DNA of 63,872 bases, the filler included, from Stramenopiles sp. TOSAG23-2 (Eukaryota), in assembly GCA_900128395.1 (NCBI GenBank). It is 6 parts of 6 records of this genome, joined end to end, with 100 filler letters (N's around TTAATTAATTAA, not from the genome) between each part and the next. Parts side by side here need not be neighbours in the genome. Positions count along the whole stretch, not along the records: positions 28,584 to 57,063 come from LT649400.1; 5 more parts are not named here. The stretch is one strand, 5' to 3'. Positions within the stretch are counted from its first letter, which is position 1; the number at the start of each line of letters is the position of its first letter. Under the pieces are notes generated by a model. It had not been told where the DNA came from. It saw only the letters and a list, made by a program, of their open reading frames with translations, and made no database searches. Shown in pieces: positions 1-63,872 of this stretch. The position numbers were made by a program, and so were the translations under genes.

Positions 1-209
1 TTGATATATTTGATAGGTCAGATTAGGTATTTTTTGTACTTGAGAGAAGGGCATTTCGCATGTTCGCATATCGTCATATCGTGCATCCCACGGCATTTTT
101 TCCAAAATCATAATATTATACCTGGTACAACAAGTAATGGTGCTAATATAAATTCAAAAAAATCAAAACAAAAGCAGCAGTTATAATTATATTAATACTA
201 GTAAGTAGA

Positions 210-431
210 AATAGAAATTGAAAGAAACCACTCCATCTCATCTAATGTTTAAAATACAAATACTAAAATATAAACAAACAGAACAAAAAAAAAAAAAATG
301 GCATCGTTAGTACAAAGGAAAATAGAAATTGAAAGAAACCACTCCATCTCATCTAATGTTTAAAATACAAATACTAAAATATAAACAAACAGAACAAAAA
401 AAAAAAAATGGCATCGTTAGTACAAAGGAAA
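210..431. repeat. ~110-bp exact tandem duplication covering the 5' leader and first codons of the 408..1655 gene
   Basis: AATAGAAATTGAAAGAAACCAC...ATGGCATCGTTAGTACAAAGGAA occurs twice back to back (about 210-320 and 321-431). Confidence 0.9.
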
Positions 432-1655
432 CCAAAGTTGTCAGTAAAAGGTAGTGGTTTAATCACGCCAACATCGTCAAGAAATAATAGTCCGAGCCGG
501 AAGGCAAATAATAATAATCATAAAAAAATAAAACCATCAACTGTAGACGGCAACAATAAGCCTATTAGTAGGATGCGAATGCGAAAAAAAAAGAAAAAGA
601 AAGATGCATTGGTAATCGAAGGTTCTACATCATCCAAAACCTTAGCAAATAAACCATCAACTACTAGAAATCTACGTCGCAAAAAAGTAAATAAGAAGAA
701 ACAAATTAAGCAATTAAAAAGTAGTATTGATAATACACAAGACGATATACGTGCTTTGATAGAAAAAGTTGCTGTTGAATTTGATAAAAATAATCCAGCG
801 TTAGGGCCTTGGAATGATAGCGATGACATTCCAGTAAGATCTGCAAGAAATAAAAATCAGAACGCAAAAACTAAAATCAAGGGTAACAGTAAGCAAAAAA
901 TTAACCGAAAAAAATTATCCTCGTCAATGGAGGAATATGATGACATCTTTGAAGCAAGGCGTATTGTTAATGGAATAAAATTGGATTTAATGATCGACGA
1001 GGATGATAATAGTAATATTGTTATTAATAGTATCCAAGAACATCAAGAAAAAAATGATAATGGGCAAAAACCACAGCCTGTAATAGAGAATGAGGAATTG
1101 AAGAGAGAAGAAGATGACATTAATCGCAGAACTAGATTACTACAATACGAAATGAATGAATTGAAAATAAGAAAAATACATTTATTAATTAATAAAAATA
1201 GAAATGATTTAGAAAATCAAGCTGTACAGACATATAAAAAAATTGATTTTGGAAGTAAAGAAAAAATTAATAAAAAAATTACATTGTTACGAGAGGATTA
1301 CACGGACAGATGTGAACAATTGAAATTACTAGAAAACGAACTAAGTAATAAAATACAGTTATTGACAAACATGAAACGCGCTGTAGAGAAGCAACGAATT
1401 TATTTTTTAGATTCATGCAAAAAGGAAGAAGCGTCAATTGAAGTACAACGATTGGAATATTTAGAAAAGTTTAAAAAAAATTTATTGATTGAAATGAATA
1501 AAAAATTACAAATAATCATCGATACTAATAAATGGAATGATCTTGTAATTGTTGGCAGCGAAAGTGATAAACCAGAGGAATCGAGTAAAGATGGGGATGA
1601 AAAATCAAGCCATGGAAGCCGTACCAAAATAACTGTTAGTAAAATTATATTTTAA
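408..1655 (+). CDS. hypothetical protein, Lys-rich N-terminus and coiled-coil C-terminal half
   Basis: 415-aa ATG ORF in AT-rich DNA; no family motif recognised. Confidence 0.7.
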   Translation: MASLVQRKPKLSVKGSGLITPTSSRNNSPSRKANNNNHKKIKPSTVDGNNKPISRMRMRKKKKKKDALVIEGSTSSKTLANKPSTTRNLRRKKVNKKKQIKQLKSSIDNTQDDIRALIEKVAVEFDKNNPALGPWNDSDDIPVRSARNKNQNAKTKIKGNSKQKINRKKLSSSMEEYDDIFEARRIVNGIKLDLMIDEDDNSNIVINSIQEHQEKNDNGQKPQPVIENEELKREEDDINRRTRLLQYEMNELKIRKIHLLINKNRNDLENQAVQTYKKIDFGSKEKINKKITLLREDYTDRCEQLKLLENELSNKIQLLTNMKRAVEKQRIYFLDSCKKEEASIEVQRLEYLEKFKKNLLIEMNKKLQIIIDTNKWNDLVIVGSESDKPEESSKDGDEKSSHGSRTKITVSKIIF

Positions 1656-1911
1656 AAAAAGACACTTCTATATATATATACGTCACATCTCATTTAAATA
1701 TATCATAATATATTTAAAATATTATTATAATCATTATTATATGATATGCATATCATATGATATATGATATATATCATAATATATAAATACGTATGTTACA
1801 CAAGTAAATATATAATATGACTGGTTTAAAATCTAAAATTTATATAAAAATTTTCTCTTACGCATAATTTATACGCGTATAAAGTTTTTTACTCCAGTAA
1901 ATATATATAAT

Positions 1912-1949
<38 letters not shown>

Positions 1950-2090
1950 GCATATTTAATTTACTCTTCGTAATATTTTGAAACAGAATTTATTAAAATA
2001 TTTTAAATATTAATCGGATCCTTTGATCTTTAACGCTGTCATATATACACATAACGAGTATATTTTGGATCGTACACCTCTCTGTACGTA

Positions 2091-4367
2091 TTAAACAGGA
2101 GATACATTAAATACATATTTATCATACTTTCGTCTTCCACCACCACCACCATTTTTAATATAATCGTATACTTGCACAACAACATTTTGTCCAACTGTTA
2201 ATGTTAAATTATTATCCACTTCTTTTGCATTTGAATTATTTTTCGCGTGTATTTCAACACATGTGCCATATCTTCCAAGTACACCATTTGTCTCAAATTT
2301 CGTATTATATATACCCTCTAAATCAGCTAACTCAACCTTTACAATTAAAGGTGGTGAATATAATCGAACATAAATTCTCCTTGATCTACGAAAATTCCCA
2401 CAATCAATACCAATAATACAACCTTTATGTCTTCTACGATCTTGCTTTCTTTTGATTAATACATCTTTTCCAAAGAATTGATCCATAACATATTTATGAA
2501 CTGTGCCCCCAATTCTTTTTTGTTGCTTCTTTGCACCCTCTGCCGTTTGTATTATTTTGTCTCTCAATGCTATATCTAATTTGTCGACTTTCATTTTTTT
2601 TGGTGGATGTATACCTTCATATAATTGCTCATGTGTGTAAACACCGACCAACTCACGCATTGGTGAAGAAAAGCGAGCGTAAGAATCTACTTTTAATGAA
2701 AAGTGTTGTGAGCGTGTGGTTTCGAAATGTGCACTCACGTTGGTTACCATTGCTTGTCGATCGATAGCCATCAATGCCCTTCTTTCTTTTTTTCTCAATT
2801 CTATACCACTGTCATTCTTTTCATAATTATTATCAGCATCTAAACGATGATGTAAATTCTTCAAATATTTCCCAAGCTTAACACCATCTTTTGAATTTTC
2901 CCAAAGAAACACTTTATCTAATTGATATAACTCAACCATTTGTTGGATCATCTTTACTAATGTATCTAACTGCCCCTGATTCGGTGCTTTTTGGGTTCTA
3001 AAAATGGGTTGAACATTGTTTCGACCTTGTTTTTTTTCATCATCATTCAATTTAGCCATTAGTTTCGCTCCTTCCATATTGCACAATAAACTAATTTGTT
3101 CATTGTAAAGTTCTGTTTTGTATTGTTTAAATACTCTAAATTGCAATTGTTTTAATTCTTCGTTATACGCAACACCACATTTCTCTCTATTATACTCCAC
3201 AACATTTCTATCACGAGCCAAACGCCTTCTTAATTGCCCTACAACTCTTAACATATCTAAAGTTTCAGTGTAAGGTTGATTTAAAAGCTCATGTTTTTTG
3301 CCCTGATCAATTGCATCATAATATTCCTGCGTTCTGCGATAAGATCCTTTCCATAACGATTTGATTTTACCCCATGAACATTCAGTTTTTAAAACATTTG
3401 CTTTATCATCTAGTGTAATATCAAATATCAGTGCACGTCGTATCACATCTTGATTCAACGACATTTTATCTTCCGATAATAACCGAGGCAACATTGGTAC
3501 ACACATTGTTGGCATATAAAATGAACTGCCACCCCGCATTAAAGCTTCATTAAATAATTTAGAATTAGATTTACAATAATAATAGCCATCTGCAAGCGCA
3601 TATGACACAAAGAAACCATCATTTTTGTTTGGCTCAATAAACATAGCTTGATCCAAATCCATTGAATTATCATTATCAATTGTAACATATGGACGTTTTG
3701 TAAAATCGACTAAAGATTCATCATTTAACCCCCCATTATTTTCAGAACATAATTTTTCAACAAATTTATTAGTTTCTTTTGAAAAATGAAGTTTCAAATT
3801 GAATTTTTTTAAAATGTTTTCTTTCAAAAAAGTTGCAACAGTTTGCGGTGGGGAACCAACAGGTAGTCGTTCATTTGCTTGTTTCAATTTTTTTTTTTTC
3901 TTTCTTCTATTCTTTCTTCTATTACGATTTGTATTAGAGTTTGAACCTGAGTTCCCATTACTACTATTGTTACTACTAGTACTATCGTTGCTGCTGCTGC
4001 TGCTGCTGTTATTTTTATTATTACGATTATTATTTTTTTTCTTTCTTTTATTTGTATTATTATCTGACTGATTTGCTTGTTGTCGAACAAATCCTTCTAC
4101 TTTTATGTTTCTTGTAGATAGACCTTCTATCGTTTTCCCATTTAAATCGCTTATTGCATTTCTAGCAGCTGCAATTGAAGAAAATTGAATTATCAAATAT
4201 CGATGACTTTTTCTGATTATCTTTGGTTTTACTTTGTCATTATCTTCATATTTCTTAAAATAATTTATTATGTTGAAATCTTTCGATAATTTTACTCTAC
4301 CAACAAATATTTTTTTTTCATCTTGTAATGATTCAGACGAATTATTATTGATTACAACTGATGCCAT
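2091..4367 (-). CDS. RNase II/RNase R family (RNB domain) exoribonuclease with N-terminal RRM-like domain
   Basis: YVTIDNDNSMDLDQA active-site motif, SFYMP..VPMLP..LSE..MSL, HFSLKVDSYARFSSPMR; N-terminal KIFVGRV...YLIIQFSSIAAARNAISDLNGKTI is RRM-like. Confidence 0.88.
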   Translation of the reverse strand: MASVVINNNSSESLQDEKKIFVGRVKLSKDFNIINYFKKYEDNDKVKPKIIRKSHRYLIIQFSSIAAARNAISDLNGKTIEGLSTRNIKVEGFVRQQANQSDNNTNKRKKKNNNRNNKNNSSSSSSNDSTSSNNSSNGNSGSNSNTNRNRRKNRRKKKKKLKQANERLPVGSPPQTVATFLKENILKKFNLKLHFSKETNKFVEKLCSENNGGLNDESLVDFTKRPYVTIDNDNSMDLDQAMFIEPNKNDGFFVSYALADGYYYCKSNSKLFNEALMRGGSSFYMPTMCVPMLPRLLSEDKMSLNQDVIRRALIFDITLDDKANVLKTECSWGKIKSLWKGSYRRTQEYYDAIDQGKKHELLNQPYTETLDMLRVVGQLRRRLARDRNVVEYNREKCGVAYNEELKQLQFRVFKQYKTELYNEQISLLCNMEGAKLMAKLNDDEKKQGRNNVQPIFRTQKAPNQGQLDTLVKMIQQMVELYQLDKVFLWENSKDGVKLGKYLKNLHHRLDADNNYEKNDSGIELRKKERRALMAIDRQAMVTNVSAHFETTRSQHFSLKVDSYARFSSPMRELVGVYTHEQLYEGIHPPKKMKVDKLDIALRDKIIQTAEGAKKQQKRIGGTVHKYVMDQFFGKDVLIKRKQDRRRHKGCIIGIDCGNFRRSRRIYVRLYSPPLIVKVELADLEGIYNTKFETNGVLGRYGTCVEIHAKNNSNAKEVDNNLTLTVGQNVVVQVYDYIKNGGGGGRRKYDKYVFNVSPV

Positions 4368-4719
4368 ATGTTTTGTCTATTTTAATATTATACCTGTCAC
4401 TGTTGTCATTGTCTATTAATAATGTTCACTTACAACAATTAAGTAGTGTATGTATGTATCTTATGATATCTTTATTTTATTTTATTTTAAAGATATTATC
4501 TTTCTTTTTCGGATTTGTTAGTGAAGAAAGTAAGATAGAAGATGATGAGTTGCGTGTTGCTAAAAAATAAAAAGATGAAAAGTGCAAAAGATTATCCAAT
4601 AATATCTAAAAACATGCATATTTATATACACACATGCATGCATACATACATATATATATATATATATATGCACATAGATAGATAGATAGATACGCACTTA
4701 TTACATACAATCAAACGAC

Positions 4720-5067
4720 ATGGCGACATGTTACCAAGTAGCAGGAGGTGGGGAGCATACGCTTATTGCATTGGATACTGGTGATGTGTATAGTTGTGGG
4801 AAAGGAATTGATGGTCAATTAGGAAATGCAACGGAGGAGCAAGTTCGAGAAACAAATTTAGTACCATCTAATGTAACAATACCAACGCCGATTGATGGTT
4901 TCAACGAAGTGATAATACATTTAGCAGCAGGTCAAAAACATAGTGCAGCATTATCAGCAGGTGGGACACTTTTTATGTGGGGTGATGCAAAAGATGGAAG
5001 ACTAGGGCATGGGCCACTACATCTTACGACAAAGATTTTGTTGTTGATCTATTTCAAATACATTTAG
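4720..5067 (+). CDS. RCC1-repeat protein, N-terminal fragment (truncated or chimeric)
   Basis: QVAGGGEHTLIAL..GDVYSCGKGIDGQLG and LAAGQKHSAALSAGGTLFMWG...GRLGHG are RCC1 repeats; the similarity breaks after GHGP. Confidence 0.8.
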   Translation: MATCYQVAGGGEHTLIALDTGDVYSCGKGIDGQLGNATEEQVRETNLVPSNVTIPTPIDGFNEVIIHLAAGQKHSAALSAGGTLFMWGDAKDGRLGHGPLHLTTKILLLIYFKYI

Positions 5068-5593
5068 AAGATGTTGTAAAGCTAAAAAATGCAATGACGC
5101 GAACCTGGAAACCAGATGGGAGTAACACAACATTTAATGTTGCCAATTTATTTGATGTTTTAGAGAAGTTAACAATGCAACAATTGTTATTATCGTATCA
5201 ACCGGCGTCTTAAAATTTCATTTTTCAATTTTATTGTAGTAGTAGAGAGCTAGATCTAGTATTATTATACCTGGTAATATTACCAGGTAATGTGTATTTA
5301 TTTTTTTTTACGACATCTTCTATCAGACAACAATACCATGTGCCCATTCCAGCATTACCATGTAGCACAATAATACAGCAGAGGTAATAATATTTTTTTT
5401 AAATATAATTTCAATAATAAATAATATATAATAATATAAATAATATTTCCAAAAAGCAAAAACAACAAACTAAAAACTGATATAAAAAAGAACAGCAACT
5501 TGTCAAATATATAATTCGTTAATCTTCATTGCTTTTATATATATACAAGTGTTAAAGTACGCATCGACAATATATATCCAACCATTAATTCAT

Positions 5594-6448
5594 ATGTCAG
5601 TGGAAAAATCATCCTTAACTAGGATTAAAAATAAATTTAGACAATCAAAAAATGATATAGTTCAAAGTCCAGCTATTAATACTAATGATTTGCCACAAAC
5701 GATGTATGGGATAATAACAGCAGAAGAATGGAGGAAACAAAATACAAAAAAGATGGGCGTTGCTGCAGGAAATCAAGAACATAATCAAGATAAGGATAAT
5801 GTAAAGATGAAAAAAAGAAAGAAGAAGAAGAAGAGGAAAAAAATTGTTTTGTCCTTTGATTTAAATGAGGATGAAGAGGATGATGAAATACAACCAAAAA
5901 AAAAAATAAAAATTATGAAATGCAATGATCAAGATATAGAAACTGATTTTCTGCCTGATGCAGAAAAAGAAAAGGAAGAAGAAGAGAGGCGCCAACAATT
6001 GCGAAAAGAATGGACAGAAAGGCAGGAAGCTATGAAAAATGAAACGTTAGAAATTACGTATAGTTATTGGGATGGAAGTGGACATCGAAAGAAAATACAA
6101 ATGAAAAAAAAATCGACTGTCTTGGAATTTTTAAATGCTGCTTGTAATGAATTGAGAGATAAATATCGCGAGATACGATTTTTACAAGGTGCAAATTTGT
6201 TATATATTAAAGAAGACGTCATTCTTCCACATGATTTAACTTTTTACGAATTAATTATAACGAAAGCAAGAGGTCTTACAGGGCCCTTGTTTCATTTTGA
6301 TGTACATGAAGATATTCGTTTAAAAGGAAATGCAAAAATTGATAAAGATGATTCCCATCCTGGAAAAATCGTTACTGCAAAATGGTATCAACGGAATAAG
6401 CATATACACCCATATAGTAGATGGATATATTATATGCGACCGACGTAA
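5594..6448 (+). CDS. XAP5: FAM50/XAP5 family nuclear (splicing-associated) protein
   Basis: LSFD, DIETDFLPD, LEITYSYWDGSGHR, LLYIKEDVILPH, ARGLTGPLFHFDVHEDIR, SHPGKIV..WY.RNKHIHPYSRW; first ATG at 5594. Confidence 0.93.
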   Translation: MSVEKSSLTRIKNKFRQSKNDIVQSPAINTNDLPQTMYGIITAEEWRKQNTKKMGVAAGNQEHNQDKDNVKMKKRKKKKKRKKIVLSFDLNEDEEDDEIQPKKKIKIMKCNDQDIETDFLPDAEKEKEEEERRQQLRKEWTERQEAMKNETLEITYSYWDGSGHRKKIQMKKKSTVLEFLNAACNELRDKYREIRFLQGANLLYIKEDVILPHDLTFYELIITKARGLTGPLFHFDVHEDIRLKGNAKIDKDDSHPGKIVTAKWYQRNKHIHPYSRWIYYMRPT

Positions 6449-6721
6449 AGAAATAAATTTACCACACGCGAAATTATTAATAAATATTACGAAGAGAGTA
6501 TATAAAATTTAAATATAATACTTCGTATATATATACTTCGTACGAATACAATACTTTACGAATAAATTATATTTAAGAGTATAATATATTCCCTCCCCCA
6601 GTAAAAATATTATCATACGTACGAATTCGTACTACAAATGTTCGGTATTATTTTAAAAATTAATACGACTGTTCGTATATCTTATTATTATTTATTAAAT
6701 TTTGATTTTTTTTACTATGCC

Positions 6722-7362
6722 TCACCTTGCACTTTGCGCTGTTCTATTTAATAATCTAGCATTACGCTCTTTAGAACTCAAATTGGCATTGATTGGAATA
6801 TATGGATTCGTTCGCATAAAATTTGGTGCATCCCTGGAAATACCACTATCAGATGGACCATTTATAACTTCCCCTATTCCAGATCGTTTCTCTTTATGCG
6901 CTGTCCGTGGACCAGAAGAGAGCCAAGTTGGATGCCCTTTTGATATAAAACTAGGATGTTGACCTCCACCAACTTCATTTCTTCTTAAATTATGTGTAAA
7001 TGACATTTTCTGTTGAGGACGCCCCCCAGTTAATTCGGAAACATTGACACCACGTGATTCATTATCGCCACTTACAGCTGAATCATCTAAGACCGCATTG
7101 GTTGGTTTACCGAAGCGATATTTCGACGTAATAATGATGCAGATGGCGGTGGCGGCGGCGGATGTAAACCAGGCGGTGTAGGCCTTGATTTCATTGATTT
7201 ATTAAAACCAGAAGTTCTTGGACTTAGACTTGCATTCATTAATTGTTGATTATGTTGATGTAAAGTGTTGAAATAATTTGTATTTTTAGTATTTCTCATA
7301 TAATTTCCATTACCATTTTTATCATGGCGATAAAACGTTTTAAAATTATCTGTTCTGACCAT
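6722..7362 (-). CDS. hypothetical low-complexity protein apparently split over two frames
   Basis: ORF 7087..7524 (Pro-rich) overlaps an open frame that runs into ORF 6722..7006 (..KPTNAVLDDSAVSG..MSFTHN..). Confidence 0.35.
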
Positions 7363-7719
7363 ATATCTATTTTGGTTGGACTTAAAAATACAATCGGACT
7401 TGTTTATGTATATATATATATATTGTTGTTGTTGTCGTCGTCTATCTATCTGCTCATCGTTAATAATTTTGGTTTGTACCTGACGACTGATATGTCTACA
7501 ATTTGGAGATGTGTCATATACCAATTTGTTGATGAATTACAGGTATATATGTCATATGTACAATCAAAGCTATTGCTAGCTATTTACCTGGTATTTATAA
7601 TTATTGGTAAAACAGACAAAAAATGCACGAAACTGAACTTGGTGCTATTCCATTGTAAGTTATAATTGTATTTTACCTTAAACATTTTATCGCGCTTTTT
7701 TAAGCTTTTAATTATAATA

Positions 7720-7749
7720 NNNNNNNNNNNNNNNNNNNNNNNNNNNNNN
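7720..7749. other. scaffold gap flanked by a ~115-bp duplicated sequence
   Basis: N run; GTAAAACAGACAAAAA...TTATAAT appears both before (about 7606-7718) and after (about 7783-7895). Confidence 0.9.
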
Positions 7750-8027
7750 TTTTTTTTAGTCATTTCTGTAAATTAATAATTTAGTAAAACAGACAAAAAT
7801 GCACGAAACTGAACTTGGTGCTATTCCATTGTAAGTTATAATTGTATTTTACCTTAAACATTTTATCGCGCTTTTTTAAGCTTTTAATTATAATATTATT
7901 AATAGTTTTAAATACTTTTTATAGTATACTTCGTATTATATTATAAAATATACATAATCATACTCTTTGATAAAAACTCTCCCTTCATACTCTCCCTTCA
8001 TATTATATATATATATATATAAACAAA

Positions 8028-9125
8028 TCAATAATCATCAAACTCTTCCCCATCCTTTGGTACGAATTTTGGATATCCTAATGTACATGAAAAATAACTA
8101 AATGCAGGTGGTTCTTTCACGGCTAATTTTTCCATTAATAATTCACGTTCACGTTCACGAACCATTATTGCTTCCTCGCGTTTCTTTGCACGTAAATATT
8201 CAGCTTGAACTTGTTTCCTTTGCCTTTCCGCACGTTGTGCAGCCATTAAATCTGCTTTCCTATGTCCACTTGCTTTTTCCAATTGTAACAATGCTTTTAA
8301 CCGCTTTTCTTCAATTGCTATTAATCGTTTCTCTTGTCTTAAACCGTCTAAATCACTAGCTTCCGCTAATGCTTTTAAAATGATTTCATTTTTTATTTTT
8401 GATTTACGTGATTTTAACATTTTTTCTCGTGCTGCTTCTTCTGCTAATCTAACCCTATTTTCCTCATCAATTCGTTCATTTTCAGCAACTTGATCTACTA
8501 AAAATGGCGATCGTTCCATTTTTCTTCTCCATGCATTTTCCTTCTTACGTTTAGCAGCAAGATTTTTCCTATAACGTTTTTCACGCTTTATTAACATTTG
8601 TTGTTTTACTTCATGGCGTTGCATAAAACGGTTTGACATGATACGTGCAGATTCCATACGTACTGCCATGCGTGGATCTGGCATACGATCTTCTGGATTC
8701 ATTTCAAAGTCGTCAATATATTCATCATCATCATAATTTCGTTGCGCTTTCTTCTTCTTCTTTTTCCTCTTTTTCTTTCCTTTTTTACCTTTTTTTCCTT
8801 TTTTTTTCTTTTTTTTTACACCACCATTTGTAGAGGTTGATATTTGACTGGAAGTTACACTATAGTTATCATCTTCATATTCTTCATCATCATAGTTATC
8901 TTCTTCCTCGTCTTTGTTATCTATAAATTCCTCATCGTCGTAATTGTCTTCATCTCCACCCTCCTCATTACTTCTATTATTGTTGTTATCATCATCATCA
9001 TCAAAACCTTCATCATCATAATTTTCATCGTCCTCATCATTGTTTTCACCTTCTTCGACTATTTCATCTTCCACATCTGAACCCATCACTTCTTCATCCA
9101 TTATATCTTCCTCTTCCGCACTCAT
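8028..9125 (-). CDS. hypothetical protein with acidic N-terminus, Lys tract and coiled-coil domain
   Basis: 365-aa ATG ORF; ordered helical C-terminal half (SPFLVDQVAENERIDEENRVRL). Confidence 0.75.
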   Translation of the reverse strand: MSAEEEDIMDEEVMGSDVEDEIVEEGENNDEDDENYDDEGFDDDDDNNNNRSNEEGGDEDNYDDEEFIDNKDEEEDNYDDEEYEDDNYSVTSSQISTSTNGGVKKKKKKGKKGKKGKKKRKKKKKKAQRNYDDDEYIDDFEMNPEDRMPDPRMAVRMESARIMSNRFMQRHEVKQQMLIKREKRYRKNLAAKRKKENAWRRKMERSPFLVDQVAENERIDEENRVRLAEEAAREKMLKSRKSKIKNEIILKALAEASDLDGLRQEKRLIAIEEKRLKALLQLEKASGHRKADLMAAQRAERQRKQVQAEYLRAKKREEAIMVRERERELLMEKLAVKEPPAFSYFSCTLGYPKFVPKDGEEFDDY

Positions 9126-9268
9126 TTTTTTTTTAATACGAAGAAGTTATGTATGTCTAATAATTATGGTAATATATATTGGTAGAATTGGAAATAGATT
9201 TACAAAAGAAAGTATGTATGTGTATATATCTACTTTTTTTTTCCCCTCCTTACACTTTTGTTAATAGT

Positions 9269-9995
9269 ATTACGTATATTTTTGTTGTTGTTGTTAACTT
9301 CTATATTTCTATGACCTTCATATAGTCTTGTGTTTTTTATTTACGTATATTTTTGTTGTTGTTGTTAACTTCTATATTTCTATGACCTTCATATAGTTTT
9401 GTGTTTTTTATTTGTAAAATATATTCTTCTATTTCACAACAGATATATTTTTATTATTCTTCTACAACGTCTCGCCAAGTTAAGATTAGGGTTTTAATTA
9501 CAAGGCATATAGAATTGATATTAGTGCTATATCTATATTAATGATTTGGTGATAGATGTGCGTGTGTCAAAATGCACAGGTCAAAACAGACCAATAGTAA
9601 TCCAGGCATAAAGGCAGGCGGCGAATAGTAATGCTATTCCTCCCTAAATTCCATTCTATCTCTAGTAAACGTATATTTTTGTTGTTGTTGTTAACTTCTA
9701 TATTTCTATGACCTTCATATAGTCTTGTGTTTTTTATTTGTATTAAATATATTCTTCTATTTCACAACAGATATATTTTTATTCTTCTTACAACGTCTCG
9801 CCAAGTTAAGATTGGGTTTTAATTACAAGGCATATAGCATTGATATTAGTGCTATATCTATATTAATGATTTGGTGGATAGATGTGCGTGTGTCAAAATG
9901 CACCAGGTCAAAACAGACCAAAAGTCAAAAAGGCAGGCCCGGGCAGGCGGCGAATAGTAATGCTATTCCTCCCTAAATTCCATTCTATCTCTAGT
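9269..9995. repeat. nested near-exact tandem duplications (~70-bp and ~325-bp units) in the divergent intergenic region
   Basis: ACGTATATTTTTGTTGTTGTTGTTAACTTC.. at about 9272, 9343 and 9669; a ~325-bp block occurs twice with small indels. Confidence 0.85.
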
Positions 9996-10214
9996 AATGC
10001 TATTCCTCCCTAAATTCCATTCTATCTCTAGTAATGCTATTCCTCCCTAAATTCCATTCTATCTCTAGTAATGCTATTCCTCCCTAAATTCCATTCTATC
10101 TCTAGTAATGCTATTCCTCCCTAAATTCCATTCTATCTCTAGTAATGCTATTCCTCCCTAAATTCCATTCTATCTCTAGTAATGCTATTCCTCCCTAAAT
10201 TCCATTCTATCTCT
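9956..10214. repeat. 7 x 37-bp perfect tandem repeat AGTAATGCTATTCCTCCCTAAATTCCATTCTATCTCT
   Basis: units start at 9956, 9993, 10030, 10067, 10104, 10141 and 10178; no spacers. Confidence 0.95.
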
Positions 10215-10445
10215 CCTAACCACTCGATCGACCACAGATATCCAAATTACAAAAAGAAGCAATGTGATAGACACTACAATAATAAGTATAAATATAGAAA
10301 TACTCATAGGAACTACCTCCCAACATTATTATTTAACACTACACAAGATACCAAGAATATACTAGATGTATTAAAAAATACATATATGAAATACATGTAA
10401 ACATACATATATATATACATCTAAGAATATATTGTAACAATTTAA

Positions 10446-11057
<612 letters not shown>

Positions 11058-11509
11058 TTGTATTGTTCTTGTAGAGAATAATTAGATATTGGTTACTTTT
11101 TGTATATATATATATATATATAGAAAATGTATAAAAAGAATAAATATTTTTATTTAAAATATATATATATATTTAACACTACACAGTATTGAAAAGTCTA
11201 CTCTACATGATTTTAAGGATATAGCTCTAGAGTCAGATATTACTGAATACAAAAAATCGAAGAAAGATACGAAAAGTTCGTGTACGAACGTAAAAGAGGA
11301 AATTCTCTTTCTTGATAACATTTTTCAAATTTTAATAAAAACACAAAGAGATATAAAATTAAAAAGAACAAAAACACACCCCATCATTTCTCCTTCTTCT
11401 ATTAAAAAGAACCAAAAAGACATATTTTTATATATTACAACACGCGCTCATTTTATGATATAGATTATACACACTGGCACACACACACACATCATATGCA
11501 TATCTTCTT

Positions 11510-12895
11510 CTAAGCAAATACAGTAAATAATTGTATTGCACCAGCCGCAGCACCTAATACACCACCAACAAAAACTAATTTTGCTTCATCTTCTTGAAAT
11601 ACTGGATGTAACACATCTTCAAATTTTTTTGGTGGTAAAGATTGCATAGCTGTTCTCAATGTATATTCAAAATTTAACGCTTCTTTCATATATTCATATG
11701 TACATGGTGTTAACTTTGGTAATTGCTTTTCAATTTCTTTTTCGATATATTTATGCATATTTTCAACTTCTTTTGGATCCAAAGATAAACCAATAATAGG
11801 ACTAAAGCTACCAATCATTTTTTTCGACATTTTACGTACATGATGTCGAAGGATGGCATAAAATTTTTTACTTTCCTTCGTTCGTTTTACTCCTTCTTTT
11901 CTATCAGCTTGTAAAATAAATCTCCATAACAAGTGAGGAGTGACAACTTCATCTGCCATTATTTTTGCAAAAACACGCGAGACTTTAGGTTGACGTGTCA
12001 AAAATATACCTTGTATCGTGCAACAACAAATATTGACAGGATTCGTCGGATTAAATATTATATACAAGGCAATGTAATTAGTTGCAATACCAACAATAAA
12101 ACCAGCAGCTGGTAAAACCCACATACCTTTGTAAAAATACCATAAAATAGTTTGCAATACGCCAAACAAAAATCCTAAATAAGCACCAGAACGTTCAATA
12201 AATGTGAATTCTTTATCACCACATTGTTTAAAAACGTTATTTAACAATTCTTTACGTTCATTTAACATCGTAACAACGGCATTTTCAACATCTAAAACTG
12301 CTTCAATATCTTCCCCAACCTCATTCATCAATCCAATGATCATTTCAGGGCATGCATCGATCGCACCATTTACAAAAATTTGTTGTAAACTCTGTGGTTG
12401 CAATGTCCATAACTTGCCTAAAAATTTATGTCCTACGTCATCCATTAATTTATGTATAACAGGTACTAATTGCGGTTTCATAATATCAGCAATCGTTTCA
12501 GGATCAACGCGTGCAAATACTTCTTGTAAGCTAAACAATTCACGTGTCATTAATTCAATGCATTTCCTTGCCATATCAGGTGCTTTTGTTGGAATGATGC
12601 CTTGCCAACCTATGCAACCAATAGGTTGCTTATCTCCACACAAATACCGTTTAATAGGAACCCCTGTAAATTCTAAAGGCCAAAACGTTAAAAACAATGC
12701 AACGACGTTTGTACCCCATCCGATGATGGCAGCAAAAATAGGGACGGTAACATATAACCAAATATTTCCATAGCATGGCAAACCTTCTGCTTCAAGGCAG
12801 CTTATTGAATTGGTATTTGTTGTAGCATCAACAATAGAAGAGGTATTCATCATTATTATTAGTGCCTCTCTCTCTGAAGAGTGGGTGAAGTGCAT
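11510..12895 (-). CDS. DUF445-family integral membrane protein (copy 1)
   Basis: IIGWGTNVVAL..F.P, GWQGIIP.KA, GIATNYIAL.IIF.P, QGIFL.RQ, LHPVFQEDE.KLV.VGGVLGA; first ATG is about 14 codons into the ORF. Confidence 0.8.
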   Translation of the reverse strand: MHFTHSSEREALIIMMNTSSIVDATTNTNSISCLEAEGLPCYGNIWLYVTVPIFAAIIGWGTNVVALFLTFWPLEFTGVPIKRYLCGDKQPIGCIGWQGIIPTKAPDMARKCIELMTRELFSLQEVFARVDPETIADIMKPQLVPVIHKLMDDVGHKFLGKLWTLQPQSLQQIFVNGAIDACPEMIIGLMNEVGEDIEAVLDVENAVVTMLNERKELLNNVFKQCGDKEFTFIERSGAYLGFLFGVLQTILWYFYKGMWVLPAAGFIVGIATNYIALYIIFNPTNPVNICCCTIQGIFLTRQPKVSRVFAKIMADEVVTPHLLWRFILQADRKEGVKRTKESKKFYAILRHHVRKMSKKMIGSFSPIIGLSLDPKEVENMHKYIEKEIEKQLPKLTPCTYEYMKEALNFEYTLRTAMQSLPPKKFEDVLHPVFQEDEAKLVFVGGVLGAAAGAIQLFTVFA

Positions 12896-12973
12896 TGCCT
12901 TATTCTTCTATATAAAATCACTTATGCATGAATCTAATATATAATAATGAATAATGATGAAAAAAACCCCTGA

Positions 12974-13399
<426 letters not shown>

Positions 13400-13851
13400 T
13401 TGTATTGTTCTTGTAGAGAATAATTAGATATTGGTTACTTTTTGTATATATATATATATATATAGAAAATGTATAAAAAGAATAAATATTTTTATTTAAA
13501 ATATATATATATATTTAACACTACACAGTATTGAAAAGTCTACTCTACATGATTTTAAGGATATAGCTCTAGAGTCAGATATTACTGAATACAAAAAATC
13601 GAAGAAAGATACGAAAAGTTCGTGTACGAACGTAAAAGAGGAAATTCTCTTTCTTGATAACATTTTTCAAATTTTAATAAAAACACAAAGAGATATAAAA
13701 TTAAAAAGAACAAAAACACACCCCATCATTTCTCCTTCTTCTATTAAAAAGAACCAAAAAGACATATTTTTATATATTACAACACGCGCTCATTTTATGA
13801 TATAGATTATACACACTGGCACACACACACACATCATATGCATATCTTCTT

Positions 13852-15237
13852 CTAAGCAAATACAGTAAATAATTGTATTGCACCAGCCGCAGCACCTAAT
13901 ACACCACCAACAAAAACTAATTTTGCTTCATCTTCTTGAAATACTGGATGTAACACATCTTCAAATTTTTTTGGTGGTAAAGATTGCATAGCTGTTCTCA
14001 ATGTATATTCAAAATTTAACGCTTCTTTCATATATTCATATGTACATGGTGTTAACTTTGGTAATTGCTTTTCAATTTCTTTTTCGATATATTTATGCAT
14101 ATTTTCAACTTCTTTTGGATCCAAAGATAAACCAATAATAGGACTAAAGCTACCAATCATTTTTTTCGACATTTTACGTACATGATGTCGAAGGATGGCA
14201 TAAAATTTTTTACTTTCCTTCGTTCGTTTTACTCCTTCTTTTCTATCAGCTTGTAAAATAAATCTCCATAACAAGTGAGGAGTGACAACTTCATCTGCCA
14301 TTATTTTTGCAAAAACACGCGAGACTTTAGGTTGACGTGTCAAAAATATACCTTGTATCGTGCAACAACAAATATTGACAGGATTCGTCGGATTAAATAT
14401 TATATACAAGGCAATGTAATTAGTTGCAATACCAACAATAAAACCAGCAGCTGGTAAAACCCACATACCTTTGTAAAAATACCATAAAATAGTTTGCAAT
14501 ACGCCAAACAAAAATCCTAAATAAGCACCAGAACGTTCAATAAATGTGAATTCTTTATCACCACATTGTTTAAAAACGTTATTTAACAATTCTTTACGTT
14601 CATTTAACATCGTAACAACGGCATTTTCAACATCTAAAACTGCTTCAATATCTTCCCCAACCTCATTCATCAATCCAATGATCATTTCAGGGCATGCATC
14701 GATCGCACCATTTACAAAAATTTGTTGTAAACTCTGTGGTTGCAATGTCCATAACTTGCCTAAAAATTTATGTCCTACGTCATCCATTAATTTATGTATA
14801 ACAGGTACTAATTGCGGTTTCATAATATCAGCAATCGTTTCAGGATCAACGCGTGCAAATACTTCTTGTAAGCTAAACAATTCACGTGTCATTAATTCAA
14901 TGCATTTCCTTGCCATATCAGGTGCTTTTGTTGGAATGATGCCTTGCCAACCTATGCAACCAATAGGTTGCTTATCTCCACACAAATACCGTTTAATAGG
15001 AACCCCTGTAAATTCTAAAGGCCAAAACGTTAAAAACAATGCAACGACGTTTGTACCCCATCCGATGATGGCAGCAAAAATAGGGACGGTAACATATAAC
15101 CAAATATTTCCATAGCATGGCAAACCTTCTGCTTCAAGGCAGCTTATTGAATTGGTATTTGTTGTAGCATCAACAATAGAAGAGGTATTCATCATTATTA
15201 TTAGTGCCTCTCTCTCTGAAGAGTGGGTGAAGTGCAT
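13852..15237 (-). CDS. DUF445-family membrane protein (identical copy 2)
   Basis: protein identical to copy 1. Confidence 0.7.
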   Translation of the reverse strand: MHFTHSSEREALIIMMNTSSIVDATTNTNSISCLEAEGLPCYGNIWLYVTVPIFAAIIGWGTNVVALFLTFWPLEFTGVPIKRYLCGDKQPIGCIGWQGIIPTKAPDMARKCIELMTRELFSLQEVFARVDPETIADIMKPQLVPVIHKLMDDVGHKFLGKLWTLQPQSLQQIFVNGAIDACPEMIIGLMNEVGEDIEAVLDVENAVVTMLNERKELLNNVFKQCGDKEFTFIERSGAYLGFLFGVLQTILWYFYKGMWVLPAAGFIVGIATNYIALYIIFNPTNPVNICCCTIQGIFLTRQPKVSRVFAKIMADEVVTPHLLWRFILQADRKEGVKRTKESKKFYAILRHHVRKMSKKMIGSFSPIIGLSLDPKEVENMHKYIEKEIEKQLPKLTPCTYEYMKEALNFEYTLRTAMQSLPPKKFEDVLHPVFQEDEAKLVFVGGVLGAAAGAIQLFTVFA

Positions 15238-15826
15238 TGCCTTATTCTTCTATATAAAATCACTTATGCATGAATCTAATATATAATAATGAATAATGAT
15301 GAAAAAAACCCCTGATGCCAACCTGGCCCAGCTGGCCAACTGCCAAAACACAAAAATATTTTTTTTGCTGATCTGGCAATCCAGCAATGCCAGAATGCCA
15401 GAATGCCAGAATGCCTGCTAAGGCCTGCTGCTGGGCCTGCCCAGCCTGCTACAGTAGACGACTATAAGGCCTCTGGAATGCGGAAAGGTCTTTGAAATAA
15501 TTTAGGTTGCTGATTGTTCAAAATTAGCTTTAGCACTTTACCACAACATGCACCATCACTACTACGCACCAACATTTAAATAGAGGTAACAGGTAACTAA
15601 GTAAGAAATATGACATGCCAATAATAATACAACAGTAATTGCTGCTATTATATATATAAGAACTAAAAAAAAAACAAAAAAAAAACGCTTCTTCAACATT
15701 TATAGATAGTAAATATCAAAACTATAGAAATAAAACAAATGAATAAGAACAAATAATATTTATACAAACAAACGAATATATACATACAAAAAAATTTCCC
15801 GATAAATTTATTTAGATCTATGAAAT

Positions 15827-18800
15827 ATGAATGAGGAAAAAAAAAATGGTAATATAAATGAAAAATCAGCTATGTCACATTATCAAAACTCAATAATAAA
15901 TAACAACTCTTCGTTAAACAACAGTAACTATGGCAATAATAGCAGTCTATTGCGAGTATCATCACGTTTATCGTCCGACTCCTCGCAATCTTTCCAACGG
16001 AACGATGTAATGTCAATGAGCGTTATCATAGATAATTCTTCTAGAAGGAAAAAAAACAATACAAACAAAAACAAATCAAGACTATCGATAAATAATAATC
16101 ACAATAGTAATAACAGTAATAATAATAACAATAATAATAATAATAATAATAACCATATCTCTGCAAGTAGTTTAGCATATGGTGGTGGAGGATATAATAC
16201 TAATATGGCTACCAAGGGTAACAAAAATACTAGAAATTACAATGGAATCAATAGAAAAAATCATATTTTTAATAATAGTAGTAATAATGCTGGTAGTATG
16301 AAACAAAGCAGTAATTTGAAAAAATTAAACATTGAGAAAAATAGATATGACCAAATGAATATGACAGGTTTAAAAATTATAAATAAACCAAACAACAACA
16401 ACAACAATGTAGATAACTTTGATAATATCCATGGCAAAAAAATGAATATATTATATACTGGTGGTAGAAACAGATCTAATACGACTGGGATGATGCCAAA
16501 TAATAATAATAATAATCGGGAACCAGGAAATGGTGGAACATTTCATGGTAGAAAACAACGCTCTATGTCTATTGCAAACCATGGGACATCCCCTAAAACT
16601 GGTATGTCAAGACGTATTTGTTTGAGATCAAGATCAACGTGGCAACCGGATGAAACTGCTGAATATTGTGCCAAATGCGAGGCTAAATTTTCTGGTTGGA
16701 TAACAAGTGGTAAACATCATTGTCGACGATGTGGTAGAATTTTTTGTGCTAATTGTTGCAATCTTTTTGTCAAGTTACCAGATGATTGGCGAGCACATTC
16801 GATGACATCACATTCATGGAATATTATTCCATCATTAAGCTATCAAACAAACAATGATAGAGTTTGCACGGATTGTCATGACAATTTTAAATTAGTACAA
16901 GAAAATCCTCGTGTTCAACTTTATTTAAAAGTATTGCGTCTGTGCATGCTTACAGGTTTTATTGAATTGCCATGGTTATGGTCTTGTGTAGACCAATGGA
17001 TGGGAAAGTATTGGCGTGCAGCGTCAGATGAATTAAAGTCACAATTACGTGTTTTACAATATGAATTACCAACACATGTATATACGAAGAAACAGCGAGA
17101 GTTGTTATGGGCAAATAGACATGTTCTTGCAGGTCATAGCGCATGGTTATTACCACTGATGAAATCAGTGAATTGGAACAACCCACGCGATGTGAAAGAT
17201 GCTGAAGCATTATTGAAAATGCGACCGTCAGACCTGAAAAATTTCTCCAAAGGATTTGCTACAAAGGTTAAGTTCAAACGAAAACGTGGTGCCCAACTTG
17301 GTTCCAAAGTTAGTTCAGTTTCCGTACCATGGAAGCATCTAGATGATGAGAATATTAGTTGCAAGCTTGCAATGGTTGATGATGAAAGTGAGGAAACGAA
17401 GACTGGTAAAACTAAAACAAAATCTTCTTCTACTTCTTCTTCCTCCAAAAAGAAATATAAGGATCAGCAAGATTATTGCTATGCGCAGGTAGATTGTTTA
17501 CAATGTATGTGTACTCGACATTGTAAATCCCATATTATGCCGGCACATGCTATACAATTACTATCCGCATGGCAAGCTAAAGGTACTAAATCAGCATATT
17601 TCTCATCGTCTAAAGAATTTGATAGTTTGACCAAAGAAATTGAGTATATGGAAAAGTTTTTAAATGCCTTACAAAATTGCAGAAATAAAAAGAAATATGC
17701 TTCCAGAATGTTGCAAATCAAATCAAAGATTTTAAAAAAGAAACGTTTTAAATTGCAACTAGAGAAGAAACAATTATTTCATTGTAACCGCATCAACCCA
17801 TTGCCAGAATCTTGTAGAAAAATCATTGTACGTTCATTTAAAAATGTAAAAGAAAAAGAGCTTTTATGTTATTTGCCATCCATGGTACAATGTTTACAAG
17901 ATAGACATTCGCCAACAATGTCAGCATTGTCAGCTTTTTTGTTTCAACGGACGATAAATGAAACGCAATTACGAAATGATTTGTATTGGGGCCTATTATC
18001 GATAGGGTCAGAATCAATGAATACCTCCTCGAATCAGACGTCAAAAATGAATTGTCAAAGCATACGAGAAACCTTATGCAACCATTTACCAAAGGACAAA
18101 CGAGAGGAGTTAACACGTGGATTTGAGCTGGTAACAATTTTAAGCTCAGTACCAACTGAATTGGAAGGAAAGACGCTATCGGAATATTTACGAACATGTG
18201 TCGAGGGCCAAGGCGTATTTAATGAAAGGCCAGTTGTAGAGGAAACAGCATGGGGTAGCAGCCTTCTAGTTTCAAATGCATCATCCACAGATAGTGGATT
18301 TGGTGGCAGTAGCAATAGTATCAATATGAGTAGTAGTGGTAATCATGGCGACATCCAACACTATTTGGAGCAGAAACAGAATCAAACAAAGAAAAATGCA
18401 GTAAGCATAGCTGTACCTGTTGCACCACATAAAAAGGTAACGTCTATCCTATACGATACGGCGAAACGAATGACCAGTGCAGAGAGACCGTATGTAGTCC
18501 AAATGCAAAACGATCAAACTAAGGATAAAACAACAGTTGCTTTTAAAACAGATGATATGCGTACAGATCAAATCTTACTGAATTGCATACGATTGATGGA
18601 TATAATATTAAAGAGAGAGCTTGGCCGAAAAAATGGTGATTATAAATTGACTACATACCGTGTTTTACCTACATCATCCAGAGCCGGTCTAGTCGAATTT
18701 GTTGATAATGCTGAAGTACTGGAGGATATTATAAATGACCCGAAAGGGAAACAATGGGGCAGTATAGAGAATTACTTTTTAGAACGCGCTAGGTTTATAC

Positions 18801-19675
18801 ATAATCAAATGGTAAAGGATCATAACCGTATCAATACCGGCTCAACAGCTTCTATCGTTTCTTTAGAACATATTCACAAGCAAATGAAAAATAATTTCAC
18901 CCGCAGTTTGGCGGGGTATTGCGTCGTTTCATATTTATTAGGAGTTGGTGATCGTCACCGTCATAATATTATGTTAACGCATACAGGAAAAATATTTAAT
19001 ATTGATTTTGGGTGGTGTCTTGGTCAAGATCCTAAACCATTTCAACCAGCATTACGCCTTGATGACTTTTTAATTGCTGGACTTGGTGGTAAAGGTTCCA
19101 ATCGTTACCATACGTTTATTAATTTAGCCAATCAAGCGTACAACAAATTAAGGCGACACGTCAGTACATTCACAACGCTGCTCTTACCCTTAACTAGTGA
19201 TTATGGATATTATGGTGGCAAAGATTCTCTTGATAGTAAAAAGTTACTAGAGCATATGTATTGGCGTTATTTGCCAGGTACACATGATGAAGAAGCATCT
19301 GCTATATTTCCACGAAAGTTAAATGGTGAATACGATGGAGCAGGAATACAGAAAGTAGCTCAGGCTGTTAGTGATGCTGTACATACAGAAGTACATTCAC
19401 AAAGTTTACAAAAAGTTGGACGTGCAGCCGTAAATGGTGTAACTGGCGGAGTGCATTTTGTGTATAAAACTTTAGAATCTGCAACTATCCCAGCAACGAA
19501 TGTGATTGCTGATCTTGCGTCTGCAGCTTTTGAAAAAATTCTTCGAAATGGTGATGGCGAGGTTGATGGAAAGAGTAATGAAAATGATGAAGAATTTAGT
19601 ACATCGATAGACAAAGATGATGATTGGGAGTTTGTTGAAATGGATGAAGATGAGGCCCCAGTCGATGAAATCTAA
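15827..19675 (+). CDS. FYVE zinc-finger phosphatidylinositol 3-/4-kinase family protein
   Basis: WQPDE..C..C..F....KHHCRRCGRIFCANCC...RVCTDC (FYVE); FKTDDMRTDQ, TYRVLPTS..AGLVEFV, SLAGYCVVSYLLGVGDRHRHNIML..TGKIFNIDFG..LGQDPKP (PI3K catalytic domain). Confidence 0.93.
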   Translation: MNEEKKNGNINEKSAMSHYQNSIINNNSSLNNSNYGNNSSLLRVSSRLSSDSSQSFQRNDVMSMSVIIDNSSRRKKNNTNKNKSRLSINNNHNSNNSNNNNNNNNNNNNHISASSLAYGGGGYNTNMATKGNKNTRNYNGINRKNHIFNNSSNNAGSMKQSSNLKKLNIEKNRYDQMNMTGLKIINKPNNNNNNVDNFDNIHGKKMNILYTGGRNRSNTTGMMPNNNNNNREPGNGGTFHGRKQRSMSIANHGTSPKTGMSRRICLRSRSTWQPDETAEYCAKCEAKFSGWITSGKHHCRRCGRIFCANCCNLFVKLPDDWRAHSMTSHSWNIIPSLSYQTNNDRVCTDCHDNFKLVQENPRVQLYLKVLRLCMLTGFIELPWLWSCVDQWMGKYWRAASDELKSQLRVLQYELPTHVYTKKQRELLWANRHVLAGHSAWLLPLMKSVNWNNPRDVKDAEALLKMRPSDLKNFSKGFATKVKFKRKRGAQLGSKVSSVSVPWKHLDDENISCKLAMVDDESEETKTGKTKTKSSSTSSSSKKKYKDQQDYCYAQVDCLQCMCTRHCKSHIMPAHAIQLLSAWQAKGTKSAYFSSSKEFDSLTKEIEYMEKFLNALQNCRNKKKYASRMLQIKSKILKKKRFKLQLEKKQLFHCNRINPLPESCRKIIVRSFKNVKEKELLCYLPSMVQCLQDRHSPTMSALSAFLFQRTINETQLRNDLYWGLLSIGSESMNTSSNQTSKMNCQSIRETLCNHLPKDKREELTRGFELVTILSSVPTELEGKTLSEYLRTCVEGQGVFNERPVVEETAWGSSLLVSNASSTDSGFGGSSNSINMSSSGNHGDIQHYLEQKQNQTKKNAVSIAVPVAPHKKVTSILYDTAKRMTSAERPYVVQMQNDQTKDKTTVAFKTDDMRTDQILLNCIRLMDIILKRELGRKNGDYKLTTYRVLPTSSRAGLVEFVDNAEVLEDIINDPKGKQWGSIENYFLERARFIHNQMVKDHNRINTGSTASIVSLEHIHKQMKNNFTRSLAGYCVVSYLLGVGDRHRHNIMLTHTGKIFNIDFGWCLGQDPKPFQPALRLDDFLIAGLGGKGSNRYHTFINLANQAYNKLRRHVSTFTTLLLPLTSDYGYYGGKDSLDSKKLLEHMYWRYLPGTHDEEASAIFPRKLNGEYDGAGIQKVAQAVSDAVHTEVHSQSLQKVGRAAVNGVTGGVHFVYKTLESATIPATNVIADLASAAFEKILRNGDGEVDGKSNENDEEFSTSIDKDDDWEFVEMDEDEAPVDEI

Positions 19676-20345
19676 CATAGAGGGAAATGATTAGAGAGGA
19701 TCTCTCTAGAAATGATGAAAATGGAGATTTTTTGTAAAAATATATTTTGATAGTCGTCTAACAAAAATGCATGTGTGAAAAAAAAAAACACATACAAAAA
19801 ATGTAAATATATACAGAGACTATCATATACTGTATAATGTAATTATATTATACGAAGTATCATATATACTTCGTACGAATCGTATATTATATATAAATAA
19901 GAGAATTTTTTATATACAAGTACGAGTTTGTATGATACATATTGCAAATATTTAAACGATTAAAAAAAATAAAAAAAAATTTAAAAAAAAAAGAGTGTTG
20001 AAATAGGGGGACATATTATTATTTTATGATAAAATATTTTGGTATGATACCAGGTATGTTGCGTATCATACTATTAATATTACCAGGTACCACCGGTGGT
20101 AATACGCGAATAGCATATTTTAAAATATATAACACCATCATAAAAAAATATTAAATTTTTATATATATACGTACAGGTACGAAGTAAATATTTGTACGAC
20201 AAGTAATATTATTATATCCGTATGATATACATATATATTTTAAAATGTACGAACGTATTGATACAAACACACACACACTTAATCATTATAATTAACATAA
20301 TCTCTCCCTTTTTATATTTTATCTTTCCTTTCATAAACAAACCAT

Positions 20346-21989
20346 TTATGACATTTGTACATTAGTTAATGAGGCTACTTTTAAATTTTCTCCATTAACT
20401 TGCAACGGTTCACCATTGTATGATGCTGTACAATCATCAGAAATTTTCAAATCTTTAACAATCTTGGACCATGGATCATTTCCATTTGATTTAATTTTGA
20501 TTTTGTTTTTTGGTGTTGGATCAGGTAAACTTTGCACTTTAACAATATCCCCAGGTTTAGCACTTGCAGGTACATCAATTAATTCCAATTTTGTACCATC
20601 TTCACTCTTTGCAGCCATTACCATACCATTCGAAGGAAATCCTGCCATTTTACGTGGTTGTAAATTTAAAACTACTAAAACCATGCGATCTTGCAAATCT
20701 TCTAATTTACAATATTTACGTAAACCAGAGGCAACTTGCCTTGGTGTATCTTCCCCAACATCAATTTCTTCACAAAACAATGTATCACTTTCTGGATGTT
20801 CCCATACTTTAGTAATACGGCCTACCTTTAAATTCACCTGGCAAAATGGTGGCACGTCGATTTTACCTTTTTTTGGTTTTCCACCTTTTTTCTTTTGCTT
20901 TTTCTCAGGTGGATATCCTTTTGCAATAATACTACGTACTTCATCCGTATCCAATTCTTTTCGAATTGGTTCCAACATATTGTTGATTGCATCTGTAACA
21001 CCGATTTTCAAATCAGCAGGGAATAATGATTCATCAGCATATGCTTTTTCTAGGTCAGCATATGTATCAAATGATATATCACCACCCCACTTCTCAAGCC
21101 TCTTAATAACAAATGGTTTACCGTTCAGCAATTTAAATGCTACAATTCTGCAAAATGCTAACAAGCCATTGCCCTCAACCTTACCCGGTTCACACCATGC
21201 CATGTTTACTTTCTTCTTCACTTGTTTGGCAGGTTCTCTAACATCAATCTTTGCATTTGATGATGCACTCATTTTGCCGCCATCACCACCCGATGGTTTT
21301 TGAAACCCTGGTACCATTGGGTTCATAATATGAATTCTTTTTTTATATCCAAGTTTTGGTAAAAATTCTTCTGCGTAAACGAAAATTTTACGTTGATCTA
21401 CACCACCAAATTGTGCATCAACGTCCAAGTATTCTTCATCTAAAGCTTGTAAGCCTGGATACAACAAACCACTTAAAGGTGCGCTTGCACTTTGCTTAAC
21501 AACTTCTGCACCAGCTTTTTTCGCTTGCTTCTCTGACACAATGGAACTAAGCTTGTAAACATCCAAAGTGTATTTTTCACTTAACTGGAAAGTAGTACCA
21601 CGTACAAACTTCAATTTATCGAGATTAACACCTCGACTTTTTAACATAGCTTTGATAACTTTTTCATAGTATTGTACACGTGATTCCAATTGCTCCCATG
21701 TAGATTTCATATTATCTAAGAATGCATGTAAATCAGCAAATAAAATAGTGACTTCACAACCAGCTTCAAGAAAATCAGCCAACTTCATAATTGGAACAAA
21801 ATAACCTATGTGTGGCATGCCTGTGGTAGCAGTACCCCAATACAATTTTAAATCACGTTTCTTTAAAATTTCTCTCATCTTTGCCTCACCAATAACTTCT
21901 TGTATATTTTCTTTAATAAGCGCAACTTTTTTATCAACATCCGCGTCGGATACAGACAACATTGCCATTTCATCAGTAACACTAGCCAT
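20346..21989 (-). CDS. YARS: cytosolic tyrosyl-tRNA synthetase with C-terminal EMAPII/Trbp111-like OB-fold
   Basis: [50 protein letters not shown]-terminal [40 protein letters not shown]. Confidence 0.96.
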
Positions 21990-22529
21990 TTTTTACTATA
22001 TAAATATTTTTATATGTTCGTATATGTAATTTTACGTATAGATATGTCGTTGTTTGCGTATATATCTATATCTATATCTATATCTATATATATGTGTGTA
22101 TGTGTGTGTATATTGTATTGTCTATTTTTTAGTGAATCAATTTATGATGTGCACGACGTGTGGTGATGGTTAATTGGTTTTTTGTTGTTTTTTTCGATTT
22201 TTTTGTTGTTGTTTGTTGTTGTGGTGAAATTGATGTGATGACATCCAGGCCTTTTTATATTATATCATAGGCGAGACAGTAGCACACTACTATATGATAT
22301 TCGTACTTGGTGTTTATAAGGTGGTTAGTGTAATAAAAGTTGTTGTTGTGTTGGTTGAAAAAAAATAGTGATGGGTGCATGGATATGGATGAAGAAGAAT
22401 TTGAATTGAAAAATTATATATATAAAATGCTTTTTAAAATATTAGGTATATGTGCATACATGTATGTACATTGCCATACGTTTGGATATACATATATAAA
22501 TATAAATATATATACACTAGACAACCAAG

Positions 22530-25500
22530 ATGAGTAACCCATTTCAACAAGGTGGTGGTGCTTTTGGTGGCAATTTTGGTGGGACCACATTTGGCGGGAC
22601 CACATTTGGTGGTGGTGGAGGAAATAATAATAAGAAGAATTTTAATAAGAATAAAAAGAAACAACAACAACAAAAGAAGAAGAAGAACAAAAATTCTCCT
22701 CCTCCATTTAGTGGTAAAAAAAAATATAATAAAACAATTTTTGGTGGTGGTCCATCAGTTTTTGGCGGTGGTGGCGGTGATAATGGCGGTAGTGATGGTG
22801 GAGGAGGTTTTCAATCTTCCGTTTTTGGTAATAAAAAGAAAAATAATAAATCAAAAAATTTTAAAAATACAAAGAATAATAATAATAATAATAATAATGA
22901 TAATAAAACTTTTGGTGGTGGTGGTGGTAGTACTACGGCGTTTGGTGGTGGTTCCAGCAAGAACACTTTTGGAGGTGATAGTAACACAAGTTTTGACAAT
23001 AACAGTGGTGGAATATTTGGGAATAAGAAAAAAAAGAAAACATCAAAAAAATTCAATGTTAAAGATAACAACAAAGGCAGTACATTAAATCCCTTTGCGG
23101 CTACATTTACACCCTCTTCATCTATGGCGATGGAAACAGATGGTGGTGCTGCTGCTTTTCCTGCCGCTAAGAATTGGTCTAAAACGAAAGTTTGTAGATA
23201 TGATCCTAATTGCACACGGGCCGATTGTACATTTGCGCATCCGAAAAGAGATGCTGGTGGTGGAAGTGGTAAGAAAACAAAAAAGAAAAATGCTCAAATC
23301 TGTCGATATGATCCAAATTGTACGCGTCCTGATTGTAAGTTTCTTCATCCTAGTCGTGATGGTGGAGCTGATAATGATAATAATAATAAGAAAAATAAAA
23401 AGACAAAAGATTCAAAACAAGAAAATCACGCCAACCCATTCAATAACGATGATGATTTTTCTATGCAGAATCTAAGAGAGGAGGATTATGTTGACGATTT
23501 TGACGATGGTGGTGATGATGGAGAAGATGGTTATGATGATGAAGATGGAGAGGAAGAAGAAGATGATGATGGAGAAGAATATAGCGATGATGAAGATGAT
23601 GGTGGAGAAGAATATAGCGATGAAGAAGATGGGGAAGAAGAGGATGGTGAGGACGAAGAAGAGGAGGAGGAGGAGGAGGAAGATGATGCAGAAGAGGAAG
23701 ATGATGATGATGAAGAAGAAGAAGGTAAAAGATCCACAGTTGATCGAACTGGCGTACCTGACTGGCTACCAGATTCAGAGGTTGCACTATACCGTCGTAC
23801 AATATCAAAGCCACCGTCCTTCTCTGGAAAGAAAAAATCTCCTCCTTCCAGCAGTAGCACCCAGTTTAAATCAAAAAGTAAGCCTTTCAAAAAAACAAAA
23901 GGTACCAACAACGATATGTCCTCAAAGTCTTTTCCTTCTTTATCATCATCAAACAAAAACGAGAATAATAATAATGGTGGTGGCTTTAAGAAAAATAAGA
24001 TACCAAAAAAATCATTTCCAAAACAAATTGCAAATAAGTCATTGCTAAAATCAACAAATACAAATAAAAGGCGCTTGGAAAACCCGACAATTGAAACAAA
24101 TATTGACAGTGCCATTATAGGAATATGTACAGAGATGTGCCCATTTAAAGAACGCCAACTTCGTGTCGAACAGAATGATGTCCCACTTCTTGAGCAGGAG
24201 CATCCATCACGACCTGGATGGACCGATGAAATGATGATGGTTAAAGCTTTGAAAAGATCTTCTCAAGCGACAGAATTGAACGTACCGAAATTATGTAGAA
24301 CACCTAAAACTTTATGGGAATCATGGAATTATATGAAAAATAATATATTAGATATTGATTTAGATGGAGCAGACCAGCGCTTTATAGATTCTGATTTAAT
24401 TCCTGGGAAGCAGGATCGTGCGAATCTTAAGAATATACATGAATACATGTGGGATAGAACCAAAATGATTGCAAAGGATTTTTCAATGCAAGGAATTACA
24501 TTAGGTAATTCACATCCGATGGCTACAGCATTTTTCGAGGAATGCGCTAGATACCATATATGGGTAGAGTACGAAAAAGAAAAAAGTCACAATTTAAATA
24601 GTCGTAATTTGAATGAGAGGTTAAAAACTTTAAACGAGTTCTACGATAGAGATTATGAAAAAGGAAAAGTAAACCTGAATGAAGCAGAATTTCGCGCATA
24701 TTATATTTTACAACATGTAGGCAATACAGATAAAGCAGAAATACCTGGGTATTTGCGAGACTTATCGACGAGACCAGAAATTTTAAACGCTCCCATAATG
24801 CAAGAAGCGTTGAAAATTTGGGTTGCGTGGAAAAGAAACGATTATCAAGGTTTTTTTTCTATATTAAAAGCAAGTATACATGTTTTAGTTTGCTGCCAAG
24901 CCTTTCAATATGTCGGTTACATGCGTTATACTGCATTGCAAACGATACATCGTGTTAATAAGGGTCCAAAACAGGGATTATATTTTCCGTTACATGATTT
25001 AGTAGGATTATTAGGCTTTGATAATGTGCAGGTAGCGGAAGAAGTCTGCATTGAATTTGGATTAACAGTTGCAAAAACTAATGCTGGCGCACCATGTGTT
25101 ATTTTAAAAAAAGACAATCGTCCTGTACAACCTGATGCAATCAAAAAACGACGAAACGAAACACTTGTCGATAGCAAACGTGGTGCTAAAGGTGGTAGAA
25201 CTCGCATTTCTGTCATTGAAGGAGATGAACCAAATAGAACATTTAAAGCCTTGCCTACTGCAGCGTCGATTGCTCCAACCAATAGTATTACCAGCACAAC
25301 GACGACTTCTGATACAACCATACCTGATATTTCTACTACCACGGCAAATAATAAAGCAGAAATGATACGCAGAGAAAAGGCATTGCAATTGAAAGAAGCA
25401 ATAAGATTAAAAAAAGAGGCCATGAGCAAGAAAATTGAATTGCAGCAACAACGATTAAAAGAAAAGGAGCTGGCGAGACAATTAGAAAAAGAAAAGATAA

Positions 25501-28151
25501 GAAAACAAGCAGAAGCGAAAGCAGAGGAGAAGCGCTTGAGGGAAGCAGAGAGGCGCCGACAAATGGAATTGGTAGCGGCGGAAGCAGAGAGACAACAAAA
25601 GATTCAGAAGCAATTATTGCAAAAACAACAAGAAACACTACGAAAACAACAGGAGCGTCAAAAACTTCTCCAGGAGCAAAAAGCAAATCAACTTGCAGCT
25701 GAGCAACAAAGAGAAAAAAGAATAGCATTAGAAGCAAAGTTGACTAAAGAATACAAAGATATAATATCTGATTTTAAAGAAAAATACACACAAACAAAAG
25801 TGGTTGAACAAAAAATGAAGTATCAATTAAACAAGACGAACATGACGATACTAAATGGGTATAATATTTCCAATGATATCGATGTTTACAATGATGCAAT
25901 CCAGAATCTCAATAATCTAAAAAGCAGTTATGGTGTCCTCTTAAAAATGTTGCAAACCGCCGTAAGCATCACTAAAAACCAAGCTACAATTATGTTGGAA
26001 AATAATCTTGGCCAGCAAGTGTCTGAATTTAGAAGTACGTATGACACAATTTATATCAGTAAGATAAATAGTGATGGAGAAAATATTTTGCATAAAGCCG
26101 AGAAGATGCTTGATACTCTAAAATTAAAAGTTGTAGAGATAAAACGTAACAAAGCGGAAATTAGATTGACTAAATTATATTTCCGTTTTCATAAATGGAA
26201 GTGTATTGCCAGAGCAAAGTATGATCCTCGTGCTCTTGAAATGAGAGAGAAAAGGTTTTCTTTTGCGATATCAAAAGAAGTCATCCCGATGTCTCCCTTG
26301 TTTGGTGGAAACAATTCTCACCAGAAGAAAAGACGAGCAAAATCGCGTGAGCACGAAAATATATTAAACAATAGCAAATATTGGAGCGAACTAGATGTGT
26401 GGAATCTATTCCCAAAAGATTCCATGTTAAAGGGTACTGGTAGTAACAATAACAACACACACCGATGGAAACTTGTTCTAATTGTAGATGATTTGCTCAA
26501 AATGATGGCAACATATAGGCCTAAGATGGCATGGATACAGCGTTGGGTTGTACGAAAATTGTCAAAAGGAAATGTTGATAAATATGATTCTAGTGTCTCG
26601 AGAATCTTGTCATCATATAAAGTTTCAATCTCGACTGATGATGCCAAAAATAACTCATTAGAAGACGATTTTGATAATAGTATTCATAATAATTTTGATG
26701 AACATTTTTTACGCGTTTGCATACGATCAGTATGTGTATCTGACAAAAAAATCAGTGATAGTGATATGAAAAACACATTTGCTGGAGCACATAGTTTATT
26801 GTTCTTGGTATTGCTTGAAAATAATCAACTTTCAGATCACGATAAAATGCGATTGGAAACGATGCTTAAATCTATTAGAGACAATGCCAATTTATCTTTA
26901 TTGATAGTATTTGTATCACCAAATCTGAAGAGTACGGACGAAGAGAAATTAAATACCTTCATATCTCATATAAAACAACAAGTAGAAGCAGTTGTACTTC
27001 AATCAAATAAAATAAAAGACGTGAAAGTTTTGCCGATAGAAAATGAGATATTATCACCTATGGAAAATAATAACAAACATAAAAGATATAAGTGGGATAC
27101 AGGTGCGGCAGTATCAGTTGTCGAACATTTATCAGAAAATTATTTGATAAATGGAATACGGTGGTTATTGAAAATGAGACCGGTATGCCCTAAATTGAAA
27201 AAAAGTTTATTGAAAGACGTTGTTGAAGAGTGGGCATCATTTTTGCCACTAACGAATGAAAGTTTTAAACCAATTGAAATGATCCGCAACTTCAATGTTT
27301 TATTGGCCACTACAGCATATTTGTTAACTCAAAGCACATTTCAAAAATTACCCACTAGTGAAATTGCACCCGAGTTCATTAATAACAATTTGAAAAGTTA
27401 TGAAGATAATGGCGATGATAGCAACAGAAGCAATGATAAAAACGATTGGCATTTAAATTGGAATTCAAAAGCACGATTCCAACGGATAAAGCAGCTGCTG
27501 CATGCTTCTATGCTACAAAAGTTCCCAGCCAACGAACGGCAAAATGACAGTGAAATTACTCGTTCACTCCCGTTTTTTGAATCATATAGAAATACTTTTA
27601 TAAAATATGTATCGGATTTAGGGCATGGTAGAGACGTTCTGCTTCGATTGCATGAACTTTTTAATTTTGCAAGGACATATACTAATAATGATATTGTAAC
27701 TATTCCATGGAGGTCTATCATGGATGTGATAATCAATGCACAAATCGGTAGATTAAACGAATATGTGGTGTTTCCTTCAGATGTGGATAATTACAATTTC
27801 ATTTGTCAAGCTATGTGTCAAGTACGATCCACGATGGCATCCTCCCATGATATGAACGTGGAAAATGTGCCACTGAAATGTGTTTTACGAGTAGAACAGT
27901 TATTATTAGCAGGTGTGTCCAATAATACAAATATATCTGATAATAATAATCCTGTACAACGAAAAAAAAGCTTCAGAAAAAGACGTAGAGAGAATGATGA
28001 AAACTATTTAGAAGATGATGTCCCACTTGAAAGGGCCTTCAAACGTTCTCGTTTTCAAGAAATCGATCAATTGTTTACAAACGAAAAAGAGAAATCAAAT
28101 GCGTTTGAAGCTGAATTGATGAACATGCTAAAAGATGGAGAGCATTTTTAG
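22530..28151 (+). CDS. SAC3: SAC3/GANP family mRNA-export factor (TREX-2 scaffold) with N-terminal FG repeats and two CCCH zinc fingers
   Basis: IIGICTEMCPFKER, RTPKTL, YMWDRTKMIAKDFSMQ, NEAEFRAYYIL; FG/FGGG repeats in the first ~170 aa; CRYDPNCTRADCTFAHP and CRYDPNCTRPDCKFLHP. Confidence 0.88.
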   Translation: MSNPFQQGGGAFGGNFGGTTFGGTTFGGGGGNNNKKNFNKNKKKQQQQKKKKNKNSPPPFSGKKKYNKTIFGGGPSVFGGGGGDNGGSDGGGGFQSSVFGNKKKNNKSKNFKNTKNNNNNNNNDNKTFGGGGGSTTAFGGGSSKNTFGGDSNTSFDNNSGGIFGNKKKKKTSKKFNVKDNNKGSTLNPFAATFTPSSSMAMETDGGAAAFPAAKNWSKTKVCRYDPNCTRADCTFAHPKRDAGGGSGKKTKKKNAQICRYDPNCTRPDCKFLHPSRDGGADNDNNNKKNKKTKDSKQENHANPFNNDDDFSMQNLREEDYVDDFDDGGDDGEDGYDDEDGEEEEDDDGEEYSDDEDDGGEEYSDEEDGEEEDGEDEEEEEEEEEDDAEEEDDDDEEEEGKRSTVDRTGVPDWLPDSEVALYRRTISKPPSFSGKKKSPPSSSSTQFKSKSKPFKKTKGTNNDMSSKSFPSLSSSNKNENNNNGGGFKKNKIPKKSFPKQIANKSLLKSTNTNKRRLENPTIETNIDSAIIGICTEMCPFKERQLRVEQNDVPLLEQEHPSRPGWTDEMMMVKALKRSSQATELNVPKLCRTPKTLWESWNYMKNNILDIDLDGADQRFIDSDLIPGKQDRANLKNIHEYMWDRTKMIAKDFSMQGITLGNSHPMATAFFEECARYHIWVEYEKEKSHNLNSRNLNERLKTLNEFYDRDYEKGKVNLNEAEFRAYYILQHVGNTDKAEIPGYLRDLSTRPEILNAPIMQEALKIWVAWKRNDYQGFFSILKASIHVLVCCQAFQYVGYMRYTALQTIHRVNKGPKQGLYFPLHDLVGLLGFDNVQVAEEVCIEFGLTVAKTNAGAPCVILKKDNRPVQPDAIKKRRNETLVDSKRGAKGGRTRISVIEGDEPNRTFKALPTAASIAPTNSITSTTTTSDTTIPDISTTTANNKAEMIRREKALQLKEAIRLKKEAMSKKIELQQQRLKEKELARQLEKEKIRKQAEAKAEEKRLREAERRRQMELVAAEAERQQKIQKQLLQKQQETLRKQQERQKLLQEQKANQLAAEQQREKRIALEAKLTKEYKDIISDFKEKYTQTKVVEQKMKYQLNKTNMTILNGYNISNDIDVYNDAIQNLNNLKSSYGVLLKMLQTAVSITKNQATIMLENNLGQQVSEFRSTYDTIYISKINSDGENILHKAEKMLDTLKLKVVEIKRNKAEIRLTKLYFRFHKWKCIARAKYDPRALEMREKRFSFAISKEVIPMSPLFGGNNSHQKKRRAKSREHENILNNSKYWSELDVWNLFPKDSMLKGTGSNNNNTHRWKLVLIVDDLLKMMATYRPKMAWIQRWVVRKLSKGNVDKYDSSVSRILSSYKVSISTDDAKNNSLEDDFDNSIHNNFDEHFLRVCIRSVCVSDKKISDSDMKNTFAGAHSLLFLVLLENNQLSDHDKMRLETMLKSIRDNANLSLLIVFVSPNLKSTDEEKLNTFISHIKQQVEAVVLQSNKIKDVKVLPIENEILSPMENNNKHKRYKWDTGAAVSVVEHLSENYLINGIRWLLKMRPVCPKLKKSLLKDVVEEWASFLPLTNESFKPIEMIRNFNVLLATTAYLLTQSTFQKLPTSEIAPEFINNNLKSYEDNGDDSNRSNDKNDWHLNWNSKARFQRIKQLLHASMLQKFPANERQNDSEITRSLPFFESYRNTFIKYVSDLGHGRDVLLRLHELFNFARTYTNNDIVTIPWRSIMDVIINAQIGRLNEYVVFPSDVDNYNFICQAMCQVRSTMASSHDMNVENVPLKCVLRVEQLLLAGVSNNTNISDNNNPVQRKKSFRKRRRENDENYLEDDVPLERAFKRSRFQEIDQLFTNEKEKSNAFEAELMNMLKDGEHF

Positions 28152-28483
28152 AAAATTATTAAATGATATAACGATATAACTTATTAGATATTACGACGTA
28201 ACCATTTCAAATAATTATGATATATGCATATCAGTATGATATGATAAAAATATATTTTAAATGATATTATTGAAATATTTATATTTAATTTTATTATATT
28301 TTTAACTTCGTATATTAAATTTTTTTAACATTGTACGTGTGACTACGAACGCGTACAGTAAATACAAATAATTCCGCATTATGTAGCAAGTACACGCACA
28401 CACTACCACCATAACCACATAAATATCGATCGTCTTCTTTTTTCGCGTTTTTTTTCCCTTTTTTTTTTAATTTTGTTTTACTC

Positions 28484-28583
28484 NNNNNNNNNNNNNNNNN
28501 NNNNNNNNNNNNNNNNNNNNNNNNNNNTTAATTAATTAANNNNNNNNNNNNNNNNNNNNNNNNNNNNNNNNNNNNNNNNNNNN
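28484..28583. other. artificial contig-joining linker (N44-TTAATTAATTAA-N44)
   Basis: six-frame stop 12-mer embedded in Ns; the same linker is at 57064, 58767, 60469 and 62171. Confidence 0.97.
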
Positions 28584-28863
28584 ATAGCTGTAAAATTAAA
28601 ATGTGTACCGATGAAGCAAAAAAACAAAACGACACAGCCAGACTAAGACGACAGCAGTACGAGGACATCAGCACTATAAACTATAATACACATGTAGATT
28701 TAAGGTATTGCTACTCCTCTCTTTTTTTTTATTAAATAAATAAATTCAAAAATATATACTTACAGTTATTAATATTTCAATTATAATTCATTTATATAAA
28801 TAATAATAACAATCAATATAGAAGCAGATTATATATATATATGTATGTATATATAAAACTATC

Positions 28864-29475
28864 ATGGAATTTGCAAATAACGTAGAGAAAAGAAATAATA
28901 GTACTGATGATGATGAACTAGATAAAAAAATTGTCAAATTAAACCATAGTATATCGAAAATTGATACTTCGTTACAAACGAAAAAAGAAATATTGAGGAC
29001 TAAAATCAGCAAAACATATAGTAAAATTGAAACAACCAGAAAAGTAGTAAATAATCGCAGTAGTAGTAGTGGTACACCATCTCCAAGAATCAATAGAAAT
29101 CGTTACAGTAGCCCTAGAAACAATAGCAATAGTAATGATAAATTAAAAATACAAGAGTTAGAAAAAAAATTAGAGGAAACAAAGAATGAGTTAAATATGA
29201 TTAAAAAAATATTTAACAATGAAAAGGGTAAATTGGGTCGTACTATTTCATCGCAACGATTGCGTATAATAAAATTAGAGAAAAATAATAATGTTTTAAA
29301 AAAGCAATTGAAGGAACAACCATTCAATAATAATAGTAATAATATGAAGAATTCATCGATCAAAATAAATAAAGCTAGTCCAAATAATAAATCGTCTCCA
29401 AATGTAAAAAAAATTACAAGAGCTTATCAATCATCTCCAACAAAATATATTATTATACGAAAGCAAGTAGAGTGA
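28864..29475 (+). CDS. hypothetical coiled-coil protein
   Basis: 203-aa ATG ORF with heptad-like K/E/L content. Confidence 0.55.
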   Translation: MEFANNVEKRNNSTDDDELDKKIVKLNHSISKIDTSLQTKKEILRTKISKTYSKIETTRKVVNNRSSSSGTPSPRINRNRYSSPRNNSNSNDKLKIQELEKKLEETKNELNMIKKIFNNEKGKLGRTISSQRLRIIKLEKNNNVLKKQLKEQPFNNNSNNMKNSSIKINKASPNNKSSPNVKKITRAYQSSPTKYIIIRKQVE

Positions 29476-29633
29476 GAATTTCGAGAGAGAAGGAGGATGA
29501 TAATGTTTTATTCATTAAAAATGTTTTTAAATAAAATTTAACACGCTCAAATAAAATATTACACGCGCGTATTATGTGTACGTAATAATGTATGAGTAAG
29601 AGAACAATTTATATATTACGTACGTATATTTTT

Positions 29634-32570
29634 TTAAGCAAACTCAGATGTAAACACTTTTCTATGTACTGCATTTGTAAATCCTTGTGTAAATTTGAAC
29701 AATATTCCATGTTTCCCTTCCGCGTTGATTTTTCTTCGTTTTTCAACTGAAATGTCTTTTGCCATGAATCTTCTTTTCTTATTTTCAACACCACTTTTAC
29801 CGTGATTGAAATTAGCATCGATAGCTCCAGCATTTCCACCACCATTTTGCATTTGTTTTTCCATGTCAAGAATCATATCATTTTCCAAGTTTTTCTTGCT
29901 TTCTGGTGATAACATTGCATTTGCACTGTCAGCCTGTACACGTGCTTTTACTTTTGCAACCATTTTTAAATGATTTGCTTTGTAAATTTCAATTTCTTGT
30001 TTTAATGTTTTAATTTGATCATATGAAAATTTAGATCTACGCACAATTTTTTCTCCACCTTTGTTTTTATTATTATCACTACTGCCATCTCTACTACTGT
30101 TATTATTATTATTATTGTATTTACTTTTGTATGTCGATGTACGATTATTACCTCCAAAAACAATTAATTCATTTAAAGGTGGATCTAACAATAATTTTTT
30201 TCTTCCACTATTGGTATCACCTTTTGACCAATGATAATTAATATTTAAGTTAACCATCAAATCAACTATATTTCTTACTTTACTTCGTTCCTCTTTCGTC
30301 ATTAAAGATAATGAGACCTGGCGTAGTGGTGGCATCAAAATATCAAGAAAATATGACAATGAATCCACTGATATTTTATATGGACTTCGACTACCTTTCC
30401 ATTTTACACCATTGAATTCACAAAATGCTAATACTATATTTTTTTTACGATGTCTCTCCCGTGTCATATTCGAATATGCACGTGGATACGACGATTTTTC
30501 ACGAATGTCACTTTTACATGCTGTTCGTACACCAACCAATGACATTTCAAAATAATCACTATTTCGTGCAAAATTTCCAAAGTTCATCCATTCCAATGCC
30601 TCCAATGTCCTTTCAAAATTAGGATCTGTATACCGTTGCTTTAAATAATTTTCATGGACTCCATCCATAATCCTACGTGATTCATGATTCAAACCACTGA
30701 ATTTCTCCGAAGTATCAATGTTTTTTTGCGTTGAAAACACGGCATCCCACACCTCAAATAAACTTGTCTTTTGATCTTTATGGCCTACAGCAGTTCCTTC
30801 TAAATCATGCAGCGTAACCGCATTTCTCCTGCATGATAAAAATTGCAAGGTATTCAAACATGACCTTATATCATTATCCGTTCGTTGCACCAATACACTT
30901 AAAACTTTTGCAGGTACATGGATTTGTTCATTACGGCAAATATCTTTCAAGCGTTTTACTAAACGTTCTGATTTCGTGCCACGGAATACGTAAACGTCTG
31001 CAATACCTCTTAATGGTCGTAAAACTGGTGCATACTGATCGTTACAAATACAGATAATAGGGCGTGTGATTATTGTCTCTTTTTTCTTCTTGCTTTTTTT
31101 CTTCCTCGTACCTTCATCATTGCTATTATTACTATTATTGTTCTTGCTTTTAACTGCATTTTGGCTCGCTTTAATCATTTTCACAAGCATATCAATTGCA
31201 TTGCGTGATTCACCTTTTCCACCTGCAGCACCATCTATTTCATCTAAAATGATACAATTTGGCTTTTTATTACCAAACATGGATTGCATTTCCATAGCAT
31301 CAACAATACGTCTTTTTAAAGATTTACCAGAACGTTCATCACTAGCATTGATTTCGACTGGATTATATCCAGCATGTTTTGCCGCAACATGTGCTAATGT
31401 GGTCTTACCAGCACCAGGAGGACCACTTAATAATATAACACGATTTCGTGGCCCATTTTCAGGATTCCAATTGTTCCAATTATTATAACCACTTTTACCA
31501 TATTTGTTATATTTTCCATTCATATTGTTGTTGTTGTTATAATTTCCTTTGCCATAATTGTTAAAACCTTTGCTACTATTATTATTATTATTATTATTAC
31601 TTGCAGCAAATGCATTTCTAGTAGGTGCATTACTCATAGCTCTTGTTTTCTTTTTAAATACAAGTGGATCCCATGCTTTTAACCAACTTAATACTTGGCG
31701 ATTTACTTTTTCACTGCTTAATAATTGTTGGAAATTATCTGGAGAATATGAATCAACCCACAATACATTCAATTTATTCTTTTTGTTATTGCTAGAAGCA
31801 TTCGTTGATATATTTTTTTCCCGTGATTCTTGACGTGATTTTACGGAAGCAAATGAACCATCACCTAAGCCATTATTCTCTCTCAATAATTTTAATCTTC
31901 GTTGGCGTTCATTTTCCCGATTCATTTCTTCAATAGATTTGGTTAAATAGCTGCCACTTTGACTTCTTAAATTATACGATGTCCCTAATTTAATTGAATT
32001 ATTGTTAAAATTTTCATCTTCCCATGCGTCATCAAAATTATAATCAATATATAAACGATCACCGTTTGTTGCTGTGAAAGGCATTGAATCGTTTTCAACT
32101 GGTGGTGTACGATGTATTGTAAATTCAAAATTTCGTTTCATGATCAAATCCAATCTTTCTTGGTCTGCTTTTGCTTGTTTGGATTTTTTATCTTCTTCTT
32201 CATCTACTACCATGGCATTTTCGTTCATTTCATACATACTGTCGTACATAGTATTGCTATTATTATTGCTTTTCTTATCAATAATATTATTTTGTGATAA
32301 TAACATTTTTTTCTCATTATTTGTTTTTTGTTGTTTTTCTTTAGTCGAGTTAGCAGATGATTGAGATTGCATAATAAGCTTTCGTTTCGATAGATCTGTC
32401 ATATCGTTTTTACCTGGTGTTTTGTCAAAATTAACGTTTGGCGCGGGGTTATTAAAGAAGCCATCGTTCTCTAACTCAGCTAATATTTCCTCCTCCGTTG
32501 CAAGTGCTTCCATAGCTTGTGCTTCAATTTCAGCATCAAAATCATATGGATTAAATTCATCAAAATCCAT
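29634..32570 (-). CDS. CTF18: chromosome transmission fidelity protein 18 (RFC-like clamp loader AAA+ subunit)
   Basis: LWVDSYSP..F..LLS.E.VNR.VL.WLK.WD, LLSGPPGAGKTTLAHV.AKHAGY..EINASDERS, CIILDEIDG, RPIICICND.YAP.LRPLR, DIRSCLNTLQF, C-terminal FKFTQGFTNAV. Confidence 0.95.
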   Translation of the reverse strand: MDFDEFNPYDFDAEIEAQAMEALATEEEILAELENDGFFNNPAPNVNFDKTPGKNDMTDLSKRKLIMQSQSSANSTKEKQQKTNNEKKMLLSQNNIIDKKSNNNSNTMYDSMYEMNENAMVVDEEEDKKSKQAKADQERLDLIMKRNFEFTIHRTPPVENDSMPFTATNGDRLYIDYNFDDAWEDENFNNNSIKLGTSYNLRSQSGSYLTKSIEEMNRENERQRRLKLLRENNGLGDGSFASVKSRQESREKNISTNASSNNKKNKLNVLWVDSYSPDNFQQLLSSEKVNRQVLSWLKAWDPLVFKKKTRAMSNAPTRNAFAASNNNNNNNSSKGFNNYGKGNYNNNNNMNGKYNKYGKSGYNNWNNWNPENGPRNRVILLSGPPGAGKTTLAHVAAKHAGYNPVEINASDERSGKSLKRRIVDAMEMQSMFGNKKPNCIILDEIDGAAGGKGESRNAIDMLVKMIKASQNAVKSKNNNSNNSNDEGTRKKKSKKKKETIITRPIICICNDQYAPVLRPLRGIADVYVFRGTKSERLVKRLKDICRNEQIHVPAKVLSVLVQRTDNDIRSCLNTLQFLSCRRNAVTLHDLEGTAVGHKDQKTSLFEVWDAVFSTQKNIDTSEKFSGLNHESRRIMDGVHENYLKQRYTDPNFERTLEALEWMNFGNFARNSDYFEMSLVGVRTACKSDIREKSSYPRAYSNMTRERHRKKNIVLAFCEFNGVKWKGSRSPYKISVDSLSYFLDILMPPLRQVSLSLMTKEERSKVRNIVDLMVNLNINYHWSKGDTNSGRKKLLLDPPLNELIVFGGNNRTSTYKSKYNNNNNNSSRDGSSDNNKNKGGEKIVRRSKFSYDQIKTLKQEIEIYKANHLKMVAKVKARVQADSANAMLSPESKKNLENDMILDMEKQMQNGGGNAGAIDANFNHGKSGVENKKRRFMAKDISVEKRRKINAEGKHGILFKFTQGFTNAVHRKVFTSEFA

Positions 32571-33117
32571 CTTCTTATATATTTATATTTATATATATAT
32601 GTGTATATATATAAATATATTTATCGTTTTATATATGATATAATTAATATATATTATTGTATATATGTATATATATATATATATATATCTTCTTATTCTG
32701 TTTACCTTTTCTAATATGTGTATTTATATCTTTCTTCTTGAATGTGATATATATATCTATTTGTATGATGATGTGTTTGCATATTATTATTTCTTTGTCA
32801 ATGATATGTACCTCCTATTGTAATTTGGAGATTTCAAATAATGGAAATTCAAAATTTTAAAGTTGGCATTTTCTATTTCCCACAAAAAATTTAAATATTA
32901 TTAAGGTTATTTCTATCATTCAATAGTATAATATTTAGAATACTAAACTAGTAGCTATTGTGCTATTGATATGACAAAAGACATGTTAGGATTTGGGTAA
33001 AGTATGTCCTACCTATCCTTGGTCTATCCATTATTAATAGAATTAATTTAAAAAAGTTTATCAAAATGAATCATTCATTTTCCTTTCGTCTCTCGTCTGT
33101 ATTATTATTAATAATCG

Positions 33118-35226
33118 CTACGACTTAGTATTTTTCTTCCATTTCATTAACGCATCGTGCATCCGTGTAAAGGTTATATATGTTTCACATGCAGTGCAAA
33201 GAAATTCTAATTTACGTGCACTTTTTGGATCAGATACATCAAATGATTTACGATTTTTATTACGATGAATGGTAATGTCATTATTGCTATCTTCATCATC
33301 ACTTTTTTCCTCATTTGAAGAATAGGAAGCATTTTCATTATTCATTGTTGCATAAAATACATCTAATGTGATTTTAGGTCTTTCACAATATTTTGCTAAA
33401 TCAATAATACTTAACCTTTCCGCAACGGTCTTCGTATTTAAATCTATTTTTTCTTCACCTTTCCAACCTAAGATAAATTTAATTGCTTTTCGATTGCCCA
33501 TTGCAATATTTTCATGCAATATATTCCATCCATCTGGCGTTTTGCTATTTAATGTTGCACCAGATATTAATAGTAAACCAGCTTCAAATTTATCATCCTC
33601 TTTCATCGAACGTAACAATTGCAATTGTGGAGATGGATCAACACTTGGGAGTTTACTAACAGTATCTTTGTATTTATTAAATGCTTTTCCATCTAAATTT
33701 GCAAATATTCTTCTTAATTCAAGCAGTATATTGTTTGCGGATGGCCGTTCTGATGGCAATTGATGCCAACATGATTCCATTAAAATATTATATGCTTCTT
33801 GCATATTGTTGCCCAAGGTATTATCTACACTATTTCTACTCTTGCTGTTGGGTGGGGGGGAGGAAGACATCATATTACTATTCACAAATGGTGAATTTGG
33901 ACGGTTGCTTCCTTTCTTCGTGTCATTCTTATTGTTGATATCATCATTCGTAGTATTGTCTTCAATAATCAGACGACCACCTAGACAAACATATTGCATC
34001 AAATTTTTCATAGATTCCATCGAATCACTTATCATATCATCATATGGTATTCGTCGATTTAATAATTCCCACATTACAATACCAAAAGCATATACATCGA
34101 TACTATGGTTATATTTTCTACCTAGAAAAATTTCAGGAGCAACATATGCAGGACTACCTAAACGAGACGACAATCTTGTATCTGTATGCAATTCTATTGC
34201 ATATCCAAAATCCCCCAATACGGCATGTCCATCTTTACGTATCAATATATTGCTAGGTTTAATATCACGATGAACGATCTTTGGAACTAAATTATGTAAA
34301 TATTCAATGCCTTGCATGACATCCGATAGGACAGTATATATTTCTGCAGATGTGACATTGACATTTTTATTATGCAATAAACGTGTTTCTAAATTCCCAT
34401 TTTCACAAAATTCTGTAACAATCCAATAAAATGGATGGGAAAAAGTCGTGCCAAAATATTGAATAATAGATGGATGTGATAATTTTTGCAAAATACGTAT
34501 TTCTGAAAAGAAAATTTCTTTCTCTGCTTCTCTATCTATCCCAGCATTTATACGAAAAAACCGTTTTAATGCAACTTCTTTATTATTTACTTTGATCTTG
34601 CCATGTAACTCATTTTTCCTTGGATTAGATGCAGATTTATGAATTTTTTGTTGAAATTTCCCATTAAATACCTTCGATACGGATCCTAATGCAATAACAT
34701 TGTTGACTGATATATTTGACCATGGAATATAATATTTATTATTTAATAAAACCCTTTTCAGTTCTCGCGGTGTTCGCAACACATTTCTATTGCTTTTATT
34801 TATATTATTAATTTCAGTATGAATCATTATACTCTTATTATGCTGTTCTTCTAGACTTTCATGCCGCCGTTTCTTTGGCGTTGTTAATGATTCTTGTTGC
34901 TGTTGTTGTTGTTGTTGATAATTGTTTTTATCAGAAATTGAGCCAGTATTGTTATTATTATTATTAGATACGGTAGATAAGGTACCTTCATTATTATTAT
35001 TTACATTTATAGTTATATCGTTTGTTTGTATATTTATGTTTCTTGCTTTCTCATTCGGCTTCTTCATTGCCAATTCATCTTTATTATATAATCCTGTTTT
35101 TGTACTACTACTATTATCTACTAAGGTATTTTTTTGTTGTTGTTTATTGTTAGTATAAATATTACCATTTATACCATCCCCTAAAGGGTCATTATTATTT
35201 ATTAATTTAGTCTGTCGACAACCCAT
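33118..35226 (-). CDS. TKL-like Ser/Thr protein kinase with N-terminal acylation motif and C-terminal ankyrin-like segment
   Basis: VALK, HRDIKPSN, DFG, GSPAYVAPE, DVYAFGIVMWEL, CW...PSERP; starts MGCRQTK (myristoylation/palmitoylation-like). Confidence 0.9.
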   Translation of the reverse strand: MGCRQTKLINNNDPLGDGINGNIYTNNKQQQKNTLVDNSSSTKTGLYNKDELAMKKPNEKARNINIQTNDITINVNNNNEGTLSTVSNNNNNNTGSISDKNNYQQQQQQQQESLTTPKKRRHESLEEQHNKSIMIHTEINNINKSNRNVLRTPRELKRVLLNNKYYIPWSNISVNNVIALGSVSKVFNGKFQQKIHKSASNPRKNELHGKIKVNNKEVALKRFFRINAGIDREAEKEIFFSEIRILQKLSHPSIIQYFGTTFSHPFYWIVTEFCENGNLETRLLHNKNVNVTSAEIYTVLSDVMQGIEYLHNLVPKIVHRDIKPSNILIRKDGHAVLGDFGYAIELHTDTRLSSRLGSPAYVAPEIFLGRKYNHSIDVYAFGIVMWELLNRRIPYDDMISDSMESMKNLMQYVCLGGRLIIEDNTTNDDINNKNDTKKGSNRPNSPFVNSNMMSSSPPPNSKSRNSVDNTLGNNMQEAYNILMESCWHQLPSERPSANNILLELRRIFANLDGKAFNKYKDTVSKLPSVDPSPQLQLLRSMKEDDKFEAGLLLISGATLNSKTPDGWNILHENIAMGNRKAIKFILGWKGEEKIDLNTKTVAERLSIIDLAKYCERPKITLDVFYATMNNENASYSSNEEKSDDEDSNNDITIHRNKNRKSFDVSDPKSARKLEFLCTACETYITFTRMHDALMKWKKNTKS

Positions 35227-36085
35227 ATTTCTTATGATTATATATATATTATTATTATTATATTATTTATATGTATACAATGTGTCTCCCTGAATGTATC
35301 TCTGCCGTCTGGGCATACGCTTCTATAATGATATAAAAGTCGGGATTGAAAATATATGTTCCGGCTATCTATTTAAATATTTATGAACTTACCGTATATC
35401 GTGTATATACTATGATGTCATTTATACGAGGATCCACGTGCAACCTCCTATTATATTGGCTGATCGATGATCGAAGAAGCTCATGGATTTATTGGCAGGT
35501 TGGCAGGCTGGCAGGCCTTAGACTATACTGTAGCGTGGCTATACGCCTCGTATGGTCATAATTAGGCACACCAACACAACAACTTGGCACAATACAGTAG
35601 TAACAGTACCTGGTATAAATTCAATAAATACACCGGATTTGCAAAAATTTATGCATTCCAGGCATTCCCGTGTATGTCAGATCCACAATATGGGAATAGC
35701 ATTATAATACTTGTAACAATAATGCTATGACCCCATACCTTTGTACATTTTTTTCGGCCTCTATAATAAATAATAATAGAATTCGTCTAAAGAATATTCT
35801 TCTAGAATTCTCTTATATATATAGATAGATTTATACCAGATACATGAAATACATTAGAATTGATGATGTAGATATGTATATAGATGCAGTATAAGACTTT
35901 GATAATTACTGGCATATTTTATATATACACAACAAATACATAAATATTTGAAAATTATAAATAAAAAATACACGTAGTAAATACAGAATTATAACTATTA
36001 TTATTATTACACTTTTCCTTTTTTAGTAATAATATATATATAAATAATTATAATACTTTATTCTTTTTTCCCCCGAATATACAAG

Positions 36086-38287
36086 ATGGATATAAATAGT
36101 ACATCAGCAGCAACGTTGCTGGAAAAAGTTGCATTACTAGAGCAAAAAATTGCTAGTATTGAAAATCAGCAAAATAATTATTGGTTATTGTCTAGTGCTT
36201 TTTCAATTTTCTTTATGCAGGCAGGATTTTTATTATTAGAAGCTGGTTCTGTTATGTCTAAAAATGTTAAAAGTATAATGATGAAAAATTTACTTGATAC
36301 GTTTGGTGGTGGATTAGCCTGGTATATATGTGGATTTTACGTATATATGTATTTTGCAGATCAAAATGCACCGCCATTTGCACCGATACCAATTGTAGAA
36401 AAATCACAGAAGGATTTGATTTATAATATGTTTATCCAATCTTTTACGTTTGCGAATTGTGCCAGTACAATAGCAAGTGGTGGAAGCGCTAGTAGGATGA
36501 AATCTATGGGTCATTTAAGTTTGGTATTGTTTTTGACGGCATATGTTTATCCTGTATTTGCCCATTGGTTGTGGGCTACGAATGGTTGGTTGCATCAGTT
36601 GGGTGCAATCGATTTTGCCGGTGGCTCAAGTGTACATATGTTGGGCGGAATTGCTGCTTTGATCGGGGCAATATCTGTCGGTCCGAGACATGGTCGTTTT
36701 ATTAAAACGATACAAGGGACATTGAAAGTTCGAGAAATTAAAGGACATAATGCAGTTCTAATCATGACCGGTACAAGTATTTTATGGTATGGTTGGTTTA
36801 GTTTTAATGGTGGATCCTCGGGATATGATAATAAATACCAAAGTATATTGCGATCGACAGCAAGTTTAAATACATTGATTGGTGGTTGTGCTGGTGGAGT
36901 CACGGTACATATCGTGAATATTATTAAAAATCGTAATCAGAAAATTGATTATAGTGAGGATGATGATAAGCGTCGTCAAGTGTATCAACCATATGAGTTT
37001 AACGATTTGGCACTTGGGATATTGGGTGGTTTAGTCACAGTTACGCCATGTGGGCCATTTATACCTGTATGGGCTGCTATTCTGTCGTCATTCGTGGGAG
37101 TATCCTTTGGTGCATGGGTATCTGAGAAAATGGTACAACTTGGTATTGATGATCCAGTCGATGCATTTGCAACACATGTACCTCCAGCAATTGTTGGTAT
37201 ATTGGCGATTGGATTGTTTGCTACAAAAGAAAGTCTTATACAATATGGCATACCAACGTGTATAGACGAGGCCAATTGTAGCTATGGTGTATTATTAGGT
37301 GGTGGGTGGCAATTGCTAGGTGCACAATGTTTATTGTTACTCATATGCATCGTATGGTCGTCGCAATCATACATTTTCTTAGCAATCTATAAGCGTTTTG
37401 GTAATGATCCGGAAAATCCACCATGTGGTTTTAAAAGTTGTTTGTATCGATTTACAAAACAGGAGGAAAAAGTTGGTTTGGATTTGTCATTTTATGATGG
37501 ATATGCATATCCAGAGATACAAGTACCGGAAGATTTGGTCCTTGCCTCTGGTGTAAAAAATGTAAAGCGTATTATTTTCCCTGGAAGCTTATCAAATAGA
37601 AACAGTAGCAAATTGGAAATGAATGGCGCTAACAATTCGGAAAAGAAAAAAGTAGATTTTAGGGATACTGTGCTTGAATTACCAAGAATTGATTTAACAC
37701 TTGGTGGTAAATATTTCATACGAATAGCAAATTCTGGTGATGTGGAGAAAATTTTTGAGATAGTCAACGCGTCATATGAAGTTGAAAAAGATGAAAATTC
37801 TGAATTTAAATTCAAATCCATGGACTATTTTCAACATACCGATGAAGTCAAAAACATCATTAAAAATAATAATGGTTCAACGTTAATCATTGCAATCGAC
37901 ACAGATACTTTGAAGATTGTTGGTTGTATTGGTTTAACAAAGGAACTTGTTGCTACTAATAATAAGAAGAAGAAAAAGAAAAGTGATAAAAATGCTATGG
38001 TTGTAAAAATTAGTCCATTTGCTACTAGTGTTCAGGAACAAAACAAAGGTATTGGAAAGAAGCTAATTGAATATGCCATTACATTTTGTAGAAAGGATGA
38101 AATATCAATTTTAAAGGCATGGGTCATTAATTGGAGAACCGATCTTTTTGAAATATATAAAAAATTAGGTTTTGTTGCGACCAAGACAACTAAAAAATAT
38201 ATAGCAAAAACTGATGATGATAAAATAAAAGAAGGCACATATTTACAATTATTTCAATTAAATATTCCTGCTGCAGATAGTACGTAA
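36086..38287 (+). CDS. ammonium transporter (Amt1-like) fused to a C-terminal GNAT acetyltransferase domain
   Basis: FFMQAGFLLLEAG, YPVFAHWLW, DFAGGSSVH, LWYGWFSFNGGS, IDDPVDAFATH, E.VGLD; then IRIANSGDVEKI..IVGCIG..ISPFATSVQEQNKGIGKKLIEYA..LFEIYKKLGF (GNAT). Confidence 0.92.
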   Translation: MDINSTSAATLLEKVALLEQKIASIENQQNNYWLLSSAFSIFFMQAGFLLLEAGSVMSKNVKSIMMKNLLDTFGGGLAWYICGFYVYMYFADQNAPPFAPIPIVEKSQKDLIYNMFIQSFTFANCASTIASGGSASRMKSMGHLSLVLFLTAYVYPVFAHWLWATNGWLHQLGAIDFAGGSSVHMLGGIAALIGAISVGPRHGRFIKTIQGTLKVREIKGHNAVLIMTGTSILWYGWFSFNGGSSGYDNKYQSILRSTASLNTLIGGCAGGVTVHIVNIIKNRNQKIDYSEDDDKRRQVYQPYEFNDLALGILGGLVTVTPCGPFIPVWAAILSSFVGVSFGAWVSEKMVQLGIDDPVDAFATHVPPAIVGILAIGLFATKESLIQYGIPTCIDEANCSYGVLLGGGWQLLGAQCLLLLICIVWSSQSYIFLAIYKRFGNDPENPPCGFKSCLYRFTKQEEKVGLDLSFYDGYAYPEIQVPEDLVLASGVKNVKRIIFPGSLSNRNSSKLEMNGANNSEKKKVDFRDTVLELPRIDLTLGGKYFIRIANSGDVEKIFEIVNASYEVEKDENSEFKFKSMDYFQHTDEVKNIIKNNNGSTLIIAIDTDTLKIVGCIGLTKELVATNNKKKKKKSDKNAMVVKISPFATSVQEQNKGIGKKLIEYAITFCRKDEISILKAWVINWRTDLFEIYKKLGFVATKTTKKYIAKTDDDKIKEGTYLQLFQLNIPAADST

Positions 38288-38514
38288 GGAAAAAAAATAC
38301 GTAACGAATCAAAGTGTGCGTGAAATTGAGGCACAATGCTGATAAATATAACGAAGTACGTCATACGCTTGTACTATCTTTTTTATTTTTTACGCGTATT
38401 ATATATAAGGTTTTTAATTTCTACGCGTACAAACTATGATAATTCCTACGAACGTATGCATATTCTCTCTCAAAAGAATACAGTAGTGACCCTGTCGTAA
38501 ATCATACGTCGTAT

Positions 38515-40314
38515 TTATAATGAAATAGAATCAATTCGTCGTAGTAAATCACCTTCGAAAATTTGGATTCGATTTCTTAATTCAACAATATCTTCTTTGA
38601 CTTTCTCTCTTCCGGAGCCTCTAGCTTTCAATTTTAAATCTGCCATTTCTATCTTAAAGCCATCGATTTCTTCAATTAATGCGTTTTTTTCATCTTTTGA
38701 AAACCTATTTTTATTATCGTTTACCATATCTTTAAGTATATCAAAGGCATTGCTATTACTATGATGACCTTGTTTTTCATTAATTCTTTGCACGCGTTTA
38801 CTAGGAGTGTCATCTTTAAGCCGATCTCGTTGAATTCTATCTGCATCAATAATTTCTCTATTATCATTAAAATAGGACAGATCGTCATTTAAATCGTCGA
38901 TTAATTTATTTCGTGTAGATAATCTTGTAAACTCTTGGCGATATTTTCGTTTAATTTCTCTATATTCTTTTCGTAATTCTCGAATTTCATCTTTTGACAA
39001 TTGACTAGTAGTACTTCCATCATCTTCTGAAACATCGCCACGAATTTGATTGGTAATTTCCGTCATTCTATTTAAATATTCTATCGCTTCAGCTGAATCT
39101 TTTGAATTATGGTTTATTTCATAAACTTTACGTGGCTTTTTTTCAACATTTTCTTCTTCCATTTCATCATCACGTCGTTTCTGTGCTTTTTTTAATTTAT
39201 TTTTAGCTTCGTTCTTCTTGCCTTTTTCTTCATTTGCTTTATTTTGTTTCTCTACCTTTTTATTTAGTTCTTCATTTTTTTTCTCTAATGAATCTTGTTC
39301 TTGCTGCTTTTCTTGTTGCTCTTTTAATATTATATGTTCTTTTTCCTTGGTTTGCTCCTCCTCTTTTGCCGCCTCTGCTGCTGCTTTTTCTTGTTCATGT
39401 TCATACAATTTTGTTCGTTCTTCTGATTGTTTTTCCGCTTCTTCTTGTTGTTTTAACAATTTTCGTTCTTTTTCTTTACTTTCCTCTTCTTCTTTTGTTA
39501 TTTTTTCTTGCTTTTGCTTTTCCTTTAATTTTCTTTTTTCTTCTTCTTCTTCTTCTGCTTCTAATTGTATTTTTCTCTCCTTTTTTTTCTTTTCAGCTTC
39601 TTGTTGTTGCAATACTACTCGGGTTTTTTCCTTTGTATTTTCCTCTTCTTTCGCAGCAGTTGTCGCTGCAGCTTCCTTTCGTTTTTTTATTTCTTTTCGT
39701 TGTTGTTCCATTTTATCTTTTTGTTCCATTTGTTTTTCTAATACTTGTTGCTGTTTCAACTTACGTTTTTTTGTCTTTGTTTGGTCTTCTTCTGCTGCTA
39801 CAGCTTTTTTGACGCGTAGCCTTTCTTTTTCTTGCTCTTCAAATTTTTCTTTTTTTACATTCTGTTCATCTATTTCTTGTTGTGCTTTTAATACTGCTTC
39901 ATTTGCCAAACGTTCCAATTCGACACGTTCTTTTTCAATCCTATTTTTTTCGGCTTCTTCCTTGGTTTTCTTTTCATTTTCCTCTATTACAACTTGTTTT
40001 TCTTGCTCTTCCTTAGCCTGTTCTAACGCTTCTGCTTCTTCATTTAATTGTAATACCCATACGTCTTTTCCTTCTTGCTGGACCCATTCTAAATCTTTTG
40101 GCGGGTTGAATGGTGGCTTAGATAACCTACTTTCATCAGATGCTATACCCCTTTGCATATACCATTGGTCAATAAAGATATTCAATTCAATATCTTTATT
40201 ATTTGCATTGACTTGAAGTATTAATAATATATAGAAGAAGGAAAGTAATAATCTAAAAATAATAATATTCTGCATCATCATACATAAAAGACAAACGGGG
40301 TAGTTTATATACAA
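38515..40314 (-). CDS. hypothetical protein with signal peptide or TM anchor and long charged coiled coil
   Basis: hydrophobic N-terminus (IIIFRLLLSFFYILLILQVNA), E/K/Q-rich coil; first ATG at about 40281. Confidence 0.7.
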   Translation of the reverse strand: MYINYPVCLLCMMMQNIIIFRLLLSFFYILLILQVNANNKDIELNIFIDQWYMQRGIASDESRLSKPPFNPPKDLEWVQQEGKDVWVLQLNEEAEALEQAKEEQEKQVVIEENEKKTKEEAEKNRIEKERVELERLANEAVLKAQQEIDEQNVKKEKFEEQEKERLRVKKAVAAEEDQTKTKKRKLKQQQVLEKQMEQKDKMEQQRKEIKKRKEAAATTAAKEEENTKEKTRVVLQQQEAEKKKKERKIQLEAEEEEEEKRKLKEKQKQEKITKEEEESKEKERKLLKQQEEAEKQSEERTKLYEHEQEKAAAEAAKEEEQTKEKEHIILKEQQEKQQEQDSLEKKNEELNKKVEKQNKANEEKGKKNEAKNKLKKAQKRRDDEMEEENVEKKPRKVYEINHNSKDSAEAIEYLNRMTEITNQIRGDVSEDDGSTTSQLSKDEIRELRKEYREIKRKYRQEFTRLSTRNKLIDDLNDDLSYFNDNREIIDADRIQRDRLKDDTPSKRVQRINEKQGHHSNSNAFDILKDMVNDNKNRFSKDEKNALIEEIDGFKIEMADLKLKARGSGREKVKEDIVELRNRIQIFEGDLLRRIDSISL

Positions 40315-40353
40315 AAATAAGGCTATATTGTGTACATATATTTATACATTGGC

Positions 40354-40386
<33 letters not shown>

Positions 40387-41197
40387 AGAAGAAGAAAGTG
40401 TATTTAAAATCGAATATTTTAAGTCGTCCATTCTGGCATTGTTGTCTTTGGCACTTTGGTCTTTGGTCTCTTCTTCTTCTTCAGTCTCGTCTAAAAACCA
40501 GATCGTGATATTTTCCCTATATTCCAATTATTTTAAATCTTAATATGAAGTCAGATATTTTAATTTGTAGAAAAAAACCATTTATATTATGAATTTATAT
40601 AGTAGCTTACTATTTATTATTTTAATTAAAATGTAAATAATCGGCTATTTTCTACTCATTCGAAGAATACGCAGGCATAGGGCTAACATGTGAGAACTAG
40701 CAAAATAGCGATATTTGATTATTCTAATATCCACTATTAAGTTGTAGTTGTTATAATAGTATTTGAAAACTTCAAACAGATGTTCCACAGCAACATGGAC
40801 CACCCGTATGTACCTGCTAAAAACCTCAACTCACAAAGTAAAAGAAGATGACGAAAATAAAAAAAAAGAAGGAATTCTTATTCTGGAATTATTATTACGT
40901 AGGTGTGTGGTGGCATATTATTACTGTAATAATAATATACGGTAGAGTACCAAGTATAATAATAATGAATAAAACATCCCTTCTTTATCAGACGACAATA
41001 TAAACATATTATATACAAGTTTATTACACATCATACATGTACATACAGGTTACAGTAAACGAGCATAAACGTCAATAAACCAATTTATATTCTTATATTT
41101 ATCAATTTATTAGAATATAAATATATACATATAAGTGATTCTTGTTGATATAGATATATCATATAATACATATTTGTTAGGATATATATTTAAAAGG

Positions 41198-43384
41198 ATG
41201 GGGGAGCGTATTATACATGAGGAACGAGCACCCTCGTTATTCGAAGGTGAAGAAAATGATAATATTTTTACTGGTACTGTATTGGAACAACTATACGTCC
41301 CAGGTCTTGTATATAATAACCGTCGCAACAACATTAACGTTGTTAGTGAACCGCCATCGAATAAAGATAACTCTAAGGCAGCGGCATTGCAATTTGTGAA
41401 GCAGCAATTGCTTCTAAACGGGGACGAAAGCAATAATTCTACAGTAAATAATCTTGATACTTTTACCTTTGATGGTATAGGGGAACAAAACCCTTGTGGA
41501 GAAGAAGAAGCAACTTATAACGATGATTCATTGATGTGGATGGAAGACATGGACACTAGTAGCAGCGACGAAAGTGCTACATTAAGCCCATTCTTAAGTT
41601 CGAATGCATCAAGTATGCTGACCGGTGCATCCCTTTTTGATTTCGCTGTTGATCGGGATCTTGTCCCAAATAGTAAGTCATCAGTTGCAAATAATACTAG
41701 TAATAGTAACAATAACAAATTGCCTTCGACATTTACGGATGAAGAAAATAATATAATCAATGATGGTGTTGATAATGAGTGGAGTTGGGAAGATATTGCA
41801 AGTAAATGCAATAATAAAACTGCTAAACAATGCTCACAACAATGGCGTAAAATAGTAAAAACAGTAAGTGTACACGAAGTACCATGGACGAAGGAAGAAG
41901 ACGGAATTATACGTAAAGGTGTTGAGGAAGGAATGTCCTGGCAAAATATAGCTAAATTAACAAAGCGACGTTTATCTCGACAATGTTCACAACGATGGCG
42001 TAAAGTATTGGATCCAAGTATTAAACGTTTTGTGAAATGGAGTAAAGAGGAAGATTTGAAATTGATGGAATTGCATAGAAATTATCCAACGATGACAAAT
42101 AAGGAGATGTCATCACATTTACCTGGACGCACATCAACACAATGCCATAATCGTTGGGTTGAAGTATTAAACCCAGATTTACGTCGTGGTGTATTTAGTG
42201 AAGAGGAAGATTTACGTATTTTGGAATTACGTAAAGCAGGTCAAGGTTGGAGTGCAATGGCGAAAGATTCCATTTTGATCGGTCGTGCAAATGTAGCATT
42301 AAAAACGCGTTGGCGAATATTGGATAGGCGAATAAAAAAACAGACTTCAGAAATCGATAATAATGCCAGAACAAACGCAAAAATTAGGAGAACATTGACG
42401 GGAAAACGGAAGAAGGAAAAAGATGATGTAATAGTACATCAAAATAATGTAATAATAAATGCTGCTTTACTCAATAATCAGGAGGAAGAAAAAATAGGTG
42501 AAGAATTCTTTATAGACGAAGGACGTGCTTTAGCAACGTTAGCACAGCATATAATTGAAAGCACAATTGGAAATAATGTATTCGGAGGACAAATATCAAC
42601 TCCTTTGATTCCAGCAGCAATTGCTACCACCACCACCACTACTAGAACAACAGTAGAAAAGCAAAAAAAGAGAAGAAAGAATAACAATAACAATAACAAA
42701 TTGCCTTCGACATTTACGGATGAAGAAAATAATATAATCAATGATGGTGTTGATAATGAGTGGAGTTGGGAAGATATTGCAAGTAAATGCAATAATAAAA
42801 CTGCTAAACAATGCTCACAACAATGGCGTAAAATAGTAAAAACAGTAAGTGTACACGAAGTACCATGGACGAAGGAAGAAGACGGAATTATACGTAAAGG
42901 TGTTGAGGAAGGAATGTCCTGGCAAAATATAGCTAAATTAACAAAGCGACGTTTATCTCGACAATGTTCACAACGATGGCGTAAAGTATTGGATCCAAGT
43001 ATTAAACGTTTTGTGAAATGGAGTAAAGAGGAAGATTTGAAATTGATGGAATTGCATAGAAATTATCCAACGATGACAAATAAGGAGATGTCATCACATT
43101 TACCTGGACGCACATCAACACAATGCCATAATCGTTGGGTTGAAGTATTAAACCCAGATTTACGTCGTGGTGTATTTAGTGAAGAGGAAGATTTACGTAT
43201 TTTGGAATTACGTAAAGCAGGTCAAGGTTGGAGTGCAATGGCGAAAGATTCCATTTTGATCGGTCGTGCAAATGTAGCATTAAAAAATCGTTGGCATACA
43301 TTGACAAAACGTAACAAAAATGCTCAAAAGCGAAAGGTAAAGCAGGTCAAGGTTGGAGTGCAATGGCGAAAGATTCCATTTTGA
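41198..43384 (+). CDS. multi-repeat Myb/SANT transcription factor (two identical blocks of four repeats)
   Basis: FTDEEN..W..IA..C.QQW, WTKEED..W.NIA..QC.QRW..VLDP, WSKEED..PGRT..QCHNRW, FSEEED..W..MA..GR..LK.RW; first ATG at 41198; true end probably KVKNCA* at 43479. Confidence 0.9.
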   Translation: MGERIIHEERAPSLFEGEENDNIFTGTVLEQLYVPGLVYNNRRNNINVVSEPPSNKDNSKAAALQFVKQQLLLNGDESNNSTVNNLDTFTFDGIGEQNPCGEEEATYNDDSLMWMEDMDTSSSDESATLSPFLSSNASSMLTGASLFDFAVDRDLVPNSKSSVANNTSNSNNNKLPSTFTDEENNIINDGVDNEWSWEDIASKCNNKTAKQCSQQWRKIVKTVSVHEVPWTKEEDGIIRKGVEEGMSWQNIAKLTKRRLSRQCSQRWRKVLDPSIKRFVKWSKEEDLKLMELHRNYPTMTNKEMSSHLPGRTSTQCHNRWVEVLNPDLRRGVFSEEEDLRILELRKAGQGWSAMAKDSILIGRANVALKTRWRILDRRIKKQTSEIDNNARTNAKIRRTLTGKRKKEKDDVIVHQNNVIINAALLNNQEEEKIGEEFFIDEGRALATLAQHIIESTIGNNVFGGQISTPLIPAAIATTTTTTRTTVEKQKKRRKNNNNNNKLPSTFTDEENNIINDGVDNEWSWEDIASKCNNKTAKQCSQQWRKIVKTVSVHEVPWTKEEDGIIRKGVEEGMSWQNIAKLTKRRLSRQCSQRWRKVLDPSIKRFVKWSKEEDLKLMELHRNYPTMTNKEMSSHLPGRTSTQCHNRWVEVLNPDLRRGVFSEEEDLRILELRKAGQGWSAMAKDSILIGRANVALKNRWHTLTKRNKNAQKRKVKQVKVGVQWRKIPF
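41707..43286. repeat. ~600-bp exact internal direct repeat in the Myb gene (about 41707-42305 and 42688-43286)
   Basis: identical DNA at 981-bp offset, separated by unique in-frame sequence. Confidence 0.9.
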
Positions 43385-44750
43385 TCGGTCGTGCAAATGT
43401 AGCATTAAAAAATCGTTGGCATACATTGACAAAACGTAACAAAAATGCTCAAAAGCGAAAGGTAAAGAATTGTGCCTGAAGTGAACAATCCTGTCTGAGG
43501 TTCTTGGTGAAACGAAGTGTATGTATTATGATAATTAATTAATATAATACCTAAAATTTTGTTTTGATTTCTAATTATATATTATGTGTATTTTAATTTG
43601 TTGGCTTTTTGTTAAGCTGGTACGCTATTTTTAGCCTAGCCAGCTATAGCTCTAGCCACTAGCCGGGCTAGCAACGTGCCCTACGCACCTACCAGGTGGT
43701 AGTTAGCTGTATAAAAATTTAAATTTTTCCCTATCCCTCATACTTCAAATTAAATATTGCTGAGTAACTAGGTATAGCTACTAGGTACAATGCTATAAAA
43801 TTACTGATGTAATTAGTGGTTCTATAGAATCCACAGAATCCGAGATACAGGTGCCTGCCTGCCCAGCCTGCCTGCCCGGCCTGTGTGTGTGGTGGTGTGG
43901 TTACAAAGTTACAAGTGCAAAATTTAGTGTGTAGGTTTTTAACAATATTTAACTATTATATCTATATCGATATTCTTAGTAGTTCTACTTTCCATGTTCA
44001 AGTCAATGCTATTTCCACGTAACACAATTCATGTTTTGTACACACGGTACGCGACACACGTTGCCGGTAAATTTCACTTTACTTGTTACTTGTTAGTATA
44101 CTAAAAACAAGGATTTTAAAAACTAAAAAAACAAAAAATAAATAATACAACTAAAGAAGAGGGATAATTAACACAACTATAGATAATATACAGTATACAT
44201 ATTACAAATGGTAGATATAATAACTTGTAACAATTACATACAAATAAGAAAAAGTCATTTTCGGGGTCTACTGCGTTTCGAACTATAACAGAGATCACGG
44301 AAGAGGAAGTATATATATATATATAAATATTACTACTGTTATATATATACATTCTTCTGTAGGAATTAGGTAGTAAATACCTTCCCTTTCTGGAAAAAAG
44401 AAGCTGGGGAAAAAGAAAAAAAACAAAACAATATATATACTACTATCTCAGCAGTAATTGATACACAAACAAGTGGTGTATACGAGTAGTTGCCTGGCGT
44501 ATTTGTATAAATATTGACTTAATAAACAGTATCCTGTGTCTATCGTCTCTTGTACAAAACGATACATAGTTGAAAGTCAATATTTTACATTTACCGTCGT
44601 ATAGAGGTAAACAACTAATTTTCCAAGTACAACTATATAATATAATATAATATAATATAGTATATCAATATTATATATATACGTAGTGGTACTTAAATTT
44701 TCCAAACAAAATAGAAAACCATATTACTAGAAAATATAATAGTAATAATC

Positions 44751-45950
44751 ATGTTCGGTCAGAAACGTAAATCATGCGGTATAAGTATATTAGCTGAAGC
44801 AGCGACATCGGTTAAGCAACGAAAGATCTACCACGTTAAAGAACATGTTACACAACAACATAATATGAACACATATATTGATACTACAATAGTATCGATA
44901 CGTAATATATTAATATGTATTTGTAAAGTGTTTAATGAAGTTGATGCCAACCAAAAATATTCTATCATTTTAACAAATTTATTAGTAAAGGGTGGTGGTA
45001 TATCAGCAGCATTGTTATCGAAGAATCAATATAAGAAATATGCATTATCAGTAAAGTCATATGTATATGACCATATTGCTTTGTTATTGGTGAAAAATAT
45101 AATTTTTAAACGATTTTTATTTCAACTTTTAGACGAGGATGTTATGAAAAGAACAATGGGTTTAAATATACTTTTGAGCAATTTGACGGCTCCAATTTTT
45201 GCTATTTTAAATGCATCAGGTGAAAGTATCCTTGAAATTTTACACGAAGGAGCAAAGCAAAAAAGGAAAACAAAGACAAAAAATCCATCGTTATTAACAT
45301 TTAAGAAACACCAAATAACAAAAGAAGAAGAAGAGATAGTGATTGACCCATTAGCGTTCAGGAATGAAAATATTACTATGTCAACAACAGCAATCGAAGC
45401 GCTGATGATTGAAAAGTCAAATCTTGCACACGAAGATTTATCGGAAGAATTAATCGCAAACTTTTCACATAGTTGGAAAATGTCAAAGTTATCATCGTCA
45501 TCAAATTTATGTTTCCAACAACTTTTAAAACATTTGAAGGTTCCATGGTTAATTCGACAAACATTTACTTCGTTGATTTCTGAATTTAGTGTTACAGTAG
45601 ATCATATGCAAAACATGTCATTTGCTAGACATGCTGGGTGCGACGATGCAACATTTTCATTACGTTGCAGTGGTCCAGTTCATCAAATAAGCATTCCATG
45701 CATCAGTCGCGCATTTTCCTGGGCATGTGGTGCTAGAATATCTAAAGCAAAATACACTTTCGAAGGAATCCAAAATGATACAATGCATTTTACTTGCAAT
45801 TTACCATCATTACAAAAACGATTAACAATCATCGCAACCGTCGTTGAAAGCAATACTCTGACAATGATGTGGCAATTACATAGTATTACAGATCAAGGAG
45901 AATATGGATCATTGATATGCACAGCCACTGCGAATTATACAAAGTTATAA
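44751..45950 (+). CDS. hypothetical protein; C-terminal region looks beta-strand rich
   Basis: 399-aa ATG ORF; no confident family. Confidence 0.65.
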   Translation: MFGQKRKSCGISILAEAATSVKQRKIYHVKEHVTQQHNMNTYIDTTIVSIRNILICICKVFNEVDANQKYSIILTNLLVKGGGISAALLSKNQYKKYALSVKSYVYDHIALLLVKNIIFKRFLFQLLDEDVMKRTMGLNILLSNLTAPIFAILNASGESILEILHEGAKQKRKTKTKNPSLLTFKKHQITKEEEEIVIDPLAFRNENITMSTTAIEALMIEKSNLAHEDLSEELIANFSHSWKMSKLSSSSNLCFQQLLKHLKVPWLIRQTFTSLISEFSVTVDHMQNMSFARHAGCDDATFSLRCSGPVHQISIPCISRAFSWACGARISKAKYTFEGIQNDTMHFTCNLPSLQKRLTIIATVVESNTLTMMWQLHSITDQGEYGSLICTATANYTKL

Positions 45951-46812
45951 GATGTTAATATACACACACACATTTTAATTGCATATATATATATATATGT
46001 ATACATAAAGACTATCAATCTATCGAATTTATGAAACTTTTCTTCATCAAGATGAGATCGATAGTGAATTTATGGCGCAACACATTATTTAAATGTATCA
46101 TACAATGTTTTTACACAAACTATTGTATTAGTTACCAATTTTCCACCATGTAACCATATTCGTACAATTTTCTGAAGGTAACAAATACGATTTAGTATAA
46201 AACACATTCGATGCAATAAGAGACAATGGCTAAAAAATACAAAACAAATTTTCCACTTTTCCCGTCTTGTTAATTTTTAGTTTGTTTGATCTTTTCCAAC
46301 AATAGTACAGTGTAGTGCTTCCATTTTACATGTAAAATTTTGAAAAACAAGAGAGTTGTGAATATATTTAAAACTTTTTTATTATATTTACACTCAAAGT
46401 AAAGAGCAATTTTCAAAGAGATTATAAAAAATTTTAATACACTCGTATATCATATATATGATATACGTATTTTTTTATATAAAATGTATGATATTTCTAT
46501 ATATATGCATAGCTTATATATAGATATCATACTTCGTAAATAAAATAATCTAGATCATATTATACCATTATACCTGGGTATATGCATATTTATATATATA
46601 TTTAATATATGCATATGCGTAATGATACTTTTATCATAGAACTACTTTGTAAGTTATATGCAAAATAATATATATTTACGCCGCGTATATATTTTTAATA
46701 ATTTTACTTCCCGGTGATAAATACACTAAGCTGGTAAGCTCAAAATTCTTTTTTTTTAATAAATCCCCCCACACACACACGGGGTGTTTTTTTCCTAATA
46801 CTTATCTTTTTA

Positions 46813-48777
46813 TTAAAATACCTTTTCACATGATGGATGTTTTTCCCTGATGGTATCGTCTTTTGGAGTATTGCCAAAACGATCTTTGGCATTTAAAATA
46901 GCATCATTGCCTTTGGCATTTGCGATTAAATACTTTACACAATTCAGATGGCCATTACTTGATGCTAAATGAAGCGCAGTTCTATGATCATAATCAGCAG
47001 CATGTAAATTCATACCTCGTGCATGGAGGCGCACGAGGGTATCCAAATCACCTTCAGCTGCGGCAAAGAGAATTTGTGGTGCGATATCTGATACATTGTC
47101 TGTATTTAAATTATCTTCCGAGGACTTATTATAATGATCGGTTGAACCTTCGACACCACCTGCTTCTTTTAACATGGCTGCGCATGCCTCATGCTTATTA
47201 GCAATTGCATCGCCAAATGGAGTGCCACCCCATCTATCTTTTGCATTTATAGCATTTTCTTCGTTATATGTTTTTGCTCGTTTGATTAAAAATTCCAAAG
47301 CATTTAACTGACCTTCCGTCGCTGCTAAGTGCATTGCCGTTCTTAAATCATAATCTCCTTCAAAAACATTAGTTCCAGCATTTGCTTGGCTTTCCAATGA
47401 AGCAACATCACCTTCGCTAGCTGCATATAATAATTCACCGATTTCTTTTTGTTCCTCGGAATGTTTACGCGTTGTTATAACCAATTTATCTGTGGCTAAA
47501 CCGGAAAATACTTCAAATGCATTTAGTTTCACACGCTTTACCAATTCACGTGCAACTGCTACACCACGTTCTGAATTGCCGATTTTATCTAATCGTGGAG
47601 ACCAGACTGCAATACCACATACATTTGGAATGACCATGTAAACACAGCCACCGACACCTGATTTAGCAGGTACGCCAACATCAAATGCCCACTGTCCAGA
47701 ATAATCATACATGCCACATGTCAACATCAATGGCAACGCGTGTCGGATTGATTCAGGGGTACATACGCGATGGCCACTTATTGGATTTAACCCACCATTT
47801 GCCATCGTCGCTGCGGTAATGGACATGCATTTGCTGGTTGATAAAATGGAGCAAATTTGAAAATACAACTCCAATGTATCGCTTAAACTTTTGGTACCAT
47901 CATAACTGAAACATGGTGGCCATGATTTACGCTCACGCATCATATATCCTAAGCACCAATTTCTATCAGCAGTAGCACTTTCACTTTTGTACGTCGGTTC
48001 ATCAAAACCAACTGGTGCATCTAAACCACCACTTAATTCTTTCCAATAATTTATAACCTTTTGTAATCGTTCCTCACGACTTTCAACTTCAGGGAAGACC
48101 ATGGAACATGATAAAATTGCACCAGCATTGATGCATGGATTGTGCGGAACAGCACGATTGCCATTTTCTGGTATTGGTGCTGATTTTAACGCCATCGCAT
48201 TGAAAGGTAAACCGCTTGGCTCTGTTCCAACATATTTATGGACATAATCTTCGCCAAACTGGTTCAATGCAATGATGTAGGAAATTGGTTTCGAGCAAGA
48301 TTGAATACAAAATTGCTTATCATGATCGCCAATACTAAAATGTTGCCCATCAATTGTCGTGATTGAGATAGCAAATTGCTCTGGATCAACCTGTGCTAAT
48401 TGTGGGATATAATCAGCATTATCTCCATTTTTGTTTGGTTCGACTTGTTTATATACCTCTTCGATAATATTTGTTAGTGTTTTGAAATCCGGTACAACCA
48501 AGTCACCCGTAATACATTTGTGTATCAACGTTGAACACGTTTGTATAGCATCACAAAATTGTTGCAACGTAAGACGTTGGTCATTTTTCACGCCATCAAT
48601 CGATTCAAGAAATTGGAAAAATCCTTTCAATCGCTTGTCATCATCATGTAAACCATTGTTTTTTAAAAATTGTATTAAATAAGTGGATGATACCGTCCCA
48701 TCATTATTTAAATCAAGCGCTTCAAAGACTTGCTTATCACGCGTAGTAATGTCATGGTGTGCAATAACTGAGGTCAT
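46813..48777 (-). CDS. GLS: glutaminase with N-terminal EF-hand-like region and two C-terminal three-repeat ankyrin modules
   Basis: ADYIPQLA, FCIQSCSKP (catalytic SxxK), VGTEPSG.PFN, PHNPCINAGAI, LELYFQICS, CGMYDYSG.WAF.VG.PAKSGVGG, SPRLD..GNS.RG; two DYD.RTA.HLA..DR(W/F)G.TP modules. Confidence 0.96.
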   Translation of the reverse strand: MTSVIAHHDITTRDKQVFEALDLNNDGTVSSTYLIQFLKNNGLHDDDKRLKGFFQFLESIDGVKNDQRLTLQQFCDAIQTCSTLIHKCITGDLVVPDFKTLTNIIEEVYKQVEPNKNGDNADYIPQLAQVDPEQFAISITTIDGQHFSIGDHDKQFCIQSCSKPISYIIALNQFGEDYVHKYVGTEPSGLPFNAMALKSAPIPENGNRAVPHNPCINAGAILSCSMVFPEVESREERLQKVINYWKELSGGLDAPVGFDEPTYKSESATADRNWCLGYMMRERKSWPPCFSYDGTKSLSDTLELYFQICSILSTSKCMSITAATMANGGLNPISGHRVCTPESIRHALPLMLTCGMYDYSGQWAFDVGVPAKSGVGGCVYMVIPNVCGIAVWSPRLDKIGNSERGVAVARELVKRVKLNAFEVFSGLATDKLVITTRKHSEEQKEIGELLYAASEGDVASLESQANAGTNVFEGDYDLRTAMHLAATEGQLNALEFLIKRAKTYNEENAINAKDRWGGTPFGDAIANKHEACAAMLKEAGGVEGSTDHYNKSSEDNLNTDNVSDIAPQILFAAAEGDLDTLVRLHARGMNLHAADYDHRTALHLASSNGHLNCVKYLIANAKGNDAILNAKDRFGNTPKDDTIREKHPSCEKVF

Positions 48778-49579
48778 AATTTTCTGGTAATTATATTAAT
48801 AATTGAATGAATGATACAAGAAAAATATTTTCTTTCTTGTTATTTTCTCTTCTTTTGGAATTAAAAATTTGTGTCTTAAATAAAAACAATTAAACGCTTT
48901 TTTCTTATATATTTGTTGTTTTTGTTTCTCACTAAAGAAATCAGATGTTAATGTTACTTGTTAATGAAAAGCGAACTTTACAACAAATGAATCTTTCGTA
49001 TGTCACATTAACATATACCATCACATACTGTTGTATTAATATTATTATGTTAAACCAACAGAGAGAAGCAGAGACTGTGTGTGCGAGCGACGGCTGTGTG
49101 TGGCAGACTGGCAGAGAAGGTTCTTTTTCACAGATGTTCAATTTGTAAATACATGCAAATAGCACTATCACAAAGTTTTTGAATGTCGGATCCGGTGGCC
49201 GGTGGCCTGAGAGCTGAGCTCTGGTCTGCGTCTGCTGGAGCTCTGTGGTTTTTTTGTGTTGTTTTTGTGTTCTATATTTTTGTAGCTGTCCAGCTGTCGT
49301 CAGTAAAGTCAGGCACCAGGCTAAGGCTGTGCTGGTGTGCAACCTCTGTGTTTGTTGTGCACTTGTTGTTGTTGAAAATAATATAATAAAAAAATATAAT
49401 AAAAAATAAAATACCGTATGTTTATATATATATTAGGTATGTGGTATATAAACACACCGCACAAAGAATATATGTATGTAATATACTTGAAGTCAATCAG
49501 GATTGTCATAATAATACGAATGCACATGGTGAGAGGATACACAATTTATACTAAGCTATACGTCTGATTGTTTGATACA
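48778..49579. promoter_or_regulatory. putative bidirectional promoter region between glutaminase and Amt-ankyrin
   Basis: ~800-bp head-to-head intergenic region with a GC-richer core at about 49060-49350. Confidence 0.5.
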
Positions 49580-52300
49580 ATGTTAACAACAAATGCAACG
49601 TCAAATATCCCGCCTGGATGCGAACAATTAAACGATGGTGATACATCATTTATGATTATGGCAACCACATTTGTTATGCTACAAACACCTGCATTAGGTT
49701 TAGCACAAGCTGGAATTATTCGTCGAAAAAATGCTTTATCAATGCTTATGCAAACTTTAACTGGTTTCGTAATTGGATCGTTGCTTTGGTTTATTTGTGG
49801 GTTTTCATTATCTTTTGGTCCTAGTTTTCACGGTTTCATTGGTAACTTACAACATTCATTTTTAGAAAATGTACCTGTAAATACTTGTTTTGTAAATTCT
49901 ACAGCAAAAACAATACCTGGTATTTTGTTTGCTGCCTTTCAAATGATGTTTGCTGTTATGGTACCAGTAATAGTAACTGGGGCATGGGCGGAAAGAATGT
50001 TATTTGAAGCTTTTATATTATTTGTTTTACTTTGGCCTTTTCTAGTTTATTATCCATTAGCTCATTGGGTATGGAATACTAAAGGGTTTTTAGCTGCGTA
50101 TGGTGTAATGGATTTTGCGGGAGGATTAACCATACATACTTCGTCAGGGGTTGCTGCGTTTGCAGTTACGTTGGTGTTAAGCGGCCGGATGAAATTGAAT
50201 AGGAAAGGATTAGCACATCATAATCTACCAATAGCAATTCTTGGAGGGGCATTGATTTGGGGTGGTTGGTATAGTTTCAATGGTGGCAGTGCATTTAAAA
50301 GCAATGGACAAGCAAGTATGGCTGTAATGAATACACATATTAGTGCTTGTGTTGGAGCAATGATATGGACCATTTTAAGTTATCGCAGGGAGAAACATTG
50401 GCATTTAACAGAAATTATGAATGGTGCATATGCTGGACTTGCTGCGATTACACCTGGATCTGGTTTCGTAACACCACAATCAGCATTTTTCATAGGAATT
50501 TTAGGTGGTATCAGTTCATATGTATGGATAGTGAAAATTATACCACGTACAAATTTAGATGACGCATTAGATGTTACTGGGTTACAAGGCGCTCCAGGAA
50601 TAATCGGTACCATTTGTGTCGGGCTTTTCGCAACTGAAGAATATGCAAGTCCAGCAGGATATTTTGTAAGTTACAATTTGGAATTATTTGTAAAGCAACT
50701 TGTTGGGGTTTCAATTACTATTGTATGGACATTGGTTACGACATATTTATTGATGCTGCTAATTAAAAAATTAGTCGGTATTGATGTATCGCCGGATGTA
50801 GAAGAAAAAGGCTTAGACCTAACCCAGATTGGCGAACAGGCATATGATGAATCTTTAGCACCCGTGTTAGATTTAGGCACCGATGTATTGACGTCAAAGT
50901 TATGCGAAGCATGTCATAATGGTGATTTTCCTAAAGTTCGCTCATTGATACAATTAGGTGCAAAAGCAGAATCTCATGATTATGATAAACGTTCTCCATT
51001 GCATATTACCGCCGGAGAAGGAAATGTTGAAATATTAAAATATTTGATTGAAAATTTTCCTATTAATGTTAATAGTCAAGATAGATATGGAAATACACCA
51101 TTAGCAGATGCTGTTAGGCATAACAATACAGAATGTATTCAAGTTTTAAAAAATCATGGTGGAAAAATAATGCATGGTACTGGGTATTTTGCTTCGAAAT
51201 CTATTTTAAGTGCTGCTTTTTCAGGAAATGCAGAGGAAGTTCGATGGATACTAGAGCAAGATTTAAAATGCAAAGACGAGGCAGATTACGATGCAAGGAC
51301 GCCTTTGCATCTTGCAGCAAGTGAAGGACATATAGAAGTGTTGAAATTATTATTGCATTTTGGAGCAAAAGTAGATGTGATTGATAGATGGCAACATACT
51401 CCATATTATGATGCTATTTATTATCATCATCATGAATGTGCTAAATTGTTGCGTTTAAATAGTAATAGCAACCATAAGAATAATGGAAATAATAAATCTA
51501 ATAATAGTAATCATAGTAGCACAAGCAGTAGTAGCAGTAGCAATAGCAATATGAGTGAACGTACACCATTATTATTATCATCATCATCAACAACAGTAGA
51601 AATGAAAGGTAATAAAACTAAGAATGACAATAGTAGTAATAATGTCAATGAAAATGTTGAAGAATGGAAAATTGATTTTGAAGAAAACATACAGGAAAGG
51701 AAAGAATTAAATGCAGCTGATCGTGCATTATTCCAAGCTGCTTCAGTTGGAGATTTTTCCGAGTTGAAGAAGTTAGTCAAACGTGGTGCTAATATTAATT
51801 TAAAAGATTATGATGATCGTTCTGTTTTGCATTTAAGTGCAAGCGCTGGGCATGTTGATATTGTACAGTATTTAATAAAAAGCGATGGTGTAATCATTGA
51901 TGTTTTTGATCGTTTTGGTAACACCCCATTACAAGATGCGATTGATCATGGGTATATCAATATATCGAATATTTTAAGAACTGCTGGTGCAACAATTAAA
52001 AACCCTACGTTGGCCGCTCAATTATGCAAACTAGCAGCTGAAGGAAATTTGAAAGAATTAAAAAAACTCGAAATCGGTTCTGGGATTGATATTCATGTTT
52101 GTGATTATGATGGTCGTACCGCATTGCACTTGGCTGCTTGTAATAACAATATTGAAATAGTAAAATGGATTTTAAAAATTGGAGGTAGATTCTCAAACAT
52201 GTCACGTGATAGATATGGCAATACTGCGTTGGATGATGCGACAAGATATAAATATAGTGAGATTGTTCAATTGTTAAGAGAGACATTTTATGATGTGTGA
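49580..52300 (+). CDS. ammonium transporter (AmtB/MEP-like) fused to four glutaminase-type ankyrin modules (~12 repeats)
   Basis: GDTSFMI..T.FVMLQTP.LG, FQMMFA, GAWAER, YYPLAHWVW, DFAGGLTIH, WGGWYSFNGGS, GLAAITPGSG, DDALDV, EEKGLD...GEQAY; four DYD.R..LH..DR(Y/W/F)..T modules; first ATG at 49580. Confidence 0.94.
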   Translation: MLTTNATSNIPPGCEQLNDGDTSFMIMATTFVMLQTPALGLAQAGIIRRKNALSMLMQTLTGFVIGSLLWFICGFSLSFGPSFHGFIGNLQHSFLENVPVNTCFVNSTAKTIPGILFAAFQMMFAVMVPVIVTGAWAERMLFEAFILFVLLWPFLVYYPLAHWVWNTKGFLAAYGVMDFAGGLTIHTSSGVAAFAVTLVLSGRMKLNRKGLAHHNLPIAILGGALIWGGWYSFNGGSAFKSNGQASMAVMNTHISACVGAMIWTILSYRREKHWHLTEIMNGAYAGLAAITPGSGFVTPQSAFFIGILGGISSYVWIVKIIPRTNLDDALDVTGLQGAPGIIGTICVGLFATEEYASPAGYFVSYNLELFVKQLVGVSITIVWTLVTTYLLMLLIKKLVGIDVSPDVEEKGLDLTQIGEQAYDESLAPVLDLGTDVLTSKLCEACHNGDFPKVRSLIQLGAKAESHDYDKRSPLHITAGEGNVEILKYLIENFPINVNSQDRYGNTPLADAVRHNNTECIQVLKNHGGKIMHGTGYFASKSILSAAFSGNAEEVRWILEQDLKCKDEADYDARTPLHLAASEGHIEVLKLLLHFGAKVDVIDRWQHTPYYDAIYYHHHECAKLLRLNSNSNHKNNGNNKSNNSNHSSTSSSSSSNSNMSERTPLLLSSSSTTVEMKGNKTKNDNSSNNVNENVEEWKIDFEENIQERKELNAADRALFQAASVGDFSELKKLVKRGANINLKDYDDRSVLHLSASAGHVDIVQYLIKSDGVIIDVFDRFGNTPLQDAIDHGYINISNILRTAGATIKNPTLAAQLCKLAAEGNLKELKKLEIGSGIDIHVCDYDGRTALHLAACNNNIEIVKWILKIGGRFSNMSRDRYGNTALDDATRYKYSEIVQLLRETFYDV

Positions 52301-53132
52301 TTTATAAAAATATACTAAAAATATCAGAGTACATTTTAATTCATTTACCTTAGCCAGGTTAGCACATTTTGTATATATTTGTGTGATATTACAAACAAAA
52401 TTACAGACGAAGAGACATATTTTTAAAAAATCAAAAAATATATATTGTGATTTACAACTTCATGAAGGAGGACCTCTTTCATTTAGCTCTGAATCACAGA
52501 CAGACGAAACATCTTTTGAATACTAAATAATTTTTACTAAAATGTATATAAATCATTTTTGATTTGAGAGGTTAATAAACGGGGGTAAAAGAATTTTATA
52601 TAAGTATTAACCATCACTATATAATTATTGAGCATATTATCATACTTAACACGAGAAGTGTAAAATTATTATGCATATTATATTAACTTTAGATTTTTAA
52701 ACCATCGTTTTTCTATGTATGTTATGATAAGTATATACCTGTAATTAATGACAATTTATCTCAAAATAATAAAAAAAAATGTAAAATTTAATATATCATA
52801 ATATATATATAATGTGCATCATACGCGTATGATATATTGTACGAACTTAGATTTTAACCAATATATATATATTGTACGAGAAAAACACATATATATTGTA
52901 CGAACATATTTTAATTAATATTTTTTACGCGTATGATACATTTACTTTTATTAATACGACGCGTATTAATTACGTATATGATACTATTCCGTATATTTAT
53001 ACATTAAATCAAATATAAAAATATTCGTATTTTACACGCACATAAAAAATTATTCGGGACTCGTAAAAGTTGCGTGTGTTCGTATTTACTTTTCATAAAA
53101 TGCTTGCCTTTTCAAAAAAAACACAATACCTA

Positions 53133-53735
53133 TTAAAGGTAATTGCTAAATGGTTCGGGTGTACCAGCTTCTGGCCCATTACTAAAAAATAACAGTGGGC
53201 GATAATCAACAGATGCTTCTTTTACAACATTAGTTTTTTTAAAATGTTGAATCAAACCTAATTTGCCTTGAATGCGTCCATATTTAACTGCACAAATTTT
53301 ATGAGATTTAAATCGAGTCCATTCACGACAATGAAAGCTTGCATAAAAATTTGCAACATGATGACATTCCATAAAATTCATAAAAGCGTATCCAATGTTA
53401 CATTTGTTTTTATAATCCATTGGCAAATAGAAGAAATCATACGTCTTATCAAATTCCATATTAATTTCTTCTAACAACATTGATTGCGTATAATTATTTG
53501 GAATATTTTGTATCATAATCGTCGATCTACGATCCATACCACTAAGGATAGCATCAACATCGATATAAAATTCTTTACCTGATCTTGGATCGCGTTTACG
53601 ACGACTGTTATTGTTATTAGTGTGAGTATTGCCATTATTACTATTTTGATAATGAGAATTATGACGATTAAATCCGCCATCGCTTTGCATTGCATTATTA
53701 TTATTATGCTTACCATTATAGTCTCTTCCTCCTCT
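53133..53735 (-). CDS. Mei2-like RNA-binding protein, C-terminal RRM3 portion (continuation of 55362..57063)
   Basis: DRRSTIMIQNIPNNYTQ.ML..FDKTYDFFYLPMDYKNKCNIGYAFMNF..W.RF.S.KICAV.YGRIQGK..LI.HF..RPLLF. Confidence 0.9.
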   Translation of the reverse strand, partial: RGGRDYNGKHNNNNAMQSDGGFNRHNSHYQNSNNGNTHTNNNNSRRKRDPRSGKEFYIDVDAILSGMDRRSTIMIQNIPNNYTQSMLLEEINMEFDKTYDFFYLPMDYKNKCNIGYAFMNFMECHHVANFYASFHCREWTRFKSHKICAVKYGRIQGKLGLIQHFKKTNVVKEASVDYRPLLFFSNGPEAGTPEPFSNYL

Positions 53736-54385
53736 TTTAAATTATCAAATGATGGATTTTTATGTTGTTGTGAGAATTTTTTACGTTTTGATGATGATAA
53801 AGGTGGAGACAATTTTTTGTTCTTATTGCCTCCATTTTTTGATGATATTCCATTTGTTGATTTGCCATTTGGAGTTTTTACAGCCATATTTTTTTCTGCT
53901 GTTTGTTTTTTCAATGCAGCGGAACGTGCTAAGTTTTTCTTTGATTGTTCTCTGATACTATTTATAAATTTTTGACTGTGTTCTAGCATAGGATCAATAA
54001 CATTTGCTGGTATAACTAATACTACAGAATCTATAGTAGCTTTAGCAAAAGCAGTACGTTGAAAAGTTGTTGAACCATACAATGCTGTTTCACCAAAAAA
54101 TGGATAATGTTTTCTATTTAAATCTTTATGTTGAAGATCATTATTTTTTGTCATGTTGCCTAATTCTTTTACTTTTCCATGAATTTCATCGTAAAATAAT
54201 ATCTCACCTGCTAGTAAAATAAACATTTCATTTGCTTCATCACCTTTTCTACATATTACTGTATTTTTTCTTACCTTTCTCATTTCAACTTTTCCAGCAC
54301 CAGCAATTTTTGCTAGAATTTCAGTAGGTATCGATTCAAAGACATCAATCTGTTGAAGCATCGTAACAAATTCAATGGTTGCCAT
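53736..54385 (-). CDS. cyclic-nucleotide-binding domain protein, 3'-truncated at the inversion junction
   Basis: LQQIDVF..I..E.L..IA, ICRKGDEANEMFILLAGEI, FFGETAL...RTAFAKA; the ORF tail after ..NLKEEEE is Mei2 DNA read in another frame. Confidence 0.8.
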
Positions 54386-55361
54386 GGTGATTTATTGTTT
54401 GTAATTTTATATTTTTATTTGAATAATCTTGTTCTGTTTTTTTTTATATCCTTTCAATTTCAATAAATATGTTTTGTTTCTAACCGGATAACATTTTTTA
54501 TATGTTTATAGAATATTATGTGTATTAATATATTTATACTTCAAGCCAGCAAGCCCGGGCAGAATAAGAAGAAGATTCGAGATGAAGAATAAGAATGCAG
54601 ATGATGACCGCCAGAACGCCACAGGAATTATTCCGCCAGTCAGCCAGACACAGTATTATAATACTGTAACAGGCTTGACAGCCAGTCGACAGCAGAGAAC
54701 GCCAGAACGCGCTTGAGGAAAAATAATGGTTTTAGTTTTTAATAAAATTATACCGTGGTGTGTCAATGCTATTACTGTAGTTTTATTTGTTCTTCGATGA
54801 AAGTACTTATTATTGAAATAATGAAAGTCAAAAGAACTTTTGATATTGACTTATATGGATTACCACCGGATGCTCTGCCGTCACCAATAAATAGGTATGC
54901 TTGCTTGCTTGTTAGAATATACGGAAAATAAGAACAATACGGTTCAGGTACCGTATTACCTTTTTTGACGCGTCAAGTGCGCCTCGTCACATAATTGCAA
55001 TTCATATTTTATTAATAAAATAAATAGATTCCGGATACACATTAGACACACACATAGAATATTTGTGCACAATATACACAAAGCTAAGACATTCAATGTT
55101 TTATTCAATGATACGAAAGATACGGATATAAAAGATAAACAAAATTATTAAGTGATTGCACAAGTATCTTGGTATTTTCTATATATATATATATATATAT
55201 ATACATATTATTAATTTTTATAATATTGTATCGCATTATATTCATAACTATTTATATATCTTTTTTTTTTTTGAATAGACTAAAAAGTATATTTTTGGTT
55301 CCCGTATTATTCAACTGCGTTGCAGATATAGCAGGGCCATATATAACTCAAAAAAAAAATC

Positions 55362-57063
55362 ATGTGGAAACCTCCAACACATAACACAAGTACAAAAGGC
55401 ATAGTTGCTACAGGTAAACAGCCAGAACGAAGTAATCATATGTTATTAACTAGATCATTGCCAACTTTGCCAAAAACTCCATCCAGCTGGGGTGAATCAA
55501 GAGAAGGTGAAACATGGATTAAAACATCAGCATCAGTGCCGTCCCGTAGCGTTGTCATACGTAACCTACCAAATGCTGTTAGTGATAATGATGTGAAAGC
55601 TTTATTTTCACAATGTGGCGATATACACATGTTCATTTCCAAGGAGAGGGAAAACAAAGGTATTATTATCGTCCATTATTACGATTTAAGATCAGCAGAA
55701 GATGTTCAAAAACGTTTTAATGGAAGAACGTTACATCAGTCAAAAGTCAGCGTTACGTTTTTGGCAAAAGATTCTACAGTGGCGGCTTCATTGTCGCCAT
55801 CTTATCCATATCCAAACCGTGGTACAGTTGCATTTGAAAATTTACCACCACTTATTACAGAGGAGCGATTTTTACAGTTTTGTGAATTATATGGCTCAGC
55901 AAAAAGTGCAAGTGCTGATGAAGCATTGGCAGAATTTTATGATGTTAGAGAAGCATATGATGTGATTGAGAAAGTAAATAGTGGAGAAACAATGCTAAGT
56001 GGTAGAAAAATATTCGCAAAAGCAGCATATGGTAGCAATGGGAAATTATTATCGTCACAAAAACAAGGCATGCATGATCATGCTATGAAACAAAAAGTTA
56101 ATGGGAAACAACAACAACAACGACGACAACAACAACAAGTTTCACCATCAACTGGAGCGCCACCATCAGCAATCCAATCGCAACAACAACAGCAGCAGCA
56201 GCAGCAGCAACAACAACAAGTACAAAAATCATTTAGTAGCTCACCGTCATTGCCGTCTTCTTCGCCACCTGCCATGTCGTCTTCTTCTTCTTCTACGTTT
56301 CAACAAGATCAACAACGCCCACCGCAAATAGCAGGATTTTCAAATCAATTTAATAACAACAACAACAGTAATAATATTAATTTAAATCACAATAGGAATA
56401 CCAATAGTCAAAATGTGAATATGACAACAAGTTTTGCAAAACCAGCATTTACAGCGCCAGGACAATCTACAAATAGTCCGAACAATCTATCGTCATCACA
56501 AATGTCGTCACCACCTCATGAAACAGATATAGTTGGTAAAATTTTAGCTTCCATAGATAAACAGCAAAAACTTTTCATAGATTTGCAAGGTGTTTTAATC
56601 CAAAAAATGACGCAAACGAGCTTCAATGCCCCAGGCAACCAAGTCGATTTAGCCACTATACAACAACAAATGAAGAGTTGTCATTTGTATTTAAATCAAA
56701 TTACAAATCTAAAATCACAATTTCAGGGTACGTTTAATACTGTAAATGTAAATAATAGTCCTACAAGAATGATGAATGATAATAATAGTAACATTAATAA
56801 TAATAACAATAATTTTTATAATAATGGCAATGGAAATATGAATTCTTCTAGGAATAAATTGAAACAAAGTGCTGATGCAAAACCGTTTACACCATCTTCT
56901 TCTTATAGCATGAAGAACAACAATTATAGCCAGTCACAACCGTTGCCATCTTTTCAACCGTATAACAAGCATTATGATAATCATAGATTAAATAATAATA
57001 TGAATGATAGAGGAGGAAGAGACTATAATGGTAAGCATAATAATAATAATGCAATGCAAAGCG
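55362..57063 (+). CDS. Mei2-like RNA-binding protein, N-terminal part (RRM1, RRM2, Q/N-rich linker), runs to contig end
   Basis: PSRSVVIRNL..VSD..V.ALFSQCGDI..KG.IIVHYYDLRSA; NRGTV..NL..AEFYDVREA. Confidence 0.85.
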
Positions 57064-57232
57064 NNNNNNNNNNNNNNNNNNNNNNNNNNNNNNNNNNNNN
57101 NNNNNNNTTAATTAATTAANNNNNNNNNNNNNNNNNNNNNNNNNNNNNNNNNNNNNNNNNNNNCATAAATTATATATAAGTTGTTATACAAATGATTATA
57201 TATCATTTAAACAACAACAACAACAACTACAA

Positions 57233-57583
57233 ATGAAGAAACAAGATGATAATGGTATGCAAGACATTAATCCACCATCAATAGCAATGTGTTTAAATAG
57301 TGGTGTAGGTACAGATTCATTATTATGGGAAGAAACAATACAATTATTATTAGCAGAGGAAGATGTTACATTACGATTAACATCATTTGATGAATTAGAT
57401 AGTCAAATGGATTGCAATGCACTAGATACATTTCAATCGAACTCATCATTGCATGATGAACGTCAAACATATATCAATCCATTTGGTAGTACAATGGGTG
57501 AAATACGAACTGGTAAACAAGGGGAAGCATCTGCTATACCACGTGTTGGTTATTCCAATTGTTTCATACATTCATACCATTAA
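57233..57583 (+). CDS. short hypothetical protein or fragment
   Basis: 116-aa ATG ORF with protein-like composition near a contig start. Confidence 0.4.
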   Translation: MKKQDDNGMQDINPPSIAMCLNSGVGTDSLLWEETIQLLLAEEDVTLRLTSFDELDSQMDCNALDTFQSNSSLHDERQTYINPFGSTMGEIRTGKQGEASAIPRVGYSNCFIHSYH

Positions 57584-57844
57584 TCAATACATCAGAGGAT
57601 GGGAGCAGTGATGATTATCATATATATAAAGAAGGGAGCGGAAAGGTGTGATGGGATGGAGATGTATATATATTATATATATATACCTCTAGTAGAGATG
57701 TGTGTACGAAATATACTTTTTTATAAAATGTATAAATATGCATAAGAAATAATATGTACACTTTACATTTATTCACTTAATGAATTGCCCATCAATAATA
57801 TCGAAAGAACATGTGTGCAATTGGAGATCTACATTTTTATTAAA

Positions 57845-58762
57845 TCACTTCGCAATACCAAATCTAATTAATAAATCAATTAACTTGTTGTATTCAAATG
57901 TTTTTGCACGTGTTAATGGTGTATGTCCATAACAATTCGTTTGTTCCAATGAATCATGAATATCATTTAAGTGATGATGTAATAAATATTCTATCACATC
58001 ATATGAATTGTTTCTACATCCAGCTAAAAATGGTGTTGTTTGATATTGATCCATTTGATTATATTTCAATGGCACCATATCATTAACATCATTCAATGCT
58101 AATGCATCACTTCCATTTACATTTACATTCAATGAACTGCTTTCAATTAACAATTTTAAATCATTTAATTTATTCATACAGCATAATATAAAAAATGGTG
58201 TCTCGCCATTATCATTACTTTGATTGAAATCAATCAAGGGTGTATTTAATAATAATTTAATAATATTACTATTTGCAACACTAGTAGGACCAGCACATGC
58301 AATCGTTAATGCAGTTTCACCTTTTTCTTTACCTTTTTCAACCGTTTTATTTACATTGATGTTGTTTGTTTGTAATAATAATTGTACATTTCTATCAAAA
58401 CCCTGTTGTATTGCAATATGTAACGGTGTCATACCATTCATTTTATCGACTTTATTCACATCAATTGTATCTTGTGCCAATAATTTTTTGATCTTGTTGT
58501 AATGTTCTCCTTCTCGTTTCGTTGTCTCCTGTTGTTGTTGCTGATTGTTATTGGTAGTAGTATCAGGTGGAATAATGGCATTACATGTTTCACATAATTC
58601 ATATAAAATTGTTTTACCATTTGGTTGATAATTATTAATTACATCATCATCATCATTATCATTTAATATTATTATATTTTTCTTTATATTCTTACTTATC
58701 TTTGTGAAAATGAAAGATACATATGTATTTTCATGTTTATTTTTCATTACCATCGATGTCAT
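57845..58762 (-). CDS. ankyrin-repeat protein (possibly 5'-truncated at contig edge)
   Basis: GKTILYELC, GMTPLHIAIQQG, GETALTIAC, GETPFFILC, TTPFLAGC, GHTPLTRA. Confidence 0.85.
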   Translation of the reverse strand: MTSMVMKNKHENTYVSFIFTKISKNIKKNIIILNDNDDDDVINNYQPNGKTILYELCETCNAIIPPDTTTNNNQQQQQETTKREGEHYNKIKKLLAQDTIDVNKVDKMNGMTPLHIAIQQGFDRNVQLLLQTNNINVNKTVEKGKEKGETALTIACAGPTSVANSNIIKLLLNTPLIDFNQSNDNGETPFFILCCMNKLNDLKLLIESSSLNVNVNGSDALALNDVNDMVPLKYNQMDQYQTTPFLAGCRNNSYDVIEYLLHHHLNDIHDSLEQTNCYGHTPLTRAKTFEYNKLIDLLIRFGIAK

Positions 58763-59247
58763 CTTTNNNNNNNNNNNNNNNNNNNNNNNNNNNNNNNNNN
58801 NNNNNNNNNNTTAATTAATTAANNNNNNNNNNNNNNNNNNNNNNNNNNNNNNNNNNNNNNNNNNNNATATAATATTTTTTCAATTTTTTTAGAAAAATGT
58901 ATTATTTTTTACTTTAAATAAAAATATTTTTTAATATATAATGTTAATATATATACCGTATATATGTATTTTATTAATAAACAATTTACATAATAAAATA
59001 TCGTTCGTACGTATTATTTTTAGATCTAATATACCTTTCGTAAAATAAATATTATTATAATCACCTGTAGTACATTTTTTTTTATTGAATTATTTGATGG
59101 CCAGATGGCTCTCCTAAATAATATATAATTATATAAATAATAATAGCCCACCAGCTCGAGCTATAGCATTAACAGCATTTTACACCGTAAAGCTACAATA
59201 TAATATTCTTCATTCACATATAAAGAATATCAATGACAAATATTAAA

Positions 59248-60321
59248 CTAGTTCTTTCTCTTTTTCTTTTTACGTCTTTGTTGTTTCCTTGAATTAATAG
59301 GTTTTACACGATCATCAGAATTATGTTTAGTATTTTTTTGTTTAGATATATAGGATGTAAACTTGATTATATCTTTATGGTTTTGAATTTTTTCCAAAGT
59401 ATTATATTTTTCTGCTAATGTTAATTCATCTTCAGCCTTATGAATCGCAGAATGGCATGGTCGACAAACATTAATACATCGATTTAATACCTCACGAGTA
59501 TATATACTTGGTTCTGAATCGTTGCTAACATTATCATTGATTCTCGTTTGTTTCTTCCGTTTCGATAAAAAATGAGAATGTACTGTTTTTGGAATTAAAT
59601 GATGTAATGTTAATGGGATGGATCTAAAACATAATTGACATTCACCTTCTTCGCCAGCGTCTTCCCATAGATTTTCATTTGATACAGTAGATATTTCAGA
59701 TAAATTACAATATTGTTTTTTATTGTATTTAGTGATTAAAATTAATATTTGTTGTTTTCCATTTTCCATATTATTATTATCCATGCACTCGTCATCATAT
59801 TCAACATTTAATTTTAATATTCTTCCATCCATCCATGTATTTGTTATATTTTCCATTACTTGAACTATCATACCTTCATATAAATGATCCATTTCGTTTT
59901 TATTTTCATTGTTTATTTCATTAATTAAGTTTTGTATGAATTGATTATTTAAATTATTATTATTAATGACCTCGTTAATTACATCACTAGAATATCCACC
60001 AGTATCTTGTAATATATTTTCCATTATAGATTTCCATTCATCGTTGTAATTATCATTATTATCACTCATAACACCATTCACTATTGATGATATTTCCTCA
60101 ACAAAACATGTTGCTAACATTTCTGAATCAATACCTTCATTTAAATCATCTTCACTGCAAAAAATTGCTTCGGAAATTATATCTTCTAATTCTTTCAGCA
60201 GTGATTTTTCTTTTTTTTTCTTCTTCTTATTTTTTTGTTTCTTATGACGTTTACTATTCATATCTATATATATACTTTTTTTTTGTTTCTTTACATATAT
60301 ATAATTTGTCTTCAGGCCCAT
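59248..60321 (-). CDS. HNH-like zinc-binding protein (YisB-like) preceded by a Tudor/SH3-like segment
   Basis: CQLCFRSIPLTLHHLIPK...CINVCRPCHSAIH...LAEKYNTLEKI; upstream LYEGMIVQV..TNTWMDGRILKL. Confidence 0.75.
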   Translation of the reverse strand: MGLKTNYIYVKKQKKSIYIDMNSKRHKKQKNKKKKKKEKSLLKELEDIISEAIFCSEDDLNEGIDSEMLATCFVEEISSIVNGVMSDNNDNYNDEWKSIMENILQDTGGYSSDVINEVINNNNLNNQFIQNLINEINNENKNEMDHLYEGMIVQVMENITNTWMDGRILKLNVEYDDECMDNNNMENGKQQILILITKYNKKQYCNLSEISTVSNENLWEDAGEEGECQLCFRSIPLTLHHLIPKTVHSHFLSKRKKQTRINDNVSNDSEPSIYTREVLNRCINVCRPCHSAIHKAEDELTLAEKYNTLEKIQNHKDIIKFTSYISKQKNTKHNSDDRVKPINSRKQQRRKKKKRKN

Positions 60322-60568
60322 TTCTTGTGCATATTTTTATAGTGTATTCCAATTGTGTTCGACGAAGAAAATAAAAAAAGGTTGCAACAACAACAACAAA
60401 TTCGCACACATTCTTCCTGTGCTGTGCTGTGTGGTGCTACTCTGGACACCAGAGATTTTCCTTGCCAGNNNNNNNNNNNNNNNNNNNNNNNNNNNNNNNN
60501 NNNNNNNNNNNNTTAATTAATTAANNNNNNNNNNNNNNNNNNNNNNNNNNNNNNNNNNNNNNNNNNNN

Positions 60569-62080
60569 AATAATACCTATGTAACTTGCTTCACGCCATA
60601 TTTGTAATGTATTTGGTAATGAAATGACCATAAACGAAACTGTTACGAAATTTAACATCATCAATGTTCCAATACGTCCACAGAAATTATACCACATAGG
60701 TGTCTTCCCAGTTTCATAATTTTCAAATATAGGACGTAATGCACGTCTTAAAGTTTTTCCACTGGATTGCAACCATGCACCACATCCAAATGTGATATAG
60801 TAACCTCCATAAAATCCATGCCAAAATGCAGAGACCATCATTGTTACATACATAGCAATAGTGGTTCCATAATTACCTTCTAACATTCGTTCATATGAAT
60901 ATACACGCAACCAATATGCCGTCTTCAAATTCCAATTAGTAACAGCTTCCCTAGCAGATTCTCCAAATTCAACATTTAAATAATTAGCATTTACCATACG
61001 ATCCCATTTAATTTTATTTGTTTTCTTATCACGGCCATTATAGCCGAATCCTGTTAAAATCATAGCACCATCTGCTAAGTTCCATACGCAATAATATTTA
61101 GATCGATTTAATGATACACTTAGCCATATTACTATTAATTGTTTATATATTGGCATTAATTTAAAATCATCGCATAATAAAAAGAATGGGTTGTATTGTT
61201 TTGCTACTGTTTGGAAAATCACTAAAAATATCATTGAAGTGAAAAAGGAAATAAATGCAGGAAATAAACGTGAACTTAAACCTGGTTTTTTTTTATTTTC
61301 AAATAATTCATTTGATGTAAATTTCAAGTAGTCTTGAAATTCAAATGCTGGCCCTCCAAGGTAACCTCCAAAGAAAAAAATAAACGATAAAAATTCCAAC
61401 GTAGTCACTTTGCTGATATCAACTGAATTTGTAATACGATGTGCATATTTTGCACTTTGTTTTTTTCCGAAATCAAATACATTCCATGCAAATGATGTTA
61501 GTTTAATTGTTATCACCATTTGTGGACCAGATACATCTAGTGTATAACCGCCATAATCAATATATAAACGATAAATATGACAAAAACTAGTAATGCCCAT
61601 ACTGACAACAAATATAATTGGAGGTGTTAATTTATTGTTTCCCATCATCTTGCAAGTTGCAAATACAATTAACGAAGACGTTAATGGTAACAACGTATTG
61701 ATTCCAAAACATGCATATGAAAGGAATAATCCCCAAAATAAACTATATGAATGTTTTAAAGTTATACTTGCATCTGGTAACATGGAATGACCAATAGCTA
61801 ATACATAACAAAATAATGATCCAAGAAAATACCTTATGACATCACCTGCTATTCCAACATCAGCAGAAAATTTGTCAAGTTTTTGATCTAATATATTAAA
61901 TGGATCATGGTTTTCAAATGGATGCCCTAAAAATTGTGCAGATAATTTTTTTTGGTATTCTATTTCTTCAGCTGTTTCTTCTATTTTTGTTCTTGGACAA
62001 CCTAAATTTGCTGCTTGTATCAATGATATAGTAGTTGTTATTAAAATGAATGTTATTACAACAATAGTGTTAAATTTCAT
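60569..62080 (-). CDS. MBOAT family lysophospholipid acyltransferase (ALE1/LPCAT3-like), 3'-truncated
   Basis: DVSGPQMVITIKLTSFAWNVFD, FFGGYLGGPAFEF, KYYCVW.LADG, GFGYNG, WNLKTAYWLR, SAFWHGFYGGYY (catalytic His). Confidence 0.92.
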
Positions 62081-62892
62081 AATTTTAAATTAATTATTTG
62101 TATTTATTTATTTTTTGTATTTGTTTATTTTGATTAAAATTATATTACAGTATGAATCTACTAATTTCTTNNNNNNNNNNNNNNNNNNNNNNNNNNNNNN
62201 NNNNNNNNNNNNNNTTAATTAATTAANNNNNNNNNNNNNNNNNNNNNNNNNNNNNNNNNNNNNNNNNNNNGTATGAAATGAGGTTAAAAATCAATCATTT
62301 TTGCGGAAATATTTATCATTTTCAGGAGAAATTGCATGAAAATGTGAAAATGGAAATCACTATATATAAAAATAGCACTGAATATTACAGAGTACAAGTA
62401 GTATAATTATAATATAATAGATCTAGTACAACAAAGAAATGAATCACAAATCACAAAAAATATAATAATAAATATAAATATAGTGTTGCAATATAATAAA
62501 TAGGTTGCAATACAAAATTAATTAGAAAAAGAACTACTATTATATTTCATATCAAACATACATATACACTGTATACATAACATATAAAATCGTAATCTTT
62601 TTGCTTAGAATTTATATTGTAGTCGATACATAATCATCATCCTTTTCCTTACAGAAAAATCACGTATAGAAGTAGTTGAAGAAACCAATTACAAAACATT
62701 GAAAATTCATACACAACAACAACAACAAAAAGTCAGAATTAAACCATAAATAATAACGCGAACATCCTAATTTATTGAAATAGACATATATAATAGAGAT
62801 ACATATAGAACAAATAAACATAGAATAGACAGATAGAAATAAAACTGCAAACATCCCTATACATATATATATCTGAATTAATATCAAATAAA

Positions 62893-63872
62893 ATGAGTCA
62901 TTTGTTTCTTGATGATTGGAAAAGTGCTCCAAGGGATCCACGTGGAATACCATTAACGTTAGGTTTTACTAACCCAGTGGAAAATATGCACTTACAAAAA
63001 TTAAAAAATATTCATGATACAACTACAAAATTGTCGGTAAATGAACGTCGTGAAGTTGCAATATCATATGCTCTATCGAATTTTCAAATAAAGAACAATA
63101 TACCGCGTGAAGAGCCAACGGTGTTACGCCATCCAACTCCTTTGTTGAAAAAACATAAACCTCGTGGTGTTTTAAGAGCACGTAGTAGATATCCATTACC
63201 ATATCATATTGGAACGCAAGCAAATGTAAAGAAAACAATACATTTTCGTTCCGTTTTATTGTTATTATTAAGAAATACGCATGCAAAGAAGCCATTTACA
63301 AATAAGGTATTAGCGCGTATCAAAGATACTATTTTGTTTTATACCCCAAAGCAATTATATATCGCACATAAATATGCAATGAAAATGCTTGGAAGTCATA
63401 ATTTACCTTCATTAAAATCGGATACTGGTAGTGATAGCAGTGGCAACAGCAACAGCAACAACAACAAGAAGAAGGGAAAAAACAAGACTAATATGACTTC
63501 ACCACGTGCTAGTAAAAGAAGAAAAGTGAGACAAAGTCCACGTGAAAAGGATGAAGCTAGTAATAAAACAATATCCGACAGTAATCAGGAAGTGAAAAGA
63601 ATGACTCCAGAAGAATTAGTTGAAAAAGAACATGCGTTTTTAAAGGAAATAAATACATGGACATCATGGACACGTCAAGAAGATTTAAGAATTGCAGATA
63701 TTAAAATTGGTAATTTAATTGATTTTTACGATGTTGGAACTGGAAGTTGGTATCAAGCACGAGCATTGAAAGAAACACGTCGTGGTGTTATTATACATTT
63801 GATTTGGCCAATAAAGCAACACAATAACCAAGTTTTGTTACAGAAAGAACATTTAAATACTCTTGTTAGACC
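62893..63872 (+). CDS. hypothetical protein running off the window end, with a Tudor/Agenet-like segment
   Basis: open frame from ATG 62893 (MSHLFLDDWKSAPRDPRG..) to the window end; IKIGNLIDFYDVGTGSWYQARAL; absent from the ORF track because it has no stop. Confidence 0.7.
   Translation, partial: MSHLFLDDWKSAPRDPRGIPLTLGFTNPVENMHLQKLKNIHDTTTKLSVNERREVAISYALSNFQIKNNIPREEPTVLRHPTPLLKKHKPRGVLRARSRYPLPYHIGTQANVKKTIHFRSVLLLLLRNTHAKKPFTNKVLARIKDTILFYTPKQLYIAHKYAMKMLGSHNLPSLKSDTGSDSSGNSNSNNNKKKGKNKTNMTSPRASKRRKVRQSPREKDEASNKTISDSNQEVKRMTPEELVEKEHAFLKEINTWTSWTRQEDLRIADIKIGNLIDFYDVGTGSWYQARALKETRRGVIIHLIWPIKQHNNQVLLQKEHLNTLVR

Follow-up and report, generated by a model that had tools for sequence, protein, structure and literature searches.

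The analysed stretch of DNA (the window, 63,872 nt) carries a single-exon open reading frame that encodes an ammonium transporter (Amt) followed by a GNAT acetyltransferase in one polypeptide (P0001; Table 1). The first-pass annotation had described an uninterrupted frame holding a complete Amt, a short linker and a GNAT fold, and had quoted four motifs. The frame indeed runs from its ATG without interruption, and the motifs lie where they had been placed: DFAGGSSVH at residue 176 (pore histidine H184), DAFATH at 359 (H364), QEQNKGIGKKL at 650 and YKKLGF at 691. We reason that 733 stop-free codons at about 35% GC exclude a chance origin. Neither the Amt nor the GNAT domain is spurious or truncated. 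The linker, however, is not short, as about 58 residues separate the Amt C-terminal region from the GNAT domain.

Genes for a glutaminase and for another Amt are found 8.5–14 kb downstream of the reading frame, and two near-perfect tandem duplications elsewhere in the window could be assembly problems. tRNA and Rfam scans of the window were empty, and its ends carry no telomeric repeats. As to the host, TyrRS has relatives at 99, 87, 83, 75 and 70% identity, while animals and one ichthyosporean lead its named matches at about 53%. Compared with PDB structures, TyrRS looks like an opisthokont-type enzyme (human 7e-135, yeast 2e-123), with a third group, probably apicomplexan and kinetoplastid, at about 5e-26. 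eS30 did not help to place the host, and dictyostelids, Naegleria, rumen ciliates and gut fungi, all considered as candidates, found no support. No usable match for the whole protein was found in Protein Atlas.

Table 1. Features of the Amt-GNAT reading frame; positions are those of the window.
Feature	Residues	Positions	Strand	Basis or remark
Whole single-exon ORF, Amt, linker, GNAT	1-733	36086..38287	+	733 aa plus stop, ATG start
N-terminal segment	1-30	36086..36175	+	N-x-S/T sequon at Asn4; amphipathic helix LLExVAxLE
Amt/Mep/Rh membrane domain	33-434	36182..37387	+	Pfam Ammonium_transp 6e-73; 11 predicted TM helices
N1/N2 ammonium-receptor signature match	45-131	36218..36478	+	Regular expression
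Twin His H184	184	36635-36637	+	Invariant in the fused rows, Amt alignment
Twin His H364	364	37175-37177	+	Invariant in the fused rows, Amt alignment
Cytosolic Amt C-terminal region, containing RFTKQEEKVGLDLSFYDGYAYPE	441-477	37406..37516	+	Column counts, alignment A3
Linker	478-535	37517..37690	+	About 58 residues; poorly conserved, predicted disordered
Pre-GNAT motif F525-x2-T528-x2-E531-x-P533 (FxxTxxExP)	525-533	37658-37684	+	Columns invariant in alignment A1
GNAT acetyltransferase domain	536-730	37691..38275	+	Pfam, AF2, Foldseek
Acetyl-CoA motif Q652-N-K-G-I-G657	652-657	38039-38056	+	GNAT alignment
Tyr691, invariant	691	38156-38158	+	GNAT alignment

Diverged relatives share the fusion

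A fusion of this kind may arise as an artefact, either as an assembly chimera or as read-through of two genes, and the tandem duplications elsewhere in the window, as possible assembly problems, lend this explanation some ground. The same architecture nevertheless recurs on independent contigs from at least five diverged sources, with matching termini and a conserved junction. P0002, from an independent contig, is full length and 99% identical to P0001. In the full-length orthologues P0005 (680 aa) and P0006 (682 aa) Pfam likewise detects an Amt and a GNAT family; they share 39–44% identity with P0001 over their whole length, depending on the alignment, and coincide with it at both the N- and the C-terminus. 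Fragments come from three further relatives: two (P0003, P0160) begin in the Amt and cross the linker to enter the GNAT domain, and a third (P0004) extends to the end of the linker. Because the fusion is kept in diverged relatives, it is not the in-frame chimera that the first-pass annotation had wanted excluded, and an artefactual origin is effectively refuted.

Conservation is uneven along the protein. Between P0001 and P0005 or P0006, identity is 46–48% in the Amt domain, 52–58% in the C-terminal region, which is the most conserved segment, 38–40% in the GNAT domain and 18–22% in the linker, whose length varies. The Amt-fused GNATs form one clade (SH-aLRT 100), set off by a long stem of its own (1.09 changes per site). 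In prokaryotic genome contigs we recovered nine Amt loci, and every match stops at or before query residue 485. The Amt-GNAT fusion is thus a genuine and conserved, predicted bifunctional membrane protein, and its host is an AT-rich, intron-poor microbial eukaryote.

The Amt domain retains the residues of the ammonium pore

The membrane domain scores 246.3 bits against the Pfam family Ammonium_transp (PF00909; cut-off 23.2). With the narrower NCBIfam model TIGR00836 it scores 259.3, under the cut-off of 343.3, while residues 30–473 align to model positions 1–404 of 406. The AF2 model of this part shows 11 long helices with pLDDT mostly >90. We counted columns in an alignment (A3) of six fused rows and 26 other, non-fused Amts. 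W163, D176, H184, F122, F240, S244 and H364 do not vary among the fused rows with coverage there (five or six of six) and are also kept in 25–26 of the 26 others; by AmtB numbering they correspond to the twin His, the Phe gate, the outer Trp/Ser site and the conserved Asp. Judged by these columns, the Amt module is complete: no residue with a known part in recruiting or conducting ammonium is missing.

The N-terminal segment has a sequon at position 4 in P0001, P0005 and P0006 alike, and yeast Mep2 likewise carries an N-terminal Asn4 sequon. The sequon is followed by a helix that begins at residue 8 in the AF2 model and contains the conserved LLExVAxLE. By analogy with the Amt family topology of 11 TM helices with termini on opposite sides (PMC11152129), this segment is probably extracytosolic.

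Among solved structures the best matches to the Amt domain are two ammonium sensors, Ks-Amt5 (6eu6; 2e-36) and Sd-Amt1 (8qj3, 8qpf; 4e-31), followed by Mep2 (1e-25), Af-Amt1 (2e-23) and AmtB (1e-19). P0001 also matches the N1/N2 ammonium-receptor signature, QX6EX15NX2D[F/T]X54-60TX2[S/T] (PMC11152129), with Q45, E52, N68, D71, T72, T128 and S131. All seven residues are kept in P0005 and P0006; the loop measures 55 residues in P0001 against 48 and 52 in these two, which fall outside X54-60. The signature is common, matching 92 of 121 near Amt relatives, and plant AMT1 transporters are placed in the same N1/N2 cluster as receptors (PMC11152129), so that it has no power to separate sensors from transporters. 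The position of Asn269, which narrows the exit of Sd-Amt1, is in our own reading of the alignment occupied by Leu310 in P0001 and by L, L, K, N, L and L across the fused family, whereas it is Asn in 25 of the 26 non-fused relatives.

A family-specific C-terminal region precedes a tether predicted to be disordered

The Amt C-terminal region ends at about residue 477, and strand 1 of the GNAT domain begins at about 543. Within this region the fused family shows no variation at K458, K462, F469, G472 and Y473, and Y470 and D471 are present in five of the six rows; Y470 takes the position of a His in 25 of the 26 other Amts. Lysines are invariant at K219, K458 and K462 and present in five of six rows at K436, whereas Lys stands at the positions of K219, K436, K458 and K462 in only 1, 0, 2 and 0 of the 26 others. 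The C-terminal region has thus been remodelled in the fused family.

The tether itself offers few conserved positions. AF2 assigns residues 499–540 a pLDDT <50, and relatives with a standalone GNAT begin after the linker segment. A disordered, poorly conserved tether, together with a GNAT subfamily that fuses promiscuously with other domains, would suit an arrangement in which the Amt merely anchors the enzyme to the membrane, or the reverse, with no functional cross-talk. We consider this quite improbable: all pore and N1/N2 residues have been kept under selection across distances of about 40% identity, the C-terminal region carries fusion-specific changes, the pre-GNAT motif is conserved, and the fused GNATs sit on their long specific stem.

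The GNAT domain keeps its acetyl-CoA motif

The first-pass annotation had also asked whether the C-terminal domain would score as a GNAT. It does so with Acetyltransf_1 (PF00583; residues 577–696, E=5.5e-8, 33.5 bits against a cut-off of 20.7) and with Acetyltransf_10 (PF13673; 28.8 bits against 23.6), and it folds as one: the AF2 model of the domain reaches pLDDT 88.9 and pTM 0.83, and Foldseek matches it with probability 1.00 to many GNAT structures (target TM-score up to 0.87), these being generic fold matches. GNAT enzymes are characterised by an acetyl-CoA motif, Q/R-x-x-G-x-G/A, and a catalytic Tyr. Among 42 GNAT sequences Y691 is the sole invariant column, and Q652, G655, G657 and R684 are conserved in at least 90%. 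A lysine-rich insert lies at about residues 620–633. With these residues in place, the domain looks catalytically competent.

What does this enzyme acetylate? RimI, N-acetylglutamate synthase, SSAT/SpeG, aminoglycoside AAC and PAT all stay below their curated NCBIfam cut-offs; the best match, TIGR01575 (rimI), reaches 23.7 bits against 86.4, and all others fall far below theirs. In Protein Atlas the domain finds generic bacterial GNAT clusters only. A library of 1.84 billion proteins holds 68 relatives of this GNAT subfamily at E<=1e-3, among them fusions to an EamA metabolite transporter (P0148), a cytidine-deaminase domain (P0186), Ank and RRM. The standalone members ('VN.AY.vE..FK / VVNxRTDL..Y..GF') and the EamA-, Ank-, RRM- and deaminase-GNAT fusions share fold and motifs with P0001, but the Amt-fused GNATs stand apart from the standalone subfamily as a separate, long-stemmed clade. 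The acceptor-side motifs VN.AY.vE...FK and NWRTDL are common to standalone enzymes and to fusions with unrelated partners, suggesting that the substrate is not specific to the Amt.

The best match to the subfamily profile, nearly full length, is PaiA (1tiq; 4.6e-16), which acts on polyamines, and diamine acetyltransferases match over their full length (1e-10). These matches, the fusions of the same subfamily to EamA and deaminase partners, and the downstream glutaminase gene and second Amt would fit a small-molecule N-acetyltransferase for an amino acid, a polyamine or an amino sugar, sited where ammonium enters or leaves the cell. Acetylation would then track nitrogen flux, and the Amt would serve supply and localisation and not signalling. 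The protein N-acetyltransferases Naa50, RimI, Ard1 and NatD, however, score as well as the small-molecule enzymes, the domain lies under the cut-off of every curated family, and gene neighbourhood means little in eukaryotes. Moreover, ammonium and methylammonium are the only compounds known to pass the Amt pore, and neither is a known GNAT acceptor. Such metabolic coupling seems to us unlikely.

Discussion

Bacterial fusions of Amts to kinases, as the first-pass annotation noted, and to cyclases are documented ammonium sensors (PMC5764959 and PMC11152129). Like Ks-Amt5 (Amt plus histidine kinase, 6EU6) and Sd-Amt1 (Amt plus HAMP plus diguanylate cyclase, 8QJ3/8QJ4/8QPF), P0001 combines pore motifs and N1/N2 ligands with a C-terminal cytosolic enzyme. 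Its predicted output domain, however, is a GNAT and not a dimerising kinase or cyclase, and its host is eukaryotic. The transducers of Ks-Amt5 and Sd-Amt1 are joined directly or through a helix or HAMP domain (PMC5764959 and PMC11152129), whereas P0001 has its predicted disordered connector, placed after a retained Amt C-terminal region. The structured helical or HAMP connection of the ammonium receptors (AmR; Pfluger et al.) is thus absent from the predicted structure, though a fused enzyme is present. Of the features that make bacterial Amts sensors, P0001 has only a part.

Among eukaryotic Amts the closest counterparts are the transceptors, plant AMT1 and fungal Mep2. Both are controlled through the cytosolic C-terminal region, for AMT1 post-translationally (PMC7737296). 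They have no fused enzyme and are regulated by separate kinases, and P0001 differs from them in its C-terminal region by the change of H-G to Y-D and by two invariant lysines. A literature search that included the Amt-ankyrin topic, with published lists of Amt-fusion architectures outside its coverage, found no description of an Amt-GNAT protein, in line with the first-pass annotation, which knew of none.

How might the two halves of the protein work together? The reading we prefer, which we hold as possible though somewhat short of probable, is that of a transceptor-like device in which acetylation by the attached GNAT is tied to ammonium occupancy. The protein would have its N-terminus outside, 11 TM helices and a cytosolic GNAT, and would presumably form a trimer, as other Amts do, so that three enzymes would hang beneath one trimer. 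Binding or passage of ammonium would change the conformation of the cytosolic face, at loop 5 and the family-specific C-terminal region, and thereby alter the access or activity of the acetyltransferase; for Ks-Amt5 a route through the C-terminus and loop 5 has been proposed (PMC5764959). Acetyl-CoA-dependent acetylation of a nearby cytosolic acceptor would then report ammonium supply, combining nitrogen (NH4+) with carbon status (acetyl-CoA), and the Amt may still transport.

Four lines of evidence lead us to this reading. The fusion is real and conserved, with both domains kept while the linker diverged and with the fused GNATs in a single clade. The Amt is sensor-like, with Ks-Amt5 and Sd-Amt1 as its best solved matches, an N1/N2 match and Amt-GGDEF-EAL fusions at two of the nine recovered prokaryotic loci. 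The enzyme is retained, with its acetyl-CoA motif, invariant Tyr and confident fold. Candidate coupling elements exist in the family-specific C-terminal residues and the FxxTxxExP motif, and C-terminal control is known for AMT1. Against it stand the poorly conserved, length-variable and predicted disordered connector, so different from those of Ks-Amt5 and Sd-Amt1, an N1/N2 signature that is not sensor-specific, the mostly Leu occupancy of the Asn269 position, and a GNAT that fits no curated subfamily, has generic fold matches and lacks a known acceptor. Our literature search turned up no transporter-receptor that has acetylation as its output.

The control may also run in the opposite direction. 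P-II, a trimeric plug without enzymatic activity, binds ATP, ADP and 2-oxoglutarate, and in Amt-P-II (GlnK-like) fusions and the AmtB-GlnK pair it places a soluble nitrogen- or carbon-status module at the Amt C-terminus, as the GNAT is placed in P0001. Among the best 120 listed Amt relatives, 83 have a P-II domain fused at this same position, which favours a regulatory GNAT over the transceptor, and at two of the nine prokaryotic loci (L001, L009) a P-II gene follows the Amt or is fused to it. As a eukaryotic stand-in for the plug, the GNAT would read acetyl-CoA, and with it carbon and energy status, and shut or open the Amt, either by docking or by acetylating its cytosolic lysines (K219 of loop 5 and, within the C-terminal region, K458 and K462). 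The lysines that are nearly confined to the fused family, K436 among them, would suit this, as would a flexible tether that lets the enzyme bend back towards the subunit it belongs to or an adjacent one, and post-translational control of AMT1 through its C-terminus is established. Unlike P-II, the module of P0001 is a monomer-type acetyltransferase fold with its catalytic residues kept. Its acceptor-side motifs, however, recur in standalone GNATs and unrelated fusions, and the literature search brought up no Amt that is controlled by lysine acetylation. Nor is any GNAT domain known to act as an acetyl-CoA sensor in transport. On balance we regard this regulatory role as unlikely.

The transceptor reading can be taken further, to a first eukaryotic Amt-based ammonium receptor with an enzymatic output. 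Occupancy of N1/N2 would switch on the tethered acetyltransferase, extracellular nitrogen supply would be recorded directly in the acetylation of proteins or metabolites of the cytosol, and one protein would integrate NH4+ and acetyl-CoA. This stronger version we consider doubtful.

It has long been asked how ammonium is sensed by eukaryotic cells. Mep2 and AMT1 are argued to act as transceptors, but with an indirect downstream link. Here, an Amt is wired to an enzyme in a natural fusion, which provides a directly assayable read-out, the release of CoA with and without NH4+. If the transceptor reading is true, the principle of bacterial sensor Amts, with their kinase and cyclase outputs, would hold for eukaryotes too and take in acetylation as an output. 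Should the GNAT regulate the pore instead, the protein would be the first example of ammonium transport under acetyl-CoA-linked control. The pairing of an ammonium channel with an acetyl-CoA-using enzyme in one gene may link ammonium supply to acetylation.

The Amt–GNAT gene and its genomic setting

The protein under study (P0001, to which residue numbers refer) is encoded by a single uninterrupted ORF, as the first-pass annotation had claimed; it is 733 aa long with an ATG start, and the motifs quoted in that annotation, DFAGGSSVH, DAFATH, QEQNKGIGKKL and YKKLGF, lie at residues 176, 359, 650 and 691. Pfam places Ammonium_transp at residues 33–434 (E=6e-73), with both pore histidines present (H184 and H364), and GNAT families at residues 545–709 (Acetyltransf_1, 5.5e-8; Acetyltransf_10, 1.4e-6, both exceeding the curated Pfam cut-offs), in agreement with the earlier description of a complete Amt followed by a GNAT.

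The GC content around the gene (0.35) is the same as that of neighbouring genes. The window is eukaryotic DNA: AT-rich, gene-dense and nearly without introns, with poly-N, poly-Q and poly-K runs, and with genes for a protein kinase, a Myb protein, a PI3/PI4-kinase with a FYVE domain, a SAC3/GANP protein, an RFC1-like ATPase and a Mei2-type RRM protein. Its TyrRS has relatives at 99–70% identity, the best named matches being animals and an ichthyosporean (~53%); in a PDB comparison it is of the human/yeast type and not of the third group of the table, which we take to be apicomplexan. The 2,343-nt tandem duplication in the window either arose very recently or reflects a fault of assembly.

Features of the window (positions along the whole stretch)
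Feature	Position	Strand	Description
Direct repeat	about 216..300 and 327..411		~100 nt, left end, just upstream of first ORF
Ubiquitin-like–eS30 gene	10464..11057	+	FAU-like fusion to ribosomal protein eS30; eS30 part scores highest against mammalian eS30 chains
Tandem duplication	10732..13074 and 13074..15416		Perfect, 2,343 nt; begins within ubiquitin–eS30 fusion gene; copies 461-aa ORF without Pfam match
PI3/PI4-kinase gene	15827..19675	+	1,282 aa; N-terminal FYVE zinc finger, an unusual combination
Amt–GNAT gene (P0001)	36086..38287	+	
Residue 153 of P0001	36542..36544		Tyr here; Trp in 5/5 relatives, including 99%-identical P0002
Myb-repeat gene	41135..43384	+	Internal direct repeat 981 nt apart, 99–100% identity, doubling the Myb block
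Tandem repeat	43212-43461		125 nt, after repeat of Myb-repeat gene
Glutaminase gene	46813..48777	-	N-terminal EF-hand_14 domain, C-terminal ankyrin repeats
Amt–ankyrin gene	49568..52300	+	Second Amt, 910 aa, fused to long ankyrin-repeat region

Conservation of the fusion

Relatives were sought among 5.8 billion proteins, and three are full-length (P0002, P0005 and P0006), with matching start and stop positions. The junction is crossed in one frame by six proteins from five sources that are <90% identical to one another. Between P0001 and P0005/P0006, identity is 46–48% in the Amt core, 52–58% in the Amt C-terminal region, 38–40% in the GNAT and 18–22% in the linker. The independent contigs and diverged full-length relatives bear out a fusion rather than an in-frame chimera and confirm a real, conserved gene. 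The window does hold tandem duplications in other places, which could raise the suspicion of an artefact, but the architecture recurs on independent contigs, and we consider this explanation extremely improbable.

Relatives of P0001
Protein	Length	Identity	Description
P0002	733 aa	99%, 6 substitutions	Independent 2,582-nt contig
P0005	680 aa	40%	Coverage 99-100%, Amt and GNAT Pfam families
P0006	682 aa	39%	Coverage 99-100%, Amt and GNAT Pfam families
P0003	545 aa	61%	Fragment: Amt through linker into GNAT
P0160	177 aa	66%	Fragment: Amt through linker into GNAT
P0004	403 aa	63%	Fragment stopping at linker end
P0122	174 aa	60%	Fragment: remainder of a GNAT

In a quick ML tree of 63 GNAT domains (7 of 70 profile hits, covering <120 profile positions, were left out), the Amt-fused GNATs (P0001, P0122, P0005, P0123 and P0006) form one clade (SH-aLRT 100; stem length 1.09 changes per site); the single clade points to one old fusion event that would have been retained under selection. 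P0123 (183 aa), nested beside P0005, is probably a fragment of another fused gene.

Amt domain, C-terminal region and tether

A full-length AF2 model, built from a 63-row alignment (mean pLDDT 86.1, pTM 0.70), has eleven long membrane helices. Pore residues F122, W163, D176, H184, F240, S244 and H364 do not vary among the fused rows covering these columns, and 25–26 of the 26 other near Amts share them. The pore is predicted to be fully equipped for binding and conducting ammonium. Residues 45–131 fit the ammonium side-pocket (N1/N2) signature QX6EX15NX2D[F/T]X54-60TX2[S/T], proposed for ammonium receptors in PMC11152129; the seven ligand residues are all retained in P0005 and P0006, but with loops of 48 and 52 residues. 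By our reading of the alignment, Leu310 corresponds to the exit-narrowing Asn269 of the bacterial sensor Sd-Amt1, a position occupied by L, L, K, N, L and L in the fused family and by Asn in 25 of 26 others. With eleven helices, the two termini fall on either side of the membrane (PMC11152129), and an Asn4 N-x-S/T sequon is present in all three full-length proteins compared (P0001, P0005 and P0006); together these would place the N-terminus outside and the GNAT in the cytosol. We infer that the protein is a trimer.

The Amt–ankyrin protein shares only 26% identity with Amt–GNAT, is without the N1/N2 signature and has Gln in place of the second pore His. Its gene lies head-to-head with the glutaminase gene (gap ~790 bp), so that ~16 kb holds two Amts and an ammonium-releasing enzyme.

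The usual Amt C-terminal region is present (R455..E460-E461..G464-x-D466..A474-Y475), and column counts show remodelling of it that is confined to the fused family: K458, K462, F469, G472 and Y473 are invariant, Y470 (His in 25 of 26 other Amts) and D471 occur in 5 of 6 fused rows, and K219 in loop 5 is likewise particular to the family. Residues 499–540 have pLDDT below 50, and an invariant F525-x2-T528-x2-E531-x-P533 motif stands just upstream of the GNAT, missing from standalone GNAT relatives, which start downstream of it. The pore and GNAT are joined through the regulatory Amt C-terminal region and a tether predicted to be flexible. A disordered, poorly conserved tether might suggest mere anchoring of the enzyme, but conservation of the pore residues and fusion-specific elements makes this very unlikely.

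GNAT domain

Residues 543–726 form a confident GNAT fold in the full-length model, and a domain model from a 42-row alignment reached pLDDT 88.9 and pTM 0.83. Foldseek matched many GNAT structures with probability 1.00 at just 11–19% identity (NatD, RimI-like, phosphinothricin-type, SpeG, Naa60), while the top solved relatives by sequence profile were PaiA (4.6e-16), Naa50, RimI, Ard1 and diamine acetyltransferases. No named GNAT subfamily was found for P0001, no NCBIfam family coming near its cut-off. Y691 is the sole invariant column of the 42-sequence alignment, and conservation is 90% or higher at Q652, G655, G657 and R684; cofactor and catalytic motifs are retained. The conserved motifs suggest that the enzyme is active, but its acceptor is not deducible by homology.

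An exhaustive HMMER search with residues 520–733 against 1.84 billion representatives gave 68 matches at E<=1e-3, 3 at E<=1e-10 and 1 at E<=1e-30. Leaving aside pieces of the Amt-fused family, the matches are mostly 160–250 aa and share the motifs VN.AY.vE.G..G..FK and VVN.RTDL..Y...GF. A GNAT was found in 17 of 18 relatives scanned, four of which carry other N-terminal partners (EamA transporter, ankyrin repeats, RRM, cytidine-deaminase domain) and are dispersed across the tree. P0148 (545 aa, outside the window), an EamA-family transporter with a C-terminal GNAT of the same subfamily, is by its domain content a second, independent transporter–GNAT fusion. This fusion and the profile matches to PaiA and SSAT would fit small-molecule acetylation coupled to nitrogen flux; the pore is, however, restricted to ammonium and methylammonium, neither of which is known as an acceptor for GNAT enzymes, and we judge this reading unlikely.

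Comparison with sensor Amts and proposed mechanism

The best solved Amt matches, 6EU6 (2e-36) and 8QJ3/8QPF (4e-31), outscore Mep2, Af-Amt1 and AmtB. 6EU6 is Ks-Amt5, described as an Amt–histidine-kinase ammonium sensor, as the first-pass annotation had stated of Amt–kinase fusions; 8QJ3, 8QJ4 and 8QPF are Sd-Amt1, an Amt–HAMP–diguanylate-cyclase receptor. Judged by the signature, this resemblance is non-specific: N1/N2 occurs in 92 of 121 relatives checked, and its cluster comprises 29.6% of Amts, plant AMT1 transporters included (PMC11152129). One scan of 185,579 prokaryotic genomes gave nine related Amt loci, none matching past residue 485; two are Amt–GGDEF–EAL fusions, two have P-II (a GlnK-like nitrogen regulator) fused or adjacent, and one adjoins a GAF protein.

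Among the best 120 relatives listed, 83 are Amt–P-II fusions, 34 Amt only and three Amt–GNAT. The GNAT might accordingly regulate the pore in place of P-II, whose fusions occupy the same position, and lysines specific to the fused family would suit such a role; its acceptor-side motifs are nevertheless common to standalone enzymes, which leaves this reading rather unlikely. Our literature search found no report of lysine acetylation of Amts, and no description of an Amt–GNAT fusion, in line with the first-pass annotation, although the architecture may be catalogued without study.

By its domains, Amt–GNAT belongs to the Amt family and the GNAT superfamily, and to no named GNAT subfamily. It appears to be built like the bacterial sensor Amts and is proposed to work like them, but where these have a structured connector its tether is predicted to be disordered; for this reason, and because an ammonium-responsive output is putative, we do not class it with them. 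The gene's existence is confirmed, and the earlier interpretation is plausible, though putative. Of the readings considered we favour a transceptor, held tentatively, as a possibility short of even; it is weakened chiefly by the disorder of the tether, a signature that is not specific, the exit Leu and an acceptor not readable from homology. In such a transceptor, ammonium occupancy would alter loop 5 and the Amt C-terminal region, and this would affect how accessible or how active the tethered GNAT is; the output would join nitrogen status with acetyl-CoA status.

What the first reader, a model, noticed from the sequence alone, without database searches (positions are those of the whole stretch)
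46813..52300. Head-to-head glutaminase and ammonium-transporter genes carrying the same type of ankyrin module: candidate ammonium-channelling complex
Seen: a glutaminase (- strand) and an Amt (+ strand) diverge from a shared ~800-bp region. Both end in the same three-repeat ankyrin module (L..AA.EG...DYD.RT.LH.AA.EG...DR[WFY]G.TP..DA), two copies on the glutaminase and four on the Amt. Known: glutaminase releases NH4+ from glutamine; Amt/MEP proteins are trimers with cytosolic C-tails; the ankyrin module of human kidney-type glutaminase (KGA) self-associates. Known Amt fusions are mostly prokaryotic signalling domains, and I do not recall a described Amt-ankyrin/glutaminase gene pair. Inference: the Amt acquired its tail from a glutaminase-type module, and the two co-regulated proteins dock through ankyrin-ankyrin contacts. 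This would couple ammonium production to transport (excretion or compartment pH control), or let the transporter regulate the enzyme.
Basis: partly seen in the sequence, partly recalled or inferred. Interest (0 to 1): 0.9.

Follow-up and report, generated by a model that had tools for sequence, protein, structure and literature searches.

The report
Glutaminase beside ankyrin-tailed ammonium channel
A marine protist keeps a glutamine-splitting enzyme and an unusual ammonium channel back to back, both carrying the same kind of ankyrin tail, and many bacteria pair the same two gene types, which suggests that making ammonium and moving it are coupled.

Summary
A 654-aa kidney-type glutaminase (- strand) and a 906-aa Amt (+ strand) diverge from an 802-bp spacer. 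They carry two and four copies of one ~95-aa ankyrin module. Both are intron-less and transcribed separately in four marine poly(A) metatranscriptome runs.

The Amt-ankyrin fusion is not special to this genome: it is one widespread protist clade. That clade is also marked by Gln replacing the second pore histidine (66 of 66 members; 132 of 133 other Amts keep His). The tail modules are no closer to glutaminase modules than to the same module type on kinases, urea transporters and other proteins. Two eukaryotic relatives with flanking DNA show no glutaminase next to the Amt.

New support came from bacteria. Ankyrin-bearing glutaminase genes lie within 10 kb of an Amt gene in 30 of 80 loci, and 22 are operon-like. 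For ankyrin-less glutaminases the figure is 1 of 112. The linked Amts mostly lack the usual GlnK gene.

My best reading is a co-regulated pair that makes and conducts ammonium. Physical ankyrin-ankyrin docking is untested, because the complex-prediction job was never accepted. I found no paper on any of this.

The parts
46816..48777 (-). Kidney-type (KGA/GLS-like) glutaminase CDS, 654 aa (P0001); stop codon at 46813-46815
   Evidence: best PDB matches are human KGA (E 4e-110) and GLS2. RNA contigs 46639-48923 (X1) and 46780-48952 (X4) cover it without joints.
48490..48732 (-). EF-hand_14 N-terminal domain (residues 16-96). It starts 15 residues after Met1, so there is no room for a long targeting presequence.
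   Evidence: Pfam PF17959, E 4.5e-8. An in-frame stop lies 6 codons upstream of Met1.
47515..48426 (-). Glutaminase catalytic domain (residues 118-421). Ser160-x-x-Lys163 and other active-site columns are invariant among 24 homologues.
   Evidence: Pfam PF04960, E 2.5e-98; invariant columns in alignment A2; alignment to human KGA.
47152..47436 (-). Glutaminase ankyrin module 1 (residues 448-542). It corresponds to the single ANK domain of human KGA.
46816..47076 (-). Glutaminase ankyrin module 2 (residues 568-654), which is extra relative to human KGA
   Evidence: Two modules are found in 109 of 115 module-bearing homologues.
48778..49579 (.). Divergent spacer of 802 bp. The part not covered by RNA contigs is about 49052-49550, with a G+C-richer core near 49060-49360. 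This is the presumed bidirectional promoter.
   Evidence: No notable repeats were found.
49580..52297 (+). Amt-ANK ammonium transporter/channel CDS, 906 aa (P0002); stop codon at 52298-52300
   Evidence: RNA contigs 49551-49881 plus 49881-52284 (X4) and 50143-52304 (X1) cover it.
49649..50845 (+). Ammonium_transp domain (residues 24-422). Asp178, His186 and Trp152 are conserved.
   Evidence: Pfam PF00909, E 9.8e-104. PDB alignments to A. fulgidus Amt-1, E. coli AmtB and Mep2. Column counts.
50585..50587 (+). Codon for Gln336, at the position of the second twin-His pore histidine (E. coli AmtB His318)
50897..51181 (+). Amt ankyrin module 1 (residues 440-534)
51203..51487 (+). Amt ankyrin module 2 (residues 542-636)
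51488..51724 (+). Low-complexity Asn/Ser-rich linker between module pairs (residues 637-715)
   Evidence: translation. The linker position is conserved in the consensus of 52 homologues.
51725..52009 (+). Amt ankyrin module 3 (residues 716-810); the module closest to it is module 1
52022..52297 (+). Amt ankyrin module 4 (residues 815-906)

Best explanation
This is a divergently transcribed, probably co-regulated pair of ammonium-handling genes in a marine, AT-rich, intron-poor protist.

One gene encodes an active-looking kidney-type glutaminase with no presequence, so it is most likely cytosolic. It has an EF-hand_14 domain, a catalytic domain and two ankyrin modules, and it releases NH4+ from glutamine.

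The other gene encodes a member of an old, monophyletic protist Amt family. That family is defined by a cytosolic tail of four ankyrin modules and by Gln in place of the second pore histidine. The substitution should make conduction more channel-like.

The two proteins act in one pathway. Ammonium made from glutamine is conducted across a membrane, either for disposal or to control a compartment. The ankyrin modules act as regulatory or assembly domains.

Shown here: the anatomy, the family membership, transcription, the pore substitution, and the bacterial gene linkage. Inferred: co-regulation, the direction of transport, and any contact between the two proteins.
For: Anatomy and domains. Active-site columns are invariant.

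N-termini are fixed by in-frame stops and by RNA contigs. The EF-hand_14 domain starts at residue 16.

Both genes are covered by separate colinear RNA contigs in 4 of 4 runs from 4 studies. The stretch is held by 20 runs in 9 studies, all marine.

The Amt-ANK family. 66 of the 120 listed hits have Amt plus ANK. 53 of 67 have four full modules (the window's protein is counted twice, as P0002 and P0003). Modules cluster by position. The family is one clade: 18 of 18 with support 99, and 16 of 16 with SH-aLRT 100.

The pore substitution. Gln336 is found in 66 of 66 family members, against His in 132 of 133 other Amts, where one row has a gap. Gln336 aligns to His318 of E. coli AmtB. In the exhaustive library, 60 of the top 150 hits have an Amt domain: 26 Gln with ANK, 6 Gln fragments without ANK, 23 His without ANK, 1 His with ANK, 1 Trp with ANK, and 3 that do not cover the site.

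Independent functional linkage in bacteria. The 80 ankyrin-type glutaminase loci were chosen without regard to Amt. 30 have an Amt within 10 kb. 22 have one within 2.5 kb, all on the same strand, 12 upstream and 10 downstream. Intergenic gaps are as small as 4 nt. The linked Amts fall into at least 10 separate Amt lineages and come from at least 8 phyla (titles).

Ankyrin-less glutaminases show adjacency in 1 of 112 cases. Fisher p is 2e-12, and the background expectation is about 0.6%.

Only 3 of 34 linked Amts have a PII/GlnK gene beside them.

A second Amt gene, Amt-GNAT, lies 11 kb away in the window, so ammonium genes cluster locally.

From the literature. Single twin-His variants still conduct ammonia (PMC3647058, abstract). 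Hydrophilic twin-His substitutions shift AmtB towards channel-like behaviour (PMC9040831, passages).
Against: Adjacency is not conserved in the only 2 eukaryotic relatives with flanking DNA. In L001 an SDR-like gene lies upstream. In L078 a PI3/4-kinase-like gene lies upstream.

The eukaryotic Amt-ANK clade is sister to Nitrososphaera-type Amts and excludes all 34 glutaminase-linked bacterial Amts. The window pair is therefore not an inherited operon.

Contigs cannot show co-regulation.

In the unbiased phylum samples, only 1 of 3 non-seed ankyrin-type glutaminases was next to an Amt.

The 80 bacterial loci and the 112 controls come from different samplings, and the 80 are not phylogenetically independent; for example they include 3 Nannocystis and 3 linked Micromonospora.

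The same module type sits on kinases (9), urea transporters (4), cNMP-binding proteins (4) and others. A shared module is therefore weak evidence for a specific partnership.

The direction of transport and the membrane are unknown.
Confidence: 0.52

Rival explanations
1. The glutaminase and the Amt dock physically through ankyrin-ankyrin contacts. This forms an ammonium-channelling complex, or lets one protein regulate the other.
For: Both proteins carry the same module type. Both tails should be cytosolic, because the Amt C-terminus is cytoplasmic (PMC10433425 passage) and the glutaminase has no presequence.

In human GLS2/KGA, the two ANK domains of a dimer form one shared bundle that restrains activity (PMC10912226 passages). 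This module type can therefore pair.

In bacteria, Amt adjacency is specific to ankyrin-bearing glutaminases. Those Amts usually lack a neighbouring GlnK gene.

One bacterial contig encodes a free-standing two-module ANK protein just upstream of an Amt (L015).
Against: There is no test of binding. Bacterial linked Amts have no ANK of their own, so an ANK-ANK contact cannot explain that linkage.

Amt modules are no closer to glutaminase modules than to modules of other families.

An even number of modules per protein (2, or 4 as 2+2) fits intramolecular pairing just as well.

The L015 case came from a search biased towards Amt plus ANK. 0 of 3 other bacterial proteins with this module type lay next to an Amt.
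Confidence: 0.15
2. The neighbourhood is incidental, or at most loose co-regulation. The two proteins work independently. The shared tail only reflects a module type that is common in this kind of protist.
For: The module occurs on at least 8 other protein families in metagenomic ORFs. Adjacency is absent in 2 of 2 eukaryotic relatives. The Amt-ANK family is widespread irrespective of glutaminase linkage.
Against: Bacterial operon linkage of the same two gene types runs about 60-fold above background. Two Amt genes and a glutaminase lie within 16 kb of the window. Both genes are expressed in the same samples.
Confidence: 0.25
3. Amt-ANK is mainly an ammonium sensor (a transceptor) and not a bulk transporter. 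The altered pore binds or slowly conducts ammonium, and the ankyrin tail relays the signal to partners. The glutaminase could be one of the regulated targets.
For: The invariant His-to-Gln change lies in a motif described as almost universally conserved; PMC3647058 (Discussion passage) names a glutamate substitution as its only common natural variant. There are precedents for signalling Amts: the fungal Mep2 transceptors (PMC9040831) and Ks-Amt5 with a histidine-kinase tail (PMC10433425 passage). The same module type is found on protein kinases and cNMP-binding proteins.
Against: Single twin-His variants of AmtB and Mep2 still support growth on ammonium (PMC3647058, abstract and Discussion passage). 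The recruitment and gate residues are conserved. No signalling output domain is present in the protein itself.
Confidence: 0.2

Closest known systems
Human kidney-type and liver-type glutaminases (KGA/GLS, GLS2)
   Same: The domain order is the same: EF-hand-like N-domain, glutaminase domain, C-terminal ankyrin module. The alignment runs over residues 35-537 with E 4e-110. The Ser-x-x-Lys motif and other active-site columns are conserved. The DYDxRTxLH and DRWxxTP hallmarks are present in the ANK module (alignment).
   Different: There is a second ankyrin module; two modules are the rule in protist homologues, 109 of 115. There is no N-terminal extension for mitochondrial import. The gene is intron-less. 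It lies next to an Amt gene.
Bacterial amtB-glnK pair (AmtB regulated by the PII protein GlnK plugging its cytoplasmic vestibule)
   Same: An Amt gene is paired with the gene of a cytoplasmic nitrogen-metabolism protein. In bacteria, the ankyrin-type glutaminase gene sits where glnK usually sits.
   Different: The partner is an enzyme with ankyrin repeats, not a PII trimer. No contact has been shown. In the window the pair is divergent and eukaryotic, and the Amt carries its own ankyrin tail. The GlnK mechanism is taken from PMC10433425 passages.
Amt/Mep proteins with C-terminal signalling extensions or signalling roles (Ks-Amt5 histidine-kinase fusion; fungal Mep2 transceptors)
   Same: An Amt core with an added cytoplasmic C-terminal domain. 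One search also lists PII, CBS and histidine-kinase fusions. A possible regulatory or sensing role is shared.
   Different: The tail is four ankyrin modules, a protein-binding scaffold with no catalytic output. The family is eukaryotic. The pore has His-Gln in place of His-His.
Fungal Mep1/Mep3-type twin-His variants (Glu at the first histidine)
   Same: A natural, family-wide substitution in the twin-His pore motif.
   Different: Here the second histidine is replaced, and by Gln. PMC3647058 (Discussion passage) calls the Glu variant 'the only common natural variant'.
Rh ammonium channels held by ankyrin in trans (erythrocyte ankyrin-1 complex; kidney ankyrin-G)
   Same: A channel of the Amt/Mep/Rh superfamily associated with ankyrin repeats on its cytoplasmic side.
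   Different: There the ankyrin is a separate 24-repeat cytoskeletal adaptor. Here short three-repeat modules are fused to the channel. I saw only titles and abstract starts in the search listing.

Membership tests
Kidney-type (KGA/GLS) glutaminase | Full-length glutaminase (serine-dependent beta-lactamase-like) catalytic domain | tested here: met
   Pfam PF04960, positions 1-286 of 286, E 2.5e-98. Human KGA E 4e-110.
Kidney-type (KGA/GLS) glutaminase | Catalytic Ser-x-x-Lys and the other active-site residues are conserved | tested here: met
   Ser160, Lys163, Tyr123, Asn213, Glu266, Asn273, Tyr305 and Tyr357 are invariant columns in 24 homologues and are identical to KGA in the alignment. The mapping to human residue numbers is recalled, not tested.
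Kidney-type (KGA/GLS) glutaminase | EF-hand-like N-terminal domain and C-terminal ankyrin domain flanking the catalytic domain | tested here: met
   EF-hand_14 at 16-96 and Ank_2 in 2 stretches.
Kidney-type (KGA/GLS) glutaminase | Mitochondrial targeting presequence (animal enzymes) | tested here: not met
   Only 15 residues precede the EF-hand_14 domain. An in-frame stop lies 6 codons upstream of Met1, and there are no RNA joints. No targeting predictor was available.
Amt/Mep/Rh ammonium transporters | Complete Ammonium_transp domain | tested here: met
   PF00909, positions 2-399 of 399, E 9.8e-104. A. fulgidus Amt-1 E 9e-75 and E. coli AmtB E 7e-65.
Amt/Mep/Rh ammonium transporters | Twin-His pore motif (two histidines) | tested here: not met
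   The first His is present (His186). The second is Gln336, which aligns to His318 of E. coli AmtB. The fold and the other signature residues are met, so I file it as a pore variant within the family.
Amt/Mep/Rh ammonium transporters | Conserved Asp (E. coli Asp160 equivalent), Phe-gate and recruitment-site residues | tested here: met
   Asp178 in 64 of 64 non-gap rows, Phe124 and Phe233 near-invariant, Ser237 in 63 of 66. Trp152 is near-invariant. The E. coli numbering is partly recalled.
Amt/Mep/Rh ammonium transporters | Homotrimer that conducts ammonium | not testable with these tools
   Needs expression, transport assays or a structure.
Protist Amt-ANK family (delimited here) | Four C-terminal DYD-type ankyrin modules arranged 2 + linker + 2 | tested here: met
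   (53 of 67 with four modules).
Protist Amt-ANK family (delimited here) | Gln at the second twin-His position | tested here: met
   66 of 66. 32 Gln rows among the 57 site-covering Amt hits of the exhaustive search.
Protist Amt-ANK family (delimited here) | Placement inside the monophyletic clade | tested here: met
   FastTree support 99. IQ-TREE SH-aLRT 100.
   Eukaryotic relatives: 0 of 2. Bacteria: 22-30 of 80 for the ankyrin-type glutaminase against 1 of 112 for ankyrin-less.

The most novel reading that the evidence does not exclude
The DYD-type three-repeat ankyrin module is a dedicated docking or regulatory module of ammonium metabolism.

In bacteria, the ankyrin domain of kidney-type glutaminases binds the cytoplasmic face of a dedicated Amt channel. 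It takes the place of GlnK and couples glutamine hydrolysis to ammonium flux.

In protists, the same module became fused to the channels themselves (Amt-ANK with its His-Gln pore, and urea transporter-ANK) and to other ammonia-releasing enzymes. Glutaminase, channels and dehydrogenases would then assemble through module-module contacts into ammonium metabolons.

This would also give the long-puzzling ankyrin domain of human KGA/GLS2 an ancestral function.
Probability: 0.13. Interest if true: 0.85.

Novelty: new variant of a known kind. Interest (0 to 1): 0.62.

Why it matters
Three things here were not in the papers I could search (the 2023 review of prokaryotic Amts has no occurrence of 'ankyrin' or 'glutaminase').

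(1) A widespread protist family of ammonium channels with a four-module ankyrin tail.

(2) The invariant replacement, in that family, of the second twin-His pore histidine by glutamine. This is a natural experiment on a motif central to the current debate over transporter versus channel mechanisms.

(3) A recurrent bacterial operon that pairs an Amt with the ankyrin-bearing, human-like form of glutaminase, usually without GlnK.

Together they make a concrete, testable case that ammonium production and ammonium conduction are coupled. They also suggest a function for the glutaminase ankyrin domain, which in human KGA/GLS2 is known only as a brake on activity.

The organism is abundant enough to be seen in marine poly(A) metatranscriptomes from 9 studies. 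The pair may therefore matter for nitrogen recycling by marine protists.

Tried and rejected
- Complex prediction (Amt tail 430-906 with glutaminase ANK 440-654, both as alignments). I handed it in unchanged many times. Each time the queue was full, except one 'no usable answer'. It never ran, so there is no result for or against binding.
- The genome search 'own': no genome is held for this window.
- Origin of the tail. The module tree of 285 modules over 93 columns resolves positions but not donors. A PDB sequence search with modules 1-2 returns generic long ankyrin proteins and designed repeats; KGA is not in the top 60. An ESM Atlas search with the tail returns only generic ankyrin clusters. 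I therefore dropped 'acquired from a glutaminase'.
- Inherited operon. I considered that the eukaryotic pair descends from a bacterial amt-gls operon. I rejected this because the Amt-ANK clade groups with Nitrososphaera-type Amts (44-47% identity) in a clade with support 100 that excludes all 34 linked bacterial Amts.
- Natural Amt-glutaminase fusion. None was seen: 0 of 120 listed Amt hits carry PF04960 and 0 of 120 listed glutaminase hits carry PF00909. P0069 is a tandem double Amt, not a fusion with glutaminase.
- Free-standing ANK protein next to an Amt as a general rule. There is one case, L015. In 401 genomes, 0 of 3 further ANK proteins of this type lie near an Amt.
- Spacer motifs. Only AT-rich chance repeats were found.
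- Pasquali et al. 2017, on glutaminase ankyrin evolution, is not held. What I say of it is recalled, or taken from PMC10912226.
- Parts of the window without RNA contig cover (about 49052-49550) are not evidence of silence.
- Supplementary files of papers were not consulted.
Full report
WHAT IS THERE. The window is AT-rich (G+C 0.24-0.36) and holds 470 N. At the given coordinates two long open frames diverge. One is at 46813-48795 on the - strand and one at 49568-52300 on the + strand. Taken from the first ATG, they encode 654 aa (P0001, 46816-48777) and 906 aa (P0002, 49580-52297). The spacer between the start codons is 802 bp.

Pfam reads P0001 as EF-hand_14 (16-96), Glutaminase (118-421, full model, E 2.5e-98) and two Ank_2 stretches. 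It reads P0002 as Ammonium_transp (24-422, E 9.8e-104) and four Ank_2 stretches. The best solved relatives of P0001 are human KGA and GLS2, aligned over residues 35-537 with E 4e-110, including the first ankyrin module.

The hallmark DYDxR[TS]x[LM]H occurs six times in the six-frame translation of the whole window, only in these two genes. The six ~95-aa modules align in register at 29-44% identity.

TRANSCRIPTS AND ORGANISM. No genome is held for the window. The stretch is held by 20 public runs from 9 studies, nearly all marine poly(A) or oligo-dT RNA libraries. I laid contigs from four runs in four studies. Single contigs cover the glutaminase (46639-48923 in X1; 46780-48952 in X4). Others cover the Amt (49551-49881 plus 49881-52284 in X4; 50143-52304 in X1).

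No listed contig bridges about 49052-49550, and no joint lies inside either ORF apart from one weak chimeric record. So both genes are intron-less and are represented as separate transcripts in the same samples. Contigs cannot show levels or co-regulation.

An in-frame stop lies 6 codons upstream of the glutaminase Met1, and the EF-hand_14 domain begins at residue 16. There is no room for a mitochondrial presequence of the animal kind. [quoted passage not shown] The Amt C-terminus is cytoplasmic according to PMC10433425 (passage).

THE AMT-ANK FAMILY. The fusion is not peculiar to this genome. Of the 120 listed relatives of P0002, 66 carry both Ammonium_transp and ankyrin families. One of these is the window's own cluster. 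The few that carry names are from Andalucia godoyi, Balamuthia mandrillaris and the diatom Entomoneis, plus MMETSP and EukProt transcriptomes.

The consensus of 52 of them keeps four modules arranged 2 + linker + 2. 53 of 67 have four full modules (the window's protein is counted twice). In a tree of 285 modules, the Amt modules cluster by position: module 1 needs 2 changes and module 3 needs 4, against about 25 when shuffled. The four-module tail therefore predates the spread of the family.

The transporter domains form one clade: 18 of 18 with FastTree support 99, and 16 of 16 with IQ-TREE SH-aLRT 100. Their nearest ankyrin-less relatives are Nitrososphaera-type archaeal Amts at 44-47% identity. 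Together with P0070 and P0399 these make a clade with support 100.

A PORE VARIANT. All 66 Amt-ANK proteins have Gln at P0002 position 336. By contrast, 132 of 133 other Amts in the same alignment have His there, and the remaining row has a gap. HMMER alignments to solved structures place Gln336 opposite the second twin-His histidine: His318 of E. coli AmtB, and the equivalent His of A. fulgidus Amt-1 and of Mep2. The first histidine (His186), Asp178 and the Phe-gate columns are conserved.

In the exhaustive search of 1.84 billion representatives, 60 of the best 150 hits have an Amt domain. Of these, 26 have Gln plus ANK and 6 have Gln without ANK; the 6 are fragments of 236-468 aa. A further 23 have His without ANK. 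One (P0399) has His plus a single generic ankyrin module, one has Trp plus ANK, and 3 do not cover the site. The window's second Amt keeps His.

According to PMC3647058 (Discussion passage) the only common natural variant of the motif is a Glu substitution; from PMC9040831 (passage; the paralogue ScMep1 has Glu at the His1 position) and from recall, this is at the first histidine. Its abstract says single-His variants still conduct ammonia. [quoted passage not shown] I infer that Amt-ANK still conducts ammonium, but by an altered, more channel-like mechanism. A sensor role is the rival reading.

IS THE TAIL GLUTAMINASE-DERIVED? This is not shown. I built HMMs for each module class and cross-scored them. 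Amt modules score 92-102 bits against modules from other protein families, and 71-98 bits against eukaryotic or bacterial glutaminase modules. Modules 1 and 3 are closest to each other (95-96 bits). Glutaminase modules are closer to one another than to Amt modules.

I also examined 40 other metagenomic ORFs that carry the module, picked for their similarity to the Amt tail. Their partner domains are protein kinase (9), urea transporter (4), cNMP-binding (4), NAD-glutamate dehydrogenase (1), SPX/EXS (1), adenylate kinase (1), ion channel (1) and U-box (1). Two of the urea transporters have the same layout as Amt-ANK: channel first, modules at the C-terminus.

The module type is therefore a widespread building block. 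The number of nitrogen-related carriers is suggestive, but the sample is biased.

IS THE LINKAGE CONSERVED? In eukaryotes I could examine only two genomic loci. L001 has an Amt domain 72% identical to the window's, with an SDR-like gene upstream. L078 has introns and a PI3/4-kinase-like gene upstream. Neither has a glutaminase in the DNA available.

Bacteria gave an unexpected result. Among the metagenome loci retrieved with the Amt-ANK alignment, 14 of the 27 with an Amt domain also encode a glutaminase on the same strand. Two that I inspected are tight operons, with gaps of 4 and 20 nt. That search favours Amt next to ANK, so I repeated it from the glutaminase side.

I took the 80 species genomes whose glutaminase best matches P0001. 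All are of the EF-hand_14 + ANK type and span at least 8 phyla. 30 have an Amt within the 10-kb flanks. 22 have one within 2.5 kb, always on the same strand, with the Amt upstream in 12 and downstream in 10. One-module and two-module glutaminases are linked at similar rates, 14 of 53 and 6 of 19.

As a control I sampled whole genomes in two phyla. In 201 genomes of one phylum, 33 have a glutaminase. Four are ankyrin-type, and of these the seed and one other are next to an Amt. The other 29 are short, and one of them is next to an Amt, in divergent orientation.

In 401 genomes of the other phylum, 90 have a glutaminase. In the 80 of these that I could search for Amt, the only adjacency is the seed's ankyrin-type gene. 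The 83 other full-length matches lie at least 40 kb from any Amt. Nine of them are long forms of 511-739 aa, which I checked and found to lack the module.

Pooled, this gives 1 of 112 for ankyrin-less glutaminases against 30 of 80 for the ankyrin type. Fisher p is 2e-12, and the expected background is about 0.6%. There are caveats. The two sets were sampled differently. The 80 loci include close relatives. In the phylum samples only 1 of 3 non-seed ankyrin-type genes is linked.

The linked Amts are scattered over the Amt tree: at least 10 changes are forced by well-supported branches, and at least 4 in the smaller tree. Only 3 of 34 linked Amts, the three Nannocystis, have a PII/GlnK gene within 500 nt. 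The seed genomes G001 and G004 each have a second Amt elsewhere.

HOW IT MOST LIKELY WORKS. The bacterial data show that selection repeatedly places an Amt beside the ankyrin-bearing form of glutaminase specifically. This is good evidence that the two act together.

The window shows the same two gene types head to head, with a short shared upstream region, both expressed. A second, unrelated Amt fused to a GNAT acetyltransferase domain lies 11 kb away (36044-38287). I therefore read the locus as a co-regulated ammonium-handling unit (confidence about 0.5). A cytosolic glutaminase releases NH4+, and the His-Gln Amt-ANK channel conducts it across a membrane.

For a bacterivorous or amino-acid-catabolising protist, the natural direction would be disposal. 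That, and the identity of the membrane, are inferences.

The ankyrin modules are most simply regulatory or assembly domains. In GLS2/KGA, the ankyrin domains of a dimer form one bundle that restrains activity (PMC10912226 passages). The even module numbers here (2, and 2+2) fit intramolecular pairs just as well as intermolecular ones.

Direct ANK-ANK docking of enzyme and channel remains possible (about 0.15), but nothing I could run tests it. It also cannot explain the bacterial linkage, where the Amt has no ankyrin.

WHAT IS NEW. The protein sequences are in public databases under generic names. My full-text searches and a 2023 review turned up no description of an Amt-ankyrin family, of a Gln variant of the second twin-His residue, or of an amt-glutaminase operon. 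Supplementary files and subscription journals were not searchable, so this is 'not found', not 'not published'.

I rate it a new variant of known kinds, with moderate to high interest. The gene pair itself is a lead. The family-wide pore change and the bacterial linkage are the firmer and more testable results.

Noticed in passing
window 36044-38287 (+): A second Amt gene (P0363, 747 aa) about 11 kb upstream of the glutaminase. It has Ammonium_transp at 47-448 fused to a C-terminal GNAT acetyltransferase domain at 591-715. Its Amt domain is 26% identical to that of P0002, and it keeps His at the second twin-His position. I do not recall an Amt-GNAT fusion being described.
   Followed up: partly
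L022:8509-10971 and L029:3994-6414 (metagenome contigs): Urea transporter (PF03253) at the N-terminus followed by C-terminal ankyrin modules of the same DYD type. This is the same layout as Amt-ANK. 4 of the 40 module-bearing ORFs scanned carry UT.
   Followed up: partly
one member of alignment A3 (metagenome ORFs): One module-bearing ORF carries NAD-specific glutamate dehydrogenase domains (ELFV_dehydrog, GDH_2nd, Bac_GDH_CD, GDH2_N). This is another ammonia-releasing enzyme with this ankyrin module type. I did not identify which locus it is.
   Followed up: no
L015:1223-1885 and 2628-3965 (+), bacterial metagenome contig: A free-standing 220-aa protein made of two DYD-type ankyrin modules lies 743 nt upstream of an Amt gene on the same strand, with no glutaminase domain. 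It is a single case from a biased search. 0 of 3 similar ANK proteins in 401 genomes lay near an Amt.
   Followed up: partly
P0399 (550 aa): An Amt that groups with the Amt-ANK and Nitrososphaera-type clade but keeps His at the second pore position. It carries one generic, non-DYD ankyrin module. It may be an independent or intermediate fusion.
   Followed up: partly
P0069 (1398 aa, EukProt transcript): Two complete Amt domains in tandem (about 51-454 and 527-960), followed by a ~440-aa tail with no match to P0001 or P0002.
   Followed up: no
L161-L167 (genomes G341, G522, G554, G377, G501, G261, G528): Bacterial glutaminases of 622-652 aa with no ankyrin module and no Amt neighbour. The nature of their extra ~300 residues was not determined.
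   Followed up: no
L173 (G199:C6), Amt 1992-3218 (-) and glutaminase 3515-4591 (+): The single ankyrin-less glutaminase (359 aa) found next to an Amt. The two genes diverge head to head, like the pair in the window.
   Followed up: partly
window 53133-54391 (-): Two overlapping frames on the - strand: cNMP_binding (53513-54391) and RRM_2 (53133-53741). They could be one gene with a frameshift or small intron, or two genes.
   Followed up: no
window 11510-12907 (-) and 13852-15249 (-): Two open frames of identical length (465 aa) on the same strand, 945 bp apart, neither with a Pfam match. This may be a tandem duplication.
   Followed up: no
window 57845-58810 (-): A 321-aa ORF with generic ankyrin repeats that lack the DYDxRTxLH hallmark.
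   Followed up: no
L082-L084 (Nannocystis genomes): The only glutaminase-linked Amts with a PII/GlnK gene. It lies 40 nt from the Amt, and the Amt is ~360-730 nt upstream of the glutaminase catalytic region by tblastn, so the PII gene may lie between the two, which was not checked.
   Followed up: partly
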